DNA from: an uncultured Clostridia bacterium | GTDB taxonomy: Bacteria > Bacillota > Clostridia > Christensenellales > Borkfalkiaceae | Length of the DNA: 64,000 nucleotides | Assembly: GCA_947629515.1 (NCBI GenBank) | Contig: CANRDY010000001.1 | Span: forward strand, 24,948 to 88,947 | Direction of reading: 5' to 3' | Part shown: positions 1 to 64,000 of the stretch, in pieces | How positions within the stretch are numbered: position 1 is the stretch's first letter | How the letters are laid out: every line of letters begins with the position of its first letter | Made by a program: the position numbers and the translations under genes | The notes under the pieces: model-generated | What the model was told of the DNA's origin: nothing | The model's input: the letters and a program-made list of their open reading frames with translations, nothing else | The model's database searches: none

Positions 1-258
1 GAGGACATTTGAAATTTTTTCGACGGCGATAAAGTTGACGTCTTTATGGAGCTTTGCCGTTTCGCACACGAATTTGCCCTTTCCGCAACCTATTTCGAGG
101 TGCAGAGGGTTTGTGTTGCCGAAGAGCTTTTCGAAGGGCAGATATTCCCTTTCGAGGGCGGAAAGCGACATATTCTTTTGGGTGATATCCGCCATTGTAA
201 CTATGTCGGAACACGCCGCAAGGCGTTCGTCGAGGCGGGATTTACGGTGCATGCGCAT
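1..258 (-). CDS. trmB: tRNA (guanine46-N7)-methyltransferase, N-terminal 86 codons (CDS continues beyond left edge)
   Basis: Hand translation of minus strand from ATG 258-256: MRMHRKSRLDERLAACSDIVTMADITQKNMSLSALEREYLPFEKLFGNTNPLHLEIGCGKGKFVCETAKLHKDVNFIAVEKISNVL. The MRM(R)HK start and LEIGCGKG SAM motif match Firmicute TrmB. Absent from the ORF track because the frame has no stop inside the window. Confidence 0.75.
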   Translation of the reverse strand, partial: MRMHRKSRLDERLAACSDIVTMADITQKNMSLSALEREYLPFEKLFGNTNPLHLEIGCGKGKFVCETAKLHKDVNFIAVEKISNVL

Positions 259-556
259 ACTTTTTTCTCCTCAACAATTCTACCACACGGCGGGCGTTTT
301 TGCAAACATATACGCGGCTGTTTTGAAAATATGGCGCGGAAGCGTTAACTTTGATATATGCGCGCACGTTTTGGGGAAATTCGCAAAAGAACGGTTCGAA
401 AAAAGTCACGCAAAAAAGTCCAAAAAAATGAGGGCGGACGGTCAAAAAAGTTACAACTTTTTTTTGAGTTTATTTTTGGGTTTTGGGTTTGAAACGCGGG
501 TTTCGGCGTTACCTATATTTGCCGGGTGAAAATAAAAAAATTTCAAGGAGAGAAAG

Positions 557-1099
557 ATGACTTTTGAAGAAATTTGCAATATTTTCGCCTGTTACGGCGC
601 GGATACCGCTTTGCTTGCGCTTTTGACGGTGGCGACGGTACAGCTTCTTAAAAAGACGGTCTTTAAGAACGTTCAAAAAAAGATGCTGACCTTTTTGCCC
701 GTGGCGCTCGGCATTATATTCTATGCCGCCTACGCCGCCGCGGTGCACGCGAGCTTTTACTTCCTCGTTGAGAATTTGACCCTTATTGCCGAAAAGGGCG
801 TAGGTGTGGGCGCGCTTGCGACCGTATACTATGTCGCATACGAGCAGTTTGTACGCGGGGATCTTTCGCTGAGCGGGGCGGAAAACGTAATTGCCGAACT
901 TATAAGCGGATATGTGAACGAGGGAACGGAGCGCGATACGGCAACCGCCGTTGCAAAAGCCGTACAGCGCGACGTGACGGGGAACGGAACCGCCAAGACG
1001 GCTGAAATTATCTCGGGCAATGCGCGCGAAAACGTGTCTGCGCGCGAGATACAGACCCTTTCGAGGGTGATCGTAGAATGTCTTGCGCATATGCGGTGA
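557..1099 (+). CDS. hypothetical membrane protein
   Basis: 180-aa ORF with AAGGAGAGAAAG SD directly upstream of ATG. Hydrophobic helices in the first ~110 aa. GC hairpin terminator follows. Family not recognised. Confidence 0.6.
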   Translation: MTFEEICNIFACYGADTALLALLTVATVQLLKKTVFKNVQKKMLTFLPVALGIIFYAAYAAAVHASFYFLVENLTLIAEKGVGVGALATVYYVAYEQFVRGDLSLSGAENVIAELISGYVNEGTERDTATAVAKAVQRDVTGNGTAKTAEIISGNARENVSAREIQTLSRVIVECLAHMR

Positions 1100-1114
1100 G
1101 CGTCGTAAACATGG

Positions 1115-1148
1115 GCGGGCGCGCAGTTTTTAACTGCGCGCCCGCTTT
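1115..1148 (+). terminator. intrinsic terminator after 557-1099
   Basis: 14-bp perfect stem GCGGGCGCGCAGTT/AACTGCGCGCCCGC, 3-nt loop, then TTT. Confidence 0.7.
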
Positions 1149-1160
1149 GGTGTGTTGCGG

Positions 1161-1467
1161 TGATGATTATTGGGAAGTGCACCCCCTCAGTCCGCTTCGC
1201 GGACAGCTCCCCCTCACAAGTGAAGGGGCGCGAATATTTTTTCCTTATTCCCTCCCCCTTGGTAAGGGGGAGGAATTGAAGGTGGGGGTTGCTTGTACGA
1301 AGTGAGAAAAGTTCGGTTGCCCTTGCAATTACGAAGTGAGAAAGTCCGAAGAAGCAAGTTATGCAAGGAAAGCGAGGAAAACCCGAAGGAGTTTACTATA
1401 AGGTAAATGACTGAGGGTTGCCGCAGCTTGACACAGCAGAACGCCGCTTATTCGGACTTTTCGGTAG
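1161..1467 (+). repeat. composite repeat: C-tip, E, E, F; right end abuts gerC-type stop codon
   Basis: GATTATTGGGAAGTGC (C tip). CCCCCTCAGTCCGCTTCGCGGACAGCTCCCCCTCACAAGTGAAGGGG (E). TCCCTCCCCCTTGGTAAGGGGGAGGA (E). F unit 1292-1467 is near-identical to 7855-8008, 21475-21600 and 28108-28230. Confidence 0.9.
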
Positions 1468-2844
1468 TTACTTGGCGGAGCGGATGGATACGGAATACTC
1501 TACCCCCAATTGGGTGAAAAGGGCGGCGGGGTCGGAAGAATAGTCGGCGGCAAAACGGCGATATAACCTTTCGCGCAGGTTCAATACGTCGCACTCCTCG
1601 CGCGTTATCACCTCTAAAAGCGAGGCAAATCTGTTCTTTATCTCCTCTTCCGCGCCGCGCAGAACTTCGGGGGAAATATCGTCGTCCGAAGCCGTCTCGC
1701 TCGGGTCGACGGGCTTGCGCACGCCCGCTATCTGCGCGCTCGCCTTAAACGAGAGCTTTACCACGGGTCTCCCACCGTCCATTTTTACTTCGACCGCGCC
1801 CGAAGTCTCTTTAAGCCCCAGCGTGTAGTGCCTGCCCCCGGCGTCGCACGGGAGCACGGCAAGGCGTATGTCGTTTTTGAGCACATCGAGGGCGAACGAC
1901 TGTCTGTCGTCGAGTATGCCAGCAAACATTCCGTCCCTGAAGATCGCCGTCTTGCGCGCGGTGAACTCCATGGGCTTTTGCCCGCCGCCGCTTCCGCTTT
2001 GCCCGCCGCCTTGTGAGCCGCTTCCCCCTTGTGAACCGCCGCTTCCGCTTTCGCCCGAATTTTGTGAACCGCCGCTTCCTTCCGATCCCGCACCCGAGCC
2101 GCCCTGCTCCGAGCTTCCGCCGCCGTTTCCACCGCTGCCTCCGCTTCCGCTTTCGCCCGAACTTCCGCCGCTTTGCGGGGGTTTGCTTCCCACATTATCG
2201 CCGTCGCCGCCCTCCGCCGAAGTGCCCTGTTCGCCGAACTCGATATAGGGCATATAGCACGCCCTGCTCTTCGAAAAGTTCATAACGGCTATGTCTTTTA
2301 AGTTTACGCTCGACACGTTAGCCGACTTTTTGAGTTCGTCCGAGAGCACGCGCTGAATGGCGGTTGCGGTGAGGTCTGACGTGCTCGTCTTCATTTCGAG
2401 CATATCCGCGGCGTTGCCCTTGCACATCGCCGTGAGGGCGGTCAGCTCGGAATAGTTCTTTCTGTAAAAACATCCGAGTATTCTGAAAAGCTCCTTGTCT
2501 TTACAGCTCTCGCCTATCAGAATGAGTTTGCAGAACTGGAGCTTGGGATAAAAGCCCGTTTTTGCGTTTATCTCGTTGAGCGCGTCGGCGACCGTTTTGC
2601 CGCTTCCCTGTATCTGCGCGTACTCCACGCTGTCGCCGCTCTGCGAGGGCTTGGGAACGGCGAGCTGGGCGGTGACCTGCACCTCGTCGGGCGTGCTGTC
2701 GACGCCGACGGCGACGATTATCGACGACTTGTTCAGATCGACCAGCCCGAAGTCGTTGGTGAAAAACAGCCCCAAAAGGGCGAGGAGTATTATCCAATAA
2801 AAGACGGGCGAGAACCTCTTTATGTCGAACGAACGCTTAGCCAT
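1468..2844 (-). CDS. spore germination protein, Ger(x)C family, with ~90-aa Gly/Ser-rich insert
   Basis: Track ORF 1468-3090 trimmed to ATG 2844 (MAKRSFDIKRFSPVFYWIILLALLG...). ATGGCTAA start/stop overlap with the upstream B-subunit gene. GerAC-like blocks AKTGFYPKLQFCKLILIGESC and LAVLPCD. Third gene of an A-B-C operon. Confidence 0.8.
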   Translation of the reverse strand: MAKRSFDIKRFSPVFYWIILLALLGLFFTNDFGLVDLNKSSIIVAVGVDSTPDEVQVTAQLAVPKPSQSGDSVEYAQIQGSGKTVADALNEINAKTGFYPKLQFCKLILIGESCKDKELFRILGCFYRKNYSELTALTAMCKGNAADMLEMKTSTSDLTATAIQRVLSDELKKSANVSSVNLKDIAVMNFSKSRACYMPYIEFGEQGTSAEGGDGDNVGSKPPQSGGSSGESGSGGSGGNGGGSSEQGGSGAGSEGSGGSQNSGESGSGGSQGGSGSQGGGQSGSGGGQKPMEFTARKTAIFRDGMFAGILDDRQSFALDVLKNDIRLAVLPCDAGGRHYTLGLKETSGAVEVKMDGGRPVVKLSFKASAQIAGVRKPVDPSETASDDDISPEVLRGAEEEIKNRFASLLEVITREECDVLNLRERLYRRFAADYSSDPAALFTQLGVEYSVSIRSAK

Positions 2845-4258
2845 TCTGCACCCCTCTCTTGCGCATGACCGCGGCTCTCCCGCGTTTTTGCGCGCGCTCC
2901 TTTTGTGAACCGTTACTGCTTTGTGAAGTAACGCTTCCGCTTTTTTGCGAACTTTCGCCTGTGTTTTGTGAAGTAACGCTTCCGTTTTGTGAAGCATTAC
3001 TTCCTCTTTCGATCGAGCTTTCGACTGTGTTTTGTGAAGTAGCACTTCCGCTTTTATATGAACTTTCGCCTGAATTTTGTGAAGCGTCACTTCCGCTTTC
3101 AGAAGAACTTTCGCCCGAAGCCGACCTTTTGCGGGGGGAAGGATCGCCCGACCGAGGCGTTCCCTTTAAAGTTCCGTTTGACATTCCCCTTGGCGTTCCG
3201 TTCGCCCTTTCACGGTTCAACAGCCAGCAGAGCGCGGGGGCGAGGGTGGCGAAAACGAGGGTGACTATGCCCGCCCAATCGGCGAAAAAGGCGGTGATGA
3301 GGGTGAAAAAGTGACTGCAAAGATAGAGTATCAGGGCGAGGACGGCGTTGACGGCAAGCGAATACGCATAAGGCTTTTGCACGCCGACGCACTCGCCGAA
3401 GCAGACGGCGGCGAGCTGTATGTTGAGAACGAGGGCGAAGAGCATTACCGTTTCGAGGACGTACAGAGCGAAGAGGTCTATTCTGCCTATCATATCTATC
3501 GCCGAAAAATAGAGGGCGGTTTTGGAGACGGCGAACTGCCGCGAGGGGGCTATGCCCGCATATATGCCGTAGAAGAGCGACAAGAAGCCCAGAACTGCCG
3601 CGGCGGCTATGGCGTAACTTATAACTATCTTTGCCGCGTCGCCCTTTTTATACTCGAATCTGCCCAAAAACATCAGCATATATGCCGGTTCCGCAAATCT
3701 GAACGCCGTTTTCCACGACCCGCCGAAGAGGGCGGTCGGGGGCGTTTTGAGCATGGGCAACAGGTTCGCAAAGTCTACTTCCGAAAAGGACATAAACAAA
3801 ATGAGTATTCCCGAAAAAAGGAATACGGGGAGCGAAATGTCGGCGCACCTGCCCATGTTTTCGAAGCCCTTTCCGCCCGCGTACACAAGGAAGAAAAAGA
3901 CGGGCAAAAACACGAGGAGCGGCGGCGTGGTGTCGTAAAAAATGGCGTGGACGTACATCTGCTGTTCGAAGAGCGGAACGAGCGCGGTGAACGCGAAAAA
4001 CAGCCCGAAGAGGGCGATGATAACGCGCGCCGCCGTTTTGCCGAAGGTATCCGAAAGCAGTTCGAACAGCGTTTTGTCTGTGCGCGAAGCTAAGAACGCG
4101 ACCGACCACAGCGCGACTCCCTGCACCAGAAAATCTACGCCCGCCGAAAACAGCAGGTCTCTGCCGCTGTATAAGCTGAGCTGAGTGGGGTACAGCAAAA
4201 GTTTGGAAACGATGGTATATATCGCCATTATGAAGCATATCTGCCTAACTTTCAACAT
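2837..4258 (-). CDS. spore germination protein, GerAB-type permease subunit, with Ser-rich repetitive C-terminal tail
   Basis: 473 aa with ~10 hydrophobic helices and a GerAB/spore-permease-like N-terminus. Start overlaps the A-subunit stop by 14 nt. Last ~110 aa are 15-aa repeats (SQN.GESS.KSGS..). Confidence 0.8.
   Translation of the reverse strand: MLKVRQICFIMAIYTIVSKLLLYPTQLSLYSGRDLLFSAGVDFLVQGVALWSVAFLASRTDKTLFELLSDTFGKTAARVIIALFGLFFAFTALVPLFEQQMYVHAIFYDTTPPLLVFLPVFFFLVYAGGKGFENMGRCADISLPVFLFSGILILFMSFSEVDFANLLPMLKTPPTALFGGSWKTAFRFAEPAYMLMFLGRFEYKKGDAAKIVISYAIAAAAVLGFLSLFYGIYAGIAPSRQFAVSKTALYFSAIDMIGRIDLFALYVLETVMLFALVLNIQLAAVCFGECVGVQKPYAYSLAVNAVLALILYLCSHFFTLITAFFADWAGIVTLVFATLAPALCWLLNRERANGTPRGMSNGTLKGTPRSGDPSPRKRSASGESSSESGSDASQNSGESSYKSGSATSQNTVESSIERGSNASQNGSVTSQNTGESSQKSGSVTSQSSNGSQKERAQKRGRAAVMRKRGVQNG
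2900..3120 (-). repeat. in-frame ~45-nt tandem coding repeats (about 4.5 units) forming the GerAB-type tail
   Basis: TTTGTGAAG recurs near 2919, 2964, 2985, 3029 and 3075. Translated as SQNTGESSQKSGSVT-like 15-mers. Confidence 0.8.
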
Positions 4259-5681
4259 TCTTTTTGAGCCTCACTTTTTGCTTGCTTTTTAACACCTCGG
4301 GGCGGTTTTTGAGGGTGTAGAGATTGGCTTTTACCATGCCGTCCTTTAAGTCGCCCGCTATCGCGGGGGCGAAGGGCGCAAGCAGCGGAACGCCATAGGA
4401 CTGTTCGGTGACGAGATAACTTATTAAAAATACGGTAAAGACCGCGACCCCGAACGGACCTATACTGCCCGCTATTATGAGGTATATCCACCTTAAAGTA
4501 GCCGTCGTTTCGACGAGGTCGGGGACGGTATAAAGGCATATTGCCGAAAAGGCAACAATTATTATCGCGGGCGTGGAGATTATTCCCGCCTTTACGGCTG
4601 TATCGCCCAAGACGAGCGCGCCCACTACCGAAAGGGCAAGCCCCACGTACTTGGGCATTCTTATCGAGGCTTCGTTGAGAACTTCGAGCACGAGTAACGT
4701 TAAAAACATTTCGATACTCGGCGAAAGGGGTATTCCCTGCACCGAGCTGGATATTTTAAGCAACAGTCTGAAAGGTATGAGCTGTATCTTGAACAGCTGT
4801 GCCGAGACGTACAGCGCGGGCAGAAATATGCCGATGAGCACGGATATGAAGCGGATAATGCGCAGCGTCGTGGCGCGATAACTGCTTGAATAATAGTCCT
4901 CGCCCGTCTGAAAGTCCTCGACTATCATGTAGGGAACGGTGAGGGCGATGGGCGAGCCGTCGACGAGTATCCCCACTCTTCCCTCGGAGATCTTGGAACA
5001 GAAGATGTCGGGTTTTTCGCTTGTGGCGCACCTTTTGAACACCGAGCGCGGGCGGGAAGATACGAACGCCGATATATACGATGAATCGGGCACGACGTCT
5101 ATCTGCGTGCTCTCGATCTCCTTTTGGAGTATTTCGGGCAGACCCTTTCGGCAAACGCCGTCGATATATACAATGGCGACGGTGGTCTGGGAACGCTTGC
5201 CGCATTTGAGGGTTTTTATCTGCAATTTGTCGCTCTTTATGCGCTTGCGCACAAGCCCCATATTGGTCTTTATTTCCTCGACGAACCCCTCGCGCGGTCC
5301 TTTGACGGCTATCTGCGTGGGCGGCTCGGCAATGGCGCGGGCGGGCGGTTTTTTAAGACCTATTATAAAAAAGTCGCGCTCGCCGCCAACGAACAGCACG
5401 GCGTTGCCGTCGGATATTTCCTCTATGGCGTCGGGTATCGACGAGCAGTCCTTTACCTCGGGGGAAGCCAAAAGCCGCCTTACGGTGTGAATGTCGTCGG
5501 CTTTTTTTACGGTGCGCAGGGGCTTGACTACAAGCTCGCCCAAAAGGGCTTTGTCGGCAATGCCGTCGGCATATATCGCGGCGAATTCCTTGCCGCCCTC
5601 CGAGACGAACTCGAACACGAGCACGTCCTCGGAGACGAGCACGTCCTTTACCGACTTTATTTGCTTTTGAAGTGAATCCAT
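4245..5681 (-). CDS. spore germination protein, GerA (GerAA/KA) family
   Basis: 478 aa. Conserved GerA core EPPTQIAVKGPREGFVEEIKTNMGLVRKRI and TTVAIVYIDG, plus C-terminal membrane block. First gene of the operon. Confidence 0.85.
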   Translation of the reverse strand: MDSLQKQIKSVKDVLVSEDVLVFEFVSEGGKEFAAIYADGIADKALLGELVVKPLRTVKKADDIHTVRRLLASPEVKDCSSIPDAIEEISDGNAVLFVGGERDFFIIGLKKPPARAIAEPPTQIAVKGPREGFVEEIKTNMGLVRKRIKSDKLQIKTLKCGKRSQTTVAIVYIDGVCRKGLPEILQKEIESTQIDVVPDSSYISAFVSSRPRSVFKRCATSEKPDIFCSKISEGRVGILVDGSPIALTVPYMIVEDFQTGEDYYSSSYRATTLRIIRFISVLIGIFLPALYVSAQLFKIQLIPFRLLLKISSSVQGIPLSPSIEMFLTLLVLEVLNEASIRMPKYVGLALSVVGALVLGDTAVKAGIISTPAIIIVAFSAICLYTVPDLVETTATLRWIYLIIAGSIGPFGVAVFTVFLISYLVTEQSYGVPLLAPFAPAIAGDLKDGMVKANLYTLKNRPEVLKSKQKVRLKKNVES

Positions 5682-5777
5682 AAAAATATTATCGGTAACT
5701 TTTTACAAAATATCCATGGGGGGAGGGTTGGGGGGCGGCGGGAGCGCGCACGAGACAATAAACAAGCGGTTTTTTTG

Positions 5778-6050
5778 TTCGCGTTTCAAAGGGCAAGCAC
5801 AGACCACCTTGGGATTATCTCGGTCAATCTGCCGTTTCCCGCAAGCGGGAACCCTCGGCAGAGCGTCGGGCTACGCCCTCGCGCGAACCCGCTTCGCGGG
5901 CTTCTCATAGCGTTCGAAATGACAGTGCCTTATGTTGCGCCGATAATATGCGCGCGGGCGTTCCAACGCCCGCGCGCGAACAGTGCCTTAATGCGCTCCG
6001 ATAATATTTAAAATAGCGGCGGGCGGCAAAATGCCGCCCGCCGCACGCAC
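5778..6050 (+). repeat. composite repeat: C (long variant), I hairpin, duplicated C-tip, I hairpin
   Basis: CGTTTCAAAGGGCAAGCACAGACCAC...GAAATGACAGTGCCTTATGTTGCGCCGATAATAT. Hairpin 5950-5977 GCGCGCGGGCG/CGCCCGCGCGC. Second copy of the C tip at 5980-6012. Hairpin 6016-6044 GCGGCGGGCGGC/GCCGCCCGCCGC. Confidence 0.85.
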
Positions 6051-6060
6051 ACACAACAAC

Positions 6061-6155
6061 TTTTTTGCGTGAGCAAAAAAATTTCACTTGCGCGTAGCGC
6101 AAATTTCACTCGCACGCAGTGCGAATTTCACTTTTGCCGCAAGGCAAAATTACCT
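6061..6155 (-). repeat. A array (inverted orientation): 4 hairpins separated by GTGAAAT; begins 2 nt after the stop of gene 6156-6833
   Basis: Plus strand reads TTTTTTGCgtgaGCAAAAAA ATTTCAC TTGCGCgtaGCGCAA ATTTCAC TCGCACgcaGTGCGA ATTTCAC TTTTGCCgcaaGGCAAAA. Confidence 0.9.
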
Positions 6156-6833
6156 CTACTCCCTTTGCAAGAACGCTTTACAAAAAAGCTCTTCGTTTAC
6201 CTCGCCCGCAAGCACGCTCTGCACGGCTTTTACGCCCAGCTCCACCGCCTCTTCCAATACGCCCGCAAACAGCGAAAAGTCGTATTCGCACCTGTATGTC
6301 TGCCGCTTTGTGCGGTAAAGATAGCGCGTGTAGTCGAAGTGCCGCTTTAAGCACCTCTCCACGCCCGTCAGCGTGACGGTGGGAACGACCTGCTTTATGC
6401 TGTCGTACACCGCCCCCGTACATGCAAGCACCATGTCGCGCGGAAGGATCGTTCTGCGGGTCCTGTAAAATTTGCTTGCGTAAAGCCCCACGTCGCTCTC
6501 GAATTTCTGATGGGCGAAGAGCATGCGCTTACCCTCTTCAAAGGCATATACTATGGGGTGAATCGTGCTGTCGAGCGCGTAGTGCGTTGCCCAGCCCGCA
6601 AGGTAGCACTTGTTGCCCGAGAGCAGTTTTTTGAAGAGTTCGTCGGCTTTTTGCGCGTGCAGCTCCCGCCCCAAATTGGCGCGCGAGAGCTTCATGTTAT
6701 AGGCAAAGAACACGTCGCCCCCCTGCGCGCCGAGAATGTACAGCGCGCGCGAGGTTATCAGCTTTCTCGAATTACCGCCGATCTGCTCGTAAATGCGGTC
6801 GGCGGCTATTGTGTGGGTGAAATAATCGGGCAT
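6156..6833 (-). CDS. zinc-dependent phospholipase C-like family protein
   Basis: 225 aa. MPDYFTHTIAADRIY... N-terminus and GAQGGDVFFAYN block resemble the Firmicute Zn_dep_PLPC-domain hypothetical proteins. Assigned from memory of the family only. Confidence 0.5.
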   Translation of the reverse strand: MPDYFTHTIAADRIYEQIGGNSRKLITSRALYILGAQGGDVFFAYNMKLSRANLGRELHAQKADELFKKLLSGNKCYLAGWATHYALDSTIHPIVYAFEEGKRMLFAHQKFESDVGLYASKFYRTRRTILPRDMVLACTGAVYDSIKQVVPTVTLTGVERCLKRHFDYTRYLYRTKRQTYRCEYDFSLFAGVLEEAVELGVKAVQSVLAGEVNEELFCKAFLQRE

Positions 6834-6834
6834 A

Positions 6835-7659
6835 TTATAAGTTTTGACGTTTTCCGTAAAATAAATACTGCTGGAAGTATCCCGAATTTGCGCCGAAAAG
6901 ATCGGTGAAATATCGGGACATAGCCTTTCTGTCTGTGAGCGAACCGTTGAAATCCTCTTTGTATACCTTTTCGAGCCATACGTCCACGGGGAAGCGATCG
7001 CGCCGCGAAAAGCCGAAAAGGGCTATGCAGTCGGCTACCTTTTCCCCTATTCCCTTATAGGTCAGAAGCTCGCTTGTAAGCTCTGCCGAAGAGAGGTTTT
7101 TGAGCCTTTCGACGCCCTCTCTCTCTATCCTTTGCGCCGTTTCGAAGAGGAACTTGTCGCGATAGCCGCATCCGACGTTTTTGAAAAAATCTGCGCCTTG
7201 TTCCGACAGTGCGCGGGTGGTGGGAAAAGCGTAATATTCGTTCCCCAAAAAACTCTTCCTTTCGCCTAAACCCTCGCATATCCTCGAGATAATGCCCTTT
7301 ATGCGGGGGATATTGTTGTTTTGGGAGATGATGAAAGAGTAGATCATTTCCTCGCAGTTCTGGTTGAGAAGCCTTAGCCCCGAAAAGGCGCGCGCGCTTT
7401 TTGCAAGCAGTTGAAAGCCGCTCTCCTCGGCGGTTTTTACTATTTGCGAGTAGTCGCGGGCGAGGTCGAAAAAGTTGAAAAAATAGTCGGGGTCGTCGCT
7501 TTCGACAACAGTTCTGCAACCGTCCTTATAAAGGTAGCACGCCTTGTCGAGGGAGAACACGATAAAGCCGCTTTTGAAGGGTTCGAAGCGGAATATCTGA
7601 CCGCAGTCGAGGGTGTGCAGAGGATCGAAGAACTTTGAATCGTAGTCAAATTTTTTCAT
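6835..7659 (-). CDS. ogg: 8-oxoguanine DNA glycosylase / DNA-(apurinic site) lyase (OGG, HhH-GPD superfamily)
   Basis: LDCGQIFRF N-terminal motif and HhH-GPD segment YKGIGEKVADCIALFGFSRRDRFPVDVW. Confidence 0.8.
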   Translation of the reverse strand: MKKFDYDSKFFDPLHTLDCGQIFRFEPFKSGFIVFSLDKACYLYKDGCRTVVESDDPDYFFNFFDLARDYSQIVKTAEESGFQLLAKSARAFSGLRLLNQNCEEMIYSFIISQNNNIPRIKGIISRICEGLGERKSFLGNEYYAFPTTRALSEQGADFFKNVGCGYRDKFLFETAQRIEREGVERLKNLSSAELTSELLTYKGIGEKVADCIALFGFSRRDRFPVDVWLEKVYKEDFNGSLTDRKAMSRYFTDLFGANSGYFQQYLFYGKRQNL

Positions 7660-7762
7660 AGGTATGCGCTTTTTTTGTGGGAACGCGCCGCGCCGCTTTG
7701 CGGCGCGGGTTTTAAAAAAATTGTACCATTTGCCGCGGGGTTTGTCAAGTTGATGACGTAAT

Positions 7763-8010
7763 CGAATATTATTTGGAATACACCCCCTCAGTCCGCGTTC
7801 GCGGACAGCTCCCCCTCACAAGTGAAGGGGCGCGAATGGGGAGTTTAGTGTGCTCGGTTGCCCTTGCCCGTACGAAGTGAGAAAGTTCGAAGAAGCAAGT
7901 TATGCAAGGAAAGCGAGGAAAACCCGAAGGAGTTTACATTGTAGTAAATGACTGAGGGTTGCCGCAGCTTGACACAGCAGAACGCCGCTTATTCGGGCTT
8001 TTCGGGAGTT
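7763..8010 (+). repeat. composite repeat: C-tip, E, F
   Basis: CGAATATTATTTGGAATACACCCCCTCAGTCCGCGTTCGCGGACAGCTCCCCCTCACAAGTGAAGGGG, then the F unit, near-identical to 1292-1467. Confidence 0.9.
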
Positions 8011-8034
8011 AATGGCAAAATTGAAATTTTGCCA

Positions 8035-8835
8035 TCACACAATTTTCTCGTACAGGGTTTTGGTCTGCAACAGAGCGCAGAGTTCGTCCTCGGTTATTTC
8101 GTCGAGGAATTTGTCGTCGGACGAGTATATCTGCAACACAAGATAGCGCGAGGCGTCCATGTAACGCAAGGCGTCGCGGAATGTGGCGTCCTCGCTCAAA
8201 ATGACGTACCGCACTTCCCTGCCCCTCTTCTTTTTGCGCGCGGCAAAGTCGATTCGCCTTGCGGGCGGGGGCGGCGAAAACGCCGAACACAGCAACATTA
8301 CCGCCGCCGCCAAAAGACTTAAATTGTGATATACCGTAAAGAAAAGGGCTACTATTACCGCAACCAGCGCAACGTTGACCCCGCGGAGAATGAGGTTTAC
8401 CGTTCGGGGCTTTAAGCACTTCAACAGAGCGCACCGAGCTACCCTGCCGCCGTCGAGGGGATAGGCGGGCAAAAGGTTCAGAACAAGCATACCCGCGTTT
8501 GCGTAGAACAAGAGGTCGGTGTAGGCGTACACCTGCGGCACGAACCACCAAAGCCCCGCAACGGCGACGCATATAAGAAAGTTTACCAAAGGTCCCGACA
8601 GCGCAAGGCGTATTTCGTCGGCGGGGGATATGCCGTCCAGCTCGCACACTGCCGCCGCGCCGTATGGCATAAGCCGCACGCGGGTACATTCGAACCCCAG
8701 CTTTTCGGCGCAAAATATATGACCGCACTCGTGCAGAAGTGCGGTCAACGCGCATATTATGAACACCGTAAATCCGCCGAACAGCGCAGTGAACAGACCG
8801 ACCGCGAGAAAGAGCGGATGTATGGATATTTTCAC
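8035..8835 (-). CDS. spoIVFB: site-2 (M50) intramembrane metalloprotease, SpoIVFB-like
   Basis: HECGH zinc motif in TM helix, NLLPAYPLDGGR motif, C-terminal CBS-like region. Follows a SpoIVFA-like gene with a 4-nt overlap. Confidence 0.8.
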   Translation of the reverse strand: MKISIHPLFLAVGLFTALFGGFTVFIICALTALLHECGHIFCAEKLGFECTRVRLMPYGAAAVCELDGISPADEIRLALSGPLVNFLICVAVAGLWWFVPQVYAYTDLLFYANAGMLVLNLLPAYPLDGGRVARCALLKCLKPRTVNLILRGVNVALVAVIVALFFTVYHNLSLLAAAVMLLCSAFSPPPPARRIDFAARKKKRGREVRYVILSEDATFRDALRYMDASRYLVLQIYSSDDKFLDEITEDELCALLQTKTLYEKIV

Positions 8836-9560
8836 GAATTCCAGACGGGCGCTTCTTTTTCGGAGAGGGTGTAACAGTTGAGGAGCGTGCCGTTGTCGAA
8901 AAGCGACACGTTTACCGAAGCAGAACCGTCGGTGTAGGCGAACGGCACGTTGGGCGCAACTTTTTCGCCCTCGGCGGCATAGACGTTAGTAAGCCCGTTT
9001 ATTATGCTCGAAAAGGTCGAGGTGTGCGCTATTTCAACGGTGTAAAGCCCGTCGTTTTCAATTATCGACGACACCTTTCCCTCGCACACGGGATAAACGC
9101 TGCACTTTGCCTGAAAGGTTATAACGCCGTTTTCGTCGAGCTGAACGTCGGCGTCGGAAAGATCGCTGACGACGGGCGAGAGCGTAAGCTGGTTGAACGA
9201 CGGCTCGCTTTCGGGCGCGGGCTTCGAGAGGGAAGCTATGAATGTGTTTATCGCGCTGTGGGGCATGAATACGTTGGTCAAAAAGATGGCGAGGGCAATG
9301 ACGCACACCGCCGCCATTTCACCTATCAGAACCATACTGCCCCTGTCACGCTTTGCGCCTACCGTGCGCACGGGCGGGTCGGATAGATCTTCCGCCGCAA
9401 CGAACGCGCCTACGCGCTCGTTCACGCTGTCGACCACTCTGTCTTTAAGGTCGTCGTGCGGTTTTTCCTGCGTTCTCTTTCTGAATAAACTCTTTTTCTT
9501 TGTGACCGTCACCGTGCTGACGGGTATTTCAAGCATTTCGGCATAGTCGAGTTCCTGCAT
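8832..9560 (-). CDS. SpoIVFA-like membrane protein with degenerate M23/LytM domain
   Basis: 242 aa with one TM helix. C-terminal CEGKVSSIIENDGLYTVEIAHTSTFSSIINGLTNVYAAEGEKV resembles a LytM fold lacking catalytic His residues. Position immediately upstream of the spoIVFB-like gene supports the call. Confidence 0.55.
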   Translation of the reverse strand: MQELDYAEMLEIPVSTVTVTKKKSLFRKRTQEKPHDDLKDRVVDSVNERVGAFVAAEDLSDPPVRTVGAKRDRGSMVLIGEMAAVCVIALAIFLTNVFMPHSAINTFIASLSKPAPESEPSFNQLTLSPVVSDLSDADVQLDENGVITFQAKCSVYPVCEGKVSSIIENDGLYTVEIAHTSTFSSIINGLTNVYAAEGEKVAPNVPFAYTDGSASVNVSLFDNGTLLNCYTLSEKEAPVWNS

Positions 9561-9643
9561 TTTGCGCCTCCCGCAATTTTTAGTCTAACTTAGTCTATGA
9601 GGGGCGGAGCGCAAATAGAACGCTTTTTTTGAACCTTTTTTTG

Positions 9644-10489
9644 TCAGCCCAAAAGACCGTAAAGGGCGTTTGAAAGACGGGCGAAATCCTCGGGCGAGAG
9701 GGTCTCGCCACGGGCTTTGGGGCAAACGCCGCAGTCCGAAAGCACTTCCGCCGCCTTTTCGCGCGAGAGGGGGAAGTTGTTTACAAGGTTGTTTTCGAGC
9801 GTCTTGCGGCGCGCCGCAAAGGCGGCGCGTACGACTTTTTTATAATATTCCGCGCTCTCCACGCAAAGCCGACCGCGTTCGGCGGTCAGCTTTACCACCG
9901 CGCTGTCGACGTTGGGGCGGGGGTAAAACAGCTCGCGCGGGACTTTTTTTATTATCTCCGCGCGCGCGTACAGCGCGAGCTGGGCGGTAATTGCCCCGTA
10001 CTCGGGCGTGTTCTCCCTTGCGCACAGCCGAAGGGCGACCTCTTCCTGAACCATTACGGTGAGGCTCTTCCACTTCTCCCCCTCTTCGGCAAGTTTTGCG
10101 ATGACGGGCGTGGTGACGTAATAAGGAAGGTTTGCCACAACGCTGTACTCCCCCGCCCGCCTTTCAAGTTCCTTTAAGTCAACGGAGAGGAAGTCCGAAA
10201 AGATCACCTCTGCGTTGGGGCAGTCGGCAAGGGTCCTTTCGAGCACGGGTTTAAGGCTTTTGTCGACCTCGAACGCCACGACCCTGCCCGACTTGCCAAC
10301 GGCTTTCGAAAGCTCCCTTGTGAGCGTGCCCGCCCCGCAGCCTATCTCTATCGCCGTTGCGCCCTCTTCCACGCCCGCCCCGCGGACTATCGAAGAAAGC
10401 AGGTTTTTATCTGTTATGAAGTTTTGTCCGAGCTTCTTTTTGAAGCCGAAGCCGCACTCGCGTAAAATGGCAAATACGTCGTTTTCCAT
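9644..10489 (-). CDS. rsmA: 16S rRNA (adenine1518/1519-N6)-dimethyltransferase
   Basis: KKKLGQNFITDKN, IEIGCGAGTLT SAM motif, NLPYYVTTP. Confidence 0.9.
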   Translation of the reverse strand: MENDVFAILRECGFGFKKKLGQNFITDKNLLSSIVRGAGVEEGATAIEIGCGAGTLTRELSKAVGKSGRVVAFEVDKSLKPVLERTLADCPNAEVIFSDFLSVDLKELERRAGEYSVVANLPYYVTTPVIAKLAEEGEKWKSLTVMVQEEVALRLCARENTPEYGAITAQLALYARAEIIKKVPRELFYPRPNVDSAVVKLTAERGRLCVESAEYYKKVVRAAFAARRKTLENNLVNNFPLSREKAAEVLSDCGVCPKARGETLSPEDFARLSNALYGLLG

Positions 10490-10544
10490 ATTTTAGCCGC
10501 CTTTTGGGGGGAATAGCGCGCCGCTCGCGGCGCAAACTCTTATT

Positions 10545-10645
10545 GCGCGGAAAAGTTCCGAAAGCGTTATACTTTAAGTAAAAGCGCGGAGTGTTTCCGA
10601 CAGCGTTTATTTTTAAGTTAAAGCGCGGAGTATTTTCCGAACGCC
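10545..10645 (+). repeat. 39-nt tandem repeat, 2.6 copies, between tatD stop and rsmA start
   Basis: GCGCGGAAAAGTTCCGAAAGCGTTATACTTTAAGTAAAA / GCGCGGAGTGTTTCCGACAGCGTTTATTTTTAAGTTAAA / GCGCGGAGTATTTTCCGAACGCC. Confidence 0.85.
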
Positions 10646-10752
10646 TCACCTATGATAAGAAAGCCCGCAACCTTTACGCGGGCTTAGCTTTTTTAATGGA
10701 TTTTTGCGAAAAATTCCGAAATTTTTAAATATACTTTGATATTTTTGAAGTT

Positions 10753-11529
10753 TTAGTTGAGTTTGAAAAACAGCGCGTGGGCGTTCTGCCAGATAGTTTG
10801 GGCGGTCTGCTCTTCGTCCTCGCCCCTTATTTCCGCCATGTTGCGCACTATCTCGGGTATGGAAAGCGGGGTGTTGGGGAACTTTCCATAGAGGGAAGCG
10901 GGGGCAAGGTAGGGACTGTCGGTCTCGCTCAAAAGCCGTTGTGCGGGCAAAGCCTTTATCGCCTTTTTCGCCCTCTTCGAACCGCTCCACGTGCTCGATC
11001 CGCCGAACGAAAAATACAGTCCCAAACGCGCGAACTGCTCCGCCATTTCAGCCGAATGGGAATAGCAGTGCATGAGCGCGCCGTGCTTCAATAAAGCGCG
11101 GTTTTTTGTGAGTAATTCAAGCATATCCTCGGCGCAATCGCGCGAGTGAATGACGACGGGCAAGCCCAGCCCGTCGGCAAGGGCGAGCTGTTTTTCGAAT
11201 ATCTCCCACTGCCTTTTTTTGTCTGTTTCGGGGTAGTGATAGTCCAGCCCGATCTCGCCTATGGCAACGCACTTTGGGTGGGCGGCAAGCCGTTCTGTCT
11301 CCTTTAATGCGCTCTCCGAAAAGCCCGCAAGCTCGGTGGGGTGAACGCCCGCCGTAAAATAACAGCCCCCGAACCGCTCGGAAAGGTCTTTTGAAAATTG
11401 GCTCGAAGCCAAATCGAACCCCGCGGAGATCACCTTTTCGACCCCCGCCTCTTTCATAGCCGCAAAGAGCGCGGAAAGTTCCCCGTAATATCCGCCGTCG
11501 AGGTGGCAGTGCACGTCGATATATTTCAC
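10753..11529 (-). CDS. tatD: TatD-family metal-dependent hydrolase
   Basis: MKYIDVHCHLD start and conserved His/Asp/Glu blocks (HPKCVAIGEIGLDY, VVIHSRD). Confidence 0.85.
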   Translation of the reverse strand: MKYIDVHCHLDGGYYGELSALFAAMKEAGVEKVISAGFDLASSQFSKDLSERFGGCYFTAGVHPTELAGFSESALKETERLAAHPKCVAIGEIGLDYHYPETDKKRQWEIFEKQLALADGLGLPVVIHSRDCAEDMLELLTKNRALLKHGALMHCYSHSAEMAEQFARLGLYFSFGGSSTWSGSKRAKKAIKALPAQRLLSETDSPYLAPASLYGKFPNTPLSIPEIVRNMAEIRGEDEEQTAQTIWQNAHALFFKLN

Positions 11530-13529
11530 GAAAGCAGGCTCCCGTTTGGAACGTCCTTTTCGGGGGAGACGACCGACAGCGTGCCGTCGGGCGATTGGGC
11601 GCAGATTATCATTCCCTCCGACACAATGCCCTTCATCTCGCGCGGGGGCAGGTTGCAGACGACGATAACGCGCTTTCCCACCATTTCTTCGGGGGTATAG
11701 TGCGCGGCTATGCCCGAGAGAACCGACAGCTTCCGCGCGCCTATGTCGATGGTTTCGTGCAGCAGTTTGCTCTTTTTAACGCCCTCGCACGCGACTACCG
11801 TTCCCACGCGCATTTCTATCTTTGCAAAGTCGTCGATGGTTATCTGTTCTTTTTTGTCCTCTTTATCCTCTGCCGCGGGGGCTGCTTCCGCCCTCTGAGC
11901 CTCTTCTATCTTCTCTATCACGGGTTTCAATTCCTCTTTGTTTATTCTTACAAACAGCGTTTCGGGGGTCTTTGTTACGGTGTAACTTTGGTTGAACGCG
12001 AAAGTTTCAAGGCTTTCAAGCCCGCGATCCTTCCCCCCGATCTCCGCCGATATCCTTTTTGAAGCCGTGGGCATGAAGGGCTTTAACATATTCCCGGCTA
12101 TATCTATCGCGCTCAGAAGGTTATAAAGCACTTCCGAAAGACGGGGTTTGTTTTCCTCGCTTCGGGCGAGTATCCACGGCGTTGTTTCGTCGATATATTT
12201 GTTGGCGCGGCGGAGCACCGTCATAACCGCGTCGAGCGCGTCGGACACCCTGTATTCGTCCATCGCCCTCTCTACTTCGCCTTTGAGCGCGGAGACAATT
12301 TCAATAAACCCGCCGTCGGCTTCGCCAATGGCTTTTGTGCGCGCCGCCGTTCCGCCCAAGTATTGGTTGGTCATCGACACCGTGCGCTTGACGAGGTTGC
12401 CGAGGGTGTTGGCAAGGTCGGAGTTGACCCTTTCGGCGATAAGCTCCCAGCTTACATAGCCGTCGTCGGCGTACGGCATTTCGTGGAGAAGGTAATATCT
12501 CAAAGCGTCCGTGCCGAAAACGCCCGCAAGGTCGTCGGCGTAGAGCACGTTGCCGCGGGACTTCGACATTTTTTCGCCCTCTTTAAGCAGCCAGCCGTGA
12601 CCGAAAACGCACTTGGGGAGAGGTTCGCCCAACGCCATTAAAAATATGGGCCAATATATGGTATGAAAGCGCATTATGTCTTTGCCAATGACGTGCACGT
12701 CGGCGGGCCAGAGCTCTTTGTACTTTTGCGAACTGCCCTCGGGCGAGTAGCCGACGCCCGTTATATAGTTGGTGAGCGCGTCGAGCCACACGTAGACTAC
12801 GTGCTTGTTGTCGAAATCGACGGGTATGCCCCATGTAAAGGTCGAACGCGACACGCAGAGGTCCTGCAACTTCGTCTTTAACGTTCCCTCTTCAACGGCT
12901 TTTATAAGCTCCTCGTCCGATTTTCCGATGTACTCGTCGGCAAGCAGAAAGTTGTTTAACATCTCTCTTTGGCGCGAGGCGGGCTGTATGAACCCGCGGT
13001 GGGTGAGAATGTGCTCTACAAGGCGGGGGGCGTATTTGCCCATTTTGAAGAAATACGCCTCTTCGCGGGCGGGCTTCACCTCTCTTCCGCAGTCGGGGCA
13101 ACGACCGTTGACGAGCTGATTTTCAGACCAGAAGCTCTCGCACGGGGTGCAGTAAAGTCCCTCGTAAGAACCCTTGTATATGTCGCCCCGTTCATAAAAC
13201 TTTTTGAATATCGCCTGAACGGAAGCAACGTGGTCGGCGTCGGTCGTGCGCATGAACTTATCCGCCGAGATATCCGTGACGGCGTTTAAGTTCTTCAAAA
13301 CCTCGACTACCCCGTCGACGTACTCCTTGGGGCTTTTGCCCGCGGCTTGCGCCTTTTGCTCGATTTTAAGCCCGTGCTCGTCGCTTCCCGTCATAAAGAA
13401 TACGTCGTAGCCCTGCATGCGCTTGAACCGCGCGATGGCGTCGGACAGCACGATCTCGTACGTGTTGCCTATGTGAGGTTTGCCCGAGGCGTAGGTTATG
13501 GCGGTGGTGATGTAGAATTTACGCGACAT
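11526..13529 (-). CDS. metG: methionine--tRNA ligase with C-terminal tRNA-binding (EMAP-like) domain
   Basis: 667 aa. ITTAITYASGKPHIGN (HIGH), KMSKSRGN (KMSKS), zinc knuckle CPDCG. Confidence 0.95.
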   Translation of the reverse strand: MSRKFYITTAITYASGKPHIGNTYEIVLSDAIARFKRMQGYDVFFMTGSDEHGLKIEQKAQAAGKSPKEYVDGVVEVLKNLNAVTDISADKFMRTTDADHVASVQAIFKKFYERGDIYKGSYEGLYCTPCESFWSENQLVNGRCPDCGREVKPAREEAYFFKMGKYAPRLVEHILTHRGFIQPASRQREMLNNFLLADEYIGKSDEELIKAVEEGTLKTKLQDLCVSRSTFTWGIPVDFDNKHVVYVWLDALTNYITGVGYSPEGSSQKYKELWPADVHVIGKDIMRFHTIYWPIFLMALGEPLPKCVFGHGWLLKEGEKMSKSRGNVLYADDLAGVFGTDALRYYLLHEMPYADDGYVSWELIAERVNSDLANTLGNLVKRTVSMTNQYLGGTAARTKAIGEADGGFIEIVSALKGEVERAMDEYRVSDALDAVMTVLRRANKYIDETTPWILARSEENKPRLSEVLYNLLSAIDIAGNMLKPFMPTASKRISAEIGGKDRGLESLETFAFNQSYTVTKTPETLFVRINKEELKPVIEKIEEAQRAEAAPAAEDKEDKKEQITIDDFAKIEMRVGTVVACEGVKKSKLLHETIDIGARKLSVLSGIAAHYTPEEMVGKRVIVVCNLPPREMKGIVSEGMIICAQSPDGTLSVVSPEKDVPNGSLLS

Positions 13530-13645
13530 TTTTAAAAACTCCTGCTCCTTGCATAAGGTTTACAGCAAGAGTATACCACCTTTTGCGTTAGTTGTAAAAC
13601 GCTTAAAGGCGAATATAACAAATTTTGCGCTCATAAACATAGTTT

Positions 13646-14242
13646 ATGAATTTTATTTTTACCGCCGTTTTAATGCTCTCCATTGCAATGCTCGCCGTTG
13701 TATCGCCCGAGAGCGCGCTTTCGTCTATGCTTGCGGGGGCGGAGCGGACGCTTGCGGTGTGCGCCTCGCTGTTCGCAATTTACGCGGTGTGGTGCGGGCT
13801 TTCGAGAGTTGCCGAAAAGAGCGGGCTTTCGGCGGGAATGGCTAAGGCGTTGATGCCGCTTACGGGCAAAATATTTGCCTCGCAAAATAAAAACGCCCTC
13901 GAATATACCTCGATGAACCTTGCGTGCAACCTGTTGGGGCTGGGGGGAGCTTCCACCCCCTACGCCGTAAAAGCCGTGCGCGCCTTCGAAGAGGACGGCA
14001 ACTTTTTTGCGCAGTCGCTGCTGTTTGTTATAAACGCAACTTCGGTGCAGATAGTGCCCGCGACCGTCATCGCGCTGAGGGCGGGCGCGGGCAGCGCAAG
14101 CCCCTCCGACATATTCCTCCCCTCGCTCGTGTGTACGGTCTTTTCGACCGCGTTCGCCGTGGGGCTTTTTATTGTGTGGACAAAGCTCAAAAAGTTCAAA
14201 GGGCGCAAAAGGTTCAAAAAATCAAAAGGGCAAAACGGGTGA
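13646..14242 (+). CDS. spmA: spore maturation protein A (nucleoside-recognition/Gate domain)
   Basis: 198-aa membrane protein. N-terminus and AERTLAVCASLFAIYAVWCGL block are typical of SpmA. Followed by spmB. Confidence 0.8.
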   Translation: MNFIFTAVLMLSIAMLAVVSPESALSSMLAGAERTLAVCASLFAIYAVWCGLSRVAEKSGLSAGMAKALMPLTGKIFASQNKNALEYTSMNLACNLLGLGGASTPYAVKAVRAFEEDGNFFAQSLLFVINATSVQIVPATVIALRAGAGSASPSDIFLPSLVCTVFSTAFAVGLFIVWTKLKKFKGRKRFKKSKGQNG

Positions 14243-14287
14243 AAAGGGCGGCGAAAAGGGTGAAGTTAAAAATTTTAAGGTGAGCAA

Positions 14288-14791
14288 ATGGGCGTTATAA
14301 TTCCGCTGATATTTTTGGGGGTAATGGGGTACGCGCTCTTTAAGCGGGTGAAAATTTACGACGAATTTACGGCGGGCGTGGGCGAGGGGGCGAGGTTCAC
14401 GCTCTCGGTCCTGCCCTGCCTTGCGGCGGTGTTTATGATGTGCGAGCTGTTCGAAGCCTCGGGGCTTTCGGCCATGCTCGAAAAAACGCTCGCTCCCGTG
14501 TTCTCGGCGTTCGGCATACCAAAAGAGCTTACAAAGCTGACACTTATGAAGCCCTTTTCGGGAAGCGGATCGCTTGCGCTTCTTACGGAAATCATAAAAA
14601 AATACGGCGCGGACAGCTATATCGCGCGGTGCGCTTCGGTGTGCTTCGGTTCGTCCGAGACGGCGTTCTATATCTCCGCCGTGTACTTTGCGGGTCTTAA
14701 AAAAAAGCGGCTGGCGATTCCGCTTATAATTGTGCTTTTTTCGGGGTTTTTGGCGACCGTGTTGGGCTGTCAACTATGCAAATTTATGTAA
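14288..14791 (+). CDS. spmB: spore maturation protein B
   Basis: 167 aa. KPFSGSGSLALL and GSSETAFYISAVYF motifs of SpmB. Paired with spmA. Confidence 0.8.
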   Translation: MGVIIPLIFLGVMGYALFKRVKIYDEFTAGVGEGARFTLSVLPCLAAVFMMCELFEASGLSAMLEKTLAPVFSAFGIPKELTKLTLMKPFSGSGSLALLTEIIKKYGADSYIARCASVCFGSSETAFYISAVYFAGLKKKRLAIPLIIVLFSGFLATVLGCQLCKFM

Positions 14792-15004
14792 ACGTGTTGA
14801 AAAATAACAAAATTTGTTGACGAAAACTAAATTCAAAATGTTACAAAAATTTTTTAATAATCGTTTTACATTTGGTTCGGGGGAATTTATAATTATTAAT
14901 GTAAACAGCAATTATAAATTTGCTCACTCATCATTTTTCCCCCTTATCATATAGAGGCGGCGCAAACTCCGGTTTGCGTCGTTTCTGCGTTTAAAGGCAG
15001 GGCG

Positions 15005-15156
15005 GCGGGGGCGCGTTTGCGCCCCCGCGGCAAGCGTTCCGCTTGAGCGGCGTGTCGCAAGCGTTTCGCTTGATCAAGTGTCTTAACAGCGTGAAAGTAA
15101 AACAGCGGAAAGGCTGTTCAACGGGAAGCGGCGGGCGGCATTTTGCCGCCCCCGCG
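15005..15156 (+). repeat. repeat modules I, B (with internal duplication), I
   Basis: GCGGGGGCGC/GCGCCCCCGC hairpin. CAAGCGTTCCGCTTGAGCGGCGTGTCGCAAGCGTTTCGCTTGATCAAGTGTCTTAACAGCG...GGCTGTTCAAC. GCGGCGGGCGGCATTTTGCCGCCCCCGC. Confidence 0.85.
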
Positions 15157-15264
15157 GTGAAATTTTTTTGCTTGCGCAAAAAAGTGAAATTCGCACTGCG
15201 TGCGAGTGAAATTTGCGGCGTTCCGCCGCAAGTGAAATTTTTTACCTACGGTAAAAAGTTATGG
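15157..15264 (+). repeat. A array: 4 x (GTGAAAT + perfect hairpin), closed by GTTATGG
   Basis: GTGAAAT TTTTTTGCttgcGCAAAAAA GTGAAAT TCGCACtgcGTGCGA GTGAAAT TTGCGGCGttcCGCCGCAA GTGAAAT TTTTTACCtacGGTAAAAA GTTATGG. Confidence 0.9.
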
Positions 15265-15862
15265 TAAACGTTTCTTTTAATCAAGTATCTTAACGGCGGA
15301 GAAATAAGCGAGCGTTTAGGCTGTTCAACTTGAACAACCCCCACCTTTAATTCCTCCCCCTTGTAATTTCTACGTCCTCATTCCCTCCCCTTTTTCAAGG
15401 GAGAGGGTAGGGTAGGGGTAGCGTGAGCACGCGGGGAGCAAAGAACAAACGGCTTTTGGTTCGCGTTTCAAAGTGCAAGCACAGACCACGGGGGGATTCT
15501 CTCACTCAATCCCGCGCCTACGGCGCGTGTCATATCCCTCGAAATGACAGTGCCTTATGTTGCTCCGATATTATTTAAAATTGCTCCCCCCTCTTAAATT
15601 CTCCCCCCTCGCAAGCGAAGGGGGAGGGTTGGGTATGGGGAAGTGCGCGAAGGAGCGCGAATATTTTTTCCTTATTCCCTCCCCCTTGGTAAGGGGGAGG
15701 AATTGAAGGTGGGGGTTGCAATTACGAAGTAAAAAAGTCCGAAGAAGCAAGCAAGACAAGGCGAACGAGCGACGACCGCAGCGAGTGTACAATGAAGTAC
15801 ACGAACAAGGCGGAGCGACGTTCAACACAGTATTGCGTAGCTTATTCGGGCTTTGCGGGAGC
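15265..15862 (+). repeat. composite repeat: degenerate B, E, C (15460-15580), E, E, F; right end abuts desulfurase stop codon
   Basis: Module sequences match copies at 56868-56955, 30611-30805, 1236-1291 and 63222-63375. Confidence 0.9.
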
Positions 15863-15863
15863 G

Positions 15864-17057
15864 TTAACCTCTGGCTTTTTTAACCGCCGCCTCCAACACC
15901 CCCAAAGCGTACTCAACATCTTGCTCCGTGTTCTGCACGCCGAACGAAAAGCGAACGGCGGAACGGGCGCGCTCTTCCCCCGCCATACCGCGTATCACGC
16001 GCGAGGGCACGGTCGCGCCCGCGGAACACGCCGAACCCGTCGAGGCGCAAACGCCGTTCAGATCGAGGTTGAAAAGCACGTTCGCACCCGCGCAACCCTC
16101 GAACGAAAGATTTACTATCCCGCCCGAAAGAACGTTACGTGCGCCGTTGAGCCGCGCGCCCCCGATTTTAAGCGCGCCGTTCAAAAATTCTTCGCAAAGC
16201 GTCCGAACCCGCGCGTAGCCCGCTCTGTCGGAAACGGCGAGCGAAAGCGACTTTGCAAGCCCCACCGACCCCGCAACGTTGACGGTGCCGCCCCGAAGCC
16301 CCCGCTCCTGCGTGCCGCCGCACACCAGCGGGGCGAGCCGCTCGCCCTTTTTTATATACATCGCCGCAACGCCCTTAGGTCCGCCGAACTTGTGCGCGGA
16401 AACGGCAAATGCAGAGCACTCACCCACGGGAAACTTCCCGAGGTGCACGCCCTGCACAAAATCGCAGTAGTAAAAAATCCCGCGGTTGCGGCAAATTTCG
16501 CCTATTTCGCCGTATTTTTGAAGCACGCCCGTCTCGTTGTTGACCGCCATCACGGCACAGAAAAACGTGTCGGGACGGATCGCCCGCAGCACTTCTTCGG
16601 GGGGAACCACGCCGTCGGACGACGGCTCGATAAAGGTAACGTCCACCCCCGCTTCCCGCATTTCAAGCGCGCTTTCGTATACGCACGGGTGCTCGACGGC
16701 GGACACTATAATGTGCCCTCTGCCGCCTTTGTCGCCGGCGTTTACGGCTTGTGCGTTTACGGCGCGAGGGGGAAAGTTACCTGCCGTAACTCCCATTTTT
16801 TTGAAGTGGTTTATGCACGCGCCCTTAACGGCGAGGTTGCCCGCCTCGGTTCCGCCCGAAAGAAAATATACCTCGCCCGACTCACAGCCGAAAACCGAGG
16901 CGACTTCATCGCGCGCAGAAAGCAGAGCCTCTGCCGCCGCTCTGCCCGCCGCGTGGCTCGACTGCGAGTTGCCGAACTCGCTCAAAAAATACGGGGTCAT
17001 CGCCTCGAACACCTCTTTTTTTACGGGCGTCGAGGCGGCGTTGTCAAGATAAATCAT
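15864..17057 (-). CDS. cysteine desulfurase (class V aminotransferase, NifS/IscS type)
   Basis: MIYLDNAASTP start, SAHKFGGPKG PLP-lysine motif, GSACSAG active-site Cys loop. Confidence 0.85.
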   Translation of the reverse strand: MIYLDNAASTPVKKEVFEAMTPYFLSEFGNSQSSHAAGRAAAEALLSARDEVASVFGCESGEVYFLSGGTEAGNLAVKGACINHFKKMGVTAGNFPPRAVNAQAVNAGDKGGRGHIIVSAVEHPCVYESALEMREAGVDVTFIEPSSDGVVPPEEVLRAIRPDTFFCAVMAVNNETGVLQKYGEIGEICRNRGIFYYCDFVQGVHLGKFPVGECSAFAVSAHKFGGPKGVAAMYIKKGERLAPLVCGGTQERGLRGGTVNVAGSVGLAKSLSLAVSDRAGYARVRTLCEEFLNGALKIGGARLNGARNVLSGGIVNLSFEGCAGANVLFNLDLNGVCASTGSACSAGATVPSRVIRGMAGEERARSAVRFSFGVQNTEQDVEYALGVLEAAVKKARG

Positions 17058-17144
17058 ATTTTTGTCTGTTTAACTCCCCGCGTTGTGCGTTATAACGCGC
17101 GGGGTTTTTTATTGAAAATTTAAATATATATTGATATTTTTAGG

Positions 17145-18047
17145 TCAGACTTCGCGGAAAGAAGCGAGCAGAGCCTTTATGGCGAGCATGCGCCCTTCGT
17201 TCTCCTCGAACTCCCTGCCGAGCGCGGTGGATGAGTTCTTTTCGTTGAGCGAACAGTTGCGGCGGGCTTCCCACATTTTACGCGAGAAAATGAGTTCGAC
17301 GACAAAGTTGACGGCGGCGAGCGCGGCGAACACTATGGTCAAAATGAGGAATTTGCCCGTCTGCTCGGTGAAGATGAACAGCCCCATCGATATGGCGAGC
17401 GCGACGAACGCGACGAGGGGCACGAGGGCTATCGAAAACACGAGCGTGGCGCGCTTGCTGCGCTCGGCGAACACGTCGCGGCGTTCGGCTTTTTTGCGCT
17501 CGTTCTCGACCCTGAGTTCTGCCGTGCGTTCGGCTACGGCGCAGTACTCCGCGTATAGGGGTTCTGACATGGCGGCAAGGGTTGCCTTTTGCTCTTCGGT
17601 GCAATATTTTGCGACATTTTCCGAAAGTGCGTCGTCTATCCTCTCGCGGTTGAACTCGGTGAGGTTGCGGGTGAGCGCGATGACTTCGAGCATATACGCC
17701 TCGCCGCAGGTCTCGTCCGCCTGCGCGGCAAGGGCAAGGCTGTTCAACGCCTCTTCGAAGTTCTCGCTCTCTATCGAGGCGCGCGCCTTTTGCAGAAGCG
17801 ACGCGATCGCCTCTTTGCGCCTTTGTTCTTCCTCGGCTTTCGCCTTTTCGCGGGCGGCAAGCTGTTCGGGGGTCATAACGGCGGCGTCCTCGTCGTCGGT
17901 CTCGAACTCGGGGACTTCGAACGAAATGCTCTCTTCCTCTTCGTCGGGGTTCTCGATATACAGCTCGTCCTCGCCGTTTTCGTTCTTGCGAATTTTGTAT
18001 TTTTTACCCTTGTTTATATCGTCGTCGATAAGTCTTTCTTCCGCCAT
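17145..18047 (-). CDS. hypothetical protein (acidic N-terminus, coiled coil, two C-terminal TM helices)
   Basis: 300-aa ORF with AAAGGAG SD. No family recognised. Confidence 0.55.
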   Translation of the reverse strand: MAEERLIDDDINKGKKYKIRKNENGEDELYIENPDEEEESISFEVPEFETDDEDAAVMTPEQLAAREKAKAEEEQRRKEAIASLLQKARASIESENFEEALNSLALAAQADETCGEAYMLEVIALTRNLTEFNRERIDDALSENVAKYCTEEQKATLAAMSEPLYAEYCAVAERTAELRVENERKKAERRDVFAERSKRATLVFSIALVPLVAFVALAISMGLFIFTEQTGKFLILTIVFAALAAVNFVVELIFSRKMWEARRNCSLNEKNSSTALGREFEENEGRMLAIKALLASFREV

Positions 18048-18092
18048 ACGGCTGCTCCTTTACCCAAAAATTTAAATATATATTGATATTTT

Positions 18093-18950
18093 TTAGTCTT
18101 TATAGGCGGGAACGCTCTTTGCAGTGAAGCAGGGGAACGACCCTTTATACCTGCTCTTCGCCCACGCGCAAAGCTCGGGACTGTCGAAGAGCGCGTACGC
18201 CGCGCTTCCCGATCCCGTCATACTCACCCCCACGGGGAAGAACGCGCAAAGCTCGTTTAACGCGGTCTCTATCTGCGGGTTCAGACTGACGGCGGGGGGA
18301 GTCAACGCGTTGAAGAGCGTTCTGCCGAGGGTGTAGATATCGCCCTTTTTTAAGGCGCGCTCCGCCTCGAAAGTCGCCCGCGGCACTGCGGCGCGTTCGC
18401 CGTAGCGGCGATAACACTCGGCGGTGGACACGCCCTGCGGGGGAGTTGCGATGAGGAAAAAGAGCTTCAACACGGAACTTACGGGAATGACCGTTTCGCC
18501 CCGCCCAGATATGCGCGCGAACCCGCCGCGGAGCATATACGGAACGTCGCTGCCGAGGGTCGCGGCAAGAGCCGAAAGTTCCTCGGGCGTGCCTTTTTTA
18601 TACAGCTTGGACATTCCCCTTAAAACGCCCGCCGCGTCGGCGGAAGAGCCGCCCAGACCCGCGCCGATGGGGATATTTTTGTACACGGTTATGTCCGCGC
18701 CCGTCGTGCCGAACGTGCGCACGAACATGTCGCCCGCGCGTTTGGCGTTGTTCAGCTCGGGGGGAATGGTCTCGCTCCCCATTCCGCGCATGAACACGTT
18801 TACAAGACCGTCCTTGCGCTTTTTGAGGGTTATCGAATCGGCGACGTCTATTGTGCATGCGAGGCTTTCGAGAGTATGATAGCCGCCCTGAACGCCCGTT
18901 ATGTCGAGCGTGAGATTGATTTTAGCGTAACTTTTGATATGCACTCCCAT
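18093..18950 (-). CDS. ispE: 4-diphosphocytidyl-2-C-methyl-D-erythritol kinase
   Basis: SYAKINLTLDITG, GGYH, PIGAGLGGSSADAA GHMP-kinase motif. Start set at the second Met (MGVHIKSYAKINL) by analogy with IspE N-termini; the track ORF extends to 18980. Confidence 0.85.
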   Translation of the reverse strand: MGVHIKSYAKINLTLDITGVQGGYHTLESLACTIDVADSITLKKRKDGLVNVFMRGMGSETIPPELNNAKRAGDMFVRTFGTTGADITVYKNIPIGAGLGGSSADAAGVLRGMSKLYKKGTPEELSALAATLGSDVPYMLRGGFARISGRGETVIPVSSVLKLFFLIATPPQGVSTAECYRRYGERAAVPRATFEAERALKKGDIYTLGRTLFNALTPPAVSLNPQIETALNELCAFFPVGVSMTGSGSAAYALFDSPELCAWAKSRYKGSFPCFTAKSVPAYKD

Positions 18951-19023
18951 ACGAAAATTATAACATATGCGCGCAAGCATTTCAATTGTTTTGGCAATAT
19001 TTGTGAAAAAGTATGGGAAGGGC

Positions 19024-19335
19024 GGCGGGCGCGCGATTTTAATCGCGCGCCCGCGCGTTTATGCGCGGGTCTCATAGCGTTCGAAATGACAGTGCCTTAA
19101 TGTGCTTCGATATTATTTAGAAATGCTCCCCCTCAGTCCGCAAAGCGGACAGCTCCCCCTCGCGGCTTGCCGCGAGGGGGAGCGAATTAGGTTAGCTGTT
19201 AATGCGCAAAGGAGAGCGAATGGGGTCGGTTGTTAACGCTCGAGAGAAGCGGATAGTTAAGGGCTATTTTCGCGAAAAGAGCGAATAGTTAAAAGTTATT
19301 TTTGCAAAGAACGAACAGTTTAAATTTTTCCCTCT
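19024..19335 (+). repeat. repeat modules I, C 3' half, E variant, then ~5 degenerate 27-30-nt tandem units
   Basis: GGCGGGCGCGCGATTTTAATCGCGCGCCCGC. CGCGGGTCTCATAGCGTTCGAAATGACAGTGCCTTAATGTGCTTCGATATTATTT. CCCCCTCAGTCCGCAAAGCGGACAGCTCCCCCTCGCGGCTTGCCGCGAGGGGGAG. Then GAGCGAATTAGGTTAGCTGTTAAT-like units at 19178-19330. Confidence 0.8.
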
Positions 19336-19340
19336 TCCCC

Positions 19341-20807
19341 TCACCCTACGGCGGGGCGGAAAATGAGAATACGCTCCTTGCCCGTTAAGGGGAATTTTAA
19401 GTCGGGGTTGGACTTTATGATGTCGTCGGGCGCGCCGCACGCCTTTTTGGCGGTCTCCCAAAGTCCGTCGCCCGCCTTGGGAATGTACACCGAGATCGCG
19501 CTCAGCCGTCTTTCGATCGGTTCGCCCTCGGAAACTTCGCAAAGGTATTTAACGCACCTCGTCTCACGCTCGGTCACGCAAATTTTCAACGCCGCTTCGG
19601 CTTCGCACTCGCCCTCGGCGCGCTGGCGCACGCTTATCCCGCACACCGCCGCGGTTATCTCCGCGCAGGTCAAATCGCATCCCGTAAGGCTGATAAAAAA
19701 CGGCAGACTTATCTGTGAAGAACGGATCTCGCCGTTCTGCATATACAACAGCGTTGCGTTAACGCTCCCGCCTATGCCGTCCTCGGACGGCGAGAACTCG
19801 GCTTTGGGCAGCGCAGTCGCGAGGAACGCGCAGGTGTAGTCGAGCTTGGCTTTTACGGCGCACAGCCCCGAAACGCGCTCGGAAAAGATTTTTATGCCCG
19901 TCGGGACTTCGTTTTTCTCCTCGGCGTAATTGAGGCTTAAATTGTTGGTGAGGCTGAACGCGTCGATAACGAGCGGGATCTCTTCTTCCTCATAAAATGA
20001 GCCAGTGAACGCAAGCGTGCTGTCGATAGTTACCTCGCACTTGCCGCTCTCCTCGTTGACCTTGCACTCGACGTTGAGTTCTTTTATCTCCGCGCGGCAT
20101 GAAGCGGGGCGGGGAAGAATTGCTTGCTCGCAGGTTATTTCAGCCTTATAGGGTATAACTCTGTCGAGCCCCACGGGCGAGGCGTCGCGCACGGCGAGAA
20201 GCGATAAATACAGCTCGCCCGTCACCTCGATATAGTCCGTTTTGACCTCGCACGAGAGGACGAGAAGTTCAGCCGAGGGCACGAGCACGTCGCTCGCCAC
20301 GCAGTCGAACGAATCTTCAAGCTCGCTTTCGCCCGAAAAGTGAACGCACGTAAGAAGTTTTTGCGTGCCGCCGTCGGTCACCGCGCCGTCGAGAGCCGAA
20401 AGGTAACTGCGCATTGCGCCGTCGTATACCGATATTTCCGCCCCCACTACCACCGCGACGGCAAATGACGAGCCTTCGCGGCGGATGGTCGTTCTTTCAC
20501 AAGTCAGCACACAGCCGCACTGCTCGGAGGGCGTGAACGCCTCGTTGTCGCAGAAGTGCGAAAATTCCGCGCCCTTTTGCATGCGGCAGAGGTTTTCGCC
20601 GTCGGAGTAGACGAGCGTGCATATGAGCCTGCCCGAATAATTTATTCTGCCCGAAGAGACTTCGGCGGAGTTGAGCGAAACCTGCGGATAGACCGCAGTT
20701 GCTTCGCCGATGTCCTGTCCCGTGAACTTGATTTCGACTATGGTCTGTGACTTGAATGTGCCGATCTTGCGCGTGTATGCGCCCGACTGATAGGTTGCGT
20801 TTAACAT
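19341..20807 (-). CDS. DUF3794-like repeat protein with C-terminal LysM domain (SipL/SpoVID-like sporulation protein)
   Basis: Track ORF trimmed to ATG 20807 (MLNATYQSGAYTRKIGTF...), which is preceded by GGAGGA SD. C-terminus ISVYIPKAGDGLWETAKKACGAPDDIIKSNPDL is LysM-like. The upstream 142 codons of the track ORF read through repeat DNA. Confidence 0.6.
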   Translation of the reverse strand: MLNATYQSGAYTRKIGTFKSQTIVEIKFTGQDIGEATAVYPQVSLNSAEVSSGRINYSGRLICTLVYSDGENLCRMQKGAEFSHFCDNEAFTPSEQCGCVLTCERTTIRREGSSFAVAVVVGAEISVYDGAMRSYLSALDGAVTDGGTQKLLTCVHFSGESELEDSFDCVASDVLVPSAELLVLSCEVKTDYIEVTGELYLSLLAVRDASPVGLDRVIPYKAEITCEQAILPRPASCRAEIKELNVECKVNEESGKCEVTIDSTLAFTGSFYEEEEIPLVIDAFSLTNNLSLNYAEEKNEVPTGIKIFSERVSGLCAVKAKLDYTCAFLATALPKAEFSPSEDGIGGSVNATLLYMQNGEIRSSQISLPFFISLTGCDLTCAEITAAVCGISVRQRAEGECEAEAALKICVTERETRCVKYLCEVSEGEPIERRLSAISVYIPKAGDGLWETAKKACGAPDDIIKSNPDLKFPLTGKERILIFRPAVG

Positions 20808-20892
20808 ATTTCCTCCAAACTTTCGAGGCGTTCGCCGTTTTACAAGGTATAATATGCGGCAAGAGCGGGGTTTATTACTATTTGGCGAAAGG

Positions 20893-21036
20893 CAAAAAAG
20901 TTGCGCCGTACCGCCGCAAGGGAAGGGGAGCGAATGGGGCAGGGTATGCGCGCGGGCGACTTTGCAAGAACGAAGTGCCTTATGTCGCTCCGATATTATT
21001 GGAAAGCGCGCGGGCGTTGAAACGCCCGCGCGCATA
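20893..21036 (+). repeat. fragments of modules A, E, C-tip and I in the divergent spacer upstream of veg
   Basis: AAAAGTTGCGCCGTACCGCCGCAAG; GGAAGGGGAGCGAATGGGG; AGTGCCTTATGTCGCTCCGATATTATTGGAAAG; hairpin GCGCGCGGGCGTTGAAACGCCCGCGCGC. Confidence 0.75.
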
Positions 21037-21066
21037 TTTTTGATAAAAACAGGCAACAATAATTGT

Positions 21067-21312
21067 ATGATAAAGGTAAATCTGACTATAAATACCATAA
21101 AGCAAAGGATAGCCTCGCTTATGGGCGCAAACGTGATCGTTAAACTCAACCTCGGCAGAAATAAGTTCGTGACTTTTCCCGCCACGCTCAACGGGATATA
21201 TCCGTCGCTGTTCACCGTAAGCCCCGACGACAAAAACTTTTTGGGAAAGACCGCGTATTCGTACTCCGAAATTTTATGCGGCAGAGTTAAAATTCAAAAA
21301 GCCGAAGCGTAA
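21067..21312 (+). CDS. veg: Veg protein (DUF1021)
   Basis: Internal ATG of track ORF 20854-21312. MIKVNLTINTIKQRIASLMGANVIVKLNLGRNKFVTFPATLNGIYPSLFTV...YSYSEIL aligns along its length with B. subtilis Veg. Confidence 0.85.
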   Translation: MIKVNLTINTIKQRIASLMGANVIVKLNLGRNKFVTFPATLNGIYPSLFTVSPDDKNFLGKTAYSYSEILCGRVKIQKAEA

Positions 21313-21327
21313 ACGCTTCGGCTTTTT
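21301..21327 (+). terminator. intrinsic terminator of veg
   Basis: GCCGAAGCG taaa CGCTTCGGC followed by TTTTT; the stop codon lies in the loop. Confidence 0.85.
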
Positions 21328-21352
21328 CAGTGGAATGGTTTGGGGGGGGTAA

Positions 21353-21632
21353 AAGTGCCATAAGGTGCTCCGATAGCATTTAAAAATACTCCCCCCTCTT
21401 CAATTCTCCCCCCTCGCAAGCGAAGGGGGAGGGTTGGGTATGGGGAGTGCGCGAAAGGGGTAGTTAAATGCGCTCGGTTGCCCTTGCCAGAACGAAGTTA
21501 GAAAGTTCGAAGAAGCAAGTTATGCAAGGAAAGCGAGGAAAACCCGAAGGAGTTTACTATAAGGTAAATGACTGAGGGTTGCCGCAGCTTGACACAGCAG
21601 AACGACGCATATACGAAGTTTAACGGGAGCTA
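21353..21632 (+). repeat. composite repeat: C-tip, E, F, G; last nt shared with stop codon of 21630-22142
   Basis: AGTGCCATAAGGTGCTCCGATAGCATTTAAAAA; CTCCCCCCTCGCAAGCGAAGGGGGAGGG; F unit; GCATATACGAAGTTTAACGGGAGC-TA. Confidence 0.9.
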
Positions 21633-22142
21633 AAAGTCCTCGTCGTCATCGTCATCATCCTCGTCATCATCCTCGTCATCGTCGTCAAGATCGTCATCGT
21701 CGCCGAGGTCGTCGAGAGGATCGACTTCGTCGAAGAACTCGTCGTCGTTTTCGTCGGTCTTGTCGTCGTCGCCGTCGAACTCTTCGGCAAGCTCCTCTTC
21801 AAGCTCCTCGCCGTCGACGGTAAGGTCGCTCTCGTCCTCGTCGAGGTAGTTCTTCCACTCCTCGTCCTTTTCGATATCGACGTCCTCTTCTTCCTCGTAC
21901 TCCTGTTGAAGCCGACAGTTCTCGCACATCTTTTCGCCGTAGCGTATGGGGTTGACGCCGCACACGGGGCAGACTTCGCTCTGTTCAAGCTCTTCGTCAA
22001 GCTCCTCGTACTCTTCCTCGTCGAGGTCGGCAAATTGCAGGCGGTTGCCTTCAAGCTCTGCCTTGCACACGTCGCAGTACTGCTGTTTTTCGCTGTCGAT
22101 ATAGTTAAGTTCGCATCTCGGACACTTGATATACTTTATCAT
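21630..22142 (-). CDS. zinc-ribbon protein with long poly-acidic C-terminal half
   Basis: 170 aa. CPRC...CDVC and CPVC...CENC pairs. C-terminal ~90 aa are almost entirely D/E. Confidence 0.6.
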   Translation of the reverse strand: MIKYIKCPRCELNYIDSEKQQYCDVCKAELEGNRLQFADLDEEEYEELDEELEQSEVCPVCGVNPIRYGEKMCENCRLQQEYEEEEDVDIEKDEEWKNYLDEDESDLTVDGEELEEELAEEFDGDDDKTDENDDEFFDEVDPLDDLGDDDDLDDDDEDDDEDDDDDDEDF

Positions 22143-22294
22143 AAAAGATAGCTCTCTCCGCTTTTCCTTTTTAACAGCATATGCGCGCGGGCGGATACGC
22201 CGACATACGCCGTCTTTTTTTTGAAAACATTATAGTAATATTTATTGTATTTGTAAACTGTTTTTTTATTTATTTTAAGACTATTTTTCAAAAA

Positions 22295-22335
22295 TTTATT
22301 TTGAAACGGGCTTGCGCACGCCGCAAGCCCGTTTT
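22295..22335 (-). terminator. intrinsic (bidirectional-looking) terminator of lipoprotein gene
   Basis: AAACGGGCTTGCG/CGCAAGCCCGTTT 13-bp stem, flanked by an A-run and a T-run. Confidence 0.8.
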
Positions 22336-22429
22336 ATGACATTTTTTTATATTTTATTCGCCGCCGAAGGCTTACTGCCGGATCGGCTCTTTGCCGTACC
22401 CGCAGTTCGGCTCAGAGCTTAGCCGTCGG

Positions 22430-24709
22430 TCAGTTTTCGGTTCCGCCGCTCTCGCCGCCGTTATCCGCGCCGCCGCTCTCGCCCGAGCCTTCGCCCGTGT
22501 CGTACACGTCGATGTTCTTGTCGTCGGTGGTGTCGACCTTTATTCTGCGCTTTGCGTAAGCGGGCTTCTTTTCGCCCTTTGACTTGCGCACGGCGAAGAT
22601 TATGCCGAACGCTATGCCCGCCGTAACAAGCAGACCTATAAGGCACATACCTATTATAAAGAACACCTTGGCAACGGTGGGCAACCCGCCGTACCAGCCC
22701 GTATCGTCCGCCGTCGGATAGGCTTTGAGATACGCCGACTTGTAGTCCGCGGAGAGCTTTTGGCTGTCACCGTCGCTCATTTTACCGAGCACGGAGTAGT
22801 AATAATCCCTGCGGTTGGCGTACACCTGCGCGCCGTTTACGTTGCGGGTATTTGCGTAATCTTTCCAATCGTTGTCCGCTGTGGGAGTCATGAACTCGTC
22901 GAGCTTTGCAAGCGTCTGATCGGAATATACGGGGTCGTCGTCCTCTTCGAGTTGAGCGTTGACGGCTTCGGCAAGCTCGCTCACGTACGCTCTGTCGGAA
23001 GTGTAGAAGAGATATTTCACCGCGTCGGAGAGGTTCGCATAGCTCTCTTCGGGGTATTTGTCGGTATCGGAGTACTCGCCCAAAACGCCGTCGTCGCCCA
23101 ACACGTTGTTGTAGCTTTCGGTGTATTTGCCGAGGTCGATATTGTTCATCATGTTGCCGTTACTATCGCGCAGGTCGCACGCCATAATGTAGTTATAGGT
23201 GCTCATGCTGTCGGTTTCGCTTGCGAACAACAGCTGCCCGTCGATGAGTTCGGGCATATACCAATCGCTTGCCGCGTCGAGGTCTAAAACCTTAACGTCC
23301 TTATAGTCGGTCTCGCTCTGGTAGCCGGGCATCTTCGAATAGCTCTGCGCGCCGCCCGTGTAGTTTACGCGGTTTATGGTGTAGCCGTTGCCGCCCGTGA
23401 CCGAATAATATAAATAGTCGCCCTCGGTGAAAAGCAACGTAGCCGTGCCCGAATTGACAACGCGATAGCAACCCTGCGAGGGAGCGATCGCACTGCTGAG
23501 CTTGCCGCCCGACGGCTTGTTTATGGTGATACCGCCGCTGCTTTCGGCATACAGCACGCCGTAGAGCGCGCCCTCTTTGAAGATGTATTTATAGCCGTCT
23601 GCGGTCGAACCGTCGTCGGCAAGGCGAGCCGCAGCTTCGGGGTTGCGGCTTACGGGGTTCTTTCCGTCGGTCGAAAGGCTCTGCACTTCGAGGTCGAAGA
23701 GGTATTCCGTGGAATCGGCGACGGAGGTCTTGCGGGTGTAGAAAAGGTGACCCTGCGTTGACGCCTTTAAGGTGTAGGTATAGTTGAGTTGGTTCTTTTG
23801 GTCGTTGCCGTAGTTGAAGGGCGTGAACTCGTTGTTCTTGCCGCCCAAGCCGTCGAACACAAGGTCGCCGCAGTTGATATACCTGTCGGTCTCGGGATCC
23901 CAGCCGATTATCGAGGAAGTATCGTAGGTTTTAGCCGTTTCGGCTTTCGCCGTCACTGTGTAGACCTGATTGTAGTTGTAGTCGGTATCCGCCGAATAGT
24001 CGTGCACGGACATCGTGTAGAACACGCGGGGCGAGGTCTTGTCCTCGTCGAATTTGTAATCGGAGATATTGTAGGCGAGGAGCGTGTCTTTGCCGTCGGC
24101 GAGGTTATAGGAGTGAAGATTTTTAACGCCCGTCGTCTCGTCGTACAGCTTCTCCTCGGGAACGACGTACAAGACGTAGACCTTGCCGTCCTCTTCCACT
24201 ATCCTGTAATCGTAGGTGGTGGCTTTGAACTGCATTAAAGGATCGCGTACAGTCTGTGAACCGTCGAGCTTAGTATACTTTACGTCGAGCACGTCGTTCA
24301 GCACGGTACCGTCGGAATTTCTGTCGGTGGACGGCGTGGTGTAGTAAATGTTGTCGCCGTAGATATACAGACCGCCGTCGTGGTTGCCCGAGTAGGCGAC
24401 GACGGGAGCGACGGTCTGCGCCGAGGAATAATTATGCGCCGCAAGATCGCTTTGGGAAATGCGCATTACCGAACCCTTGACGGGAGTGCCGTAGGTGTTG
24501 TCGGCGGCGTTGCCCTCTATTCCGTTGATGAAATAGACGTATTCGCCCTTTTTGACGGCGAAGCCGCCGTTGGAACTGACCGCGCCCGAGGTGTCGCCGT
24601 CGAGCGTCGTTCCACCCAAATAGGGCGAACAGCCCGCCGAAACGGCTACGCCTATGGTGAGAGCCGAAGCGAGCATTGCGCATATAATTTTAGTGAAAGG
24701 CTTTTTCAT
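22430..24709 (-). CDS. large putative lipoprotein / cell-surface protein with C-terminal TM anchor
   Basis: 759 aa. Signal peptide with lipobox (AVSAGC). Long Y/D/T/G-rich beta-rich ectodomain. TM helix near the C-terminus and a G/S/E tail. GGAG SD. Confidence 0.7.
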   Translation of the reverse strand: MKKPFTKIICAMLASALTIGVAVSAGCSPYLGGTTLDGDTSGAVSSNGGFAVKKGEYVYFINGIEGNAADNTYGTPVKGSVMRISQSDLAAHNYSSAQTVAPVVAYSGNHDGGLYIYGDNIYYTTPSTDRNSDGTVLNDVLDVKYTKLDGSQTVRDPLMQFKATTYDYRIVEEDGKVYVLYVVPEEKLYDETTGVKNLHSYNLADGKDTLLAYNISDYKFDEDKTSPRVFYTMSVHDYSADTDYNYNQVYTVTAKAETAKTYDTSSIIGWDPETDRYINCGDLVFDGLGGKNNEFTPFNYGNDQKNQLNYTYTLKASTQGHLFYTRKTSVADSTEYLFDLEVQSLSTDGKNPVSRNPEAAARLADDGSTADGYKYIFKEGALYGVLYAESSGGITINKPSGGKLSSAIAPSQGCYRVVNSGTATLLFTEGDYLYYSVTGGNGYTINRVNYTGGAQSYSKMPGYQSETDYKDVKVLDLDAASDWYMPELIDGQLLFASETDSMSTYNYIMACDLRDSNGNMMNNIDLGKYTESYNNVLGDDGVLGEYSDTDKYPEESYANLSDAVKYLFYTSDRAYVSELAEAVNAQLEEDDDPVYSDQTLAKLDEFMTPTADNDWKDYANTRNVNGAQVYANRRDYYYSVLGKMSDGDSQKLSADYKSAYLKAYPTADDTGWYGGLPTVAKVFFIIGMCLIGLLVTAGIAFGIIFAVRKSKGEKKPAYAKRRIKVDTTDDKNIDVYDTGEGSGESGGADNGGESGGTEN

Positions 24710-24831
24710 ATCTTAACTCCGTTACGGAAATGCGAGTTTTAAATTTCAAGCACTTTCAATTATATACCAAACGGCGTATTTAAGCAATGATTTTGACTTG
24801 ATTTTGATAAAAAAATGTATTAAAAGGAGCA

Positions 24832-25314
24832 ATGTTTTTGGAAAAATCAACCCTTTTGAACTTACTTAAAGCCATCGACGCTTTGCAGAAGGGAAGTTCC
24901 GCCCAAAACGCGGGCGGCGAAAATAACGGCGGCGATCCCTCGCCCGACCTCTTCGGGAGCAATTACGGAAGTTTTGAAAATGCGAACGGCGGAGAACGCG
25001 GGGGCGCGAACGGCGGAGAACGCGGGGGCGCGAACGGCGGTTCGGGAAGCGGCTTCGGGGGCGGCTTCGGGGGCGCGAACGACCGACGCGGCTTTGACAG
25101 CGGGCGCGGCGCGGGTGAAGCGCGCGGCGGATCGGGGGGCTTTGGCGGAAACGGCGTGAACGGCGGAAAAGTTTTGAACGGCGGTTCGGGAAGCGCGGGC
25201 GCGCCGACGGGCGGGAGTTTGCCGAGCGGGTTTGTCGATATGCCGAACTTTATGTACGAGGCGTTGGTGCGCCACGAGCACGTGCGCAACAGAATCAAAA
25301 AGAGAAAAGAGTGA
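24832..25314 (+). CDS. hypothetical Gly-rich low-complexity protein
   Basis: 160 aa. Structured ends (MFLEKSTLLNLLKAIDALQKG... and ...FVDMPNFMYEALVRHEHVRNRIKKRKE) flank a G/N/S-rich core that includes a tandem NGGERGGA repeat. Start could be the TTG at 24838, which has better SD spacing. Confidence 0.5.
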   Translation: MFLEKSTLLNLLKAIDALQKGSSAQNAGGENNGGDPSPDLFGSNYGSFENANGGERGGANGGERGGANGGSGSGFGGGFGGANDRRGFDSGRGAGEARGGSGGFGGNGVNGGKVLNGGSGSAGAPTGGSLPSGFVDMPNFMYEALVRHEHVRNRIKKRKE

Positions 25315-25385
25315 AAAGGTTGCGCTACGCGCAAGGGAAATTTTTGCCTAACGGCAAAAGTGAAATTTGCGGCGTACCGCCGCAA
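25311..25385 (+). repeat. A array (3 hairpins); first linker GTGAAAA contains the TGA stop of 24832-25314
   Basis: GTGAAAA gg TTGCGCtacGCGCAA GGGAAAT TTTTGCCtaacGGCAAAA GTGAAAT TTGCGGCGtacCGCCGCAA. Confidence 0.85.
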
Positions 25386-26050
25386 GCGTTCCGCTTGAGC
25401 GGCGTGTCGCCGCGGACGGGCGTCTTAACGACGGGGAAGTAAGACGGCGGAAAGGCTGTTCAACGGGAAGCGGCGGGGCGCGTTTGCGCCCCGCCGCATT
25501 TTTAAATAATAACTGTCACCCTGAGCAAGCGAAGCGCGTCGAACGGGTCTATTCCGCAGTATAGCGGAGCTTTTTATAAGGTGAATATTATTTGGAAGTG
25601 TTAACGCGTTTCAAAGTGCAAGCACAGACCACCTTGGGATTATCTCACTCAATCCCGCGCCTACGGCGCGTGTCATGTCGTTCGAAATGACAGTGCCATA
25701 ATGCGCTCCGATATTATTTGGAAGTCCTACCCCCACCCTGCCCTCCCCCTCCAAATGGAAGGGGAGGAATGGGCGATTGTTAGGTTGCTGTACGAAGTGA
25801 GAAACTTTGGAGGCGAGCGGGGATTTCTCAAAACAGCGGACACCCGCTGTTTTGCCCCGCGAGGTGAGCTTGCGCATAGTGCAAGGCGCAAGCGGTGACC
25901 GAGAACGGCGTTTTTCCTTGCGCCGTTCGAGAAGCGAGCAGAACGAGGAGCGCGAGCAGTTTGCGAGGGAGCTTACAATGACGTAAGTGACCGAGCAAAA
26001 GCGGAGCGCGACAATGTTATGCGAAGCATATACGAAGTTTAACGGTAGCC
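25386..26050 (+). repeat. composite repeat: B, I, D (25505-25570), C (25604-25724), E variant, F with nested H (25813-25933), G
   Basis: Each module matches the copies listed in the summary key. Ends 4 nt before the stop of 26055-27365. Confidence 0.9.
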
Positions 26051-26054
26051 GAAA

Positions 26055-27365
26055 TTAACACAACGAATTAACGCGCCTGTAATCATCCCTCAACAAGCTG
26101 ACGTTAGTGGCAAGCTGACTGCTGCTTTCGCTTTGGTGCTTCATAAACTCGTTTGCAATATTCTGCCTGCTCGATATCCGCGCAAGATAAGCCGTATGCA
26201 CTCCCTGCGTTATCTGTATATTTGTTACTTTGGTATCTATGCGGTCGACCTTGCTGTCTAATCGGTCTACCTTGGCTTCAACACTGCCTATATAACCGCA
26301 GATCTTAGCCGACTCTTCGGCGACCATTTCGGAAATTCTATCGAAATTCTGCTGTAAGCTGTGCTGTATTCTGTCGGCGTTGTCTTTGATGGTTTCGCAA
26401 ATTCTGCGCGTTGCCTCTTGCATGGTATCGACTATCCTCTGCGTTTGCTCCTCGCGGTCGGCAAGTTGCAACGACTCTTTCATGCTTTCGGCGCGCCCCG
26501 TCTCGAATGTGTAGATCATGTAGTCCACGTATTTCCAATCGCGCGGGTTCAAAAAATCTCCGTAAAGTTTTTCGAGTGCGGAATAAAAAACCATTGCATT
26601 GGAAATTATCGCATTGGCTTTCCTCTTCTCTTCGTCAAGTTCGCTATCTGCCTTCTGCACTTCCTTGTTGTAACTTTCCTCGGCACTGTTGAAAGAATAT
26701 CTTGCGTTTTCAGCCGATCGCTCCGCACGGCGACGTTGCTTGCTATATCGTCCCGCACTAAATAAGTAACCAAAAGAGCGACGAAAATTATGCCACGCGC
26801 TGCCTACATTATCTGAGATTTGTTTGTCGTCTATAAACCATTTATACATTAGATAACCTAAAACCGCCGTAAGTCCTCCGCATACAAGCGGCGCGAGAAA
26901 GAAAATAGCGTACATCCAACCCTCAGGTATAGACGCAAGAAAATACCCGTACCAACCGTATGCTACTTCCATCCAGCCGGAATCCAAATGAAATAAATAA
27001 TTAATTAAACTTCCTAAAACGATTGTCAAAAAATACAAAGTAGCTCCGGCAAACGCAAGCAGTAACGCTATCAAAAATAATGAAAGTAAAGTCCATGCCA
27101 ATGCTTTAATAAAGTCAAGCGGCAATCTGTTTCGTGAGTTTTTAGCAGAATTTTCTCTTTCCTCTTTTTCGTCAAAATATTCTTCCGCATCGTTCAATTT
27201 TGATTGTGCAACCTGCAAACGCTCTTCCGCCGCACGAAGTTTTGCTTCGTGCTCAGACTGCGCGCGCGCCGTTATGTCGTCGCTCTTCTGCTTTTCGCTC
27301 GCCAAAACGCACATGCCCGCCCTTACCGCATATAGCTTGGTAACAACTTCGTTTACGCTTTCCAT
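26055..27365 (-). CDS. hypothetical membrane protein with N- and C-terminal coiled-coil regions
   Basis: 436 aa. AAGGAG SD. Central block of ~4 hydrophobic helices. Visibly AT-richer than neighbouring genes. No family recognised. Confidence 0.6.
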   Translation of the reverse strand: MESVNEVVTKLYAVRAGMCVLASEKQKSDDITARAQSEHEAKLRAAEERLQVAQSKLNDAEEYFDEKEERENSAKNSRNRLPLDFIKALAWTLLSLFLIALLLAFAGATLYFLTIVLGSLINYLFHLDSGWMEVAYGWYGYFLASIPEGWMYAIFFLAPLVCGGLTAVLGYLMYKWFIDDKQISDNVGSAWHNFRRSFGYLFSAGRYSKQRRRAERSAENARYSFNSAEESYNKEVQKADSELDEEKRKANAIISNAMVFYSALEKLYGDFLNPRDWKYVDYMIYTFETGRAESMKESLQLADREEQTQRIVDTMQEATRRICETIKDNADRIQHSLQQNFDRISEMVAEESAKICGYIGSVEAKVDRLDSKVDRIDTKVTNIQITQGVHTAYLARISSRQNIANEFMKHQSESSSQLATNVSLLRDDYRRVNSLC

Positions 27366-27382
27366 AACTTTCTCCTTGGTTT

Positions 27383-27398
27383 TAGCCCCATGGGGCTA
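27383..27398. promoter_or_regulatory. perfect 16-bp palindrome in divergent promoter region (candidate operator of the XRE regulator)
   Basis: TAGCCCCATGGGGCTA, between the divergent genes 26055-27365 and 27453-27662. Confidence 0.4.
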
Positions 27399-27422
27399 TT
27401 TACATATATTTTACTCCCATAG

Positions 27423-27431
27423 TGCTAAAAT
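27423..27431 (+). promoter_or_regulatory. extended -10 promoter element for XRE gene
   Basis: TGCTAAAAT (TGnTAAAAT) 22 nt upstream of ATG 27453. Confidence 0.45.
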
Positions 27432-27452
27432 GTCAACAGGAATTAAGTAAAT

Positions 27453-27662
27453 ATGAAAATTATGGTTGCCGAAAGGCTGAAAGATTTAATGGACGAGCAG
27501 AACCTCAATCAGGTGGCGTTGGCAAAAAAGATAGGCGTTAAGCAGAACACGATAAGCGCGTGGCTGTTGAAAAAGAAAGAGCCGTGCATTACGAGTTTGT
27601 GGCTTGTAGCCGACTACTTCGGCGTGGATATTGACTATTTGGTGGGAAGAAAGGAATATTAA
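27453..27662 (+). CDS. XRE-family helix-turn-helix transcriptional regulator
   Basis: 69 aa. LNQVALAKKIGVKQNTISAWLLKKKEP...LVADYFGVDIDYLVGR is a canonical HTH_3 (Cro/C1) domain. Confidence 0.8.
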   Translation: MKIMVAERLKDLMDEQNLNQVALAKKIGVKQNTISAWLLKKKEPCITSLWLVADYFGVDIDYLVGRKEY

Positions 27663-27667
27663 AAATA

Positions 27668-28345
27668 ATGCGGCGGGCACTTTTCAAAGTGCCCGCCGCA
27701 AGCGTTCCGCTTAACTATGTGTCTTAACGACGTGAAAGTAAAACAGCGGAAAGGCTGTTCAACACGAGGGCTGACCCCCTCCCTTGTATTCCCTCCCCCT
27801 GTTCTTTCTTCTATTCCCTCCCCTTCCGTTTCGGAGGGGGAGGGCGAGGGTAGGGGTGGCGGGAGTGCATAAGGGGCAATGAACGTACAATTTTTCGGTT
27901 CGCGTTTCAAAGTGCAAGCACGGACCACGGGGGGATTCTCTCACTTAATCGCCCGCGCATTTATGCGCGGGTCTCATAGCGTTCGAAATGACAGTGCCTT
28001 ATGTTGCTCCGATATTATTTGAAAGTGCACCCCCTCAGTCCGCGTTCGCGGACAGCTCCCCCTCTCGGCAAGCCGTGAAGGGGAGCGAATGGCGCGGGCG
28101 GAAGTATGGTTGCCCTTGCAATTACGAAGTGAGAAAGCCCGCAAGAAGCAAGTTATGCAAGGAAAGCGAGGAAAACCCGAAGGAGCTTACAATGACGTAA
28201 GTAACTGAGGGTTGCCGCAGCTTGACACAGCTTTATGTTGAACAGCTCAAACGCTCGGCTACCCCAACGCTGTTAAGACACTTGGTCAAGCGGAACGCTT
28301 GCGACGCATATACGAAGTTTGCGGCAGTTATACGAAGTTTACGGG
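27668..28345 (+). repeat. composite repeat: I, B, E (long), C (27900-28026), E, F, inverted B, G x2; overlaps the last codons of 28339-28983
   Basis: GCGGCGGGCACTT/AAGTGCCCGCCGC; CAAGCGTTCCGCTTAAC...GGCTGTTCAAC; CCCTCCCCTTCCGTTTCGGAGGGGGAGGG; remaining modules as in the key. Confidence 0.9.
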
Positions 28346-28983
28346 AGTTTCAAAGCTATCATCAGAACGATCGGCGCACGGGCATACTCCTCCTCCGCAA
28401 GCCGCCGCTCTTCACAGTCGGAATAGTCGCGCTCGATCGAGGGATAGTGCAACCTTATCTCCGTCTCTTCCGAAATGTCCTTTTCTCTGTCGACTTCGGT
28501 CACCGTGTAAAGTTTCTTCTCGCCGCCGCACGTCAAAAGCAAGCCGTCGCCCTCGCCGATATACCTCAACTGCGGCAAGTCGTCAAGCTCTATTTCGCCT
28601 TTTCGCGCACGCTCGAAAACCTTTTTTGTCACTTCGAGTTCGAACTGCTCGCGCACGTCTTCGGGAACAAACCCGAATCTGTCGAACCGCTCTGCGGGGT
28701 ATACGGGATCGCGCACGTCGAATGCGTACTTGGCATAGTCCATTCTGCCGAAAAGCCCGTGCGCTTCAGCCATGATTTCCCCCCAACACCTCTGCGAACA
28801 GCGAAAAGCCTTGCCGTCGTTGAGGACGGGCGCGCACAGCAAACTCTCCTGATGCGCCCAGCCCGAAAACATATAACCGTGCGCTTTTATGTCGTCTATA
28901 ATGGCGTTCCGCGCCGCCCAGAATGTGTTTACCTCGCCGATATCGTCGTCGTATTCCGTCCAGCCCACTACTCTGTATTTCAT
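28339..28983 (-). CDS. hypothetical protein
   Basis: 214 aa. GGTGGAG SD. The last four sense codons plus stop (LKLP*) lie inside repeat module G. No family recognised. Confidence 0.55.
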   Translation of the reverse strand: MKYRVVGWTEYDDDIGEVNTFWAARNAIIDDIKAHGYMFSGWAHQESLLCAPVLNDGKAFRCSQRCWGEIMAEAHGLFGRMDYAKYAFDVRDPVYPAERFDRFGFVPEDVREQFELEVTKKVFERARKGEIELDDLPQLRYIGEGDGLLLTCGGEKKLYTVTEVDREKDISEETEIRLHYPSIERDYSDCEERRLAEEEYARAPIVLMIALKLP

Positions 28984-29185
28984 AACTCCACCTGCTTACG
29001 TCCCGTAAATTTGCGCGCCTTCGCGCGGCTTTTCAATCAAAGTCCTTTTCGCACGTCTATAATAACGCACGATGTTACGTTACTAATAAACGCAAAATTG
29101 CACGTTATAAATCGACGCCCGTGCGCGCGTTCTTCAATAAAATTATAAAATTTAAGGGCGTCGCGCGGACGCCCTTTTTTTAACT

Positions 29186-30424
29186 TTACTTTATGCTCGA
29201 TTTGATTTTGAGCCTTATGTGGCGGGGCAGACCGTTGACCCACAGAGGCGAGATCTCGGCCTGTACGAGCGGGTAAATGTAGTGAACAAGCTCGGGCTTG
29301 ACGTTCGTGCCGTCCTCGGTTATCCATTCGAGGGGAACCTTCTTTTCGACGTTGGCGATGAAATGCACGTCGGCGGGTTCGGTTATGCACATATAAGGGT
29401 CGTCGGAGATCCTCTTGAGGGTTATAACTTCGCCCGTGTGCCCTTCGAACGCCGCCTTGACTGCCGCGCCGCCTACGTTGAAAGCTTCGGTCACGTCGAC
29501 GCGCGCCTGTATGTGCGAGGCGCACCTTTGAAGGGACGAAAGCTCGATAGCCCTTGTTTTAACGCCGTACTTCTCGGCGACCTTGCCCGCAAGGAAACGA
29601 GCCGTTCCCGCAAGCTGTTTGTGACCGAATGCGTCGACATAGTCCACGTGGTCAGAAAGTTCGCACACGTATCTGCCGTCGGCGACTTTAACGCCCTCGG
29701 AGACGGCTATGACGACAGACCTCTCCTCTTTGAGGAGCTTGCCGATATACGTAAGGAATTTGTCTACGTCGAATACCACTTCGGGAAGGTAGATGGCGTC
29801 GACGCCCTCGCAGTCCTCGCCCTTTGCAAGCGCGGTCGCGGCGGTGAGCCAGCCGGCGTTTCTGCCCATAACTTCTATTACCGAAACTACGGGATAGTCG
29901 TAGACGAGACCGTCGCGGATTATCTCCTTGGTGGTTGCGGCTATGTACTTTGCCGCACTGCCGTAACCGGGCGTGTGGTCGGTGAGCGCAAGGTCGTTAT
30001 CGATGGTCTTGGGAACGCCGACAAAGCGAATGGGGCTTTTTATCTGCGCGCCGTAGTCGGACAGCTTTTTGATGGTGTCCATCGAATCGTTGCCGCCTAT
30101 GTAGAAGAAAGCGTAAATTTCAAGTTCTTCCAATATGGCGAATATCTTTTGGTAAGTCTCTTCGTTACCCTCGATATCGGGGAGCTTATAACGGCAAGAG
30201 CCGAGGAACGACGACGGCGTTCTTTTAAGCAAATCCATATCAAGTTCGGTTTTAAGGCGTAAAGAGAGGTCGACAACGTCCCTGTCCAAAAGCCCTTTGA
30301 TGCCGTGAACCATGCCGTAAACTATGTCTGCGCCCCTGTCTTTGGCGGTTTTGAATACGCCGAGAAGGCTGGAGTTGATTACGGCGGTAGGTCCGCCCGA
30401 CTGTCCTACAATTACGTTTTTCAT
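29186..30424 (-). CDS. pfp: 6-phosphofructokinase family, probably pyrophosphate-dependent (Pfp type)
   Basis: 412 aa. MKNVIVGQSGGPTAVINSS start. IGGNDS in place of the ATP-type GGDGS. PKTIDNDL motif. Confidence 0.8.
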   Translation of the reverse strand: MKNVIVGQSGGPTAVINSSLLGVFKTAKDRGADIVYGMVHGIKGLLDRDVVDLSLRLKTELDMDLLKRTPSSFLGSCRYKLPDIEGNEETYQKIFAILEELEIYAFFYIGGNDSMDTIKKLSDYGAQIKSPIRFVGVPKTIDNDLALTDHTPGYGSAAKYIAATTKEIIRDGLVYDYPVVSVIEVMGRNAGWLTAATALAKGEDCEGVDAIYLPEVVFDVDKFLTYIGKLLKEERSVVIAVSEGVKVADGRYVCELSDHVDYVDAFGHKQLAGTARFLAGKVAEKYGVKTRAIELSSLQRCASHIQARVDVTEAFNVGGAAVKAAFEGHTGEVITLKRISDDPYMCITEPADVHFIANVEKKVPLEWITEDGTNVKPELVHYIYPLVQAEISPLWVNGLPRHIRLKIKSSIK

Positions 30425-30520
30425 AGAGAATCCCCCTAAATTAATCGGAAATTTTTTTGAGGCGAACTTTACCCGCCAGCTTAATTGATTATAACATATT
30501 AATGTATAAAAAGCAATATC

Positions 30521-31061
30521 ACATTGAAATTTTTTTGCGAGAATTGTGAAATTTTTGCGCGGGTGCGGGGGAAAGGGACGGGACGCTTACTCAATAGCTT
30601 ATTTTTTGATACCGTTTCAAAGTGCAAGCACGGACCACCTTGGGATTCTCTCGGTCAATCCCGCGCCTACGGCGCGTGTCATATCCCTCGAAATGACAGT
30701 GCCATAATAAGCTCCGATAATATTTGAAATGCTCCCCCCTCTTTAATTCTCCCCCCTCGCAAGCGAAGGGGGGAGGGTTGGGTATGGGGAAGTGCGCGAA
30801 GGGGGAGTTTAGGGCGTTCGGTCGTCCTTGCAATTACGAAGTGAGAAACTTTGTAGATGCGAGCAGAACGAGGAGCGCGAGCAGTTTGCGAGGAAGCGTA
30901 CACAGAAGTACGTAACCGAGCAAAAGCGGAGCGCGACACAGCTTTATGTTGAACAGCCTATCCGCCGTATTACCTCAACGCTGTTAAGACACTTGGTCAA
31001 GCGGAACGCTTGCGAAGCATATACGAAGTTTTCGGGAGTATACGAAGTTTAACGGGAGCTA
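30521..31061 (+). repeat. composite repeat: A fragment, C (30611-30729), E, F, inverted B, G x2; last nt shared with stop of 31059-32033
   Basis: Modules as in the key. Terminal sequence GCATATACGAAGTTTTCGGGAGTATACGAAGTTTAACGGGAGC-TA. Confidence 0.9.
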
Positions 31062-32033
31062 ACGGTTCACAATGTCGAACTCATCACACACCACCAGCTT
31101 AAACCTCGAAAGGGCGTCGCTTTCGAGCGCGCAACGGTGCATGTCGACCCCTCTGACAGTGCGGTCGCCGTAGGTCGTGTAGTAATAAATGCCGCGGTCG
31201 GCGTTACAACAGGACGAATAAATCGTCGTCTCGTTGCCGCCTTTCAGCCGAACACAGCCGCGCGGCTGTTCGACCGAGCAAAGTATGTGGAAAAATTGGT
31301 TCACGCTGTCGACCTCGCTGCCGTCGGAAAGCGAGTTGCTTTTGACGAACGCCGCCTTGATGAACCGCGAACGCGAGGACATATCCCCCGGCAAGCCCGC
31401 CCCTCCCAGCCCTCTGCTGTATGCCGCGATCGGAACTTCGGGCGCGAACGTGTTTTCGGGTTCGTACGGGGTCAGGCGCAGGTAATCGGCAAGGCTGAGT
31501 TCCATATCGGGGAACGGCGGGTTGTTGGTCAGCACGCCTATACGGTTCTCATAAATTTTAAGACCGTCCGCCGTCGGTTCAACGGTAATCGCGCGGGCGG
31601 CGTCGGCAATTATCCAATGCAGGGGCGTGGGCGGCAGTTCTGCGCTGAACGGGATATCCGCAAGATTTATGCGGGCAAGTTCGCTCTCCGCCTCGCTCAC
31701 GCTTGCGCATTTGCCGAGGATATAGGGTATGAACTCGTAGGGGGCGACGTTGACCGCGCCGTCGCGGACGGGGGCGTAGAACGCATTGCCGGGGAAGTTC
31801 AGACCCGCCATTGCAAGACCCTTTTCGTTGACCGCGTCGTAATAGAGCGGATAGCCGCCGCTTACATACGCCATTCCTATCATGGCGTGAAGTTGGCGGG
31901 GGGCTTCGGCACGGCTGAACTTTATGGGAAAATTGCGCGGGGTGACGCAGACCTCGACGTCGTAGGTGAACTCGAAGTCGAGATTTCTGCCGAAGTAAAA
32001 ATCGCGGGTTTTATAGGTGATGGCTGTGCACAT
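31059..32033 (-). CDS. choloylglycine hydrolase family protein (Ntn linear amide C-N hydrolase; bile-salt-hydrolase-like)
   Basis: Trimmed to MCTAITYKTRDFYFGRNLDFEF (Cys2 nucleophile after Met). 324 aa. Confidence 0.8.
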   Translation of the reverse strand: MCTAITYKTRDFYFGRNLDFEFTYDVEVCVTPRNFPIKFSRAEAPRQLHAMIGMAYVSGGYPLYYDAVNEKGLAMAGLNFPGNAFYAPVRDGAVNVAPYEFIPYILGKCASVSEAESELARINLADIPFSAELPPTPLHWIIADAARAITVEPTADGLKIYENRIGVLTNNPPFPDMELSLADYLRLTPYEPENTFAPEVPIAAYSRGLGGAGLPGDMSSRSRFIKAAFVKSNSLSDGSEVDSVNQFFHILCSVEQPRGCVRLKGGNETTIYSSCCNADRGIYYYTTYGDRTVRGVDMHRCALESDALSRFKLVVCDEFDIVNR

Positions 32034-32084
32034 ATCGTTACTCCTTTTTGTAAGTTTTTGCAACACGTGGGAGAATATTCCGCA

Positions 32085-32262
32085 ACAAGCGTTCCGTAAG
32101 CGTTCCGCTTAATCAATGGGCGGCGTGTCGCCGCGGACGGGATTCTTAACGGCGTTAAGATAGACAGCGTGTCGGCTGTTCAACAAGCGTTCCGCTTGAC
32201 CATGTGTCTTAACGGCGAGGAAGCAATACGGCGGATCGGCTGTTCAACTTAAATTTTAAGTG
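32085..32262 (+). repeat. module B, about 2.5 tandem copies
   Basis: CAAGCGTTCCGTAAGCGTTCCGCTTAATC...GGCTGTTCAAC CAAGCGTTCCGCTTGACCATGTGTCTTAACGGCG...GGCTGTTCAAC. Confidence 0.85.
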
Positions 32263-32329
32263 TGCGCGGACAGTTAAGGCGCGAACTTTACGTTTGGCGC
32301 AGTACCGTTGCAAATTTACGCTTAAATAC

Positions 32330-32358
32330 TTGACAAACGAAAAACAATGTCGTAAAAT
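32330..32358 (+). promoter_or_regulatory. consensus sigma-A promoter of small RNA 1
   Basis: TTGACA - 17 nt - TAAAAT. Confidence 0.65.
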
Positions 32359-32364
32359 AAAATC

Positions 32365-32446
32365 ACAAAGGGGAACCCAAAGCGGTTGACCTCGACAAGT
32401 TTAAAAAATAACCGTCAAGCTATCAACTATCGGCGGTTATTTTTTT
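32365..32446 (+). ncRNA. predicted ~80-nt non-coding RNA, 3' end antisense to small ORF 1
   Basis: Runs from the predicted TSS (~7 nt after the -10) to the bidirectional terminator. No ATG in the transcript. Paralogous to 35668-35757. Confidence 0.4.
32403..32446. terminator. bidirectional intrinsic terminator shared by small RNA 1 and small ORF 1
   Basis: AAAAAATAACCG ... CGGTTATTTTTTT: A-run/T-run-flanked stem usable on both strands. Confidence 0.65.
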
Positions 32447-32544
32447 ACGCGCTTAATCGCTATGTACTCGACTTCGTCGAGCAACAGCTCAAGCTGTTTA
32501 AGGAGCTCGCAGAGTTGCGATACTAATTCGCTAAACTCGGTCAT
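32437..32544 (-). CDS. small ORF 1, 35 aa (MTEFSELVSQLCELLKQLELLLDEVEYIAIKRVKK)
   Basis: AAAGGAGGTG SD 8 nt upstream of ATG 32544. Stop codon lies inside the terminator stem. Paralogue at 35748-35852. The track lists a longer 97-aa frame that reads through repeat H. Confidence 0.45.
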   Translation of the reverse strand: MTEFSELVSQLCELLKQLELLLDEVEYIAIKRVKK

Positions 32545-32599
32545 AAGCCTCACCTCCTTTGAAAGAAAATGTTTTACTCCATTTTCCCCCTCGAGAGGT

Positions 32600-32704
32600 C
32601 TTCTCGCGCGGCGTAAGGAGCAACGCCGCGCTCGGTCACCGCTTGCGCATTGCACTATGCGCAAGCTCATCTTACACAAGAAAACAGCGGGTGTCCGCTG
32701 TTTT
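32600..32704 (-). repeat. module H (inverted relative to other copies), between promoter and SD of small ORF 1
   Basis: Matches 25833-25933 and 36335-36433 in reverse complement. Contains AAAACAGCGGacacCCGCTGTTTT. Confidence 0.85.
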
Positions 32705-32766
32705 AAGAATTTTGTGTTCGACGCCTGCAAGGATTCCCCCTTGCTTCGAAAATTAATATTAAAATT

Positions 32767-32795
32767 AGTATAAACTTTTTGTAATATTTTGTCAA
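32767..32795 (-). promoter_or_regulatory. consensus sigma-A promoter of small ORF 1
   Basis: Minus strand TTGACA - 17 nt - TATACT. Confidence 0.6.
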
Positions 32796-32875
32796 TAAAA
32801 ATTTTAATTAAATCGCGCGCGGGCGTTTGAGAACGCCCGCGCGCATACAGTACTTAGATATTATTGAGAAAACGC

Positions 32876-33400
32876 TTAAGCGGAACGCTTATTCGTAAAT
32901 GCAAAGAACGTAACTACTCCCGTAGCGATGGCGGAAAGGATCGAAAATACCCCCGAAACTATCGCGCCCGCACCAAGCGTGTAAGATTTTTTTAATTCAT
33001 TAACATACTCCGCGGGCGTTCCCTCGGGGACCGCAGGCGCGCAGAAAGGTACGGCAAGGAAGTAGAATATTCCCGCAAGCAGGAAGCATACCGCCGCTAC
33101 GGGGGCTATGTACTTACAGTTGAAGAATGCCGAAAGCACGGCAAACACTATCCCCACAAGCAAGAGCAAATACGTAAAGAAGTTCATAAACGAGAACGCG
33201 AAAACGGGTTGCGTGTGCACAACACCCAAAAGATCGGTCATGCTCTCCGAATAGCCGAACATGGTCTGCGCACCCGAATAGGTTATCGACGTTTCTTTTA
33301 TCGCAACCGACGGCGCGAACATTAAAAACAGGGTGATAAGCCCCAACACTGCCGCGGCAAGCGCGATGATGGTCGTTAAATCGAGTTTAAACTTTTTCAT
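32876..33400 (-). CDS. hypothetical membrane protein (4-5 TM helices)
   Basis: 174 aa. GGAGG SD. Followed by I-type hairpin 32815-32844. Confidence 0.6.
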   Translation of the reverse strand: MKKFKLDLTTIIALAAAVLGLITLFLMFAPSVAIKETSITYSGAQTMFGYSESMTDLLGVVHTQPVFAFSFMNFFTYLLLLVGIVFAVLSAFFNCKYIAPVAAVCFLLAGIFYFLAVPFCAPAVPEGTPAEYVNELKKSYTLGAGAIVSGVFSILSAIATGVVTFFAFTNKRSA

Positions 33401-33660
33401 AGAATACCTCCGAGCGTTATTCTATCATATATATTGACATTTTGCAAGCGCAGGAACGGTTTTTAAGGTTTTTTGCAAAAGCCGTAAAAGTGTGGAATTT
33501 TATAAAAAATCACCGCAAACTTTCGGCGGAATTTTAAAAGAACTCCCCGCGTTCGGGGGCGGCAAAAGCCGACACAAAAATCGAACAAAAGCCGACGGGA
33601 GAGTCTGCGGATGAGGCAAAAACAGCCTACCGATAAGGCGACAAAAGCCTGCGGATAAGG

Positions 33661-33693
33661 CAAACAAAAAAGCCGACGGAAAACCGTCGGCTT
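33661..33693 (-). terminator. intrinsic terminator of rplM-rpsI operon
   Basis: Minus strand AAGCCGACGGttttCCGTCGGCTT followed by TTTTTTGTTTG. Confidence 0.85.
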
Positions 33694-33697
33694 ATCG

Positions 33698-34111
33698 TTA
33701 ACGTTTGCTGAACTGGGGAGCGCGGCGAGCCTTTTTCAAGCCGTACTTCTTTCTTTCCTTTACGCGGGGGTCGCGGGTGAGGAAGCCCTCTTTTTTGAGC
33801 GCGGGACGGCAGCCCTCTTCCGCCTGCAAAAGCGCGCGGGCAATGCCGAGGCGAATGGCGTTAGCCTGCCCCGTGTATCCGCCTCCGTAGACGTTTACCA
33901 GAACATCGTACTTGGCTTCGACGCCCAAAAGCGCGAGGGGCTGTTTTACCACGTATTGCAGAACCGACTGAGGGAAATAGTCCTCAAAAGCCCTTTCGTT
34001 GATTTGGATAACTCCCGTTCCAGCGGGGATAAGGCGAACGCGGGCTATTGCCTTCTTTCTCCTTCCCGTTCCCCAGAATTGAAGTTTTTTCTTTAAATTA
34101 GCCTTTGCCAT
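33698..34111 (-). CDS. rpsI: 30S ribosomal protein S9
   Basis: [19 protein letters not shown] ... [25 protein letters not shown]. Confidence 0.95.
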
Positions 34112-34129
34112 AAAAACTACCTCTCACCA

Positions 34130-34567
34130 TTAAAATAATTTGAGCTCTACGGGTTGTTGTGCCTCGTGGTTGTGCTTTGCGCCCTTGAACACTTTGAGCT
34201 TTTTGATCATATCTCTCCCGAGAGAGTTTTTGGGAAGCATCCCCCTTACCGCTTCGTAAACGGCAACGTCGCTCTTTTCGGCTATCATCTTTTTATAGGA
34301 AACTTCTTTCAACCCGCCGATATAGCCCGTGTGATATCTGTAATACTTGTCGTCGAGCTTCTTGCCCGTGAGCGCAACTTTGTCGGTGTTTACGACTATA
34401 ACGAAGTCGCCCGTGTCGACATTGGGCGTAAAGGTGGGCTTATTTTTGCCGCGAAGTATGGCGGCTACTTTGGAAGCAAGCCTGCCGAGGGGAACGCCCG
34501 TCGCGTCGACGACGTACCACTTTCTTTCAACTTGTGCGGGCTTTGCCATATAGGTTTTCATTTTCAA
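34130..34567 (-). CDS. rplM: 50S ribosomal protein L13
   Basis: [24 protein letters not shown]...; the start may be either of the first two Mets. Confidence 0.95.
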
Positions 34568-34625
34568 CTCCTTGATTTGCCGCTTTTTTGGCGACTTTTC
34601 AATCTGTAACTCGCAATGTAAACTT

Positions 34626-34654
34626 ATTTTATTATTTTATAAAATTTCTGTCAA
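34626..34654 (-). promoter_or_regulatory. consensus sigma-A promoter of rplM-rpsI
   Basis: Minus strand TTGACA - 17 nt - TAAAAT, ~55 nt upstream of the rplM ATG. Confidence 0.65.
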
Positions 34655-34714
34655 GCTGTTTTGTGTTGCGTTTACAAACTTTTTTATTTATTTTTCGAAT
34701 ACATAAAAATTCAA

Positions 34715-34802
34715 GCGTTTTAACGGCGTTGAGGTAATACGGCGGGTCGGCTGTTCAACGGGAAGCGGCGGGCACTTTGCAAGTGCCCGCCGCCGCAAGC
34801 GT
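34715..34802 (+). repeat. partial B plus I hairpin
   Basis: CAAGCGTTTTAACGGCGTTGAGGTAATACGGCGGGTCGGCTGTTCAAC; GCGGCGGGCACTTTGCAAGTGCCCGCCGC. Confidence 0.8.
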
Positions 34803-34810
34803 TCGGATAT

Positions 34811-35008
34811 TCAGTCTGTTTCGCCGACGGATACCGAAAAGGTCTGACCGTTGGAAAATTCCATTTTAAATCCCCCGCTCAAAATTCTGAATTTACAGCA
34901 AAACAGCTCCTCTGCCGCCGTGTACAGCTCCTGCGTAAGACTGCCCGCCGAAAACCTCGCCTCGTTCTCCAAACCGTCGCGGTCGACGGTCTTTTTTCTT
35001 TCGTCCAT
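34811..35008 (-). CDS. hypothetical small protein (65 aa)
   Basis: AAAGGAGAAG SD 5 nt upstream of the ATG. Divergent from the tandem-HTH gene. No family recognised. Confidence 0.45.
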   Translation of the reverse strand: MDERKKTVDRDGLENEARFSAGSLTQELYTAAEELFCCKFRILSGGFKMEFSNGQTFSVSVGETD

Positions 35009-35137
35009 AAATGCTTCTCCTTTATTTATATTGTGCCTTTAATTTCGGCATACTTAAATTATATCATCGGTTTGTCGAACTATCAAGTATTTGTTTGACG
35101 AACCGATGTATGTTTATAGTCGGAAAAGGACTAATTT

Positions 35138-35581
35138 ATGGATATTTTGTCGAATTTTTCGGAGCGGCTGAACGAATACATGCAGTACGCGAACCTGAAC
35201 AGCGTTGCGCTTTCGGAAAAACTCGGGGTTGCGCGTTCGACCGTTTCGGAACTTGCGCGCGGCAAGTTTCTGCCGACCTACTCCACTTTCTGCAAGATAA
35301 TCGAATATTTTTCATGCTCGGCGGACTACATTTTGGGCTTGTCGGACGACCCCAAAGAAAACGCCGTTTTCTGGGAAATTCAACCCTTTGCAACCGCTTT
35401 GCGCGAAGCGTTGTCGCGCTTCGGCAAGTCGCAATACGAGCTTGAAAAGGAACAGAGCATTTCGGGTTCTATCGTGTACGATTGGCTTTTCAACGGCGCG
35501 TTGCCGTCCATTCCGAACCTCTGCAAGGTCGCCCGCTTTTTCGACTGCACGATCGACTTCCTTTTGGGAAGAGAAAAGTAA
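35138..35581 (+). CDS. transcriptional regulator with two tandem XRE-type HTH domains
   Basis: 147 aa with two HTH_3-like units (LNSVALSEKLGVARSTVSELARGK...YILGL and ...ISGSIVYDWLFNGALPSIPNLCKVARFFDCTIDFLLGR). Confidence 0.7.
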   Translation: MDILSNFSERLNEYMQYANLNSVALSEKLGVARSTVSELARGKFLPTYSTFCKIIEYFSCSADYILGLSDDPKENAVFWEIQPFATALREALSRFGKSQYELEKEQSISGSIVYDWLFNGALPSIPNLCKVARFFDCTIDFLLGREK

Positions 35582-35632
35582 GGCGGCGGGCGTTGATACG
35601 CCCGCCGCACAATAAAAAATTTCGCAATATGC

Positions 35633-35661
35633 TTGACAAACGGAAAGCAATGTCGTAAAAT
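35633..35661 (+). promoter_or_regulatory. consensus sigma-A promoter of small RNA 2
   Basis: TTGACA - 17 nt - TAAAAT; near-identical to 32330-32358. Confidence 0.65.
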
Positions 35662-35667
35662 AAAATC

Positions 35668-35757
35668 ACAACAAGGGCTTGCCCTAAACGGTCAGCCCCG
35701 TCGGCTAATTAAAAAATAACTGCCTTCCGCGACTAAACTTTGGGCGGTTATTTTTTT
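35668..35757 (+). ncRNA. predicted ~90-nt non-coding RNA, 3' end antisense to small ORF 2
   Basis: From the predicted TSS to the bidirectional terminator, with no ATG. The first ~25 nt resemble both small RNA 1 and the 5' UTR of small ORF 2. Confidence 0.4.
35711..35757. terminator. bidirectional intrinsic terminator shared by small RNA 2 and small ORF 2
   Basis: AAAAAATAACTGCC ... GGCGGTTATTTTTTT. Confidence 0.65.
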
Positions 35758-35852
35758 ATTGTCAAAAAGATTTTATCTTTTGTGACGCGGACGACCTCTA
35801 TGTACCCCTCGTCGAGTAAACTCAACAAAAAGGTTATAAGCTCGATCCTCAT
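35748..35852 (-). CDS. small ORF 2, 34 aa (MRIELITFLLSLLDEGYIEVVRVTKDKIFLTIKK)
   Basis: Hand translation (below the ORF-track length cut-off). AAAGGGGGTG SD 8-9 nt upstream of ATG 35852. Stop lies inside the terminator stem. Shares the LLDE..YI...(R)V.K pattern with small ORF 1. Confidence 0.45.
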   Translation of the reverse strand: MRIELITFLLSLLDEGYIEVVRVTKDKIFLTIKK

Positions 35853-35918
35853 AAAAATTTCACCCCCTTTACGGGGCATGATTAACCGCCTTCGGGAAAC
35901 CCTTGTTGCTTGGATTTT

Positions 35919-35947
35919 ATTTTAGTATTATTGTTTTAATTTGTCAA
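35919..35947 (-). promoter_or_regulatory. consensus sigma-A promoter of small ORF 2
   Basis: Minus strand TTGACA - 17 nt - TAAAAT. Confidence 0.65.
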
Positions 35948-35966
35948 GAGGTTTTTTTATTGAAGT

Positions 35967-36631
35967 GCGCGCGGGCGTTTGAGAACGCCTGCGCGCGTAT
36001 ATTATGTTGTATTACATTATTATTTAAATATGAGTTCGCGTTTCAAAGTGCAAGCACGAACCACGGGGTCGAGTGCGGCGGTGTTCCTTACGCCGCGCGA
36101 GAAATTCTCTCGCTCAATCCCGCGCCTACGGCGCGCGTCATATCCCTCGAAATGACAGTGCCTTAATGCGCTCCGATAATATTTGAAAATGCTCCCCCCT
36201 CTTTAATTCTCCCCCCTCGCAAGCGAAGGGGGAGGGTTGGGTATGGGTAGGGCGCGAATGGGGAGTTTAGTGCGCTTGATTACCATTGCAATTACGAAGT
36301 GAGAAAGTTCGAAGGCGAGCGGGGATTTCTCAAAACAGCGGACACCCGCTGTTTTGCCCCGCGAGGTGAGCTTGCGCATAGTGCAAGGCGCAAGCGGTGA
36401 CCGAGCGCGGCGTTGCTCCTTACGCCGCGCGAGAAGCAAGCAAGACAAGGCGAACGAGCGACGACCGCAGGGAGTGTACAATGAAGTAAATGACTGAGCA
36501 AAAACGTAAGCGCGACACTGCTTTATGTTGAACAGCCTATCCGCCGTATTACTTCCCCGCTGTTAAGACACTTGGTCAAGCGGAACGCTTGCGACGCATA
36601 TACGAAGTTTACGGGCTTTGCGGTAGCTTAT
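35967..36631 (+). repeat. composite repeat: I, C (36036-36190, carrying a partial H hairpin at 36070-36103), E, F with nested H (36315-36433), inverted B, G; ends 4 nt before alaS stop
   Basis: Modules as in the key. Confidence 0.9.
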
Positions 36632-38431
36632 TTACTCTAAAATTGCTTTAATGCGCTTAACTCCCGCCGACACGTTCTCCTGCTTGACGATTTTGAATAC
36701 GCCCAGCTCGCCCGTGCTTTTGGCGTGCGGTCCGCCGCAGATCTCCCGCGAAAAATCGCCTATAGAGTAGGTCTTTACCCTTTCGCCGTACTTGCTTTCG
36801 AAAAGCCCCACAAACCCGCGCGATTTGGCTTCGTCGTAGCTCATCTCTTCCATAACGACGGGCACGTCCTTTTGTATCTGCCCGTTGACAAGCTCCTCTA
36901 CCGCCGTCACCTCTTCGGGCGTGAGCTTGCGCGAAAAGTTAAAGTCGAACCGAAGCCGCTCTTCGGTGATATTGCTGCCTTTTTGCTCTATGTCGGGCGA
37001 GAGCACTTTTTTGAGAGCGGCGTGCAAAAGGTGGGTGGCGGTGTGCAGGCGGGTGGTCTCTTCCTTGTGGTCGGCAAGCCCGCACGCAAACTTAGCCTCG
37101 CTCCCCGCGCGGCTCTTTGCCTGATGCTCGGCGAACGCGGCGGCGTAACCCTCCACGTCGACTTCAAGCCCCTTTTCCCTCGCCATTTCGCCCGTTATTT
37201 CGACGGGGAACCCGTAGGTATCGTAGAGGTGGAACGCCGTTATTCCGTCTATCTTTCCCCCTTGGGGGAGAACGGCGGCAACTTTTTCGAACTCCTTTAA
37301 GCCCTGTTGAAGGGTGCGCGAGAACTTGCCCTCTTCCTTTTCGAGTTCCTCGTATATCTTTGAGGAATTTTCGGTAAGTTCGGGGTAGACCTCGGCGTAT
37401 TTATTTATTATGGCGGAGGCGATGTCCTTTAACGAACCCTGCGCAAGCCCGATATTTCTGCCGAAGCGCACGGCGCGCCTTATTATTCTGCGAAGAATGT
37501 AGCCCTGATCGGTGTTCGAGGGCACTATCCCCTTTTTGTCGCCGAGCATAAACACGGCAGTGCGCGCGTGGTCGAGCACGACGCGGAACGCGCGGGTAAC
37601 TTCGCCCCCCTCGGAATACTTCCTGCCCGTCAGCTTTTCGATAACGGCGATCGCCTCTTCGAAGATGTCGGTCTCGTAAACGCTCTCCTTTCCGCCCAAA
37701 ATGCAGAGGGTGCGTTCAAGCCCCATGCCCGTGTCGACGTTGCGCTGTGCGAGCGGTTCGTACTTGCCCTCGGCGTTCTTGTTGTACTGCATGAACACGT
37801 CGTTCCATATTTCGAGGAACGTGCCCGCGGGGGCTTTGTCGAAGTCGAACGCCCCCAGCTTGTCGGCTTCGGCGTGGTTGCGGATTATGTGCATTTCGGT
37901 ATCGGGACCGCACGGACCGGTAGTTCCCGCGGGTCCCCACCAATTGCCCGATTTGGGCAAGAAGAATATGTGCTCTTTTTTTATACCGCATTCAAGCCAG
38001 AGCTTCGCGCTCTCCTCGTCGCGCGGGCAGTCGCCGTCGCCCGCAAAACAGGTAACGGCTATGTCGTCGGAGGGTATCCCCAGATACTTGGGCGAGGTAA
38101 GAAACTCGTAAGACCACGGTATCATCTGCTCTTTGAAGTAGTCGCCGAGCGACCAGTTGCCCAACATTTCGAAGAAAGTACAGTGCGCGCTGTCGCCCAC
38201 CTCGTCGATATCGCCCGTGCGCACGCACTTCTGCACGTCGCAAAGCCGCCTGCCCGCGGGGTGCTTTTCGCCCAAAAGATAGGGCACAAGGGGGTGCATG
38301 CCCGCGGTGGTGAACAGAACCGTGGGGTCGTTTTCGGGAATGAGCGAGGCGGACGGTATGACCGCATGCCCCTTCTCCGCAAAAAAGTCAAGATAGAGTT
38401 TGCGCAGCGTTCGGCTTGTAAAATTTTTCAT
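36632..38431 (-). CDS. alaS: alanine--tRNA ligase, short form (599 aa; ends after editing domain, no C-Ala domain)
   Basis: LRKLYLDFFAEKGHAVIPSASLIPENDPTVLFTTAGM, FFEMLGNWSLGDYFK, editing-domain HTATHLLH and CGGPH motifs. Confidence 0.9.
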   Translation of the reverse strand: MKNFTSRTLRKLYLDFFAEKGHAVIPSASLIPENDPTVLFTTAGMHPLVPYLLGEKHPAGRRLCDVQKCVRTGDIDEVGDSAHCTFFEMLGNWSLGDYFKEQMIPWSYEFLTSPKYLGIPSDDIAVTCFAGDGDCPRDEESAKLWLECGIKKEHIFFLPKSGNWWGPAGTTGPCGPDTEMHIIRNHAEADKLGAFDFDKAPAGTFLEIWNDVFMQYNKNAEGKYEPLAQRNVDTGMGLERTLCILGGKESVYETDIFEEAIAVIEKLTGRKYSEGGEVTRAFRVVLDHARTAVFMLGDKKGIVPSNTDQGYILRRIIRRAVRFGRNIGLAQGSLKDIASAIINKYAEVYPELTENSSKIYEELEKEEGKFSRTLQQGLKEFEKVAAVLPQGGKIDGITAFHLYDTYGFPVEITGEMAREKGLEVDVEGYAAAFAEHQAKSRAGSEAKFACGLADHKEETTRLHTATHLLHAALKKVLSPDIEQKGSNITEERLRFDFNFSRKLTPEEVTAVEELVNGQIQKDVPVVMEEMSYDEAKSRGFVGLFESKYGERVKTYSIGDFSREICGGPHAKSTGELGVFKIVKQENVSAGVKRIKAILE

Positions 38432-38504
38432 ATTGTTCCTCGATTATTTCTAAGGGTTTTGAATTGAGTTGTTTATTCGGATCGCCCGCCTCGCTTTTGT
38501 CGGC

Positions 38505-38556
38505 GGTTCGAACGCGGTTGCGGTTCGAACGTGCTTATGGTTCGAACGCGGTTTGA
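38505..38556 (+). repeat. GGTTCGAACG motif repeated 3 times with exact 17-nt period (plus a degenerate 4th at 38579), upstream of alaS
   Basis: Motif starts at 38505, 38522 and 38539. Confidence 0.8.
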
Positions 38557-38604
38557 CAAGGGAGCGGAGAACGGGCGAGGTTCGCGCAACACGGTTTGCA
38601 AAAA

Positions 38605-39996
38605 TTACTTTTTCGAAAGGGCGTAGCCCTCTTTGCCGTCCTTTACGGAATACCCCGCCGCCTCGATCTGAGCGCGGAGGGCGTCGGCTTCGCCCCAATT
38701 GCGGGCGAGCTTTGCCTGCCAGCGGCGTTCGGCAAGCGAAAGAACTTCGTCGGGCACGACCTCGACGTTCTTTGCGGCAACTTCGGCGAGGTACGCCTTT
38801 GCGTCCTTTTTGAAGATACCGAGGAGCGAATAGGTCGAACGAATCTGCTTTACGTCGTCGGCGCAGGTTTTGTCGCCCTTTGAAAGTTTTGCCGAAACTT
38901 CCTTAAAAAGCGAATACAGCTCCGACAGCGCGAGGGCGGTGTTGAAGTCCTCGTCCATGTCCCTGTTGAACTGCTCGTCTATGGCGGGGTTGCCACCCTC
39001 GCCCTTGCCGAATTTTTCTTCGACTTCGGCGATTATGCGGTAGAACTCGGTCAGATGCCGCTCGGCTTCTGGAAAGAGGTCGTCGGTTATGTTTATGTCG
39101 TTGCGGTAGTTGTTCTGCAAAAGGGCGAACTTTATCGCCTCGTTGGTGTATTTTTTGAGGAGGTCTTTCAAAAGGAGGGAATTGCCGAGGCTCTTCGACA
39201 TCTTCTGCCCGTTGACCTTTATAAGCCCGTTGTGCGTCCAATACTTTGCGAACTGCTTGCCCGTGAGGCTTTCGCTCTGGGCTATCTCGTTTTCGTGGTG
39301 GGGGAATATCAGATCCCTCCCGCCGCCGTGGATATCGATCATATCGCCGAACGCGGCGCGGTTCATTGCCGAGCACTCTATGTGCCAGCCCGGTCTGCCC
39401 TTGCCCCACGGGGAATCCCAGCTTATCTCGCCCTCTTTTGCCGCCTTCCACAGCGCGAAGTCGGCGGGGCTTTCCTTTTCTTCGCCGTTTTCGACGCGCA
39501 CGCCGTCGAGCATGTCCTCGACCGAACGGTTCGAAAGACAGCCGTAGCGTTTGAAGGAACTCACCCTGAAATACACGTCGCCGTTGGGGGCGGCGTAGGC
39601 GTGACCGCCCTCGATGAGCTTTTGCACAAAGTCGATTATATTGTCGATATTTTCGGTGGCTTTGAGCCAGATCGTCGGGTCGTCTATGTCCATTTCCGCC
39701 ATTACGGCGTTTATTTTTTCTATCATCTGCGCGGCGTAGACGTCGGCGGGGATACCCGTTTCCCTGCTCTTTTGAATTATCTTGTCGTCCACGTCGGTGT
39801 AGTTGCGGGCGTAAGTCACCTTGTAACCAATCTTTTCGAGGTACTTGCGCATTACGTCGTATATGAGCGCCTGATAGCCGTGCCCCACGTGCGCCTCGCC
39901 CGAGACGGTTATGCCGCAGGCGTACATCTTCACCTTGCCCTCTTCGAGCGGTTCGAAAACTTCCTTTCTGCGGGTGAGCGTGTTATATATTCTCAT
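38605..39996 (-). CDS. cysS: cysteine--tRNA ligase
   Basis: YACGITVSGEAHVGHG (HIGH), KMSKSLGN (KMSKS). Confidence 0.95.
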   Translation of the reverse strand: MRIYNTLTRRKEVFEPLEEGKVKMYACGITVSGEAHVGHGYQALIYDVMRKYLEKIGYKVTYARNYTDVDDKIIQKSRETGIPADVYAAQMIEKINAVMAEMDIDDPTIWLKATENIDNIIDFVQKLIEGGHAYAAPNGDVYFRVSSFKRYGCLSNRSVEDMLDGVRVENGEEKESPADFALWKAAKEGEISWDSPWGKGRPGWHIECSAMNRAAFGDMIDIHGGGRDLIFPHHENEIAQSESLTGKQFAKYWTHNGLIKVNGQKMSKSLGNSLLLKDLLKKYTNEAIKFALLQNNYRNDINITDDLFPEAERHLTEFYRIIAEVEEKFGKGEGGNPAIDEQFNRDMDEDFNTALALSELYSLFKEVSAKLSKGDKTCADDVKQIRSTYSLLGIFKKDAKAYLAEVAAKNVEVVPDEVLSLAERRWQAKLARNWGEADALRAQIEAAGYSVKDGKEGYALSKK

Positions 39997-40765
39997 TTTT
40001 ATCCTCTTTGCTCCCGTGAGCCGTCTGCATATCCTGCCGTTGATCTCCTTGTTGCCGAACCGTACCTTGTGGAACGCTCTGTTCTGCGTTCGTGGAAGGG
40101 TCGGATTGCAAGGGGGAAACGGCGTTCAACCTCTCTTCGAGGCGGGCGAGCTTTTCTTCAAGCTCGTAAGTGCGCTCGCGCAGAGCGCAGACCTCGGTGA
40201 CGACGGGGTCGTCCTTTTCCTGATAGAGGTCTACCCCCTCGGTAGAGCCTTTAATTCTTACTACCCTTGCGGGAACGCCCACCACCGTGGCGTGGGGGGG
40301 AACGTCTTTGAGCACGACCGCGCCCGCCCCCACCTTGGCGTAATCGCCCACGGTTATGTTGCCGAGGACCTTAGCCCCCGCCGAGATGACGCAGTACTTG
40401 CCTATCGTGGGGTGACGCTTGCCCGTCTCCTTGCCCGTGCCGCCCAAGGTGCAGTTCTGATAGAGGATGGTGCCCGTGCCTATTTCTGCCGTTTCGCCTA
40501 TGACTACCCCCTGCCCGTGGTCGATGAACACGCCCGCGGCTATCTTTGCGGCGGGGTGTATTTCGATGCCCGTGCGGAATTTAGCCCACTGCGAGGTCAT
40601 GCGGGCGAGAAGCTTTAAGTGCATTCTGTAAAGTCTGTTCGCCCAGCGATGCCAGCTTAAAGCGTGCACGCCCGAATAGGTGAGCCATATTTCGAACTTG
40701 TTTCGCGCGGCGGGGTCGTTCGCCTTTGCCGCCGCTATGTCCATTCGCAATCTCTTGAAAAACAT
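39983..40765 (-). CDS. cysE: serine O-acetyltransferase with ~90-aa C-terminal extension
   Basis: DPAARNKFEIWLTYSGVHALSWHRWANRL, hexapeptide repeats GIEIHPAAKIAAGVFIDHGQGVVIGETAEIG. Overlaps the cysS start by 14 nt. Confidence 0.9.
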   Translation of the reverse strand: MFFKRLRMDIAAAKANDPAARNKFEIWLTYSGVHALSWHRWANRLYRMHLKLLARMTSQWAKFRTGIEIHPAAKIAAGVFIDHGQGVVIGETAEIGTGTILYQNCTLGGTGKETGKRHPTIGKYCVISAGAKVLGNITVGDYAKVGAGAVVLKDVPPHATVVGVPARVVRIKGSTEGVDLYQEKDDPVVTEVCALRERTYELEEKLARLEERLNAVSPLQSDPSTNAEQSVPQGTVRQQGDQRQDMQTAHGSKEDKNENI

Positions 40766-40966
40766 AGTTTACCACATTATATATTAATCTCTTTGCAAAT
40801 GCAATTTATTTTGGGGGGCTTACGGCTTTTTATTTGCGCTTTATAAAAGGCTTTTTGCAAGATTTTTTATAAGAGGCGAAGCACGGTCGAACCGCCCCGC
40901 CCCTCGGTTCTTTGAAAAAAAATAACAGTTTTTATGTAATTTTTGTAAATAAACCCCCCGCTTTCC

Positions 40967-40995
40967 TTGACAAAGGCGTGTTAAAAGTTTACAAT
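40967..40995 (+). promoter_or_regulatory. consensus sigma-A promoter of DeoR-family gene
   Basis: TTGACA - 17 nt - TACAAT, 38 nt upstream of ATG 41033. Confidence 0.65.
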
Positions 40996-41032
40996 ATGAT
41001 TAGAATGTTAATTTTTCACAGGAGATTTTGCG

Positions 41033-41791
41033 ATGAAAAGGGAAAGGATCGAAGAAATAGCCGAAATACTCGATAAGCGCGGGAAGATGACTCTCGAACA
41101 GCTCGAAGAGGCCTTCCCCAACGTCTCGCAGATGACGATAAGGCGCGATCTGTGCCAGCTCGAAGCCGACGGGCGGGTGATAAGGATACGCGGCGGAGCT
41201 ATGTCGGTGAAAGAAGTGCAGAAGGTCTCGGGCGAGGAGTACGTCAAAAAGACGACTATACACATCGACGAGAAGATGAGCATTGCCCAAAAGGCTGCCC
41301 AGCTCATCGACGAGGGCGAGTGCATATTCATCGACGGCGGCACGACGGCTTATTACCTTGTAAAGGAAATGCCCGACGTTAAGTGCAACATATTCACCAA
41401 CGGCGTTGCCGTTGCGATGGAGCTTGCGCAGAAGAAGAACATAAACATTACCGTGGTCGGCGGACAGCTTATGAAAGACAACCTTTCGACGGCTTCCCCC
41501 GTCTCGAAGGACTACTTCGACAGAACCAACTTCGAAACGGCTATGGTCTCGGCGACGGCGTTCACGATTGACAACGGCTTTTCGTGCAACAGCCAGATAG
41601 AGGCGGACCTTTTGAAAAACGTATTCAGAAAAGCGAGACGGGTTTATATGATGCTCGACAGCTCGAAGATAGGAAAGATAAACCCCTACACCTTTGCGAA
41701 GATAGAGGATATCGACGTGCTCATAACCGACCGCGAGTTCCCCAAGGAGCTTAAAGATCTGTTCGAGAGCCGCAATATCGTCGTAATGTAA
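41033..41791 (+). CDS. DeoR-family transcriptional regulator
   Basis: N-terminal HTH (MTLEQLEEAFPNVSQMTIRRDLCQLEADGRVIRIRGGA) plus DeoR C-terminal sugar-phosphate sensor domain. Confidence 0.85.
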   Translation: MKRERIEEIAEILDKRGKMTLEQLEEAFPNVSQMTIRRDLCQLEADGRVIRIRGGAMSVKEVQKVSGEEYVKKTTIHIDEKMSIAQKAAQLIDEGECIFIDGGTTAYYLVKEMPDVKCNIFTNGVAVAMELAQKKNINITVVGGQLMKDNLSTASPVSKDYFDRTNFETAMVSATAFTIDNGFSCNSQIEADLLKNVFRKARRVYMMLDSSKIGKINPYTFAKIEDIDVLITDREFPKELKDLFESRNIVVM

Positions 41792-41810
41792 AATATCATA
41801 AGTATAATAT

Positions 41811-41851
41811 GCGGCGGCGCGCCATGGGCGCGTCGCCGCTTTGCGTTTTTT
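41811..41851 (+). terminator. intrinsic terminator of DeoR-family gene
   Basis: GCGGCGGCGCGCC atg GGCGCGTCGCCGC (one G.U on the plus strand) followed by TTTGCGTTTTTT. Confidence 0.75.
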
Positions 41852-41866
41852 GATATAAACCCCCTC

Positions 41867-44842
41867 TTACTCCGTTCTGAGGGCGACGACGGGGTCTTTC
41901 TTTGCGGCGGCGGAAGCGGGGATAAGCCCCGAAACGAGGGTGAGCGTTACGCTTACGAGTATCATTACGAGAGCCTGCCACCAGGGGAGCGCGGCTATCG
42001 TGAAGATGCCGAACAGCGTTCCTATTATCAGGTTCAGAATGAGCGACAGAAGATAGGTGACGGCAATGCCAACTACGCCCGCGGCAAGACCAATTATAAA
42101 GGTCTCGGCGTTGAACAGGCGTTTTATGTCCTTCTTCCTTGCGCCTACCGCTCTTAAAATGCCTATCTCCTTTATTCGTTCGACGACGGACACATAGGTT
42201 ATTATTCCCACCATTACCGTGGACACGACGAGCGCGAGGGCGGTGAACGCCACGAGCGCAACCGTTATCATCTCTATCATGGTGTTTATCATATTTATGA
42301 TTAGCCCCACGGAGTCGGTGTATTTTATGACCTGCGCCTCGGAAAGATCCGTGAGTTTTACCTCTTGCCCGTCGGCGTTGATATAGGTGAACGTGCCGTC
42401 GTCGCTCTTGCACGCATCGTTCCACTTGTCGAGGTAGTCGGTGACAAGCCCCTTGCTGTCGAAGTTGACGGGATAGATGTTTATCCGCGTGGGCAGTCTG
42501 TCGCCGCCGAGCATGGCGGGCGTTACCTCGTAGGGGTTTTCGCTCTGCGACATCGAGGTCATCATCATCGACATCATGCTCATGCTCTTCGAAATAAACG
42601 TCGTAGCCTTGCCCGAGAAATCCTCGTATCTGAACGAGTAATTATAGGGTATCGTAAAAGCCCCGAGGGTGTAGTTCTTCGCCGTCTCCACCACTTTGCT
42701 CTTTTCGGAAGAGGCGAGCGCGTGTTCGGTGAGGGCGTTCGTGTAGTACATTCCCGCCGAAAGCGCGCCGTAGGATATGCCCTTTTTCTTCTGCAATATG
42801 AGTTTTACTTTAAGGTCGACGTCTTCGGCTGTCGACCTGTCCGCGGCAAACTCCCGAGCGTCGTCGCGATAAGTATAGGGAAACATACTTGCGGGAACCA
42901 ACCTCGTTCCCCCCACGCCGTCGGGAACAGAAAAAGTTTCGGTGGGATCGGTCGGGGCGGCGAACACGGTATCGTTGGGATACCACTTGAAGGTCTTTGC
43001 GTTTTCACCCGTGAATACCCCGTAGTCAAGCCCGTTTTGGGTTATGTCCTTGATGAGGTCTTTGTATTGGGGATATTTGCCGTCGACGTCCTCGCCGTAC
43101 TTATCCATAGCCTTGTAGGCGTATGTCAAAAACTGCTCTTCGGTGAGGTAGCCGAACTGCCCCATATTTATATCGGTGACCGCGCTGTCGTCGAGGACGA
43201 GCACAAGGCTGTCTTTCGAGGTCATTATCTCGTTTATCTCGTTTTGGGTGAGGTCTTTGCCCTTGCCCGTGGCGTCGGCGATTATGTCGTACTGCGACAT
43301 TATGAATTCGGGATTATCTGGAAGTTCTCTGAAAGTGCCCGCGGTGCTTATAAGGTAGGAATAGCCCTCGTACTTCTCGTTGCCCTCCAACGCCTTATCG
43401 AGTACGGAGGTGTACATCGAGCGTATGCCCGTGACCGAAAGGGTTTGGGGTTGGCTGTCCGCCGAAAACTTAAAATCGGTGTATATGTTGTTGGCTATGT
43501 TAAAGCCGTAGCCGTACTGTACGGCGTTGCAGTACTCCGAGGGCATTGCGTCCACGTAGTTGACGTAGTCCTCGGTTATGTCGTTTACCGTGCTCGCTCC
43601 GCCCAATCCCATAAGCGTGTCGAGAACGGAGTCGACGAACACCCTTTCGGGCTTGGGCTTGCCCTCGTTCGTGCCCATTGTTTCGGCAAGGTCCAAAAGC
43701 GAATCGAGATCGAGCGCGGTCTGCGTTACCGAAAGGGGATAGCCCGAGAGCATGTCGTCTTCCATGCTCTGTATGTAGCCCTGCACGCCCGCCGATATGG
43801 CGAGGACCATCGAAACGCCTATAATGCCTATACTGCCCGCAACGGCTACCATTGCCGTGCGCTTGCTCTTCGAAAGCAGATTTTTGAGCGAAAGCCCGAA
43901 CGCCATAAATATGGACATCGAGGTCTTTTTCTTTTTGCCCTTGCTGCGCTTGCCCTTAACGGCGCTCCCGTCGTCGGCGGTTTCTCCCTCTTCCGTGTTT
44001 GCGGCGGAAGTATCTTCGGCTGTTTTTTCTGCGGAAGCCTGTGCGGAAGGTTCGCCCGAAGCGGGTTCAGCCTTGGGTTCAACAGCTGGTTGAGCATTAG
44101 GTTCAGCCGAATTTTCAGCCGAAAGTTCAGCCGAATTTTCAGCCGCGGAGGCATGCTCCGCGCCGTCGAAGGGCATCGTGTCGTCGACGACTTCGCCGTC
44201 GACGAGGCGGATTATTCGCGTGGAGTACTTTTCGGCAAGCTCGGGGTTGTGCGTGACCATAATGACGAGCCTGTCGCGGGAGATTTCCTTGAGAAGCTCC
44301 ATTATCTGCACGCTCGTCTTGGAGTCGAGCGCGCCCGTCGGCTCGTCGGCAAGCAGAATTTCGGGGTCGTTGATGAGCGCGCGGGCGATCGCCACCCTCT
44401 GCGCCTGACCGCCCGAAAGCTGGTTGGGGCGGTTTTTTATCTTGTCGCCAAGCCCCACTTTTTTTAACGCCTCTTCGGCGCGCGCACGGCGTTCTTCCTT
44501 GTCGACGCCCGCGATCGTCAAGGCAAGCTCGACGTTTTGCAAAATGGTCTGGTGGGGTATCAGGTGATAGCTTTGAAAGATGAAGCCTATCGAGTGGTTG
44601 CGGTAAGTGTCCCAATCCCTGTCTTTATACTGCTTGGTGCTTACGCCCTCTATGAGAAGATCGCCCGAGGTGTATTGGTCGAGACCGCCGATTATGTTCA
44701 AAAGGGTGGTCTTGCCGCAGCCCGACGCGCCGAGTATCGAGACGAACTCGTTGCGGCGGAATCTGACGCTTATCCCGCGGAGTGCGTGAACGGGTCCACC
44801 CGCCGCCTGATAATCCTTTTTTATGTCTATTAATTCAAGCAT
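41867..44842 (-). CDS. fused ABC transporter ATP-binding / FtsX(MacB)-type permease protein
   Basis: 991 aa. N-terminal ATPase (GASGCGKTTLLN Walker A, LSGGQAQRVAIARAL signature). Large extracytoplasmic domain. C-terminal FtsX-like 3-TM block. Confidence 0.85.
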   Translation of the reverse strand: MLELIDIKKDYQAAGGPVHALRGISVRFRRNEFVSILGASGCGKTTLLNIIGGLDQYTSGDLLIEGVSTKQYKDRDWDTYRNHSIGFIFQSYHLIPHQTILQNVELALTIAGVDKEERRARAEEALKKVGLGDKIKNRPNQLSGGQAQRVAIARALINDPEILLADEPTGALDSKTSVQIMELLKEISRDRLVIMVTHNPELAEKYSTRIIRLVDGEVVDDTMPFDGAEHASAAENSAELSAENSAEPNAQPAVEPKAEPASGEPSAQASAEKTAEDTSAANTEEGETADDGSAVKGKRSKGKKKKTSMSIFMAFGLSLKNLLSKSKRTAMVAVAGSIGIIGVSMVLAISAGVQGYIQSMEDDMLSGYPLSVTQTALDLDSLLDLAETMGTNEGKPKPERVFVDSVLDTLMGLGGASTVNDITEDYVNYVDAMPSEYCNAVQYGYGFNIANNIYTDFKFSADSQPQTLSVTGIRSMYTSVLDKALEGNEKYEGYSYLISTAGTFRELPDNPEFIMSQYDIIADATGKGKDLTQNEINEIMTSKDSLVLVLDDSAVTDINMGQFGYLTEEQFLTYAYKAMDKYGEDVDGKYPQYKDLIKDITQNGLDYGVFTGENAKTFKWYPNDTVFAAPTDPTETFSVPDGVGGTRLVPASMFPYTYRDDAREFAADRSTAEDVDLKVKLILQKKKGISYGALSAGMYYTNALTEHALASSEKSKVVETAKNYTLGAFTIPYNYSFRYEDFSGKATTFISKSMSMMSMMMTSMSQSENPYEVTPAMLGGDRLPTRINIYPVNFDSKGLVTDYLDKWNDACKSDDGTFTYINADGQEVKLTDLSEAQVIKYTDSVGLIINMINTMIEMITVALVAFTALALVVSTVMVGIITYVSVVERIKEIGILRAVGARKKDIKRLFNAETFIIGLAAGVVGIAVTYLLSLILNLIIGTLFGIFTIAALPWWQALVMILVSVTLTLVSGLIPASAAAKKDPVVALRTE

Positions 44843-44939
44843 ATAAATTCTCCTTTTTTAAGAAATTTATATAGTTTTTGGTTGGGTTTGTGGGGGGGGG
44901 AAGTGATTTGGGACGAAATTATTAATAACTGTAATTTCG

Positions 44940-45216
44940 TTCGAGGGCTTTGCCCGACCCCTCGCCAAAGGCGAGACCGAAGCAAGCAAACTTCTAATAA
45001 TAACTGTCACCCTGAGCAAGCGAAGCGCGTCGAACGGGTCTATTCCGCAGCATAACGGGGTTTTTGTAAGGTGAATATTATTTGGAAGTGATAGCGCGTT
45101 TCAAAGTGCCCCGAGCAGACCACGGGGGGATTCTCTCACTCAATCCCGCGCCTTTGGCGCGTGTCATATCGTTCGAAATGACAGTGCCTTAATGTGCTCC
45201 GATATTATTTGGAAGT
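44940..45216 (+). repeat. composite repeat: D-like, D (44996-45060), C (45094-45216); C tip supplies the stop codon of 45205-45966
   Basis: AACTGTCACCCTGAGCAAGCGAAGCGCGTCGAACGGGTC; CGTTTCAAAGTGCCCCGAGCAGACCAC...CCGATATTATTTGGAAGT. Confidence 0.9.
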
Positions 45217-45966
45217 TTCTTCGGGTTCTTCGGAAGATAAAGTTTCGGGGGCGGGGGTCGAAAGCGATTGGGAGTAGTTTTCGAGGTGCTCCTTTAAGGT
45301 GAACTCCGACTTGAACGGAGCGAAAAAGCTCGCACGCTTTGCGCCCGATTGCTCTATCTTTTCCTTTGCCTTTTCTTTGAGCTTTTCGAACGATACAACT
45401 ATGCTGTGCTCTTTGGCAAAACTGCGGATCTTTGCGGTGAGGTTCAGAGAGTGCGCGAGGTCGACTATGAAGAACCCCGAGAACAGCCCGATTATGTAGG
45501 CAAATTCTATGTTTTCGACGAACCATATTACCGCGTCTATGGCGTACGGGCGTATTACAAAGTAGAAAAACGCGCCGACGAGCGTCCACAAAAATGAGAA
45601 CAGCGGGCAGATTATTCCCTGTATGTTGCCCCAACGGTTGGTGTAGTCCCACAGCTTTATCTTCATTCCCTTTATAAAGATAAGCCCCGCTATGTACTCG
45701 ATGAGCGTCATGAACGCGCCCATGATCAAAATTATCAGAATGGCGTCGACCCACGGATAGCCCGTGTATATTGGAATGAACGAGACGGCAAACAGCCCCA
45801 CTATCCCGAAGCCGTATAACGGCAGATAGGGTCCCGTCAAAAAGCCGGGGTTTATCCACTTTTTGGCGGTGAAAAATCTGCGGAAGAGCACTTCCGTCAC
45901 CCAGCCCAGCATACTGCCCGTTATAAACAGAAAACACGCTACCAAAAACGCCGTATATACCTGCAT
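45205..45966 (-). CDS. polytopic membrane protein (resembles DUF1113 / putative ABC-transporter type IV family)
   Basis: Trimmed to MQVYTAFLVACFLFITGSMLGWVTEVLFRR. 253 aa with 6-7 TM helices. Family assignment is from memory only. Confidence 0.55.
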   Translation of the reverse strand: MQVYTAFLVACFLFITGSMLGWVTEVLFRRFFTAKKWINPGFLTGPYLPLYGFGIVGLFAVSFIPIYTGYPWVDAILIILIMGAFMTLIEYIAGLIFIKGMKIKLWDYTNRWGNIQGIICPLFSFLWTLVGAFFYFVIRPYAIDAVIWFVENIEFAYIIGLFSGFFIVDLAHSLNLTAKIRSFAKEHSIVVSFEKLKEKAKEKIEQSGAKRASFFAPFKSEFTLKEHLENYSQSLSTPAPETLSSEEPEETSK

Positions 45967-46029
45967 ATCTCTTCTCCCGTGCGTCGCTTTATACTGTGCG
46001 CGGCGATCGTCGCGCAAATTATCAAACCG

Positions 46030-47679
46030 TTATTTTACCGCCTGCGCGGCGGCGGCAAGGCGTGTTAAACTGCGCTCCTTGCCGAGTATCTTCATAATGG
46101 AGCAGAGGTCGGGGGAGTTGGGCGAACCCGTAATTGCGATCCTCAGCACCTCGGCTACGTCGGAAACGCTCCCCTTGTACGCCGAGGGGTTCTGCTTGTA
46201 TTCGCTCGTCTCCGCGGCAAAGCCGAGGGCGCGGGCTACCTCTTTAACCTTTTCGAACCACGTCTGATTGTCGTCGGCGGGGTCGTATTTTCGGGCGAAA
46301 GAGCCGAGAATTTCCCTCACCGTTTCGGCGGGCTGTCTGAACGAATAGTCGGGGGTGAAGGTATCGTCGAAGAAATAATCTATAAGCCTTATTCCCTGCT
46401 CGGCGCGCTCGATGTCCTTTCTCCTCTTCTTCAAGCCGAAGCCCGTTACAAGGGCGAGCACTTTTATAATATACGTTTGGTCGTCGAATCTGCGCCTGTC
46501 GGACGGGCTTCCGAACTCCTCCGCCCAGCCTTTCAGAAAGGCGCACACCTCTTCGGGGGTCAAAAGGGCGATTTCGTTTTTGGAAATATCGGACAGCTTG
46601 TCAAGGTCGAACAGCGCGCCGCTCTTGCCCATTTTGTCTACGCGGAAGCCGAACTCCCGCCAGCTCTTTTGGGGATTTTTGAGCGACCACTCCTCGAAAT
46701 TGGAGTTCAATATGGTAAGCAGATATTTTATGACCGCGTCGGGATAATAGCCCGCCTTGCGGTAATAGTCGAGGGATAGTTCGGGGTCTTTGCGCTTCGA
46801 GAGCTTGCGCTTTGTGCCGCCGTCCATCTTCAGAAGCGAGGGCGTATGCCCGTAACGGGGCGTCTGAAAGCCCAGCACTTTGAAAAGTTCGAGGTGCACG
46901 GGCAGGCTCGAAAGCCATTCCTCGCCCCTTATTACGAGCGTCGTCCTCATAAAGTGGTCGTCGATCGCGTGGGCGAAATGATAGGTGGGTATGCCGTCGG
47001 ACTTTAAGATGACCACGTCCTGATCGTTTTCGGTAACGGTAATTTCCCCCTTTATCTCGTCGCGGAAAGCGTGTTTTATATTGACGTCGCCCTGCGACTT
47101 CAACCTTATCACAAAGGGCTTGCCCTCGCTGAGATTTTTGTATATCTGCTCCTCGGTAAGGTTGCGGCATTTGGCGTAGACCCCGTAATATCCCGTTACC
47201 AGCTTCTGCGCGTTCTGCTCTTCCCTCACCTTTTCAAGCTCTTCTTCGGTGCAAAAACAGGGGTACGCAAGCCCCTCTTCGATGAGCTTTTTTGCAAAGG
47301 CGCGGTATATTTTGGCGCGCTGCCGCTGATAGTACGGGGCGTAAAGGTTGGGCGCGTCCATCTCCGCCCCCTCGTCGAACTTTATGCCGAAGTAGTCGAG
47401 CGAGCGTATAACGCTTTCGACCGCTCCGTCCACCTTGCGCTTTTCGTCGGTGTCCTCTATGCGCAGATAAAAAACGCCGCCCGTGGTGTGCGCCGTCCGC
47501 TCGTCGGCGAGCGCGGAATAGAGGTTGCCGAGGTGTATGAACCCCGTGGGCGAGGGCGCAAGGCGCGTTACCTCCGCCCCCTTTTTAAGGTCGCGCGGGG
47601 GATAGATCTTTTCGTACTCCTCAGTGGGGAGCAGATCGCCGTCGGGTATGAGCGAGCAAGCAAGTTTTTTGAGATCCAT
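46030..47679 (-). CDS. gltX: glutamate--tRNA ligase family protein
   Basis: Trimmed to MDLKKLACS (AGGA SD). RLAPSPTGFIHLGN (HIGH). KLSKRK (KMSKS-like). The upstream 40 codons of the track ORF read through a 27-nt tandem repeat. Confidence 0.85.
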   Translation of the reverse strand: MDLKKLACSLIPDGDLLPTEEYEKIYPPRDLKKGAEVTRLAPSPTGFIHLGNLYSALADERTAHTTGGVFYLRIEDTDEKRKVDGAVESVIRSLDYFGIKFDEGAEMDAPNLYAPYYQRQRAKIYRAFAKKLIEEGLAYPCFCTEEELEKVREEQNAQKLVTGYYGVYAKCRNLTEEQIYKNLSEGKPFVIRLKSQGDVNIKHAFRDEIKGEITVTENDQDVVILKSDGIPTYHFAHAIDDHFMRTTLVIRGEEWLSSLPVHLELFKVLGFQTPRYGHTPSLLKMDGGTKRKLSKRKDPELSLDYYRKAGYYPDAVIKYLLTILNSNFEEWSLKNPQKSWREFGFRVDKMGKSGALFDLDKLSDISKNEIALLTPEEVCAFLKGWAEEFGSPSDRRRFDDQTYIIKVLALVTGFGLKKRRKDIERAEQGIRLIDYFFDDTFTPDYSFRQPAETVREILGSFARKYDPADDNQTWFEKVKEVARALGFAAETSEYKQNPSAYKGSVSDVAEVLRIAITGSPNSPDLCSIMKILGKERSLTRLAAAAQAVK

Positions 47680-47703
47680 AAAATTTTCCTTTGAGGTTTT
47701 TTG

Positions 47704-47784
47704 CAAACGTCGGGGCAGGTTTACCGCCGACAAAAGTCGGAGTAGGTTTATAGCCGACAAACGTCGGGGTCGGTTTATTGCCGA
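47704..47784 (+). repeat. 27-nt tandem repeat, 3 in-phase copies, upstream of gltX
   Basis: CAAACGTCGGGGCAGGTTTACCGCCGA / CAAAAGTCGGAGTAGGTTTATAGCCGA / CAAACGTCGGGGTCGGTTTATTGCCGA. CCGACaaaaGTCGG hairpins straddle the unit junctions. Confidence 0.9.
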
Positions 47785-47843
47785 TAAATAACGGCGCAAA
47801 TATAAGGCGTTGCGGTTGGAAGTTCGCCCTTATATATGCGCAT

Positions 47844-48476
47844 TTACTGTTGCTTTTTTTGTCTGTTCGAGGTCTTTTTCGAGGCGAACCCGCGGTAGAC
47901 GAACCACAAAATTATCAAAAGTTCGAACACCGCCGCACAGATATACAAGTAATATATCTGCGTGAATTGGGGGCAAAAAGTCAACACGTATATGTGAAAG
48001 ATGAGCACGCCCGTCCACAGAATGAGCGAGCTTGTTACAGCGTTGGTCACCCGATTGCCCCACTTGACCGAAAAGACGGTGAGCACTATCGCCGTGGGCA
48101 GCGGCGCGACGACGAACACGAGGTAGGCGTACGCCGCCGTTGCGGGAATGAAGTAGAAAAGGGTGAAAACGCCCGTCGCCACAAACCACACCAAAACCAC
48201 GCACAATGCGACGGTGAACACGCGTTTGAGCGATATGTTGAGGTGGGGTTTACCCTGCGGGGCGGTGTTGCCCTTGATTATGTCGTCGACGGTTATCCCG
48301 TAAATTTCGGCAAGCTGTACAAGAACGCGGACGTCGGGGATAGCCTCGCCCCTCTCCCACTTCGATACGGCTTTGTCGGAGTAGTTCAACATCTCCGCAA
48401 GCTGAAGCTGGGTGAGCTTAGCCTGCGTTCTCAGCTCTGTAAGATTTTTTGCGATTATGTCTTTCAGATCGTCCAT
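47844..48476 (-). CDS. XRE-family HTH regulator fused to a 4-TM membrane domain
   Basis: Trimmed to MDDLKDIIAKNLTELRTQAKLTQLQLAEMLNYSDKAVSKWERGEAIP. C-terminal hydrophobic helices. Confidence 0.7.
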   Translation of the reverse strand: MDDLKDIIAKNLTELRTQAKLTQLQLAEMLNYSDKAVSKWERGEAIPDVRVLVQLAEIYGITVDDIIKGNTAPQGKPHLNISLKRVFTVALCVVLVWFVATGVFTLFYFIPATAAYAYLVFVVAPLPTAIVLTVFSVKWGNRVTNAVTSSLILWTGVLIFHIYVLTFCPQFTQIYYLYICAAVFELLIILWFVYRGFASKKTSNRQKKQQ

Positions 48477-48520
48477 ATTATATATTTTAGCACGCGCGCG
48501 CGGAAAAGACAAGCAAATTA

Positions 48521-48565
48521 GCAACTCTACTGTAAGTAGAGTGTGAAAATAAAGCGGTAGAGTTG
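48521..48565. promoter_or_regulatory. inverted repeat CAACTCTAC ... GTAGAGTTG with central GTAGAG (candidate operator upstream of the XRE-TM gene)
   Basis: 9-bp arms at 48521-48529 and 48557-48565; small hairpin CTCTACtgtaaGTAGAG at the left arm. Confidence 0.35.
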
Positions 48566-49088
48566 AGAAATTTAAGCGTTTATCCCGAATTTTATAAAGT
48601 GGAGCGCATTAGGCCCTAAAAAAGTTGTAATTATCCGACAAAATGTAATACTGTTATAGTGCGATATAAGTTCGGCTTGCGTGAGCGGGCTTGGGCTTTC
48701 TCGGAACTGCGGCGGCGGTTAGCTTGGGCTGGCGGGCGGCTTGCGGCGGCTTAACGTAGTCTTGCCGAACTGCGGCGGCGGCTTGCGTTGGCAGGGAAAG
48801 TTCCTTGAACGGAACAGCCTGCGGCGGGGCGTGGTTGCACGAAGTTGCAAAAGCCTTTTAATGCCCGGGGGGCGGGCTTCGGCTTGAACCGCTCTTTGCG
48901 ATCCTTCCCCCGTGCATGTGCGGAAAACCCTTCCGAAAAAACCTTTGGGCGGGGCGAAGTTCCCCATAAAAACTATCGTAAAAAGGGTCGCGCTTTTAAG
49001 CGGGGGCGAAAAAAATGCCCGCAAAAGGCGCACGGGCGGGGAAAGTTACCGCAAAACTTTATTGTAAATATCCTTAAAAGAGGTAGAA

Positions 49089-50024
49089 ATGTTTGATATT
49101 TATTGCGATTCGGGCGCGAACATTCCCGAAGAACTCTTAACAAAATACGATATTAAGGTGCTTTCGTACGTGATTAGCGTAAACGGCGAAGAGCGGCTTT
49201 GCCGCAACGAGGGCGAAGATTTTGCCGCCACCGCCAAAAAGTTCTACGACGATATGCGCGCGGGGGCTGAGGTGAAGACCTCGCTTCTGACCGCCGAAAT
49301 TATAGCCGAAACGATCAGACCCTCGCTCGAAAGGGGGCGCGACGTGCTGTTTACCTTTATTTCGTCGGGCATAAGCGGCACTTACAACCAGGGGCTTAAA
49401 GCCAAAGAACAGCTCGAAAAGCTCTACCCCGACAGAAAGGTGTTCGTCTGCGACAGCGCGAACGCCTCTATGGGCGAGGGCTTGCAGGTCATTCAGGCGG
49501 CAAAACTGAGGGATATGGGCGAGAGCGCGGAGGCTTGCGCGCAGTGGATAAAGGACAACGCCTATAAGATAAACAGCTATCTTACCGTGGGAGATTTGAA
49601 ATATTTGAAGCGCACGGGGAGAATTTCGGCTACACTCGCCATTGCGGGGACGATCCTCAACATCAAGCCCGTTTTGCGGGCGGACGGCGGCGACAACGCG
49701 AAGATAGTTTTCTTCGACAAAAAGCGGGGCAGAAAGCACGCCATCGAGGCTCTTGCCGAGGCGTTTGCCGAAAACGCCGAGAACCCGCAAGAGCAGACGG
49801 TCGCCATTTGCCATGCCGACAGCGAAGAGGACGCGCTCACCTTAAAGTCGCTCATCGAGGAAAAGGGCGCGGGCGAGGTAATTGTGGAATACTACGACAT
49901 CTGCACGGGTTCGCACGTGGGACCGGGGACGGTCGCCCTCTTCTTCTACGGCAAGGACCGCCGCGCCGCCGACAAGCCCAAGCCCAAACTTTTCGGGCGC
50001 AAACCTTCCGTGCAAAAGGCGTAA
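49089..50024 (+). CDS. DegV-family fatty-acid-binding protein
   Basis: MFDIYCDSGANIPEELLTKYDIKVL..., GTYNQG, and HVGPGTVALFF at the C-terminus. Confidence 0.85.
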   Translation: MFDIYCDSGANIPEELLTKYDIKVLSYVISVNGEERLCRNEGEDFAATAKKFYDDMRAGAEVKTSLLTAEIIAETIRPSLERGRDVLFTFISSGISGTYNQGLKAKEQLEKLYPDRKVFVCDSANASMGEGLQVIQAAKLRDMGESAEACAQWIKDNAYKINSYLTVGDLKYLKRTGRISATLAIAGTILNIKPVLRADGGDNAKIVFFDKKRGRKHAIEALAEAFAENAENPQEQTVAICHADSEEDALTLKSLIEEKGAGEVIVEYYDICTGSHVGPGTVALFFYGKDRRAADKPKPKLFGRKPSVQKA

Positions 50025-50045
50025 AAGGGTGCGGGCGTGATTTTT

Positions 50046-50630
50046 TGATTGCGCAAAAAAGTGAAATGAAAAAGTATGCGGCGGGCACTTTGAAAAGTGC
50101 CCGCCGCTATTTCCGATAATAACTGTCACCCTGAGCAAGCGAAGCTCGTCGAACGGGTCTATTCCGCAGTATAGCGGAGTTATTATAATAAGGCGGTTAT
50201 TATTTAAAATAGGGTACGCGTTTCAAAGAGCAAGCACGGACCACAGGGGGATTCTCTCACTCAATCGAACCCGCTATCGCGGGATTCTTATGTCGTTCGA
50301 AATGACAGTGCCATAATGTGCTCCGATATTATTTAGAAGTGCTTGAACGAAGTAAATTGCAATTACGAAGTGAGAAACTTCGGAGATGCGAGTTATGCAA
50401 GGAGCGCGCGGATTTTGCGATAGGAGCTTACAATGAAGTAAGTGTCGTACCGAAGGCGTTAGCCTTACCGAGCAAAAACGCAAGCGCGACACCGTTTTAT
50501 GTTGAACAGCCTATCCGCCGTATTACCTCAACGACGTTAAGACACTTGGTCAAGCGGAACGCTTGCGAAGCATATACGAAGTTTAACGGGAGCAAAGCGC
50601 GCGGGCGCGGCAAACGCCGCGCCCGCGCGC
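50046..50630 (+). repeat. most complete composite repeat: A fragment, I, D (50115-50180), C (50216-50340), F, inverted B, G (ends 50593), I hairpin (50597-50630)
   Basis: Modules as in the key. Fills almost the whole degV / LMW-PTP spacer. Confidence 0.9.
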
Positions 50631-50656
50631 GCCAAAAAACACCTTTTTTCTTTTTA

Positions 50657-51139
50657 CTACTCCCCTTCCCCCATTTCGCCGCCGCGCTCGCGCAACAGGT
50701 ACTGCCAAAAGGCGTTCAATCCCTCGTCGAGTTCGCGGTAGGTTCTCTCGAAATCGCGCGTATACCAGGGATCTTCCACGTCGCGCGGGTCGCCCGTGAA
50801 ATACATAAGTTTGAAAACCTTGTCGCCGAAGTTCCCGCCCGTGAGCCGAAGCACGTCGAAGAGGTTTCCGCCGTCCATCACAATAATATAGTCGCTGTTT
50901 ATGACGTCGGGCAGGGTAAGCTGGCGGGCGGTATGCCTTTTAACGGGCACACCGTGTGCGCGCAACGCCTCGAGCGCGGGGGTATGTATGGGGTTGCCCT
51001 CTTCGTAGTCGGACGTGCCGAACGAGTTTATTTCGAACTTATCGGCAACACCCTTATCCTTAACGAGCTTTTCAAACATAAACTCCGCCATGGGCGAACG
51101 GCAGATATTGCCGAGGCATACAAAGGATACGGTTATCAT
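50657..51139 (-). CDS. low-molecular-weight protein-tyrosine phosphatase
   Basis: VCLGNICRSPMAE active-site P-loop (CX5R-S) at residues 8-20. Confidence 0.85.
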   Translation of the reverse strand: MITVSFVCLGNICRSPMAEFMFEKLVKDKGVADKFEINSFGTSDYEEGNPIHTPALEALRAHGVPVKRHTARQLTLPDVINSDYIIVMDGGNLFDVLRLTGGNFGDKVFKLMYFTGDPRDVEDPWYTRDFERTYRELDEGLNAFWQYLLRERGGEMGEGE

Positions 51140-51723
51140 CAGTCACCTATTTTGAGCTTTTGCCACGGGGTGTGCGTGGGCGCGTAGCCCTCGATATAGT
51201 CGAGAATTTTGTCGGCGGAGTCGAAATAGGAATACATCTCGTAGCACTTAAAGGTTATGAACCGTCTTTTTGTGACCGTTTTCATGAACTCTTCGAGCGA
51301 ATCGTAGTAGTTTTCGACGTTGAAAATGGCGATCGCCTTGTCGTGACGGGCGAGTTGTTTTAAGGTGAGCACCTCGAAGAACTCCTCGAACGTGCCTATC
51401 CCGCCGGGGACTACTATAAAGGCGTCGGCTACGTCCTCCATCGTCTGCTTGCGTTCGGACATGGTCTTTGTGTAGGTGATCTCGTCGCACCCGTCGTAGA
51501 GCACTTCCACTCCCTCGTCGCGGAAAAATTCGGGGATAACGCCGTGGATATAGCCGCCGCCCCTCTTCACCCCGCGCGCGACCGCGCCCATCAGCCCCGT
51601 CGCGCCGCAGCCGAATACGAGCGAGTGCCCGCGCTTTGCGAGCTTTTCGCCCAGCTCTTCCACCGCCTTTATATAAATGTCGTCAATGTGCGCGCTCGAC
51701 GCGCCGAATACGCAGATCTTCAT
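51139..51723 (-). CDS. LOG-family (TIGR00730) nucleotide-binding protein / lysine-decarboxylase-like
   Basis: VFGASS..., PGGIGTFEEFFE motif. Confidence 0.8.
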   Translation of the reverse strand: MKICVFGASSAHIDDIYIKAVEELGEKLAKRGHSLVFGCGATGLMGAVARGVKRGGGYIHGVIPEFFRDEGVEVLYDGCDEITYTKTMSERKQTMEDVADAFIVVPGGIGTFEEFFEVLTLKQLARHDKAIAIFNVENYYDSLEEFMKTVTKRRFITFKCYEMYSYFDSADKILDYIEGYAPTHTPWQKLKIGD

Positions 51724-51740
51724 ATTAAACCTCTTTTATC

Positions 51741-51769
51741 ATTATATACTCTTTTGCGCTAAATGTCAA
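51741..51769 (-). promoter_or_regulatory. perfect consensus sigma-A promoter of LOG / LMW-PTP operon
   Basis: Minus strand TTGACA - 17 nt - TATAAT, 18 nt upstream of ATG 51723 (AAGAGG SD in between). Confidence 0.7.
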
Positions 51770-51900
51770 TACAAGGCAGAACCGTCCCTCTCCGATCCTT
51801 CCCCCCTTGCCTTGTCTGTAAAACTTGCTTTTATTATTTATTTGCAACAACGCCCTGCGGGCTTCGGTGCGACGGAACGCAAGCCCTACGTATGCACATT

Positions 51901-51949
51901 GTCCACCAACGCCCCGCGACGCTTTATGCGTCGCGGGGCGTTGGTGGAC
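51901..51949 (-). terminator. 22-bp perfect hairpin following and including the tmRNA 3' end
   Basis: Minus strand GTCCACCAACGCCCCGCGACGC ataa GCGTCGCGGGGCGTTGGTGGAC. Confidence 0.7.
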
Positions 51950-52324
51950 GAGTCGGGACTTGCACCCGAGTCTTGACGGTGTCGTCGGAGCTTTCTACAT
52001 ACTTATTCCGCCTTTGGCTTGACCGCGCTTCCCGACGGACGGGGCGGGCGCGGGGCAGACCGCAAAAAATTTTGCACGGGCGCGCGCGGTCGGACGCGCG
52101 CTGTGCTATCCGTTAAGATGACGCTCTGCGCCGTCAACGGAATACGGCGCAAAACGGACCGCTTTAAGTTAAGCGGCGAGCGCGCAGCTTGCAGCTCTGT
52201 ACGAGGGGAAAGCTACGACTTTTTCGCTTTTATCTGCGTTTGAATTTAGTTTCCGTTTTTACAAAGCCGAGCCTTTGGTATGCTTTTCTCCTTCTCTTCC
52301 GCCAATCGAATCTGAAACTCGCCC
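51942..52324 (-). ncRNA. ssrA: tmRNA (ssrA), ~383 nt
   Basis: Minus strand 5' GGGCGAGUUUCAGAUUCGAUUGG... and 3' ...UCGGGUGCAAGUCCCGACUCGUCCACCA. The 7-bp acceptor stem GGGCGAG/CUCGUCC has a G3.U70 pair, followed by discriminator A and encoded CCA. Internal tag frame GCA GAU ... GCG CUC GCC GCU UAA (52237-52169) ends ...ALAA-stop. Confidence 0.8.
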
Positions 52325-52453
52325 GAAAGGCGGCGCGCTTTTTTGCGTGCGCGAACCTTGTTTACTATATTATATATTGCCCCGAGCAAAAAAATCAAGC
52401 GTTTGTTTTTGATTTTTATTGACTTTTCGGTCCAAATACTATAAAGTTAAAGT

Positions 52454-53365
52454 ATGATTTATACGGTGACCTTCAACCCCTCGCTCGACTACTACGTTCG
52501 GGTGAACAATATCAAAAGCGGAATTATAAACCGCACTTCGGGCGAACGCCTTACCGTGGGCGGCAAGGGTCTTAACGTGTCGCTCGCGCTCAAAGAGCTG
52601 GGCGACCAATCGCTTGCGCTGGGGTTCATCGCGGGATTCACAGGCGAATATATCCGCGACAGAGTTGCCGAGTTAGGGCTTAAATTCGACTTTATCGACG
52701 TTTCGGGCAGAAGCCGCATAAACGTAAAGGTGAGAAGCAACACCGAAACCGACATAAACGGCACGGGCGCGGAGGTGAGCGCGGCGGACGTAAACAAGCT
52801 CGTCCGCAAGTTAAAAGCCCTTCTGAAAGAGGGCGACTGGCTCGTCATCTGCGGGAGCGTGCCCTCGACCCTCGACTACAACACCTACGCCTCTATCTTA
52901 AAAAGGCTCAAAGGTATTCAGGGCATAAACGTCGTCGTCGACGCGTGCGGCAAACTGCTCACCGAAACGCTCAAATACAAGCCCTTCCTCATAAAGCCCA
53001 ACATATACGAAATGTGCGAGATATTCGGGCTTTCGACCGTGCCCGACCTCGAGGAGATCTTCGCCTACGCCCGCAGATTGCAGGAGATGGGCGCAAGGAA
53101 CGTAATAGTCTCGATGGGAAGTTCGGGGGCGGCGATGGTCACCGAGACTTCGCAGTCGATGTACGTGCGCGCGGCGAGGGGTCAGCTCGTCAACTCGGTG
53201 GGCGCGGGCGACTCGATGATCGCGGGATTTCTGCACGAATATATCAGATCGGGCAACTACTTCTCCGCGCTCAACTACGCCACGGCGGCGGGAAGCGCGT
53301 GCGCGTTCACCAAAGACCTTGCGACCAAAGAGCAAATAGAATATATCGAGAGTCTTATGCTATGA
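52454..53365 (+). CDS. fruK: 1-phosphofructokinase / tagatose-6-phosphate kinase (PfkB family)
   Basis: MIYTVTFNPSLDYY start, GGKGLNVS, GAGDSMIAGF. Confidence 0.8.
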   Translation: MIYTVTFNPSLDYYVRVNNIKSGIINRTSGERLTVGGKGLNVSLALKELGDQSLALGFIAGFTGEYIRDRVAELGLKFDFIDVSGRSRINVKVRSNTETDINGTGAEVSAADVNKLVRKLKALLKEGDWLVICGSVPSTLDYNTYASILKRLKGIQGINVVVDACGKLLTETLKYKPFLIKPNIYEMCEIFGLSTVPDLEEIFAYARRLQEMGARNVIVSMGSSGAAMVTETSQSMYVRAARGQLVNSVGAGDSMIAGFLHEYIRSGNYFSALNYATAAGSACAFTKDLATKEQIEYIESLML

Positions 53366-53904
53366 GTTCGGGCGGGGGCGAAGTTACCGACTGCCGCGAA
53401 ACCAACGGCGAAAGTTTGCAAAAGCTGGGCGAGGAACTTTATTTCGTGCCGCGCGGGGAAATTTACGGCGAACTTGAACGCAGGCTTTTCGAACGGCTCG
53501 GCTATCGGGCTAAGATACTCAAAACGCAGAACGGCAAGCCGTATGTCGAGGGAACCCCCCTCTGTATTTCGCTTGCGCACAGCGGCGACAGGGGCGTATT
53601 TATAATAAGCAAAAGCCCCGTAGGAATCGATTTGGAGCTTTACGGCAGAGGCGTTCCAAAGGGCGTTTTCAACTCCTTTTCTGAGCGAGAACGGGGCGAA
53701 ATCACGTGCGAGGACGGCTTCCTTGCGCACTGGACGGCGCGGGAGGCTTTTATAAAACTCAACGGGTACAACTTGTGGGAAAGCGTAAAACATATTGAGT
53801 TTTTCGGCGGAAAGCTGTACTATTTCGGGCAGCAGGCAGACGTTGAACTTAGCTTCGAACGCTTTAAGTTCGGCGTGGCGTGCGTGTGCAGAGGAAAGTT
53901 ATGA
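53362..53904 (+). CDS. 4'-phosphopantetheinyl transferase superfamily protein
   Basis: ATGA overlap with the fruK stop. ISLAHSGD, GIDLE and W.AREAFIK motifs. 180 aa. Confidence 0.65.
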   Translation: MSSGGGEVTDCRETNGESLQKLGEELYFVPRGEIYGELERRLFERLGYRAKILKTQNGKPYVEGTPLCISLAHSGDRGVFIISKSPVGIDLELYGRGVPKGVFNSFSERERGEITCEDGFLAHWTAREAFIKLNGYNLWESVKHIEFFGGKLYYFGQQADVELSFERFKFGVACVCRGKL

Positions 53905-54557
53905 AGTGTTTTGTTATAGCAATGGAAAAAGAGGCGCAGCCGTTCATAGATAAAATGGACGTTTTAAGCGACGTTGTGATAAACGGCAAGCGCACGGTGC
54001 GCGGCGAACTCGGCGGCGAGATGTGCGCCGTGGTGGTGTGCGGCGTGGGCAAGGCGAACGCGGCGAGCGGAGCGCAGTACTGCGCCGATCTGCTCGGGGC
54101 GGACATCATCATTAACGCAGGAGTTGCGGGCGGGCTCAATAAAGACCTTGCCGTCGGCAATATATACGGCGTTTCGGAGGTCGTTCAGTACGACTTCGAC
54201 CTCTGCCATATAAATAATACCGAGATAGGCACGCTCAACGAGTTCGACAAAAACTACCTTGCGCTGAGCGTTAGCGACGTTTTCCCCGCAAAAAGGCTGG
54301 GCACGGGCGACCGCTTCGACGACAGAGAAAGCGACTTTTTACTGCTCACCAACACCCTCAAAGCCGATATGAGGGACATGGAGTGCGGGGCGATCGCTCA
54401 GGTGTGCGCGCACGCGGGCGTGCGGTGCTATTCGTTCAAGGCTATTTCGGATATAGCGGGAAGCGGCTCGACTACCGAGCAGTATTATAAAAACCTTTCG
54501 CTCTGCCTTGCCGCACTCTCAGAGAACGCCGAAAAAATACTCTTTGCAAGCGTTTAA
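53901..54557 (+). CDS. mtnN: 5'-methylthioadenosine/S-adenosylhomocysteine nucleosidase family (PNP_UDP_1)
   Basis: ATGA overlap with the upstream stop. MKCFVIAMEKEAQPF, GVGKANAASG, DMECGAIAQV. Confidence 0.7.
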   Translation: MKCFVIAMEKEAQPFIDKMDVLSDVVINGKRTVRGELGGEMCAVVVCGVGKANAASGAQYCADLLGADIIINAGVAGGLNKDLAVGNIYGVSEVVQYDFDLCHINNTEIGTLNEFDKNYLALSVSDVFPAKRLGTGDRFDDRESDFLLLTNTLKADMRDMECGAIAQVCAHAGVRCYSFKAISDIAGSGSTTEQYYKNLSLCLAALSENAEKILFASV

Positions 54558-54619
54558 GGGCATTTTTGCCGCCCGAACCGACCGCGCGCAAGCGCGGTTT
54601 TTAAGGAGAAAAAACACGA

Positions 54620-55291
54620 ATGAAACCTTTGGGCGGAGGCTGGGACGAACTGCTCGAACCCCTCTTTTCGGACGAAAAATATCAACATATACGGCAATTT
54701 CTCATTTACGAGTACTCGCACTACACCGTCTACCCCGACATGTACGATCTTTACAATTGCTTTCGGTTCACCCCGCTCTCCTCGCTCAAAGCCGTCATTT
54801 TGGGTCAGGACCCCTACCACGAGCCGGGGCAGGCGCACGGGCTGTGCTTTTCGGTAAAGGCGGGCGTAAAGCTCCCCCCTTCCCTCCAAAATATCTTTAA
54901 GGAAATACGGGACGATTTGGGCATCGAAGAACCGAACTGCGGCGACCTTACCAAATGGGCGAAGAGCGGAGTGCTGCTCATGAACGCCACACTCACCGTG
55001 CGCGAACACATTGCCAACTCCCACGCGAAGTGCGGCTGGAGCTGGTTCACCGACGGAGTTATAAAGCTCATAAGCGAGCGCACGCGGAACAACGTGTTCA
55101 TTCTTTGGGGCGGCAACGCGCGGAGCAAAGCCCCTCTCATCGACACTTCGAAACACCTCATTTTGCAGTGCGCGCACCCCTCGCCCCTCTCGGCGTACAA
55201 CGGCTTTTTCGGGTGCAGGTTCTTTTCCAAAACAAACGAATACCTCGTCTCCCACGGCAAACAGCCCGTCGATTGGGATCTGAATACATAG
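54620..55291 (+). CDS. ung: uracil-DNA glycosylase
   Basis: VILGQDPYH, LLMNATLTV, and HPSPLSA near the C-terminus. Confidence 0.9.
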   Translation: MKPLGGGWDELLEPLFSDEKYQHIRQFLIYEYSHYTVYPDMYDLYNCFRFTPLSSLKAVILGQDPYHEPGQAHGLCFSVKAGVKLPPSLQNIFKEIRDDLGIEEPNCGDLTKWAKSGVLLMNATLTVREHIANSHAKCGWSWFTDGVIKLISERTRNNVFILWGGNARSKAPLIDTSKHLILQCAHPSPLSAYNGFFGCRFFSKTNEYLVSHGKQPVDWDLNT

Positions 55292-55477
55292 GCGCGGGCG
55301 GCGTTACCAAGCCAAACGCTTTTGGGGCAAATTGTAACATTACCCCGAAAAAAAAGCGTTAAAAAAAGTGTTACGTTACCAAAAAGAACGCGTTGAAGCA
55401 AGTTGTAACGTTACCCCGAAAATGCGGTTCAAAAGGCAAAAAACTCAATATATATTGATATTTTTAACAGGTGAATT

Positions 55478-56686
55478 ATGAAATATGTAGTTGTGCTCGG
55501 CGACGGAATGGCAGATTGGAAAATGGACAGCCTCGGCGGCAAGACCTGCCTTGAAAAGGCAAAAACGCCCGTTCTGGACGGCATTGCGCCCCGCTCGGAA
55601 GTGGGGCTGTGCAAGACCGTGCCCGCGGGAATGAAGCCGGGGAGCGACGTGGCGAATATGTCGGTGATGGGCTTTAACCCCGCCGATTTTTACACGGGGC
55701 GTTCCCCCCTCGAAGCCGTTTCGATGGGAATAGATTTGAAGCCCACCGACGTGACGTTGAGGTGCAACCTCGTCACCCTTTCGGACGGCGGGGCTTACGA
55801 GGATAAGACCATGCTCGACTATTCGGCGGGCGAGATATCCACCGAAGAGGCGCGGGAACTTATAAACTTTTTGAAGGATCATCTGGACGGCGGGGGGTTT
55901 ACTTTTTACCCCGGCATTTCGTACCGCCACTGCCTTGTTGCCGACTGCGGAAAGACGGGGCACACCCTTACCCCGCCCCACGATATTTCGGACAGAAAGA
56001 TAACGGAGTACCTTCCCAAGGGCGAAAATGCGCATATATATTTAGATTTTATGAAAAAGAGCTACGAATTGCTCAAAGACCACCCCGTAAATTTAAGGCG
56101 GAAAGCCGAGGGCAAAAACCCCGCCAACAGCATTTGGCTGTGGGGCGAGGGCACGAAACCCGCGCTCGAAAACTTTGAAAAACTGCGCGGGTTAAAGGGC
56201 GGAGTTATTTCCGCAGTCGACCTTGTTAAGGGCATCGGCATGCTTGCGGGAATGAAGATAATCGAGGTCGAAGGATCGACGGGAGAATATCACACCAACT
56301 TCCTCGGCAAGGCGAACGCCGCCGCCGACGCGCTCATCGGCGGGTTGGATTACGTATATATCCACATGGAAGCCCCCGACGAGTGCGGTCACCACGGCGA
56401 CCCCGAGCACAAGATCTATTCTATCGAGCAAATCGATTCGAAGGTCGTAAAGACCCTTTTGGAGAGGCTGAAAGGGGAAAGGTTTGCAATGCTCGTCTGC
56501 CCCGACCACCCCACTCCCTGCGCCTGCAAAACGCACGTCTCCGACCCTATACCCTACCTTATTTACACAAACACAAAAGACCTCGGCAACGGCGCGCCGC
56601 GCTACACCGAGGACGAGGCGGCAAAGACGGGCGAGTACGTCGCCGACGGCTACAAGCTCATCGAAAAGCTGTTGGGGATAAAGTGA
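55478..56686 (+). CDS. apgM: cofactor-independent phosphoglycerate mutase, archaeal-type (ApgM family)
   Basis: MKYVVVLGDGMADW start, HMEAPDECGHHGD, metalloenzyme-superfamily blocks. 402 aa. Confidence 0.8.
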   Translation: MKYVVVLGDGMADWKMDSLGGKTCLEKAKTPVLDGIAPRSEVGLCKTVPAGMKPGSDVANMSVMGFNPADFYTGRSPLEAVSMGIDLKPTDVTLRCNLVTLSDGGAYEDKTMLDYSAGEISTEEARELINFLKDHLDGGGFTFYPGISYRHCLVADCGKTGHTLTPPHDISDRKITEYLPKGENAHIYLDFMKKSYELLKDHPVNLRRKAEGKNPANSIWLWGEGTKPALENFEKLRGLKGGVISAVDLVKGIGMLAGMKIIEVEGSTGEYHTNFLGKANAAADALIGGLDYVYIHMEAPDECGHHGDPEHKIYSIEQIDSKVVKTLLERLKGERFAMLVCPDHPTPCACKTHVSDPIPYLIYTNTKDLGNGAPRYTEDEAAKTGEYVADGYKLIEKLLGIK

Positions 56687-56840
56687 GTTTTTGCTAACGC
56701 AAAAGTGAAATTTTTTTGCGTAAGCAAAAAAGTGAAATTTGCGGCGTGCCGCCGCAAGTGAAATTTGCACTTCGTGCAAGTGAAATTTTTGCCTTACGGC
56801 AAAAGTGAAATTTTTTGCGCTATCGCGCAAAAAGTTGTGG
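56683..56840 (+). repeat. A array, largest copy: 7 hairpins; first linker GTGAGTT contains the TGA stop of apgM; closed by GTTGTGG
   Basis: Stems TTTTGC, TTTTTTGC, TTGCGGCG, TTGCAC, TTTTGCC and TTTTTGCGC, each with a perfect complement. Loops taac/gtaa/tgc/ttc/ttac/tatc. GTGAAAT linkers at 56705, 56732, 56758, 56780 and 56805. Confidence 0.9.
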
Positions 56841-57200
56841 TAAAAATTATGCGGCGGGCGCCGCGGTAACCCCCCACCTTTCATTCCTCCCCCTTGTAAT
56901 TTCTCCGCCCAATATTCCCTCCCCTTTCTCAAGGGGGAGGGGAGGGTAGGGGTTTTTCTTATAATATCGGAGCATATTAAGGCACTGTCATTTCGAGGGA
57001 TATGACACGCGCCGTAGGCGCGGGATTGACCGAGATAATCCCAACGTGGTCTGTGCTTGCTCTTTGAAACCAACACCCACATTTCTGTAATAATTACTCC
57101 GCTATGCTGCGGAATAGACCCGTTCGACGCGCTTCGCTTGCTCAGGGTGACAGTTATTATTATAATGCGGCGGGCGACTTTTCAAAGTCGCCCGCCGCTT
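56841..57200. repeat. composite repeat with inverted modules: I, E, inverted C (56957-57072), inverted D (57097-57160), I hairpin
   Basis: E is in the usual orientation, but C and D are reverse-complemented relative to all other copies. GCGGCGGGCGACTT/AAGTCGCCCGCCGC hairpin at 57168-57199. Confidence 0.9.
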
Positions 57201-57228
57201 CATATTTTTATATACGCTTTATATCCTT

Positions 57229-58269
57229 TCACGCAACGGCGTTGCCCTCTGGGAGAGATTCGCCCTCTTCGCTCTTGCCGCCCGAAACTTTCGCCTTGTA
57301 GCTTCTGTAATTGATAATATTGAGCACCATAACGGCGAACGCAACGCAGGTATAGGCATATCCCCCGCCGGCTATCGTCCAGCCGATGTCCCAAGAATAT
57401 CTCAAAAACAACAGATAAACAGTGTTCAAAGTCAACGAAACGAGCACGGAAATAACGGTGCATACCGCCGCAACCACCGTCGAAACGCAGAGTTTGCGCA
57501 GGCTGTCCTTGCCTCTGAAATGCCCGAACGCCTTTGCGGTGTTATAGGCGAGAGTGCCGAATGAGAGAACATAGAAATAACCGAGCGTTATGAGCAGAGC
57601 TATAAGGTAACCGTTCATAAGATAGGGATATCCCGTCTCCGCTTGATGTCTGCTCAGAACCTGCGCAAACAAACCGAAAATCACGGGCGCATACGCCGCA
57701 ACATACACCGCCATAAGCGAGAGGAAAGCGGTCGAGGCGATGAGCGTTACCTTGCGCAATGTGTCGCGTCCGAAACTTTCTGCGCTTTCCGAGGCTATAA
57801 GTTGGGGTTTATACTTGTTGAAGTTGACAATGTGAAGTATTATCGCGGCAACGTAAACCGCCGTGAACACAAGCCCGCCGCCCGCTATGCAGACACTTGC
57901 GGCAGTGAATGTGCGGAACGACGTAAGAAAGAGCAGATTTGCGACAAAGGAAGTTACGACCCCGAAAACGCCGAGAACGGCGGCGACCAACAGCGCGTTG
58001 CGCAAAGAGGGCAAAACGCTTTCGCCCCTCTGCGCCTTTAACGCAAAAACCGTGAGGGGAATAAGGGGTATCGCAAGCAACAGATACGCTGTGATGAGCG
58101 GCAGAAAATTCGAGACGTACAACGCCCGCACGGCTAAAAGCTCGGTCATGGGCAGTTGAGGTATCATCGACGTGGCGAACGAGCAAAACAGCGGAACGAA
58201 CGCCGCGGTATACGTCCACGCCATGCACGTCAATATGAACGCCGACAGAAAGACTTTACTGTTTTTCAT
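57229..58269 (-). CDS. hypothetical polytopic membrane protein (~10 TM helices)
   Basis: 346-aa ORF, strongly hydrophobic throughout. No family recognised. Confidence 0.6.
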   Translation of the reverse strand: MKNSKVFLSAFILTCMAWTYTAAFVPLFCSFATSMIPQLPMTELLAVRALYVSNFLPLITAYLLLAIPLIPLTVFALKAQRGESVLPSLRNALLVAAVLGVFGVVTSFVANLLFLTSFRTFTAASVCIAGGGLVFTAVYVAAIILHIVNFNKYKPQLIASESAESFGRDTLRKVTLIASTAFLSLMAVYVAAYAPVIFGLFAQVLSRHQAETGYPYLMNGYLIALLITLGYFYVLSFGTLAYNTAKAFGHFRGKDSLRKLCVSTVVAAVCTVISVLVSLTLNTVYLLFLRYSWDIGWTIAGGGYAYTCVAFAVMVLNIINYRSYKAKVSGGKSEEGESLPEGNAVA

Positions 58270-58321
58270 ATTATTTTATATTCTCCATTATTGAAAGAGT
58301 GAGGAACGAGTTGAACGCGGT

Positions 58322-58366
58322 TTGTACGCTTAGAACGCTCAAAACGCTCAGAACGCTCAGAACGCG
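58322..58366 (+). repeat. 9-nt tandem repeat (5 units, YAGAACGCT-like) flanked by GAACGCGGTTT on both sides
   Basis: TTGTACGCT TAGAACGCT CAAAACGCT CAGAACGCT CAGAACGCG. Confidence 0.8.
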
Positions 58367-58526
58367 GTTTTTGCGAACGATATTTTCAAGTAAAGTATAT
58401 AACCATATAAAGCATTTGTCAAGAATTTGCGGACTATTTTTTGTCGGGCGAAGCGGCGAAACGCTTGCGGCGGGCGACTTTGAAAAGTCGCCCGCCGCAC
58501 AGTTTTTTACCTTATATTTTTTATCG

Positions 58527-59111
58527 TCAATTAAAAAGCTCTATCGTCTTGTCTATTATTTCACAGATTTTGTCGAAGCCGGAACGGGTCTGCGAGGAAC
58601 AGCATATAACGTTGCCCGTGCCGCACTTATACGCCGCCGCGATCTTCAGCAGTATCCGCGCCGTCTGCGCACGCGAGAGCTTGTCCGCCTTTGTAGCCGT
58701 CACCGTAAAGGGTATGGCGTAATAATAGAGATACTCCGCCATCTGCAGATCGTCGGGGGTAGGTTCGCGGCGAATGTCCGTAAGCGCGAACACGTGCGCC
58801 GTTTTTTCCTCTTTGAAGAAGTCCTCCAAGAGGTTCGCCCACTTCTCCTTTTCGCCCTTGCTCACCCTTGCGAAGCCGTACCCCGGCAGGTCGGCAAGCA
58901 CAAACCCGCCGAAGTCGAAGTAGTTGACGAGCCGCGTCCGCCCCGGTTCCTTTGAGACCTTGGCGAGTTTTTTGTTGTTCGCAAGCGCGTTGATAAAGCT
59001 CGATTTGCCCACGTTCGACTTGCCGCATACGGCAATGAGCGGTTTTTCGGGCTTCAAAAATTGGCTCTTCGAAGCCGCGCTCGTTATAAATTTTCCCTGA
59101 AAATTTTGCAT
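58527..59111 (-). CDS. engB: ribosome-biogenesis GTPase YsxC/EngB
   Basis: GKSNVGKSSFINAL G1 motif, DLPGYGFA G3 motif. Confidence 0.9.
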   Translation of the reverse strand: MQNFQGKFITSAASKSQFLKPEKPLIAVCGKSNVGKSSFINALANNKKLAKVSKEPGRTRLVNYFDFGGFVLADLPGYGFARVSKGEKEKWANLLEDFFKEEKTAHVFALTDIRREPTPDDLQMAEYLYYYAIPFTVTATKADKLSRAQTARILLKIAAAYKCGTGNVICCSSQTRSGFDKICEIIDKTIELFN

Positions 59112-59181
59112 ACTCTGTACGAAATTCCCCCGCCGTTAAGCTCTGAAAAAATTTTTCGGCTGCCCCGCTCAACGAGGCTTA

Positions 59182-61500
59182 TCACAGCCCGACTATGGCG
59201 TTTTTGAACACCGCGTCGGCGCAGGTAACGGGGATAAAGCGCAACTTTTCGCGCACGTCGGCGGGGATCTCCTCTAAATCCTTTTTGTTGTCGGCGGGGA
59301 TTATCACCTCGTAAATACCCGCGCGGTAGGCGGCGAGAGCCTTTTCTTTAAGTCCGCCTATGGGCAAAACCTTGCCGCGGAGGGTAATTTCGCCCGTCAT
59401 CGCCACGTCGTGCCGAACGGGTTTTTTGGTGAACGCCGAAAGTATGGCGCACGCCATGGTTATGCCCGCGCTCGGTCCGTCTTTGGGGGTCGCGCCCTCG
59501 GGAACGTGAACGTGGATATCTGTGGTTTCGAACGCGTCCTCGGGTATGCCGTATTCCCCGCTCTGCGAGCGGATATAGGTGATAGCCGCACGCGCGCTCT
59601 CCTGCATGACGTCGCCGAGCTTGCCCGTTAACATAACGTTGCCCTTGCCGTGCATTGCCGACACCTCGATGGTAAGGGTCACGCCGCCGAACGCCGTCCA
59701 CGCAAGCCCCGTAGCCGCGCCCACTTCGTCCTCGCTTCTCAAAGGTTTATCTTCGTATCTGCGCGAACCGAGATATTCCCCGACGGCTTTGACGCCCACG
59801 GTGTGTTTTTTATCGTCGCCGCCCGCTATCTTTACGGCGAGTTTGCGGCATACGGCGTCGATCTGCCTTTCGAGGGAGCGCACGCCCGCTTCGAGCGTGT
59901 AGCCCGCTATAATGAGGTCGAGGGCTTCGTCGGTGAATTTGACGTGCGAAAGTTCAAGCCCGTTAGCCTTTACGCGCTTGGGAACGAGATACCTCTTTGC
60001 TATCTCCCTCTTCTCTTCCTGCGTGTAGCCGTTAAGCTCTATTACTTCCATTCTGTCGAGCAGGGGTCGGGGAATACCGTCGAGGCTGTTCGCCGTGGTT
60101 ATAAAGAGAACTTTGCTGAGGTCATAGGGAACTTCGAGATACCTGTCGCGGAAAGTCGAGTTCTGCGCGGGGTCGAGCACTTCCAGAAGCGCGCTGGCGG
60201 GATCGCCGCGCATATCCGAAGAGAGCTTGTCTATTTCGTCGAGCAGAAAAACGGGGTCGATAGTGCCCGCGTTCTTCATGCCCGCTATTATCCTTCCGGG
60301 GATCGCGCCTATATACGTCTTGCGGTGACCGCGTATCTCCGCCTCGTCCTTTACCCCGCCGAGGCTCATTCTGACGAACTTGCGCTTTAAGGCGCGGGCG
60401 ACGGACGATGCTATCGAGGTCTTGCCCACACCGGGCGGACCTACAAGGCAGAGTATGGGCGCGTTGAGTCCGCCCGTGAGTTTGAGCACGGCAAAGTACT
60501 CGGTTATGCGCTCCTTTACCTTTTCAAGCCCGTAGTGGTCCTCTTCGAGCACTTTTACCGCCTCTTCGAGGGTGGCGTCGCCGTCGGTCTTTTCGTGCCA
60601 AGGCAGATCCAAAAGCCAATCGAGGTACATTCTGAGCACGTTGTAGTCGGGCGAGGTCTGCTGCATTTTGTCCATTCTGTACAGCTCTTTAAGGGCTTTT
60701 TGCTCGACCTCTTCGGGCATGCCCTTTTGCTTTATGCGCCGTTCAAGCTCCTGCTTTTCATCCTCGTCGTCGCCCAGCTCGCCGTGAATTGCGCGGAGCT
60801 GTTCGCGAAGATAATACTCCTTTTGGTTCTTCTCTATGTTCTGGCGAACGGTCGCGTTTATCTTGTGTTCGAGCCGTCCTATTTCAAGCTCGTCGTTGAG
60901 AACTTTCCCCAGCATTTTAAGGCGTTCTATAACGCGCACTTCTTCCAGAAGTTCCTGCTTTACGGTAACCGACGTGCGCAGACTTTCGGCAATAACGCCG
61001 ACGAACCGCTCGGGCTCAACGTCTTTGCCGCTCAGCTTTTCGGCTATGTCGCGGGGGAAGCGCGCAGGATCTTCGGAACATATCTCTTTGAGAATGTCGA
61101 GCGAGGTGCGCATATACGCCTCTTCGAGGGCTTCCTCGCCGCGTATGGGTTTAAGTTCGGAAACGTCGGCAGTTATCGCGCCCTCGGAAAGGGAAGTTCC
61201 GACTATCTGCGCGCGGTAGTCGCCCTCTACCGTCACCCGCACGCTGTTGCCGGGCAGACGGGCAATTTGCTTTATATAGGCGACCGTGCCTACTTCGAAA
61301 AGATTTTCAAGCGTTACCTTTTCGATCTCCGCGTCCTTTTGGGCAACGACGAACACGCGCGAGCCGCAGTTTTCGCCCGCGTAGCGGAGAGCCGCAAGCG
61401 AGAAAGTTCTGCCCACGTCGAACGATATTGTGGTCGCGGGAAAGACCACCCTGCCCCGAAGCGCAAGCACGGGGAGATTTTCTGTACGGTTCCTTGCCAT
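59182..61500 (-). CDS. lon: ATP-dependent Lon protease
   Basis: Trimmed to [21 protein letters not shown] (AGGAGT SD). GPPGVGKTS Walker [12 protein letters not shown] catalytic Ser. Confidence 0.95.
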
Positions 61501-61604
61501 ATGTACTCCTTGTAAAAATAAGCGCAACGCCCCTTAAAAAGAGGCAATTGCGCGAAAAATTTTATTGAAATTTGCCTGCCGCCTTTAAGCGAAAACCCTT
61601 GGAC

Positions 61605-62837
61605 TTACGCCGATTCTTTGTAAATTATTTTGGGTTCTGCCCTTTCGGTTACGCACTCTCTTGTAACTATAACCTCTTTTACGTCCTTTTCGGAGGGAAG
61701 TCTGTACATGACGGGGGTCATAAAGCCCTCGATTATAGTCCTTAAACCCCTCGCACCCGTTTTAAGGCGTATGGCGGTGCTTGCTATTTCGCGCACGGCG
61801 GAATCTTCAACGGTGAGTTTTACGCCGTCCATGGCTATGAGTTTTTGATATTGTTTGATTATGGCGTTGCGCGGCTGAGTTAAAATGCTGACGAGCGCGT
61901 CCTCGTTCAGGGGGTGAAGGCTTACCACTATGGGAACGCGACCGACGAACTCGGGGATAAGCCCGAACTGCGTGAGATCCTGAGGCTTTACGTCGGAGAG
62001 CATTTCGTACATGTCCTCGTCGCCCTCTTTTACTTTGCCGCCGAAGCCGAGGGTGGTGCTGTCTTTGCGCTTTTGAACTATCTTGTCAAGCCCCACGAAC
62101 GCCCCGCCGCAGATGAACAAGATGTTGGTGGTGTCTATCCTCAAACACTCCTGCTGGGGGTGCTTTCTGCCGCCCTGCGGGGGAACGTTTGCCACCGTGC
62201 TTTCGATTATCTTCAAAAGGGCTTGCTGTACGCCCTCGCCCGATACGTCGCGGGTTATCGAAACATTCTCGCTCTTGCGGGCAATTTTGTCTATCTCGTC
62301 GATATATATAATTCCCCTCTGGGCGCGTTCTATGTCGTAGTCGGCGTTCTGTATGAGCTTTAACAGAATGTTCTCAACGTCCTCGCCCACATAGCCCGCC
62401 TCCGTCAAAGTGGTGGCGTCGGCGGCGGCAAAGGGCACGTTGAGAATTTTTGCAAGCGTTCTTGCAAGCAAGGTCTTGCCGCAACCCGTAGGTCCCAAAA
62501 GCAGAATGTTGCTCTTTTCTATCTCTACGTCGTCGTCGGGCGAACCCTCTTGCTTGCCCAAGCTGTTGATGCGCTTGTAGTGGTTGTAGACTGCGACGGA
62601 GAGCACTTTTTTAGCCTCGTGCTGTCCTACGATATATTTGTCAAGCTCCGCCTTTAATTCGGCGGGGGGCTTTAAGGGCACTGCCTGCGTTTCGGCGGGG
62701 GACTCGCCGTCCTTTAACATATCGCGGCAGATCTCGATACATTCGTCGCATATGCACGCGCCGTTTTTGCCCGTTATCAGCCTTTGTACCAATTCCGCGG
62801 GCTTGCCGCAGAACGAACAGGTTTTTTGGTCTTTCAT
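61605..62837 (-). CDS. clpX: ATP-dependent Clp protease ATP-binding subunit ClpX
   Basis: N-terminal zinc finger CSFCGK...[15 protein letters not shown] Walker [10 protein letters not shown]. Confidence 0.95.
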
Positions 62838-62888
62838 ATTATTTGAGTCCTTGTTTTGGGGAACCTTTTGTTCCCCGATGGGAGTATG

Positions 62889-63098
62889 TAAACGTTCCGT
62901 TTAATCAAGTGTCTTAACGGCGTTGAGGGAAAACGGCGGAGCGGCTGTTCAACGCGAGCAAGCGTTCCGCTTGACCATGCGTCTTAACAGCGTTGAGGGA
63001 AAACGGCGGAACGGCTGTTCAACGCGAGCAAGCGTTCCGCTTGACCATGCGTCTTAACGGCGTTGAGGGAAAACGGCGGAGTGGCTGTTCAACGCGAG
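62889..63098 (+). repeat. module B, three tandem copies with exact 70-nt period
   Basis: Units at 62889-62958, 62959-63028 and 63029-63098. The last two differ at only 3-4 positions. Confidence 0.9.
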
Positions 63099-63521
63099 AG
63101 GTGACCCCCTCCCTTGTGTTCCCTCCCCCTGTTCTTCCTTCCATTCCCTCCCCTTCCGCCTCGGAGGGGGAGGGCGAGGGTAGGGGTAGCGGGAGTGCGC
63201 GAATGGGGAGTTTAGGGTGCTCGGTCGTCCTTGCAATTACGAAGTGAGAAAGTTCGAAGAAGCAAGCAAGACAAGGCGAACGAGCGACGACCGAAGCGAG
63301 TGTACAATGAAGTACACGAACAAGGCGGAGCGACGTTCAACACAGTATTGCGTAGCTTATTCGAGCTTTGCGGAAGCTGTACGAAGTGAGAAACTTTGTA
63401 GATGCGAGTTATGCAAGGAGCGCGCGGATTTTGCGAAAGGAGCTTACAATGACGTAAGTGACTGAGCAAAAACGCAAACGCGACACCGCAGAACGAAGCA
63501 TATACGAAGTTTGCGGCAGTA
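63099..63521 (+). repeat. composite repeat: E (long), F, second F variant, G; right end abuts clpP stop codon
   Basis: CCCTCCCCTTCCGCCTCGGAGGGGGAGGG. F at 63222-63375 matches 15712-15862. F at 63376-63490 matches 50355-50480. GCATATACGAAGTTTGCGGCAGTA. Confidence 0.9.
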
Positions 63522-64000
63522 TTACCGTTTGTAAAAGACACGATCGATCAACCCATACCCCATCGCCTCTTCGGCTGACATGTAGTTGTCGCGGTCGGTG
63601 TCGCGCTCGATTATCTCTAAGGGCTTACCCGTGTTCTGCGAAAGTATGGTGTTCAGCTTGCGCCTTGTCTTTAAGATATGGTCTGCGGCTATTTTGATGT
63701 CGCTCGCCTGTCCCTGCGCGCCGCCCAAAGGCTGGTGGATCATTATCTCGCTGTTGGGAAGGGCGAACCTCTTGCCCTTCTGCCCGCTCGAAAGCAAAAA
63801 CGCGCCCATGCTCGCCGCCATGCCTATGCAGATGGTGCTTACGTCGCACTTGATATAGTTCATGGTGTCGTAAATGGCAAACCCCGCCGATACCGAGCCG
63901 CCCGGGCTGTTGATATACAGACTGATGTCTTTCGACGGGTCTTTGTTTTCAAGGAAGATGAGCTGCGCCACAACGGTGTTCGCCACCGCGTCGTCTATCT
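63522..64000 (-). CDS. clpP: ATP-dependent Clp protease proteolytic subunit, C-terminal part (CDS continues beyond right edge)
   Basis: [26 protein letters not shown] (catalytic Ser), IMIHQPLGG. The frame is open to the window edge (..[12 protein letters not shown]). Confidence 0.9.

Follow-up and report, generated by a model that had tools for sequence, protein, structure and literature searches.

Organization of the Locus

The window analyzed here is a 64,000-nucleotide stretch of a contig from an uncultured Clostridia bacterium (CANRDY010000001.1, positions 24,948 to 88,947 of the forward strand), and all coordinates refer to this stretch. Within it, the gene for a 34-residue protein faces the gene for an antisense small RNA (sRNA) in a self-contained unit of ~320 bp. 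A sequence-only reading had drawn attention to this convergent arrangement, and the sequence features that it listed were all found where it placed them. The two facing TTGACA-17-TAAAAT promoters are present and each matches the σ70-type consensus at 11 of 12 positions. The features of the module, of its flanking hairpins and of a paralogous module are as follows.

35583..35608, unstranded: GC-rich hairpin 3' of the HTH gene, terminator-like on the minus strand, with tail CTTACTTTTC
35633..35661, plus: sRNA promoter, TTGACA / 17 nt / TAAAAT, 11/12 matches
35668..35760, plus: antisense sRNA, ~93 nt, with both ends predicted (~7 nt after the -10 box; U-tract)
35675..35698, plus: sRNA hairpin 1 (GGGCU.GCC / GGU.AGCCC), family motif ACGGUYAGCC, counterpart of SR4 SL3
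35668..35693, minus: 3' strand of the P1-like helix, complement of the sRNA 5' domain, only in mRNA that reads through the central hairpin
35707..35760, unstranded: central hairpin, 54 nt, sRNA terminator; SL3-like on the mRNA, with the stop codon inside
35748..35852, minus: 34-codon ORF plus stop (ATG 35852, TAA 35750-35748), peptide MRIELITFLLSLLDEGYIEVVRVTKDKIFLTIKK
35860..35881, minus: predicted stem-loop SL1 sequestering the Shine-Dalgarno (SD) sequence (UCAU-G-CCCC GUAAA GGGG-GUGA), aligning to the BsrG SD stem-loop
35884..35909, minus: mRNA 5' leader, 5' strand of the P1-like helix (from folds and the BsrG alignment)
35947-35919, minus: mRNA promoter, TTGACA / 17 nt / TAAAAT, 11/12 matches
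35965..35998, unstranded: GC-rich hairpin ~20 nt upstream of the mRNA promoter (terminator scan)
32330..32845, unstranded: paralogous module in the same orientation as the first (homology; covariance model R1)
32361-32446, plus: paralogue sRNA, 71.6 bits with R1
32437-32544, minus: paralogue 35-codon ORF encoding MTEFSELVSQLCELLKQLELLLDEVEYIAIKRVKK (AlphaFold2: single helix, pLDDT 93)
32795-32767, minus: paralogue mRNA promoter (sequence match)

The listed module features exceed chance expectation; promoter-like sites number 10 in the region, against 2.1 +/- 1.7 in shuffled sequences. Among 11 close copies the sRNA promoter is conserved in its hexamers (identity 0.97 at -35 and 0.87 at -10, with 0.58 in the spacer), and a promoter stands at this distance in 62 of 70 family loci. 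The mRNA promoter behaves similarly in the close copies (hexamers 0.76 and 0.64 versus spacer 0.36), and transcription of the mRNA is predicted to start near 35912 (minus strand). The conserved stretch extends from -35 box to -35 box, ending at that of the mRNA promoter, and in other genomes the module is kept whole while its flanks are not. It also forms an AT-richer patch, as first described, with a GC content of 0.41-0.43 compared with 0.5-0.6 around it.

The GC-rich hairpin at 35965..35998 is probably an insulator or terminator. A near-identical copy occupies the same place beside the second module (32817-32844), and these are the sole two in the window. On the other side, the hairpin at 35583..35608 may be the last stop for a minus-strand mRNA that reads through. 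The upstream gene, described from the sequence as a tandem-HTH regulator, does contain two HTH_3 stretches but lies outside the module, from which it was dropped because other copies, in unrelated contexts, have other neighbors. A genome scan with this HTH protein revealed no relatives.

The 34-Codon ORF and Its Predicted Product

The SD sequence of the ORF, AAAGGGGGTG, lies 8 nt upstream of the ATG and is as strong as originally described, and the stop codon does fall within the 3' arm of the central hairpin. An in-frame ATG at 35879 would give a 43-aa form, as in the public annotation, but the 34 codons represent the conserved ORF because this ATG is absent from most homologues. For the same 34-aa peptide an exact look-up returned nothing, since the public annotation uses the 43-aa start. 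All 12 of 12 close copies retain the 34 codons with no frameshift, pN/pS is 0.21, and identity at codon positions 1, 2 and 3 is 0.85, 0.93 and 0.74, position 3 being the most variable. At least 166 clusters of homologous proteins, unnamed and nearly all of 34 aa, were identified. These patterns of substitution and length indicate that the ORF is coding.

AlphaFold2 predicts a compact protein (pLDDT 92.3) with a helix at residues 3-14 and strands at 18-23 and 28-32. The earlier view that the peptide is not a transmembrane helix is consistent with this helix plus β-hairpin and with a longest uncharged run of 9 residues. Its maximum 17-aa Kyte-Doolittle window reaches 1.50, compared with a mean of 2.55 in a hydrophobic sister class, and it carries 11 charged residues and a C-terminal KK. 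The family consensus is MxxxFLRLLxxLVExGxIxSFRVTKDKIYIIIKK, in which the SFRVTKDK turn is invariant; such constancy suggests a specific binding surface.

Neither the 34-aa nor the 43-aa form matched Pfam or NCBIfam, and searches of the PDB by sequence and with Foldseek gave no significant match (best Foldseek E-value 0.84). At the head of the Foldseek list stood winged-helix proteins, matched over their recognition helix plus wing, and ribosomal protein uS8; the likeness is a resemblance and does not make the peptide a family member. An exhaustive HMMER search of 1.84 billion representatives yielded 77 matches, almost all of 30-70 aa, and no parent domain family. No relatives of the peptide were present in viral contigs, plasmids or phage records, sequence, profile and fold searches found no similarity to known toxins, and no publication on the peptide motifs turned up in a search of the literature.

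The Central Hairpin and the Antisense RNA

The arms of the central hairpin (35707-35724 and 35743-35760) are 18 nt each and 89% complementary, and they enclose an 18-nt loop, with an A-run before the hairpin and a T-run after it. A terminator scan missed this structure because its loops were limited to 3-8 nt. The flanking runs may make the hairpin a bidirectional terminator: its geometry and the A/T flanks fit such a role, but a loop of 16-18 nt is atypical for a terminator. In close copies the arms are conserved, the 3' arm being 0.96 identical and the loop 0.52. In the wider set the search pattern itself dictated the 3' arm and some of the 5' arm, and conservation of the terminator and of the KK-stop across the family is thus set by construction, because a fixed terminator pattern collected the loci. 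The variable 16-18-nt loops probably give specificity between paralogues. Six U follow the hairpin on the mRNA strand, and many mRNAs may therefore stop there, without P1.

The plus-strand RNA contains no ATG, in agreement with the initial description, and no ORF. Its predicted fold has an energy of -28.9 kcal/mol (z = -3.4), and it scores 82.3 bits with the covariance model R1. The family scaffold consists of a hairpin containing CGGUUAGCC, followed by the terminator. In per-sequence folds hairpin 1 was predicted in nearly all of 64 family sRNAs, among which the pairs of its outer stem have changed, e.g., GGAAC/GUUCC and GAGC/GCUC. Covariation is modest within classes a and b alone, where one pair is altered on both sides. 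RNAalifold on a plain MAFFT alignment of the 64 sRNAs recovered the terminator alone, since the 5' strand of hairpin 1 is misaligned by one register between classes; the hairpin was therefore assessed by per-sequence folds and the covariance model instead. Of 70 loci in which an SD-preceded ORF ends in the terminator, 66 carry a CGGYY motif (background 4.9%), and a promoter is present as well in 62 of these 66.

The segment CAGCCCC, for which pairing with the SD had been proposed, is present at 35693-35699, but the pairing itself has little support. RNAduplex matches the sRNA 5' domain to the translation start in long, loop-filled duplexes, and cognate sRNA/SD duplexes come to -15.1 kcal/mol compared with -14.5 for non-cognate ones (permutation p = 0.024). 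As a candidate for the main interaction this duplex was rejected, the cognate gain being just 0.6 kcal/mol. A better account of CAGCCCC is that it contributes one strand to sRNA hairpin 1 and to P1.

mRNA Structure and Read-Through

On the mRNA, predicted SL1 comprises 8 bp and covers GGGGGUGA, and the SD region is predicted to be 80% paired on average across 57 family mRNAs. The leader upstream includes GGCGGUUA (35883-35890), which is a copy of the terminator's 3' arm, and a GRCGGTY motif occurs in 57 of 71 leaders against a background of 6.2%. Folding of a 258-nt read-through RNA gives P1 plus SL1-SL3 (-95.3 kcal/mol, z = -6.6). P1 is predicted for 55 of the 57 family modules, and cognate tails pair better in it than swapped ones (p = 4e-9).

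The mRNA 5' end co-varies with the sRNA 5' domain in the same sense (p < 1/5000), i.e., with the complement of that domain, so that the mRNA would have to cross the whole sRNA gene. This suggests read-through of the "shared terminator" by an mRNA that would then overlap the entire sRNA. The 3' overlap of ~45 nt originally described is hence probably a minimum, since P1 co-variation suggests an mRNA that spans the whole sRNA. Gene conversion between inverted repeats, or a read-through sRNA, could also give rise to P1-like co-variation. Between the sRNA -10 box and the sRNA start there is no hairpin, only a U-rich tract, and the next hairpin past P1 on the mRNA strand is that at 35608-35583.

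Family Distribution and Sister Classes

Searches for paralogues and homologues, a check proposed along with the first description, returned a diverged copy 3 kb away and many homologues. The leader of this paralogue is split by a repeat insertion. The module recurs in uncultured gut Clostridia in unrelated neighborhoods, with several copies per MAG and also in tandem; its contexts include SpoIIE/purA, a pyr operon, a 5'-nucleotidase and a Mob/resolvase element. A single pattern scan recovered dozens of loci from uncultured gut Clostridia, Negativicutes and Peptococcaceae.

The cargo of these modules varies. Class b represents a second non-membrane cargo on the same chassis, a single amphipathic helix, and other loci with the same sRNA scaffold encode hydrophobic toxins, which are single-TM peptides of 22-31 aa. 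The sRNAs of these hydrophobic-toxin loci score 45-55 bits, against 31-40 for terminator-only controls, with a covariance model that was built only from the non-membrane classes. A peptide near-identical to that of sister locus L100 sits at the Pfam Hol_Tox threshold, where a class-c sister peptide scores 23.5 bits (cut-off 23.3). The sequence comparisons indicate that the sRNA scaffold is common to this family and to classic hydrophobic type I toxin loci. On one and the same RNA chassis they reveal no fewer than three cargo types unrelated to each other; two of these are non-membrane mini-proteins whose folds are predicted with confidence and for which no relatives are known.

Relationship to Known Systems

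The type I reading of the locus holds insofar as this is a convergent mRNA/antisense module, but the nearest system is bsrG/SR4 (TxpA/BsrG group) and not par/Fst. Of the Rfam models, BsrG alone matches the mRNA to a meaningful degree. At gathering thresholds Rfam reports nothing in the region. BsrG (RF01412) matches 35669-35908 (minus strand) at 22.8 bits (E 0.0012), which does not reach its threshold of 55 bits, and the alignment includes the SD stem-loop, the leader-to-3' pairing and the outer helix. L100 scores 59 bits with the same model, above the threshold. Weak Rfam matches to STnc370, uxuA, STnc150 and microRNAs were set aside as terminator or low-complexity noise.

The structure of the bsrG mRNA has been probed and contains a P1 helix between its 5' end and 3' region, while SL3 and SL4 of SR4 are experimentally sufficient for binding (PMC3834814). 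As in bsrG/SR4, the genes at this locus are convergent and have pairing 3' ends, the A-run encodes the terminal …KK-stop, the stop codon falls within the 5' part of a hairpin that complements the antitoxin terminator, the SD is in a GC stem-loop (SL1, predicted in the window), and the mRNA 5' end forms a long helix P1 with sequence past the stop-codon hairpin, here conditional on read-through. The window sRNA, made up of hairpin 1 plus the terminator, resembles SL3 plus SL4 of SR4; at ~90 nt it lacks SL1 and SL2 of that 183-nt RNA. Unlike bsrG, the window has no separate mRNA terminator (SL4) after P1, although L100 has one, and its central hairpin resembles a two-way terminator. The proteins differ as well, BsrG being a 38-aa transmembrane peptide and the window protein a 34-aa helix plus β-hairpin with no match to Hol_Tox (PF16935).

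Type I modules that are multi-copy and under antisense control are already represented in class Clostridia by Clostridioides difficile CD2517.1/RCd8 and others. Type I toxins are, nearly by definition, membrane peptides of small size, and surveys based on hydrophobicity cannot find loci of the present kind for that reason. The C. difficile toxins, 30-56 aa long, begin with a hydrophobic N-terminus and end in a tail rich in lysine, and their loci are mostly on prophages or beside CRISPR arrays; no sequence relation between them and the window peptide was seen. A 2010 survey, as related in a review on C. difficile toxin-antitoxin systems, had turned up hardly any type I toxins elsewhere in Clostridia. 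SymE (~113 aa) and RalR are both larger than the window protein. They have unrelated folds and another gene organization, with antitoxins that act in trans or overlap at the 5' end, and neither has sequence or fold similarity to the window protein. Both, from E. coli, are the recognized precedents for non-membrane type I toxins, RalR being a DNase (PMC4041452), and the window protein would join this small group if toxic.

Interpretation and Alternative Explanations

The combined evidence makes it probable that the locus is a chromosomal type I toxin-antitoxin-like module with the RNA architecture of bsrG/SR4 (TxpA/BsrG group). Could it instead work as par (Fst / RNA I-RNA II) of Enterococcus faecalis pAD1 and the wider Fst/Ldr family, with both RNAs ending at a shared bidirectional terminator, in an overlap of about 50 nt, and a second complementary stretch of the sRNA, outside that overlap, blocking ribosome binding at or near the translation start? 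The two systems share convergent promoters and a hairpin that is terminator-like on both strands, flanked here by an A-run and a T-run; the peptides are of similar length (33 aa in Fst, 34 here), a 5' stem-loop conceals the SD here as it does in RNA I, and kissing of complementary terminator loops is a likely first contact in both. A direct repeat (TAACTGCCTTC / TAACCGCCTTC, 35717-35727 and 35883-35893) would let the sRNA pair with the mRNA leader over 11 bp, and 6 of the 7 nucleotides of CAGCCCC could pair with the SD. The repeat is conserved only in its 8-nt core, which is equally explained as part of P1, and the sole such repeat in the window (TAACYGCC) lies 17-25 nt upstream of SL1 and not over the start, whereas par has DRa/DRb-type repeats over its start codon, for which no convincingly conserved equivalent is seen. 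Cognate sRNA/SD pairing barely exceeds non-cognate pairing, and the co-variation between mRNA 5' end and sRNA 5' domain, being same-sense, is therefore not that of intermolecular pairing between two short RNAs; it is a sign, in contrast to par, of a 5'-3' closing helix, which only a longer mRNA could form. The peptide has neither the hydrophobic domain of Fst nor its PXXXG, and Rfam Fst-antitoxin gave no match in the region even at E up to 10, leaving BsrG as the only RNA-family signal. A par/Fst-type mechanism is accordingly judged improbable.

Whether the cargo is a toxin is a separate matter. The same RNA mechanism might have been co-opted for a small regulatory or structural protein, e.g., a half-winged-helix-like binder, as the soluble-looking, well-folded product (pLDDT 92, 11 charged residues), its invariant turn with the specific binding surface that this suggests, and the use of the chassis by the non-membrane cargo of class b would allow. 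The chromosomal position beside housekeeping genes, with no match in phage, plasmid or viral collections, points the same way. Yet dispersed, tandem, multi-copy and context-variable copies, one of them on a Mob/resolvase element, are typical of addiction or selfish modules, all predicted layers of toxin-mRNA repression are retained (locked SD, P1, a strong constitutive antisense promoter), and sister loci on the same chassis carry bona fide toxin-type peptides, so that co-option is regarded as unlikely, although less so than a par/Fst-type mechanism. Far less credible than either is a non-functional, MITE-like palindromic repeat in which ORF and promoters would be incidental: the unit has a roughly palindromic layout, matching itself in reverse, and other short dispersed repeats abound in the genome, but such an element would hardly show a pN/pS of 0.21 with position 3 most variable and frameshifts in 0 of 12 copies, selective conservation of promoter hexamers, SD and stems over spacers, linker and loop, or a family of 166 clusters with a confident predicted fold.

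For the bsrG/SR4-like module the following mechanism is proposed. The near-consensus promoter would drive a highly structured mRNA for the 34-residue protein, with its SD held in SL1, and in a read-through mRNA the first ~26 nt would pair downstream of the stop-codon hairpin to form the closing helix P1. By analogy with SR4, the terminator loop of the sRNA would first kiss the complementary mRNA loop, and the duplex would then spread toward the sRNA 5' end. The sRNA 5' domain could thereby displace the mRNA's 5' strand of P1, because it copies the sequence of that strand. The SD would remain locked, and the long duplex would be a substrate for RNase III. The protein may act on a cytoplasmic target and be harmful when over-made, a toxicity that is inferred from the architecture and the dispersed, multi-copy distribution. 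It is tentatively suggested, with rather less than even confidence, that the folded, soluble 34-aa protein is a new kind of type I toxin that acts via its invariant basic hairpin turn and has taken the place of a membrane peptide in the ancient bsrG/SR4 chassis by a swap. Possible targets under this proposal may include nucleic acid, the ribosome or a partner protein. If it is true, the all-helical 35-aa protein of class b would be a second such swap, and the RNA chassis would be a portable, cargo-independent expression lock.

Implications

The sequence evidence places the module in a large family of gut Clostridia that lacks annotation. Its conserved antitoxin-RNA scaffold is usable as a handle for finding such loci and ties them to bsrG/SR4, a system already dissected by experiment. 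Should the mini-proteins be toxic, they would offer a new toxin mechanism in a 34-residue package that is synthesizable and suited to NMR; if they are not, the family would be a clear case of a toxin-antitoxin chassis co-opted for ordinary gene control. Either way, the module represents a compact and apparently modular RNA device, with variable kissing loops and P1 strand-displacement mimicry, that is of interest for RNA engineering.

A convergent sRNA-mRNA module

The first module, about 320 bp long, has the following layout:

35633-35661 (+): sRNA promoter, TTGACA-17-TAAAAT
about 35668-35760 (+): predicted sRNA without an ATG; 5' hairpin, then terminator
35707-35724 and 35743-35760: arms of the central inverted repeat (18 nt, 89%; 18-nt loop; A-run on one side, T-run on the other)
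35852 to 35748 (-): 34-codon ORF, ATG at 35852, TAA at 35750-35748 within the central hairpin
8 nt upstream of the ATG at 35852 (-): SD, AAAGGGGGTG
35947-35919 (-): mRNA promoter, TTGACA-17-TAAAAT, facing the sRNA promoter

The sequence-only reading had described the two facing promoters, an ATG-free plus-strand RNA ending at a hairpin flanked by A- and T-runs, and a minus-strand ORF with a strong SD and its stop codon inside that terminator; all of these are present, as is the AT-richer patch (GC content 0.41-0.43 in the module, 0.5-0.6 around it). The 2.5-kb region contains 10 promoter-like sites versus 2.1 +/- 1.7 in shuffles. The predicted sRNA fold has a free energy of -28.9 kcal/mol (z = -3.4), and the central hairpin is missing from a simple terminator scan solely because that scan allows loops of at most 8 nt.

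Public gene calls place a 43-aa product at 35748-35879 (-), using an upstream in-frame ATG at 35879 inside the SD stem-loop. This ATG has no equivalent in most homologues, which are called at 34 aa, and since the conserved start yields 34 aa the deposited annotation is probably nine codons too long.

Related metagenome-assembled genomes (MAGs) encode peptide homologues of 82-95% identity in quite different neighbourhoods, among them SpoIIE/purA, a 5'-nucleotidase gene, a Mob/resolvase element and the pyr operon, which has two copies in tandem. Individual MAGs contain three to five modules, spread over different contigs. In DNA alignments, similarity between copies runs from the sRNA -35 box to the mRNA -35 box, with none in the flanks.

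Mean pairwise identity by region, 11 close copies
sRNA promoter: -35, 0.97; -10, 0.87; spacer, 0.58
sRNA 5' domain: 0.89
Linker: 0.49
Central loop: 0.52
Central hairpin 3' arm: 0.96
Codon positions 1 / 2 / 3: 0.85 / 0.93 / 0.74

The ORF is exactly 34 codons long in 12/12 close copies, among which pS is 0.43, pN 0.089 and pN/pS 0.21. The ORF is thus a real gene, and selection acts on the two promoters and the two RNAs as well.

The encoded protein

A profile search with the 34-aa protein recovered 166 clusters, nearly all of 34 aa (consensus MxxxFLRLLxxLVExGxIxSFRVTKDKIYIIIKK); none has a Pfam domain, and no source gives a name other than "hypothetical protein". With 11 charged residues and a longest uncharged run of 9, the sequence is not that of a transmembrane helix, in agreement with the earlier description of a charged, non-transmembrane peptide. 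AlphaFold2 (93 sequences; pLDDT 92.3) predicts a helix (3-14) followed by two strands (18-23, 28-32). A Foldseek search with this model gave no significant match, the top non-significant rows being winged-helix proteins (recognition helix plus wing) and uS8. No parent family was found by PDB sequence search or by exhaustive HMMER search of 1.84 billion representatives, and a literature search for the peptide motifs found no mention.

A family sharing the RNA scaffold

A scan of 185,579 species genomes for a pattern that constrained the terminator alone returned at least 117 matching stretches. Among the matches listed, and with the reading frame set by the KK-stop within the A-run, at least 70 distinct loci have an SD-preceded opposite-strand ORF of 18 or more codons, with products of three classes:

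Class a: 33-36 aa, resembling the first-module protein
Class b: 35 aa, resembling the protein of the second module, a paralogue in the window
Class c: 22-31 aa, strongly hydrophobic single-helix peptides, some starting with TxpA/BsrG-like MxTYEAL

The motif RVCGGYY lies 8-42 nt upstream of the terminator in 66/70 loci listed (4.9% in random windows), and 62 of these 66 also have an appropriately spaced σ70-type promoter; listed pattern matches without such an ORF have the motif in 29/57 cases (Fisher p = 1.7e-8). In nearly every sRNA it makes up the 3' side of an imperfect hairpin, with compensatory changes in the outer stem (GGGC/GCCC, GGAAC/GUUCC, GAGC/GCUC). A covariance model of the sRNAs (R1), built from classes a and b only, scores class-c sRNAs at 45-55 bits and terminator-only matches from Bacillus, Patescibacteria and others at 31-40 bits. 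The counterpart of the motif on the mRNA, GRCGGTY, is found in 57/71 leaders (background 6.2%), and predicted folds of family mRNAs have, on average, 80% of the SD region paired. Two or three tandem sRNA copies are present in many loci (L006, L010, L013, L016, L033, L063, L064, L070), and several copies in other genomes are edged by unrelated GC-rich hairpins.

The second module and repeats in the window

The second module, 3 kb from the first, is diverged:

32330-32845: second module
32361-32446 (+): sRNA on the same scaffold (R1, 71.6 bits)
32437-32544 (-): ORF for a different, 35-aa protein, MTEFSELVSQLCELLKQLELLLDEVEYIAIKRVKK

Only seven homologous clusters of this class-b protein are known, and AlphaFold2 predicts one amphipathic helix (pLDDT 93). 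A ~135-nt insertion appears to interrupt the mRNA leader motif, GGCG|GTTGACCTC, so the module may be disabled or differently regulated. The insertion is a copy of a dispersed ~110-nt repeat (32600-32709; 36327-36436, inverted; 25825-25934; 85-91% identical), another copy of which is found in the long non-coding region separating the first module from the AlaRS gene. An almost identical GC-rich hairpin, GCGCGGGCGTTTGAGAACGCCYGCGCGC, occurs in the window only at 35969-35996 and 32817-32844, each ~20 nt upstream of a module's mRNA promoter, where it may insulate the toxin-like gene from read-through.

The alanyl-tRNA synthetase-like gene (36632-38431, -) encodes only 599 aa (tRNA-synt_2c and tRNA_SAD). 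The ~630 nt before it (36000-36630) hold no long ORF, are filled with repeats and gave no T-box or other Rfam family at threshold. A ~97-nt intergenic family (76-94% identical) comprises 36104-36200 and at least eight further copies (30645-30740, 15496-15592, 25639-25734, 56954-57039, 45130-45214, 27935-28034, 50251-50343, 19072-19132), several adjoined by a ~35-nt companion (36034-36068); both may be MITE- or REP-like elements. The Gut-1 RNA motif consists of tandem hairpins with GTGAAATTT between them. Rfam matches to it at 15155-15243 and 56730-56816 (52.3 and 56.5 bits; gathering threshold 50) each lie 140-220 nt from a ~97-nt copy, possibly by coincidence. A tmRNA gene is located at 51942-52324 (-; Rfam, 106.7 bits).

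Relationship to bsrG/SR4

One class-c peptide matches Pfam Hol_Tox (23.5 bits; cut-off 23.3). A near-identical peptide is encoded at L100 in Propionispora, whose mRNA passes Rfam BsrG (59 bits; threshold 55) and whose sRNA shares the family scaffold (R1, 47 bits). Negativicutes and Peptococcaceae have loci that resemble bsrG/SR4 and encode TxpA/BsrG-type peptides: L100 6437-6670 (Propionispora sp.), L102 (Sporomusa acidovorans), L063, L113 and L037/L101 (Peptococcaceae MAG). The L100 sRNA has an additional 5' hairpin that is the mRNA terminator on the opposite strand, as in B. subtilis.

The sole meaningful Rfam match of the window mRNA is likewise BsrG (35669-35908, -; 22.8 bits, E 0.0012, below threshold). 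In this alignment leader CAUGCCCC pairs with GGGGGUGA in the SD stem-loop, GGCGGUU is paired with AACCGCC, and the first nucleotides, CAACAAGGG…, pair with …CCCUUGUUG, the complement of the sRNA 5' end located past the central hairpin. In the probed bsrG structure, helix P1 is formed by nt 1-35 and nt 232-262, the SD lies within a 4-bp GC region of SL1 and the stop codon in the 5' part of SL3 (PMC3834814). The SL3 loop makes initial contact with the SR4 terminator loop, SR4 nt 90-183 (SL3 + SL4) suffice for binding, and binding frees bsrG nt 1-33 and lengthens the SD helix to 8 bp, the duplex being degraded by RNase III (PMC3834814).

Does the mRNA read through the central hairpin?

The 26 nt before the motif resemble each other in sRNA and cognate mRNA leader across the family (similarity 6.73), more than in partners permuted within peptide classes (3.94 +/- 0.23; 0/5000 reach 6.73), and the two RNAs of a module have their module-specific variants after CGGTT (such as GACCTC, TGCTC and GTGCTC) in common. 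RNAs of the same sense cannot base-pair, so this concerted change is most simply explained by pairing of the leader with sequence complementary to the sRNA 5' domain, as P1 in a read-through mRNA. Minus-strand RNA extended to 35655 is predicted to fold into P1, SL1 (with the SD), SL2 and the central hairpin (-95.3 kcal/mol, z = -6.6), against z = -3.4 for the 206-nt form ending at that hairpin. P1 is predicted in 55/57 modules. Pairing involves, on average, 23 of the first 35 nt and drops to 17 when the 3' tail is swapped in from another same-class module (Wilcoxon p = 4e-9).

On the co-variation and folds we think that the ~45-nt 3' overlap is a minimum rather than the full extent, with some or all of the mRNA overlapping the entire sRNA. 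This reading has three caveats: the central hairpin is followed by six U on the mRNA strand, no bsrG-type terminator comes after P1, and the co-variation could instead stem from gene conversion between the inverted repeats.

Proposed mechanism and significance

Repression would begin with kissing of the complementary 16-18-nt loops of sRNA and mRNA, which are likely specificity determinants because they vary between copies. Pairing would extend toward the sRNA 5' end, whose domain, a copy of the 5' strand of P1, would displace that strand; the SD would remain in an 8-bp stem-loop and the duplex would be cleaved by RNase III. The direct CAGCCCC-SD pairing of the sequence-only reading is not favoured, because its energy differs by just 0.6 kcal/mol between cognate and non-cognate partners, in favour of the former (p = 0.024).

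Reviews describe type I toxins as hardly found in Clostridia other than C. difficile. Toxicity of the 34-aa protein is suggested by the retention of multi-layer repression, by the classic toxins of sister loci and by the dispersed, tandem and multi-copy occurrence of the modules. Formal tests place the first module in none of Rfam BsrG, Pfam Hol_Tox and par/Fst; of the proposed par/Fst-type reading the type I architecture stands, while the Rfam signal is that of BsrG. By analogy the module would nonetheless work like bsrG/SR4, with a shortened antitoxin corresponding to SL3 + SL4 of SR4, the part sufficient for binding. The finding is real and biologically meaningful: a type I RNA architecture of the bsrG/SR4 type that carries a non-membrane cargo.

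Follow-up and report, generated by a model that had tools for sequence, protein, structure and literature searches.

What occupies the spacer between degV and the LMW-PTP gene (50046-50630), and why does the same arrangement of modules recur elsewhere in the window, i.e. the whole 64-kb stretch of DNA analyzed here? The first-pass annotation had described an ordered, co-oriented multi-module repeat at ten listed sites, filling about 7.6 kb (about 12%) of the window, and had recommended a self-comparison of the complete genome. A self-comparison of the window, run with BLAST, confirmed dense repeats: 8,527 bases belonged to intra-window repeats, of which 7,305 lay in 16 intergenic blocks, giving an intergenic repeat share of about 7.3-8.5 kb, or 11-13% of the window. 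All ten listed sites fell inside these blocks. Modules were present in each of the 16 spacers longer than 300 nt and in 17 of the 26 spacers longer than 150 nt; the earlier statement that they occupy almost every spacer thus holds above 300 nt and not at the 150-nt limit for which it was made.

Repeat content and composition of the reference spacer

Module profiles, obtained by iterated nhmmer searches seeded from 50046-50630, gave E-values down to 1e-41 and defined at least ten module families, the further ones, besides C, D, F, G, B and I1, being E1, E2, E3 and J (C-run/G-run hairpins), H, K2 (GC palindromes) and Gut-1-like arrays. The motif CAAGTGTCTTWACGG occurred 11 times for 0.18 expected. 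Both statistics argue against an assembly artefact or a chance likeness of GC-rich terminators, even if I1 and K2 are simple GC hairpins that may resemble one another in part through composition. The gene/composite junctions were also spanned by short-read ENA contigs obtained independently for the same species (L001, L082-L084; four samples); these contigs, 1.6-4.6 kb long and breaking within repeats, reproduced the junctions at 99.8-100% identity. The ordered composite is therefore real, and the artefact reading, refuted by independent contigs and by statistics, keeps a negligible probability. A single contig was discordant (L083); as it was indistinguishable from a short-read chimera, no strain polymorphism was called.

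The reference spacer contained the following features:

50068-50110, no strand assigned: I1, a GC-rich palindrome (GCGGCGGGCAC-loop-GTGCCCGCCGC) just after degV, matched by nhmmer on both strands
50116-50204, plus strand: D, one of four copies (nhmmer E about 1e-28)
50214-50341, plus strand: C, about 125 nt, conserved in sequence (alignment)
50365-50592, plus strand: F-G unit (RNAalifold, covariance-model match, pair counts)
50498-50565, minus strand: inverted B, 68-70 nt, in the 3' arm of F-G (nhmmer, alignments)
50594-50630, no strand assigned: K2/I2, a GC palindrome between G and the LMW-PTP stop (50657), read directly from the sequence

I1 was terminator- or REP-like, with about seven related copies in the window, and the K2/I2 palindrome (K2 profile match at 50595-50647) was terminator-like for the minus-strand LMW-PTP gene. 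These two flanking hairpins, earlier assigned to one family I, thus belong to different types, I1 and K2. With terminator-like hairpins of both flanking genes on its two sides, the composite lies outside the likely transcripts of these genes.

The spacer had also been called the most complete copy and its modules hairpin-rich. It lacked E, H, J and Gut-1-like modules, and the spacers 14792-15863 and 35582-36631 were richer. As to structure, only some of the modules are hairpins: C and D, both conserved in sequence, showed no significant structure, with z values of -0.7 to -1.9 for C and inconsistent folding between copies for D (z +0.8 to -3.8). Global folding of the 488-nt reference composite was no better than that of shuffles on either strand (z about -0.5). 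A hammerhead-like D was rejected, the core motifs being absent or incomplete in the sequences read directly.

Order, polarity and position of the copies

The other composites and fragments were distributed along the window as follows:

1153-1470, plus strand: C tail, E1, E2, F-G (1331-1467); G abuts the GerAC stop (1468)
5719-6236, no strand assigned: fragmentary; three C fragments (plus strand), GC palindrome, I1, inverted Gut-1-like array
7766-8012, plus strand: degenerate C tail, E1, F-G (7872-8008); M50 peptidase stop 24 nt on (8035)
15005-15863, plus strand: longest array, with B, Gut-1-like, B, J, C, E3, E2, F-G (15724-15861); G 2 nt from the aminotransferase stop (15864)
19023-19187, plus strand: truncated; GC palindrome, C positions 45-124, E1
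20973-21049: extra C tail and GC palindrome beside the next composite
21352-21632, plus strand: C tail, E3, F-G (21492-21629); G abuts the stop of ORF 21630-22142
25309-26054, plus strand: Gut-1-like, B, D, C, E, 5' arm of F, H (25844-25926), rest of F, G; G 6 nt from the stop of ORF 26055-27365
27632-28347, plus strand: I1, B, J, C, E1, F, inverted B, two tandem G (20-nt unit)
30561-31058, plus strand: C, E3, F, inverted B, two G; G abuts the stop (31059) of a choloylglycine-hydrolase-family gene
32094-32253, plus strand: two tandem forward B, upstream of a hydrolase gene
32606-32690: solo inverted H
34711-34829, no strand assigned: partial forward B and I1 palindrome, upstream of rplM
36017-36631, plus strand: GC palindrome, C (extra hairpin), E3, F 5' arm (class b), H (36346-36430), F 3' arm (class c), inverted B, G; G 5 nt from the alaS stop (36632)
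44992-45216, plus strand: D-C only; the C tail overlaps the last codons and stop (45205) of a CmpB-like gene
56617-57222, no strand assigned: convergent spacer after the plus-strand iPGM gene; Gut-1 arrays, I1, J, inverted C (56955-57071), inverted D (57071-57160), I1
62870-63521, plus strand: clpP-clpX spacer; three B (62890-63096), J/E, two tandem F-G (63239-63376, 63381-63519); G 2 nt from the clpP stop (63522)

At every site where modules co-occurred, they followed the order (B/Gut/J/D), C, E (0-2 copies), F, (inverted B), G, and D, C, F and G kept a single order and orientation. The nhmmer profiles thereby recovered the fixed order on the plus strand that had been reported before, and the exception reported with it. 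Thus, C (n = 14) matched the plus strand everywhere except at 57071-56955, D (n = 4) had three plus-strand matches and one minus-strand match, and all F matches (n = 13) and all credible G matches (about nine) were on the plus strand. D lay directly 5' of C in each copy (25506-25592, 44997-45083, 50116-50204 and, inverted, 57071-57160), and the inverted C-D pair was the sole departure from uniform orientation. As most genes of the window are on the minus strand, the polarity could follow either gene or replication direction. The inverted C-D pair is the only copy that bears on the choice, and relative to the plus-strand iPGM gene upstream of it, its polarity is that of all other copies. GC skew, tried as an indicator of replication direction, was uninformative.

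The simplest account of the fixed order is that a single polar element was copied and that its copies came to differ through deletion, insertion and recombination; a rule-bound assembly of independent modules need not be assumed. The mosaicism is real all the same: copies of E3 about 97% identical were joined to three sequence classes of F-G (a, b and c), and also to a b/c hybrid F; at 36017-36631, a class b 5' arm is combined with a class c 3' arm, so the long hairpin is broken. Other segments were nested within the F-G hairpin, namely B, H and a 22-nt hairpin, the last of which (50445-50466) interrupts the reference unit together with its inverted B. Among 14 nhmmer matches to B, the four inverted ones were always between F and G, those at 28234-28301, 30945-31012 and 36524-36591 sharing the position and orientation of the reference copy; the ten forward ones included the tandem triplet of the clpP-clpX spacer. 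H occupied a single position within F-G in two copies, besides the solo inverted copy.

The 5' limit of the copies was variable: some had full arrays, others a complete C or a C starting at position 45-48 or 84-100, and some lacked C. F-G was retained at ten sites. Together with a promoter-like core internal to the element (see next section), these features would fit an RNA-mediated, SINE-like retro-mobile element, with G as the shared 3' end and 5' truncation through incomplete reverse transcription of a plus-strand transcript primed at the target. The 3'-truncated copies at 44992-45216 (D-C only) and 19023-19187 (C and E1 only) speak against it, as do the absence of an RT gene from the window, the lack of a poly-A, an intron-like signature or an Rfam group II intron match, and the fact that internal deletions would give the same pattern; such an origin appears highly improbable.

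The joins between modules showed no universal junction repeat: GCGCGAA and TACGAAGT recurred at some of them only. The latter occurred 20 times, always on the plus strand, at the start of F and in G, as a direct repeat lying inside the element. The composite as a whole had no terminal inverted repeats and its left ends were variable; no target-site duplication was found, and flanks beyond G were unrelated between sites, apart from the YTA stop triplet.

The strongest positional regularity, missed by the first-pass annotation, is the abutment of the element against stop codons. At seven sites, a minus-strand gene had its stop codon 0-7 nt from the end of G; the genes concerned were those for GerAC, a class-V aminotransferase, CBAH, AlaRS and ClpP (all verified with Pfam) and two unannotated ORFs. 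F-G units were confined to '--' and '+-' spacers and always stood by the 3' end of a minus-strand gene. A truncation of alaS by the element was considered and rejected: the 599-aa AlaRS aligned end to end across many lineages, its closest relatives ending within 1-2 codons of the same place.

The F-G hairpin and the C segment

Although described before as separate modules, F and G were identified by RNAalifold and by compensatory pairs as the 5' and 3' arms of one imperfect hairpin of about 125 nt, F providing the 5' arm and the apex and G the 3' base, so that the whole unit is an imperfect inverted repeat. In the reference copy the hairpin follows a conserved leader, ACGAAGTGAGAAA. Across 11 copies, 92.4% of the cells were paired, compared with 27-42% when partners were slid; both sides had changed in 16 of 36 pairs, and the covariation score (0.373) was twice that of shuffles (0.186), none of 500 shuffles scoring as high. 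The three sequence classes shared a common fold. Single copies reached z values of -4.9 to -7.3 on the plus strand and -2.2 to -4.4 on the other. G was tandemly duplicated at two sites. A loxP-like role for G (TATACGAAGTT) was rejected, with core motifs absent or incomplete and no recombinase in the window.

F-G folded better, by 5-13 kcal/mol, when read from the strand that is antisense to its abutting gene, which makes it a poor fit to a simple 3'-UTR role for that gene. A terminator role is also weakly founded, in that no canonical U-tract was present in F-G on either strand. The plus-strand preference held with DNA parameters too, and hence does not single out RNA.

The 3' core of C was near-invariant (TCGAAATGACAGTGCC..GCTCCGATATTAT, 50302-50330) and was the best-conserved 40-nt stretch of the element. 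With a sigma-70-like spacing (-35/-10 ATGACA-17-GATATT) directed toward F-G, it looks like a sigma-70 promoter and/or a protein-binding site facing into the element, as judged from sequence. The pattern ATGACA-17-GAT(A/T)(A/T)T was found in 11 of 11 full C copies in the orientation of the element, yet these 11 sites are not independent evidence, all C copies being one repeated sequence.

A promoter-like core this well conserved, which every full C copy carries suitably oriented and spaced, raises the possibility that the copies are independent multicopy ncRNA genes. The C core would then be the promoter, and E and F-G would fold into an RNA of about 230-330 nt that ends at the hairpin base against the convergent stop, with the RNA or the convergent transcription regulating or insulating the neighboring gene. 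The consistently better plus-strand folding of F-G, its compensatory changes, an excess of G-U pairs over A-C mismatches (19 versus 13, one G-U being kept in 9 of 11 copies) and the location of the reference composite outside the likely flanking transcripts are all consistent with such genes. Conversely, the -35/-10 match covered only 9-10 of 12 positions, the -35 half was absent from three G-bearing copies, the arms were mismatched in one copy and the strand preference persisted with DNA parameters. Roughly ten near-identical sRNA genes per 64 kb would be unprecedented, and the mosaic decay resembles that of selfish DNA; overall, independent ncRNA genes seem unlikely.

The same hairpin could instead act as single-stranded DNA, its plus strand being recognized by a recombinase or an HUH/Y1 transposase encoded elsewhere, like integron attC sites or the ends of IS200/IS605 and REP-RAYT elements. 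Strand polarity, a structure kept despite sequence drift and a position 3' of ORFs would all follow. The unit does resemble the attC sites of Vibrio cholerae-type chromosomal integrons, which are species-specific hairpins, about 60-140 nt long, that immediately follow ORFs on their 3' side, in a single orientation, with structure kept more than sequence and one strand folding better. The divergent classes, the plus-strand preference under DNA parameters, the 20 plus-strand occurrences of TACGAAGT and the tandem G at two sites are likewise compatible with a single-stranded substrate. However, direct reading of the G ends and F starts found no RYYYAAC/GTTRRRY core sites: some copies carried GTTTAAC and none matched GTTRRRY. 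No R''/R' motifs, attI or IntI, nor any other integrase, Y1 or HUH gene, were found in the window, and the neighbors (alaS, clpP, gerAC, the aminotransferase and hydrolase genes) are essential housekeeping genes at ordinary spacing rather than promoterless cassettes. An integron cassette array was therefore rejected. The hairpins of IS200/IS605 and REP elements are far shorter, and, with a distance to the stop codon that varies over 0-7 nt, neither a cleavage motif nor a target motif is fixed. An IS200/IS605-derived PATE, which would have short subterminal hairpins at its two ends and a constant 4-5-nt target 5' of the left one, was also rejected, with no TnpA or TnpB domain in the window either. 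Taken together, a role as a recombination or transposition substrate is distinctly improbable.

A bolder combination, in which each copy would be an autonomous non-coding unit with its own C-core promoter, transcribed convergently to the abutted gene and spreading through the genome as an RNA- or ssDNA-based 3'-anchored element, is considered unlikely. If true, it would amount to a bacterial SINE-like selfish sRNA gene that caps the 3' ends of many genes and sets their termination and antisense landscape.

Searches for relatives, known systems and a proposed origin

In agreement with the first-pass annotation, a scan of about 70 ORFs in the 64-kb window yielded no domain of a transposase, integrase, RT or RAYT. 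ORFs of 759, 436 and 346 aa, considered as mobilizing enzymes, matched no sequence in Pfam, NCBIfam or PDB. When the modules were translated in six frames, the resulting 1,058-aa concatenate of long open frames matched none of 5.8 billion proteins. Searches with 4,227 Rfam covariance models at E<=1 gave no match for D, C, E, F, G, B, H or J, the only matches in the window being tmRNA, Gut-1 and three chance-level ones outside the modules; no ribozyme, intron (including group II), riboswitch, 6S or IS605/HEARO-type motif appeared at the gathering threshold or at E<=1. The Rfam and BLASTN checks proposed by the first-pass annotation thus returned nothing for the main modules, whole composites having no match among plasmids and phages with blastn in its distant setting. 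Exact patterns were also without matches: that of the C core in GTDB representative genomes, JGI metagenomes and IMG/VR, that of B in JGI metagenomes and that of F in IMG/VR. In the loci fetched from relatives, neither the nhmmer profiles (n = 80, including relatives at 81-82% AlaRS identity) nor the F-G covariance model (n about 22-23) found a match. The composite repeat is, by these sequence comparisons, species-restricted within the collections searched.

Given these features, the reading preferred here, to which we give about even odds (roughly 0.5), is that of a lineage-specific, non-coding, non-autonomous polar mosaic element at gene 3' flanks of an uncultured Clostridia bacterium from the gut, of the BIME/BOX/NIME/ERIC kind, whose hairpin would be selected for a role at 3' ends; its mode of spread and transcribed strand are inferred. 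The element, non-coding and 0.25-0.9 kb long, would begin on the plus strand with optional hairpin arrays (Gut-1-like, forward B, J or D), followed by the conserved C segment, whose core may serve as a promoter and/or protein-binding site facing inward, then by 0-2 C-run/G-run hairpins (E), and lastly by F-G, with its base 0-7 nt from the stop of the converging gene. Copies would arise by trans-mobilization through an enzyme encoded elsewhere and/or by inter-copy recombination and gene conversion, and would then decay through internal deletion. F-G would be under selection for working at gene 3' ends, possibly as a terminator, insulator or 3'-end stabilizer between the host transcript and one initiated from the C core.

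By analogy, this is the same general mode as that of BIME/REP, BOX, ERIC, SPRITE and NIME elements. The earlier comparison with BIME, BOX and Correia elements was apt. The behavior of BOX, SPRITE, ERIC and BIME at 3' ends has been reviewed: BIMEs contribute to mRNA 3'-end stability and protein binding, and ERIC in transcribed gene 3' flanks alters mRNA decay (PMC3184786).

Like the BIMEs of E. coli and other enterobacteria (REP clusters with fixed linkers), the composite is a multicopy, non-coding intergenic mosaic with a small vocabulary of hairpins and linkers, at gene 3' ends (for BIMEs, also inside operons). However, REP units are 20-40 nt long and alternate in orientation, whereas the modules here are 70-130 nt long, with C, F, G and D co-oriented in a fixed order, and include a long 125-nt hairpin and the sequence-conserved, non-hairpin C. 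There was no sequence similarity to BIMEs and no RAYT in the 64-kb window; among the modules, only the I1/K2 GC palindromes resemble REPs. BOX elements (boxA, n copies of boxB, boxC), along with RUP and SPRITE, offer a Firmicute host, a modular A-Bn-C layout with a variable number of internal modules, a size of 67-637 bp and predicted RNA structure, a likeness that is architectural alone. They differ from the present case in its at least ten module families, uniform polarity over 64 kb and stop-abutting end, as well as in its density of about 12% of the DNA; pneumococcal repeat families make up a few percent of DNA at most.

Among ERIC/IRU, Correia and RUP elements, ERIC (about 127 bp) is close in length to the imperfect F-G palindrome; like ERIC, F-G accepts extra segments at fixed internal positions and lies in transcribed gene 3' flanks. 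The EFAR elements of Enterococcus faecalis stand within about 20 bp of stop codons. Unlike these MITEs (ERIC, Correia, RUP), the repeat showed no duplication of a TA or of any other target, F-G makes up just one portion of a polar composite and its copies form covarying sequence classes rather than one consensus; moreover, ERIC and Correia occur in both orientations, whereas orientation was uniform here. The window held no parent IS whose ends match those of the repeat. The NIMEs of Neisseria, made of RS modules delimited by the 20-bp dRS3 recombination site, are similar as mixed-module arrays filling intergenic regions, with mosaic inter-copy recombination, and dissimilar in having the universal junction repeat that is missing here. 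In sum, the kind of element is familiar; its density, polarity and stop-codon position are unusual.

Repeats at this density, present in every spacer longer than 300 nt, break short-read assemblies, which goes some way toward accounting for the absence of the lineage from reference genome sets. With its single polarity, stop-anchored end, long hairpin in three covarying classes and promoter-like conserved core, the family also provides a clean study system in which terminator/insulator action and the identity of the mobilizer become testable.

The first-pass annotation had not recognized any of the modules. This stands for D, C, E, F, G and B, which match no Rfam family, and not for the hairpin array beside them, which matches Gut-1 (RF01706), a motif described from human gut metagenome reads only and of unknown function (PMC2864571). 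Two matches exceeded the gathering threshold of 50 bits (15155-15243, 52.3 bits; 56730-56816, 56.5 bits) and a third was under it (6054-6133, 47.7 bits). All were confined to the Gut-1-like arrays, in which hairpins follow one another at GUGAAAU spacing in the same spacers as the modules, and none was in D, C, E, F, B or G. The window thereby places this orphan Rfam motif in a genomic setting, within arrays of repeats between genes.

Repeat content and module order

Self-comparison of the window revealed 8,527 bases of intra-window repeats, 7,305 of which lay in 16 intergenic blocks. All ten sites named by the first-pass annotation were among these blocks, and its density estimate of about 12% agreed with the 7,305-8,527 repetitive bases per 64 kb. 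Modules occupied all 16 spacers longer than 300 nt but, based on a gene map curated from Pfam, only 17 of the 26 longer than 150 nt, almost all of which had been thought to be filled. Assembly artefact was excluded, because independent same-species ENA short-read contigs, which span the gene/composite junctions and terminate within the repeats, reproduced these junctions at 99.8-100% identity.

Module profiles were seeded with the reference copy (50046-50630, between the degV and LMW-PTP genes) and iterated with nhmmer over the window; a second round of family finding, with the first families masked beforehand, added E1-E3, J, H, K2 and the GUGAAAU arrays.

Repeat families in the window
C: 14 matches, + strand except 57071-56955 (iterated nhmmer)
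F: 13 matches, all + (iterated nhmmer)
G: about 9 credible matches, all + (iterated nhmmer)
D: 4 matches, one inverted, jointly with C (iterated nhmmer)
B: 14 matches, 4 'inverted', each between F and G, and 10 forward (iterated nhmmer)
I1: GC-palindrome family, about 7 sites (iterated nhmmer)
E1, E2, E3, J: C-run/G-run hairpins (after masking)
H: about 85-100 nt, three perfect hairpins (after masking)
K2: GC palindromes (after masking)
GUGAAAU-spaced hairpin arrays (after masking)

Where modules co-occurred, their order was (Gut/B/J/D) - C - E(0-2) - F - (inverted B) - G, Gut being hairpin arrays related to Rfam Gut-1. The nhmmer profiles upheld the fixed order and single orientation proposed earlier for C, D, F and G, one C-D pair being the sole inverted case. 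B also formed three forward tandem 70-nt units at 62890-63096. The 'I' hairpins flanking the reference copy, previously taken as one module, belonged to two palindrome families, and other copies were fuller than this one, which had been considered the most complete.

Judged from the sequence, the simplest account of the fixed order is a single polar element whose copies would have diverged through deletions and insertions. Copies had varying limits on the 5' side (full arrays, full C, C from 45-48, C from 84-100, or C absent), and F-G was retained at ten sites. Retro-mobile, SINE-like spread is very improbable, as 3'-truncated copies exist as well and no RT was found in the window. E3 copies were about 97% identical yet joined to F-G of sequence classes a, b and c and to a b/c hybrid; mosaic recombination between copies is real.

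Tandem repeats unrelated to the modules were present at 2917-3119 (within the gerAC / spore-permease ORF overlap), 10545-10641, 19248-19324 and 47704-47788, with units of 45/66, 39, 32 and 27 nt, respectively.

The F-G hairpin and the conserved C core

F and G, initially described as separate modules, together made up a single imperfect hairpin, about 125 nt long, to which F contributed the 5' arm with the apex and G the base on the 3' side. In an alignment of 11 copies (A10), from which nested segments were cut out first, its 36 pairs were 92.4% paired (27-42% with partners slid), 16 of them showed two-sided changes, and the covariation score was 0.373 compared to 0.186 after shuffling, with none of 500 shuffles attaining the observed value. 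The three classes shared this fold. Single copies had z-scores of -4.9 to -7.3 on the + strand and -2.2 to -4.4 on the - strand, an advantage also seen with DNA parameters; G-U pairs numbered 19 against 13 A-C mismatches, and one G-U pair was retained in 9 of 11 copies. Hairpin richness, attributed earlier to the modules in general, applied to some only: dinucleotide shuffles folded as well as the whole 488-nt reference composite (z about -0.5 for either strand), D folded inconsistently between copies, and C had no significant structure (z only -0.7 to -1.9). B combined a small covarying hairpin with the conserved motif CAAGTGTCTTAACGG, which had 11 occurrences in the window where chance predicts 0.18.

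Inverted B was nested at a single fixed point of the F-G 3' arm in 4 copies, and H at a single fixed point of the 5' arm in 2; a solo inverted H lay outside F-G at 32606-32690. The reference F-G contained an additional 22-nt hairpin (50445-50466). Downstream of alaS, the hairpin was broken because its 5' arm came from class b and its 3' arm from class c. Positions 1-172 of a same-species ENA contig from another sample, compared with 36264-36435 of the window, gave the alaS composite as C-E3-E2-F(class b) rather than C-E3-F/H; the variant segment matched no other window copy at 100%, and it reflects either structural variation between strains or a chimera of short reads. At 28300-28347, 31011-31058 and 36590-36631, G carried a tandem duplication of its 3' half (TATACGAAGTTTNCGGNAG, 19-20 nt). 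TACGAAGT occurred 20 times in the window, on the + strand every time, and its 11-base likeness to a loxP arm is probably coincidental.

C (about 125 nt) was strongly conserved in sequence across its alignment, with a near-invariant promoter-like core, ATGACA-17-GAT(A/T)(A/T)T, in 11/11 full copies, always oriented towards E/F/G; these cores are copies of one repeated sequence rather than independent evidence. The folding preference of F-G, the inward-facing core and the reference copy, which lies outside the terminator-like hairpins of both flanking genes, point to the + strand as the 'sense' strand. The same three features leave room for an unlikely reading in which the composite would be a non-coding RNA unit, present in many copies and transcribed convergently. 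That F-G is an ssDNA recombination substrate of attC or HUH type is less likely still, neither the core motifs nor the enzymes being found in the window.

At the left edge of C, outward-facing promoter-like sites on the - strand (TTGAAA-16-AATAAT; 25585-25614, 36019-36046, 45075-45104, 50199-50226) pointed off the element, to the next gene or D; the inverted C-D copy had one at a less clear equivalent position (57156-57185).

Position relative to genes

With real ORFs told apart by Pfam scans, seven sites had a G end within 0-7 nt of a minus-strand gene's stop codon, and no G end reached into the ORF.

Stop codons abutted by G (all - strand)
1468: GerAC
15864: class-V aminotransferase
21630: unannotated ORF
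26055: unannotated ORF
31059: choloylglycine-hydrolase family
36632: AlaRS
63522: ClpP

The exceptions were the G end at 8008, with the true M50 peptidase stop 24 nt beyond, and that at 50592, where a GC palindrome separated G from the gene. The D-C-only copy 44992-45216 extended into the stop of a CmpB-like gene. F-G was confined to '--' and '+-' spacers. The single inverted C-D pair lay downstream of iPGM and, since iPGM is a + strand gene, its polarity relative to the upstream gene was that of the other copies; with this one case, polarity may follow either gene direction or replication direction, and the GC skew of the window was uninformative on replication direction. In tandem-gene spacers, e.g. 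clpP-clpX, only 33-150 nt lay between composite and next start codon, from which it is inferred that minus-strand transcription crosses at least some of the copies.

Known families, relatives and interpretation

Rfam searches of the window matched only tmRNA and Gut-1. D, C, E, F, G and B, whose sequences the first reading had not recognised, had no match even at E<=1, and neither had H and J.

Gut-1 (RF01706) matches
15155-15243: + strand, 52.3 bits
56730-56816: + strand, 56.5 bits
6054-6133: - strand, 47.7 bits, under threshold

A further match lay at 25320-25388. Gut-1 is an orphan candidate ncRNA described from human gut metagenome reads only, with no function assigned (PMC2864571). In the window it corresponded to the GUGAAAU-spaced hairpin arrays, within the same mosaic spacers, and may belong to repeat arrays instead of being an sRNA gene in its own right. 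The full-length tmRNA gene (51942-52324, - strand, 106.7 bits) was not reported by ARAGORN.

The exact C core pattern had zero matches in GTDB representative genomes, JGI metagenomes and IMG/VR, as did that of B in JGI metagenomes and that of F in IMG/VR. Blastn of the composites against plasmids and phages returned nothing, and translated modules had no protein relatives. The closest genomes by AlaRS were uncultured Clostridia MAGs (81-82% identity), whose loci lacked the modules (nhmmer; F-G covariance model). The closest relative with usable flanks (MAG BRZ_FK__bin22, AlaRS 81% identical) carried its own 119-nt tandem hairpin repeats, starting exactly at a stop codon upstream of alaS, and a related unit containing CAAGTGTCTTTACGG, the conserved motif of B (9651-9974 and 2102-2312 in the relative's own locus), a hint that B-like units may be older than the composite.

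As previously noted, no mobilising ORF was seen in the window: domain scans of ORFs found no transposase, integrase, RT or RAYT domains. For three large ORFs, sequence searches of Pfam, NCBIfam and PDB gave no match.

ORFs without a match
22430-24709: - strand, 759 aa
26055-27365: - strand, 436 aa, adjoins a composite
57229-58269: - strand, 346 aa, adjoins a composite

Interspersed intergenic mosaics of hairpin repeats are a well-known kind (PMC3184786); by sequence comparison, the composite family is new. With a probability of about one half, the composites would represent a polar mosaic repeat element of the BIME/BOX/NIME/ERIC kind, specific to the lineage and non-autonomous, that colonised gene 3' flanks, its long F-G hairpin being maintained by selection, with a probable role at 3' ends (terminator, insulator or stabiliser). 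Unlike in classical mosaic repeats, polarity is uniform and order fixed over 64 kb, one end is anchored at stop codons, a 125-nt hairpin in covarying classes is combined with a sequence-conserved promoter-like segment, and density reaches about 12%, with each long spacer between housekeeping genes filled.

A unit of about 130 nt occurred twice, at 32324-32446 and 35627-35757, and again as a partial inverted copy at 35870-35949. It combined a perfect TTGACA-17-TAAAAT promoter with a terminator-like hairpin, and at both of the first two positions it was convergent with a small ORF, whose 3' end it overlapped.

Small ORFs
32437-32544: - strand, 35 aa
35748-35879: - strand, 43 aa

Unit and ORF may together make up a pair of sRNA and small protein, as in type I toxin-antitoxin systems. 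The AlaRS (36632-38431, - strand) was a short 599-aa form ending directly past the second additional domain, and this form aligned over its whole length in many lineages of both bacteria and archaea.

Follow-up and report, generated by a model that had tools for sequence, protein, structure and literature searches.

The array of short hairpins that follows apgM at positions 56683-56840 of the window (the 64-kb stretch of DNA analysed here, taken whole) is a copy of a catalogued repeat family, Gut-1 RNA (Rfam RF01706). Against the RF01706 covariance model, this array (array C) scores 56.5 bits, with a match at 56730-56816, and a second array in the window (array B) scores 52.3 bits, with a match at 15155-15243; both are above the gathering score of 50. 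Array A, at 47.7 bits, falls just under that score, and array D reaches only 16.2 bits. Alignment to the model gives the same picture, namely consecutive short covarying hairpins separated by (G)UGAAAU. A sequence-only reading of the window had described the array and stated that it knew of no element with this design; because array C exceeds the gathering score, that claim falls, and the array is a known kind of element.

The Gut-1 motif was reported from sequences of the human gut and not from any sequenced organism, and the paper describes no hosts, 3′-end placement, array variability, inverted pairs or GTGATAT variant for it (Weinberg et al. 2010, Genome Biol 11:R31, PMC2864571). Our literature search on Gut-1, RF01706 and GTGAAAT hairpin repeats found nothing beyond that paper, and Rfam has listed the family since 2010 without assigning it a host, a context or a function. 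The window and the survey described below supply its hosts, a definition of its unit, a variable number of units, a second linker type and a genomic niche, which is immediately past stop codons and tRNA terminators in the orientation of the upstream gene. The model contains three hairpins, whereas array C has six and the family spans one to seven.

The open reading frame upstream of array C (55478-56686, plus strand) encodes a cofactor-independent phosphoglycerate mutase, apgM (Pfam PF10143/PF01676), and terminates in TGA at 56684-56686. As had been noted, the array starts within this stop codon: its first linker, a degenerate GTGAGT at 56683-56688, includes the TGA. By direct reading of the sequence, the core (56689-56833, plus strand, like all parts of the array) consists of six perfect hairpins and five exact GTGAAAT linkers, the latter starting at 56705, 56732, 56758, 56780 and 56805. 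The hairpins are TTTTGC-TAAC-GCAAAA (56689-704), TTTTTTGC-GTAA-GCAAAAAA (56712-731), TTGCGGCG-TGC-CGCCGCAA (56739-757), TTGCAC-TTC-GTGCAA (56765-779), TTTTGCC-TTAC-GGCAAAA (56787-804) and TTTTTGCGC-TATC-GCGCAAAAA (56812-833), and a closing linker, GTTGTGG, occupies 56834-56840. The loops and the closing sequence agree with those listed earlier. Of the previous description as seven units with an invariant GTGAAAT, the seven linker positions stand, but there are six hairpins and just five of the linkers are exact. All six stems are fully complementary, and the central observation of a constant single-stranded linker between stems that vary yet always pair stands for this array. TRF detects just a 2-copy repeat here, because the units have the linker, not the stems, in common. 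For the first two units, RNAfold prefers the alternative register that had been pointed out, in which GUGAAAU forms the loop between A-run and U-run arms.

Past an A-rich spacer on the 3′ side of the array lies a GC hairpin, GCGGCGGGCGCCGC (56851-56864, plus strand). It is terminator-like for the minus strand only, with the tail AUAAUUUUUA, so that antisense transcripts would halt ahead of array C. The first strong terminator-like hairpin on the plus strand 3′ of apgM (14 bp, tail TTCATATTTT) is at 57167-57198, and we infer that the apgM transcript ends there. No promoter-like site was found upstream of array C on the plus strand.

There are at least five arrays of this design in the window (A-E). 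GTGAAAT occurs 23 times in the window against an expectation of 7.4 +/- 2.7, and none of 100 shuffles reaches 23, which rules out chance or a simple tandem repeat as the origin of the arrays; this excess, together with the direct reading, establishes the array at 56683-56840 as real. Twelve of the 23 copies fall within three arrays. Array A (6054-6156, minus strand) has four hairpins, three exact linkers and the closing sequence GTTGTTG, and lies directly past the TAG stop of the open reading frame at 6156-6833. A strong terminator on the same strand (6016-6044; 13 bp, tail UAUUUUAAAU) follows 10 nt beyond it; array A therefore sits between a stop codon and a terminator, which supports a 3′-UTR position. 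Array B (15157-15264, plus strand) has four exact linkers, four hairpins and the closing sequence GTTATGG, and a strong promoter-like site is located 265 nt upstream of it. Array D (25311-25385, plus strand) reads GTGAAAA, hairpin, GGGAAAT, hairpin, GTGAAAT, hairpin, where GTGAAAA includes the TGA stop of the open reading frame at 24832-25314. Mini-array E (50037-50067, plus strand) consists of GTGA, one imperfect hairpin and GTGAAAT, begins 13 nt past the stop of a DegV-family open reading frame (49089-50024), and has a GC hairpin downstream of it (50078-50107). In both C and E, antisense transcription would be stopped by the neighbouring GC hairpin just ahead of the array. Units have been shuffled among the arrays, with identical or near-identical ones recurring in differing order across A, B, C and D. 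The genes that adjoin the window arrays are GerA, the DegV-family gene and open reading frames without a Pfam match. The window is also crowded with other dispersed repeat families, and it contains promoter-like repeat modules that are directed at arrays A and C and away from B, D and E.

A scan of 185,579 species genomes matched at least 120 loci, and the window together with 120 listed loci yielded 84 parsed arrays of the window design (81 from the listed loci). Among the matches listed, the hosts are nearly all gut Clostridia MAGs, with a few Akkermansiaceae; they include spore-forming Clostridia related to Candidatus Coproplasma, Oscillospiraceae, Acutalibacteraceae, Christensenellaceae and some Akkermansiaceae. 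In these matches the unit is GAAAU, a short perfect hairpin and GU, arranged head-to-tail with one to seven units per array; at the array ends, the first linkers keep GAAAT and the closing ones only the leading GT. Among the matches listed, the linker sequence is kept and the arrays are associated with the 3′ ends of genes, which supports the general picture of the sequence-only reading. The linker is not strictly invariant, since a sister lineage has GTGATAT in place of GTGAAAT. Linkers are uniform within a genome and differ between lineages, for which recent amplification is an easier explanation than hundreds of sites evolving in step with a host factor. Many of the genomes among the matches listed contain inverted pairs of arrays. 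True arrays occur in only about 3 of 119 viral loci, and a phage origin was dropped for this reason.

The stems are maintained by compensatory evolution. In the arrays parsed from the matches listed, they contain about 1575 Watson-Crick pairs and about 45 others, and in 16 aligned arrays compensatory double changes are found at 10 of 15 predicted pairs. The arrays are also strand-specific, as seen in a bias of loops and closing pairs: among 260 distinct hairpins from the matches listed, T..C loops outnumber G..A loops by 154 to 9 (p = 3e-35), and a C-G pair closes 223 of the hairpins, whereas control terminators from the same loci have neither bias. Seen from the complementary strand, the loops are C-GNA-G and C-GNNA-G, which form exceptionally stable mini-hairpins in DNA and GNRA-like loops in RNA.

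With regard to placement, the arrays sit just past the stop codons or terminators of genes and tRNAs that are unrelated to one another, and they point the same way as these. When arrays that are inverted partners are left out, the upstream feature in the matches listed is co-directional in 43 cases (28 CDS, 15 tRNA) versus opposite in 16, and the gap to a co-directional feature is 50 nt or less in 27 of the 43. The intergenic regions that hold arrays in these matches are tandem in 31 cases, convergent in 8 and divergent in 3, against a background of 241:77:80. In the window, true terminators are separate from the arrays and lie outside them. In many other genomes among the matches listed, the array begins 6-13 nt after a canonical bidirectional terminator behind a tRNA, and transcription of such copies in the GUGAAAU sense would therefore require read-through. 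The apgM orthologues of the closest relatives (four loci, 77-81% amino-acid identity) are followed by a plain terminator only, with no array. Because the upstream genes elsewhere are unrelated as well, the array is a generic element rather than a gene-specific one, and a conserved cis-regulator of apgM is ruled out.

The explanation that we favour, although we regard its chances as about even, is a dispersed, modular, REP/BIME-like 3′-end element that is transcribed here as the apgM 3′ UTR, and whose non-terminating hairpins display the heptamer to a putative reader. In this scenario the copy behind apgM would have been inserted between the stop codon and an older terminator, an implication of which is that it is most likely transcribed as apgM 3′ UTR in the GUGAAAU sense; array C is thus probably co-transcribed with apgM, as predicted from its position. 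During transcription the RNA would fold into consecutive, very stable hairpins that are closed by C-G pairs and capped by tri- or tetraloops. They appear designed not to terminate transcription, with a pyrimidine/T-rich 5′ arm and a purine/A-rich 3′ arm that is followed by GUGAAAU and no U-run. They might block 3′-to-5′ exonucleases and insulate the upstream transcript, and the heptamers left exposed between them could serve as repeated sites for a putative sequence-specific reader, for example a protein, an RNase or an RNA with the complement AUUUCAC. Arrays would come and go as lineage-specific insertions, with units reshuffled via recombination at the linkers. Among the roles proposed earlier (a 3′-UTR stabiliser, a protein-binding array, or a recombination or transposition substrate), the 3′-UTR reading is the best supported in this genome. 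Counting against the favoured explanation are the copies that lie behind a bidirectional tRNA terminator, the properties of the opposite-strand loops, the linker differences between lineages and, weakly, the G-U counts of the stems given below. If the arrays do stabilise or insulate transcripts, or recruit a factor, they would influence how hundreds of genes are expressed in abundant gut bacteria.

Besides Gut-1 itself, the closest known systems include the REP, BIME and REPIN elements of Proteobacteria, which are likewise extragenic, high-copy and hairpin-forming, sit at the 3′ ends of transcription units, occur in direct or inverted clusters and are not conserved at orthologous sites. The arrays are dispersed, extragenic and multi-copy at transcription-unit 3′ ends in the same way, and for REP/BIME the likely generic role is mRNA 3′-end protection. 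REP elements, however, have a conserved imperfect palindrome with a conserved 5′ tetranucleotide and variable spacers, whereas here it is the 7-nt spacer that is conserved and the stems that vary, even within an array. BOX elements of Streptococcus pneumoniae are also modular and intergenic, with a variable number of internal modules and a predicted stable RNA structure, but their modules are 45-60 bp long with conserved sequence, whereas the array units are 18-29 nt with free stem sequence and have no sequence similarity to BOX. The CsrB/RsmZ and CrcZ sponge RNAs and TRAP-binding leaders share the principle of a short single-stranded motif repeated on variable hairpins. They are, however, single dedicated genes or leaders with the motif in loops (GGA) or triplets, whereas Gut-1 arrays have dozens of copies in predicted 3′ UTRs with the motif between hairpins. 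ToxI of type III toxin-antitoxin systems and CRISPR are tandem arrays with a constant part too, and the AAAU within the linker resembles a ToxN-type cleavage motif. ToxI repeats, however, are near-identical and 34-45 nt long, unlike the array units, which TRF finds dissimilar. CRISPR has repeats of at least 23 nt and non-palindromic spacers, whereas the arrays have a constant part of 7 nt, variable parts that are perfect palindromes of 9-29 nt, and unrelated flanking genes. No toxin or cas gene, and no ToxN-family gene, adjoins the window arrays. The earlier description of the design as the opposite of both REP and CRISPR is thus upheld. Intrinsic terminators do not fit either, because in the sense of the upstream gene each hairpin is followed by GUGAAAU, and arms with a T-run 5′ and an A-run 3′ are the reverse of a terminator. 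DnaA, Cheo and CodY boxes, the cre site, omega-protein heptads, integron attC, a mimic of the tRNA-Phe anticodon loop (UGAAA) and linker stop codons as a three-frame translation trap were considered and dropped as poor fits.

A possible but less probable alternative is that the arrays are a selfish or domesticated DNA-level repeat, similar to REP/REPIN-RAYT systems or MITEs, with hairpins that form in single-stranded DNA. The heptamer would be the site that a dedicated enzyme, e.g., an HUH/Y1-type transposase, recognises or cleaves, units would be copied by this enzyme beside existing hairpins (terminators or earlier units), and any effect in RNA would be a by-product. This would account for the copy number (at least five arrays in 64 kb), the array-free orthologous loci with unrelated neighbour genes, the position of arrays on either side of pre-existing terminator hairpins, and the inverted pairs in many genomes among the matches listed, as for BIMEs and REPINs. 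The lineage-specific linker variants, homogeneous within arrays, the other repeat families that crowd the window, the C-GNA-G loops of the opposite strand and stems that tolerate G-U no more than A-C are also consistent with it. However, array orientation tracks transcription of the upstream gene, which is not required of a purely DNA-level element; the variable stems offer a REP-type enzyme no conserved palindrome as a target, and the rarity of true arrays in viral loci means that a link to mobile DNA is not evident. If the arrays are mobile, they would be a new type of bacterial repeat; mobile or not, they account for many contig breaks and intergenic "junk" regions in gut MAGs.

More speculatively, and in our view rather doubtfully, Gut-1 arrays could be modular repeats of a new class that propagate themselves in gut anaerobes, the structural inverse of REP/RAYT. 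GAAAU-hairpin-GU units would be written beside hairpins and read by a putative dedicated factor evolving together with the linker (GTGAAAT versus GTGATAT), and an inverted pair would stack four-way junctions through linker-linker pairing.

Inverted pairs are also the basis for considering an independently transcribed small RNA gene (the Rfam type is "Gene; sRNA"), which we think unlikely. Its canonical form would be roughly 200 nt with two inverted arrays, in which GUGAAAU linkers pair with AUUUCAC linkers and an 11-bp helix closes the structure, and the one-directional window arrays would be its degenerate copies or its targets in trans. The highest Gut-1 scores (66-88 bits, among the matches listed) do belong to arrays after tRNA genes with an inverted partner following, some inverted pairs have terminators on both sides, and the long-range helix covaries between lineages (GAAAUAAAUCC/GGAUUUAUUUC, GAAAUUUGCCC/GGGCAAAUUUC, UAUAUUCGCC/GGCGAAUAUA). 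With a z of -5.2, the modelled fold is well below its shuffled controls, linkers pair with linkers in the predicted minimum-free-energy structure, and array B has its promoter-like site. Array C, however, begins inside a stop codon and has no such site upstream on its strand, no inverted partner is present for window arrays A, C, D and E, and copy and unit numbers are too variable for a single sRNA gene. There is also no consistent promoter ahead of inverted arrays: directly flanking them, some loci have a promoter and others a terminator, with no rule.

Finally, it is very improbable that the arrays are insulators against antisense or read-through transcription, i.e., weak terminators that guard the upstream gene or tRNA from convergent transcription by a hairpin followed by AUUUCAC-U(n) in the ATTTCAC sense, since, although a consensus scan marks the units as terminator-like on that strand and promoter-like modules are directed at arrays A and C, the modules near B, D and E are directed away, the U-tract is a mere 3 nt in most genomes among the matches listed, and antisense transcription is already halted before it reaches C and E, by a proper GC hairpin with a T-run.

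Some further observations concern the helices themselves. G-U pairs are not enriched over A-C in the array stems (6 versus 14), which is unusual for an RNA helix; control terminators are also nearly balanced (50 versus 41), which makes a strand test from these counts weak, and strand assignment by this route was dropped as uninformative. In one hairpin, a conserved internal loop corresponds to tandem G-A/A-G on the complementary strand.

The hairpin array that follows apgM (array C, 56683–56840, plus strand) is a new member of Gut-1 (Rfam RF01706), a known, uncharacterised family, and is unusually long for it, with six hairpins. An Rfam 15 scan of the window at gathering thresholds (50 for Gut-1) returned "Gut-1 RNA" at 56730–56816 with 56.5 bits and at 15155–15243 with 52.3 bits, and the first of these matches overturns the view, taken in the sequence-only reading, that no element of such design had been described. 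The Gut-1 model comprises three hairpins with (G)UGAAAU between them, with 43 representatives in Weinberg et al. 2010 (PMC2864571); a literature search for later work on Gut-1 found none.

The anatomy described in that reading was borne out. Read directly, the sequence of array C contains six hairpins with perfectly complementary stems of 6–9 bp and loops TAAC, GTAA, TGC, TTC, TTAC and TATC, separated by five exact GTGAAAT heptamers (56705, 56732, 56758, 56780 and 56805), with GTGAGT as opening and GTTGTGG as closing linker. The upstream ORF (55478–56686), a cofactor-independent phosphoglycerate mutase (Pfam PF10143 and PF01676), takes its TGA stop codon (56684–56686) from within GTGAGT. The window has 23 copies of GTGAAAT where 7.4 would be expected, and none of 100 shuffles reached 23. 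At array C, Tandem Repeats Finder finds a repeat of just two copies, because the units have the linker, and not the stems, in common.

The same design is found at least four more times in the window: in array A (6054–6156, minus strand; four hairpins, directly 3′ of a TAG stop), array B (15157–15264, plus strand; four hairpins), array D (25311–25385, plus strand; three hairpins, the first linker, GTGAAAA, containing the TGA stop of the ORF before it) and array E (50037–50067; a one-hairpin remnant). Arrays A and D score 47.7 and 16.2 bits against Gut-1. Several arrays have hairpin units in common, in differing order: TCGCAC-TGC-GTGCGA is identical in A and B; TTGCGGCG-TKC-CGCCGCAA occurs in B and C, with a TAC-loop form in D; TTTTGCC-TTRC-GGCAAAA occurs in A and C, with a TAAC-loop form in D; and T7GC-N4-GCA6 occurs in A, B and C. 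This indicates that the arrays are mosaics of shuffled modules rather than copies of each other.

Across the family we parsed 84 arrays with 2–7 hairpins, 81 from the loci of the species-genome scan described below and the rest from the window. Their stems, of 3–13 bp and mostly 5–7, hold about 1575 Watson-Crick pairs versus about 45 non-standard ones, and an alignment of 16 arrays that share one architecture shows double pair-preserving changes at 10 of 15 predicted pairs. Among 260 distinct hairpins, the loop is 3 nt in 152 and 4 nt in 88, and the closing pair is 5′C-G3′ in 223. Loops are also strand-asymmetric, 154 being T..C (TTC, TGC, TAC, TTGC, TTAC, TAAC and others) versus 9 G..A (p = 3e-35), a preference not seen in control terminator-like hairpins of the same loci. 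The 5′ arms are 62% pyrimidine; in the window genome the arms run from T-run to A-run, the opposite of the order in a terminator. Positions 3–7 are retained in first linkers (GAAAT; variants ACGAAAT, ATGAAAT) and positions 1–2 in last linkers (GT; e.g., GTTGTGG, GTGAAGG, GTTAAGG), so that GAAAU, hairpin, GU is the best way to write the repeating unit. The linker, called invariant in the sequence-only reading, is not shared by the whole family: a sister lineage of like architecture has GTGATAT throughout its arrays (Rfam seed alignment and metagenome scan).

A scan for three exact GTGAAAT 11–26 nt apart, in 185,579 genomes, one per species, gave at least 120 loci, and about two thirds of those listed hold true hairpin arrays. 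Among the matches listed, nearly all hosts are gut or rumen MAGs, labelled Clostridia, Eubacteriales, Oscillospiraceae, Acutalibacteraceae, Ruminococcaceae or Christensenellaceae; four of the loci listed are from Akkermansia or Akkermansiaceae MAGs. On viral contigs, about 3 of 119 pattern matches are true arrays. The window itself encodes a GerA spore-germination protein, and its apgM product reaches at best 81% identity with any database protein, the best named matches being Clostridia MAGs and 'Candidatus Coproplasma'. Four loci of one MAG (JAZTZP01; L079, L082, L083, L097) carry near-identical arrays at contig ends, the contigs stopping straight after the closing GTTATG or GTTTCGG; arrays or adjoining sequence thus seem to break short-read assemblies.

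In placement counts, which leave out inverted partner arrays, the nearest upstream feature is co-directional in 43 cases (28 CDS, 15 tRNA) and opposite in 16. The gap to the co-directional feature is at most 50 nt in 27 of the 43, and in several cases array and stop codon overlap. By intergenic type, 31 arrays are tandem, 8 convergent and 3 divergent (background 241:77:80); array B is one of the three divergent cases, an artefact of a crude gene call, since the plus-strand ORF upstream of it carries a Pfam domain. The genes that precede arrays are unrelated in function (P-type ATPase, MreB, DprA, PcrA/UvrD, GH53, ABC transporter, methyltransferase, DegV, apgM and others). Orthologous apgM loci in the four nearest available relatives (77–81% identity), which have the flanking genes UDG-LuxS-PNP in common with the window, lack the array. 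Three have a plain GC hairpin with a T-run terminator at its site; in the fourth, a Coproplasma relative (L123/L124, 3700–3880), a tandem motif, GATTTGATTTTAATGCG..., occurs about four times between the apgM stop and a similar hairpin. From the empty loci and the unrelated upstream genes we infer that array C is a generic element whose insertion here is lineage-specific; on the same two grounds, a role as a regulator of apgM was rejected. The upstream TGA stops in arrays C (56683–56688) and D (25311–25317) come from the degenerate first linkers GTGAGT and GTGAAAA, and insertion may thereby have reshaped the 3′ end of the upstream gene.

Canonical Gut-1 makes up one half of a larger element. 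The top matches (66–88 bits) lie 36–49 nt 3′ of tRNA genes of many specificities, right behind a bidirectional terminator, and about 27 nt past each is a second, inverted array. This partner has three hairpins, each about 18 nt long, and four linkers; a UC/CU internal loop, which is tandem GA/AG on the complementary strand, is conserved in one of the hairpins. Such convergent pairs occur at L034 (200–392), L102, L078, L043, L009 and other loci, and in GTGATAT form at L252, L286, L324 and L355. Sequence 5′ of the first hairpin pairs with sequence 3′ of the last in an 11-bp helix that covaries among lineages (GAAAUAAAUCC/GGAUUUAUUUC, GAAAUUUGCCC/GGGCAAAUUUC, UAUAUUCGCC/GGCGAAUAUA) and competes with the first hairpin, so that a conformational switch could result. 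For one paired element the predicted minimum-free-energy structure, at −67.4 kcal/mol (z = −5.2), includes pairing between linkers. On the far side, such pairs adjoin either a second terminator or the −35 box in the promoter of the next gene, with no fixed rule. The window arrays have no inverted partner.

Array orientation follows local gene direction even where this flips within the window: array A, in a stretch of minus-strand genes, is itself on the minus strand, and array D shares the plus strand with the ORF before it, in a region that is mostly minus-strand. This speaks for a tie between orientation and transcription, rather than replication direction. Array A has a stop codon before it and a strong same-strand terminator after it (13 bp, tail UAUUUUAAAU); the first strong sense-strand terminator downstream of apgM is at 57167–57198, and no plus-strand promoter-like site was found upstream of array C. 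Downstream of arrays C and E, an A-rich spacer precedes a GC hairpin with a T-run on the opposite strand, so that transcription in the antisense direction should end shortly before it reaches the array. These observations and the orientation together favour co-transcription as 3′ UTR, with GUGAAAU in the sense strand. A strong promoter-like site (14865–14893, plus strand; TTTACA, 17 nt, TATAAT, 11/12 matches) lies 265 nt 5′ of array B, which may be part of a separate non-coding transcript or of a long 5′ leader of ORF 15792–17123.

Our preferred reading, held with evenly balanced confidence, likens the array to REP/BIME as a dispersed 3′-end module: it would be transcribed together with the upstream gene, its hairpins, designed not to terminate transcription, would block 3′ exonucleases and insulate the transcript, and the conserved heptamers exposed between them would offer repeated sites to a putative sequence-specific reader. 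Against an RNA-only view, arrays in many other genomes sit behind an apparently efficient terminator; stems have 6 G-U versus 14 A-C, a comparison of little power, given 50 versus 41 in control terminators; and loops on the complementary strand are C-GNA-G and C-GNNA-G, which are unusually stable as DNA mini-hairpins. The main rival, a DNA-level selfish repeat spread by a putative linker-specific enzyme, best accounts for linkers that are homogeneous within a genome and differ between lineages, and for arrays adjoining existing hairpins; with no conserved palindrome and an orientation linked to transcription, it is nonetheless doubtful. Less likely than this rival are a stand-alone sRNA, which we consider improbable, and an insulator against antisense transcription, for which we see very little likelihood.

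The intergenic regions of the window genome are mosaics of repeat modules. A dispersed repeat, TATCGGAGCnnATTAAGGCACTGT(CATTTCGA), has 12 copies in 64 kb, 11 on one strand (minus-strand examples at 5922–5945, 5980–6003, 15547–15570, 25690–25713, 36155–36178, 45181–45204 and 50305–50328; the plus-strand copy at 56965–56988). Its reverse complement resembles a sigma-70 promoter (ATGACA, 17 nt, GATAAT/GATATT) with conserved spacer, and the copies near arrays A and C are directed towards them. A second abundant repeat, TCTTAACnnCG...GGCTGTTCAAC, often preceded by CGTTCCGCTTGA, has 12 sites, including 15081–15122, 15288–15329, 25423–25464, 27722–27763, 32144–32248 and three tandem 70-nt units at 62893–63098; it lies on both sides of array B and downstream of array D, and has no Rfam match at gathering score. 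Two further repeats have 4 copies each: the C-rich CCCCCACCTTTnATTCCTCCCCCTTG, which pairs with nearby G-rich CAAGGGGGAGG, and GATTGACCGAGATAATCCCAA..GTGGTCTGTGCTTGC. Their sites are 1263–1288, 15338–15363, 15690–15715 and 56871–56896, and also 5809–5829, 25634–25654, 30640–30660 and 57024–57044. ARAGORN found no tRNA genes in the whole window and left unreported a tmRNA gene (51942–52324, minus strand) that Rfam scores at 106.7 bits.
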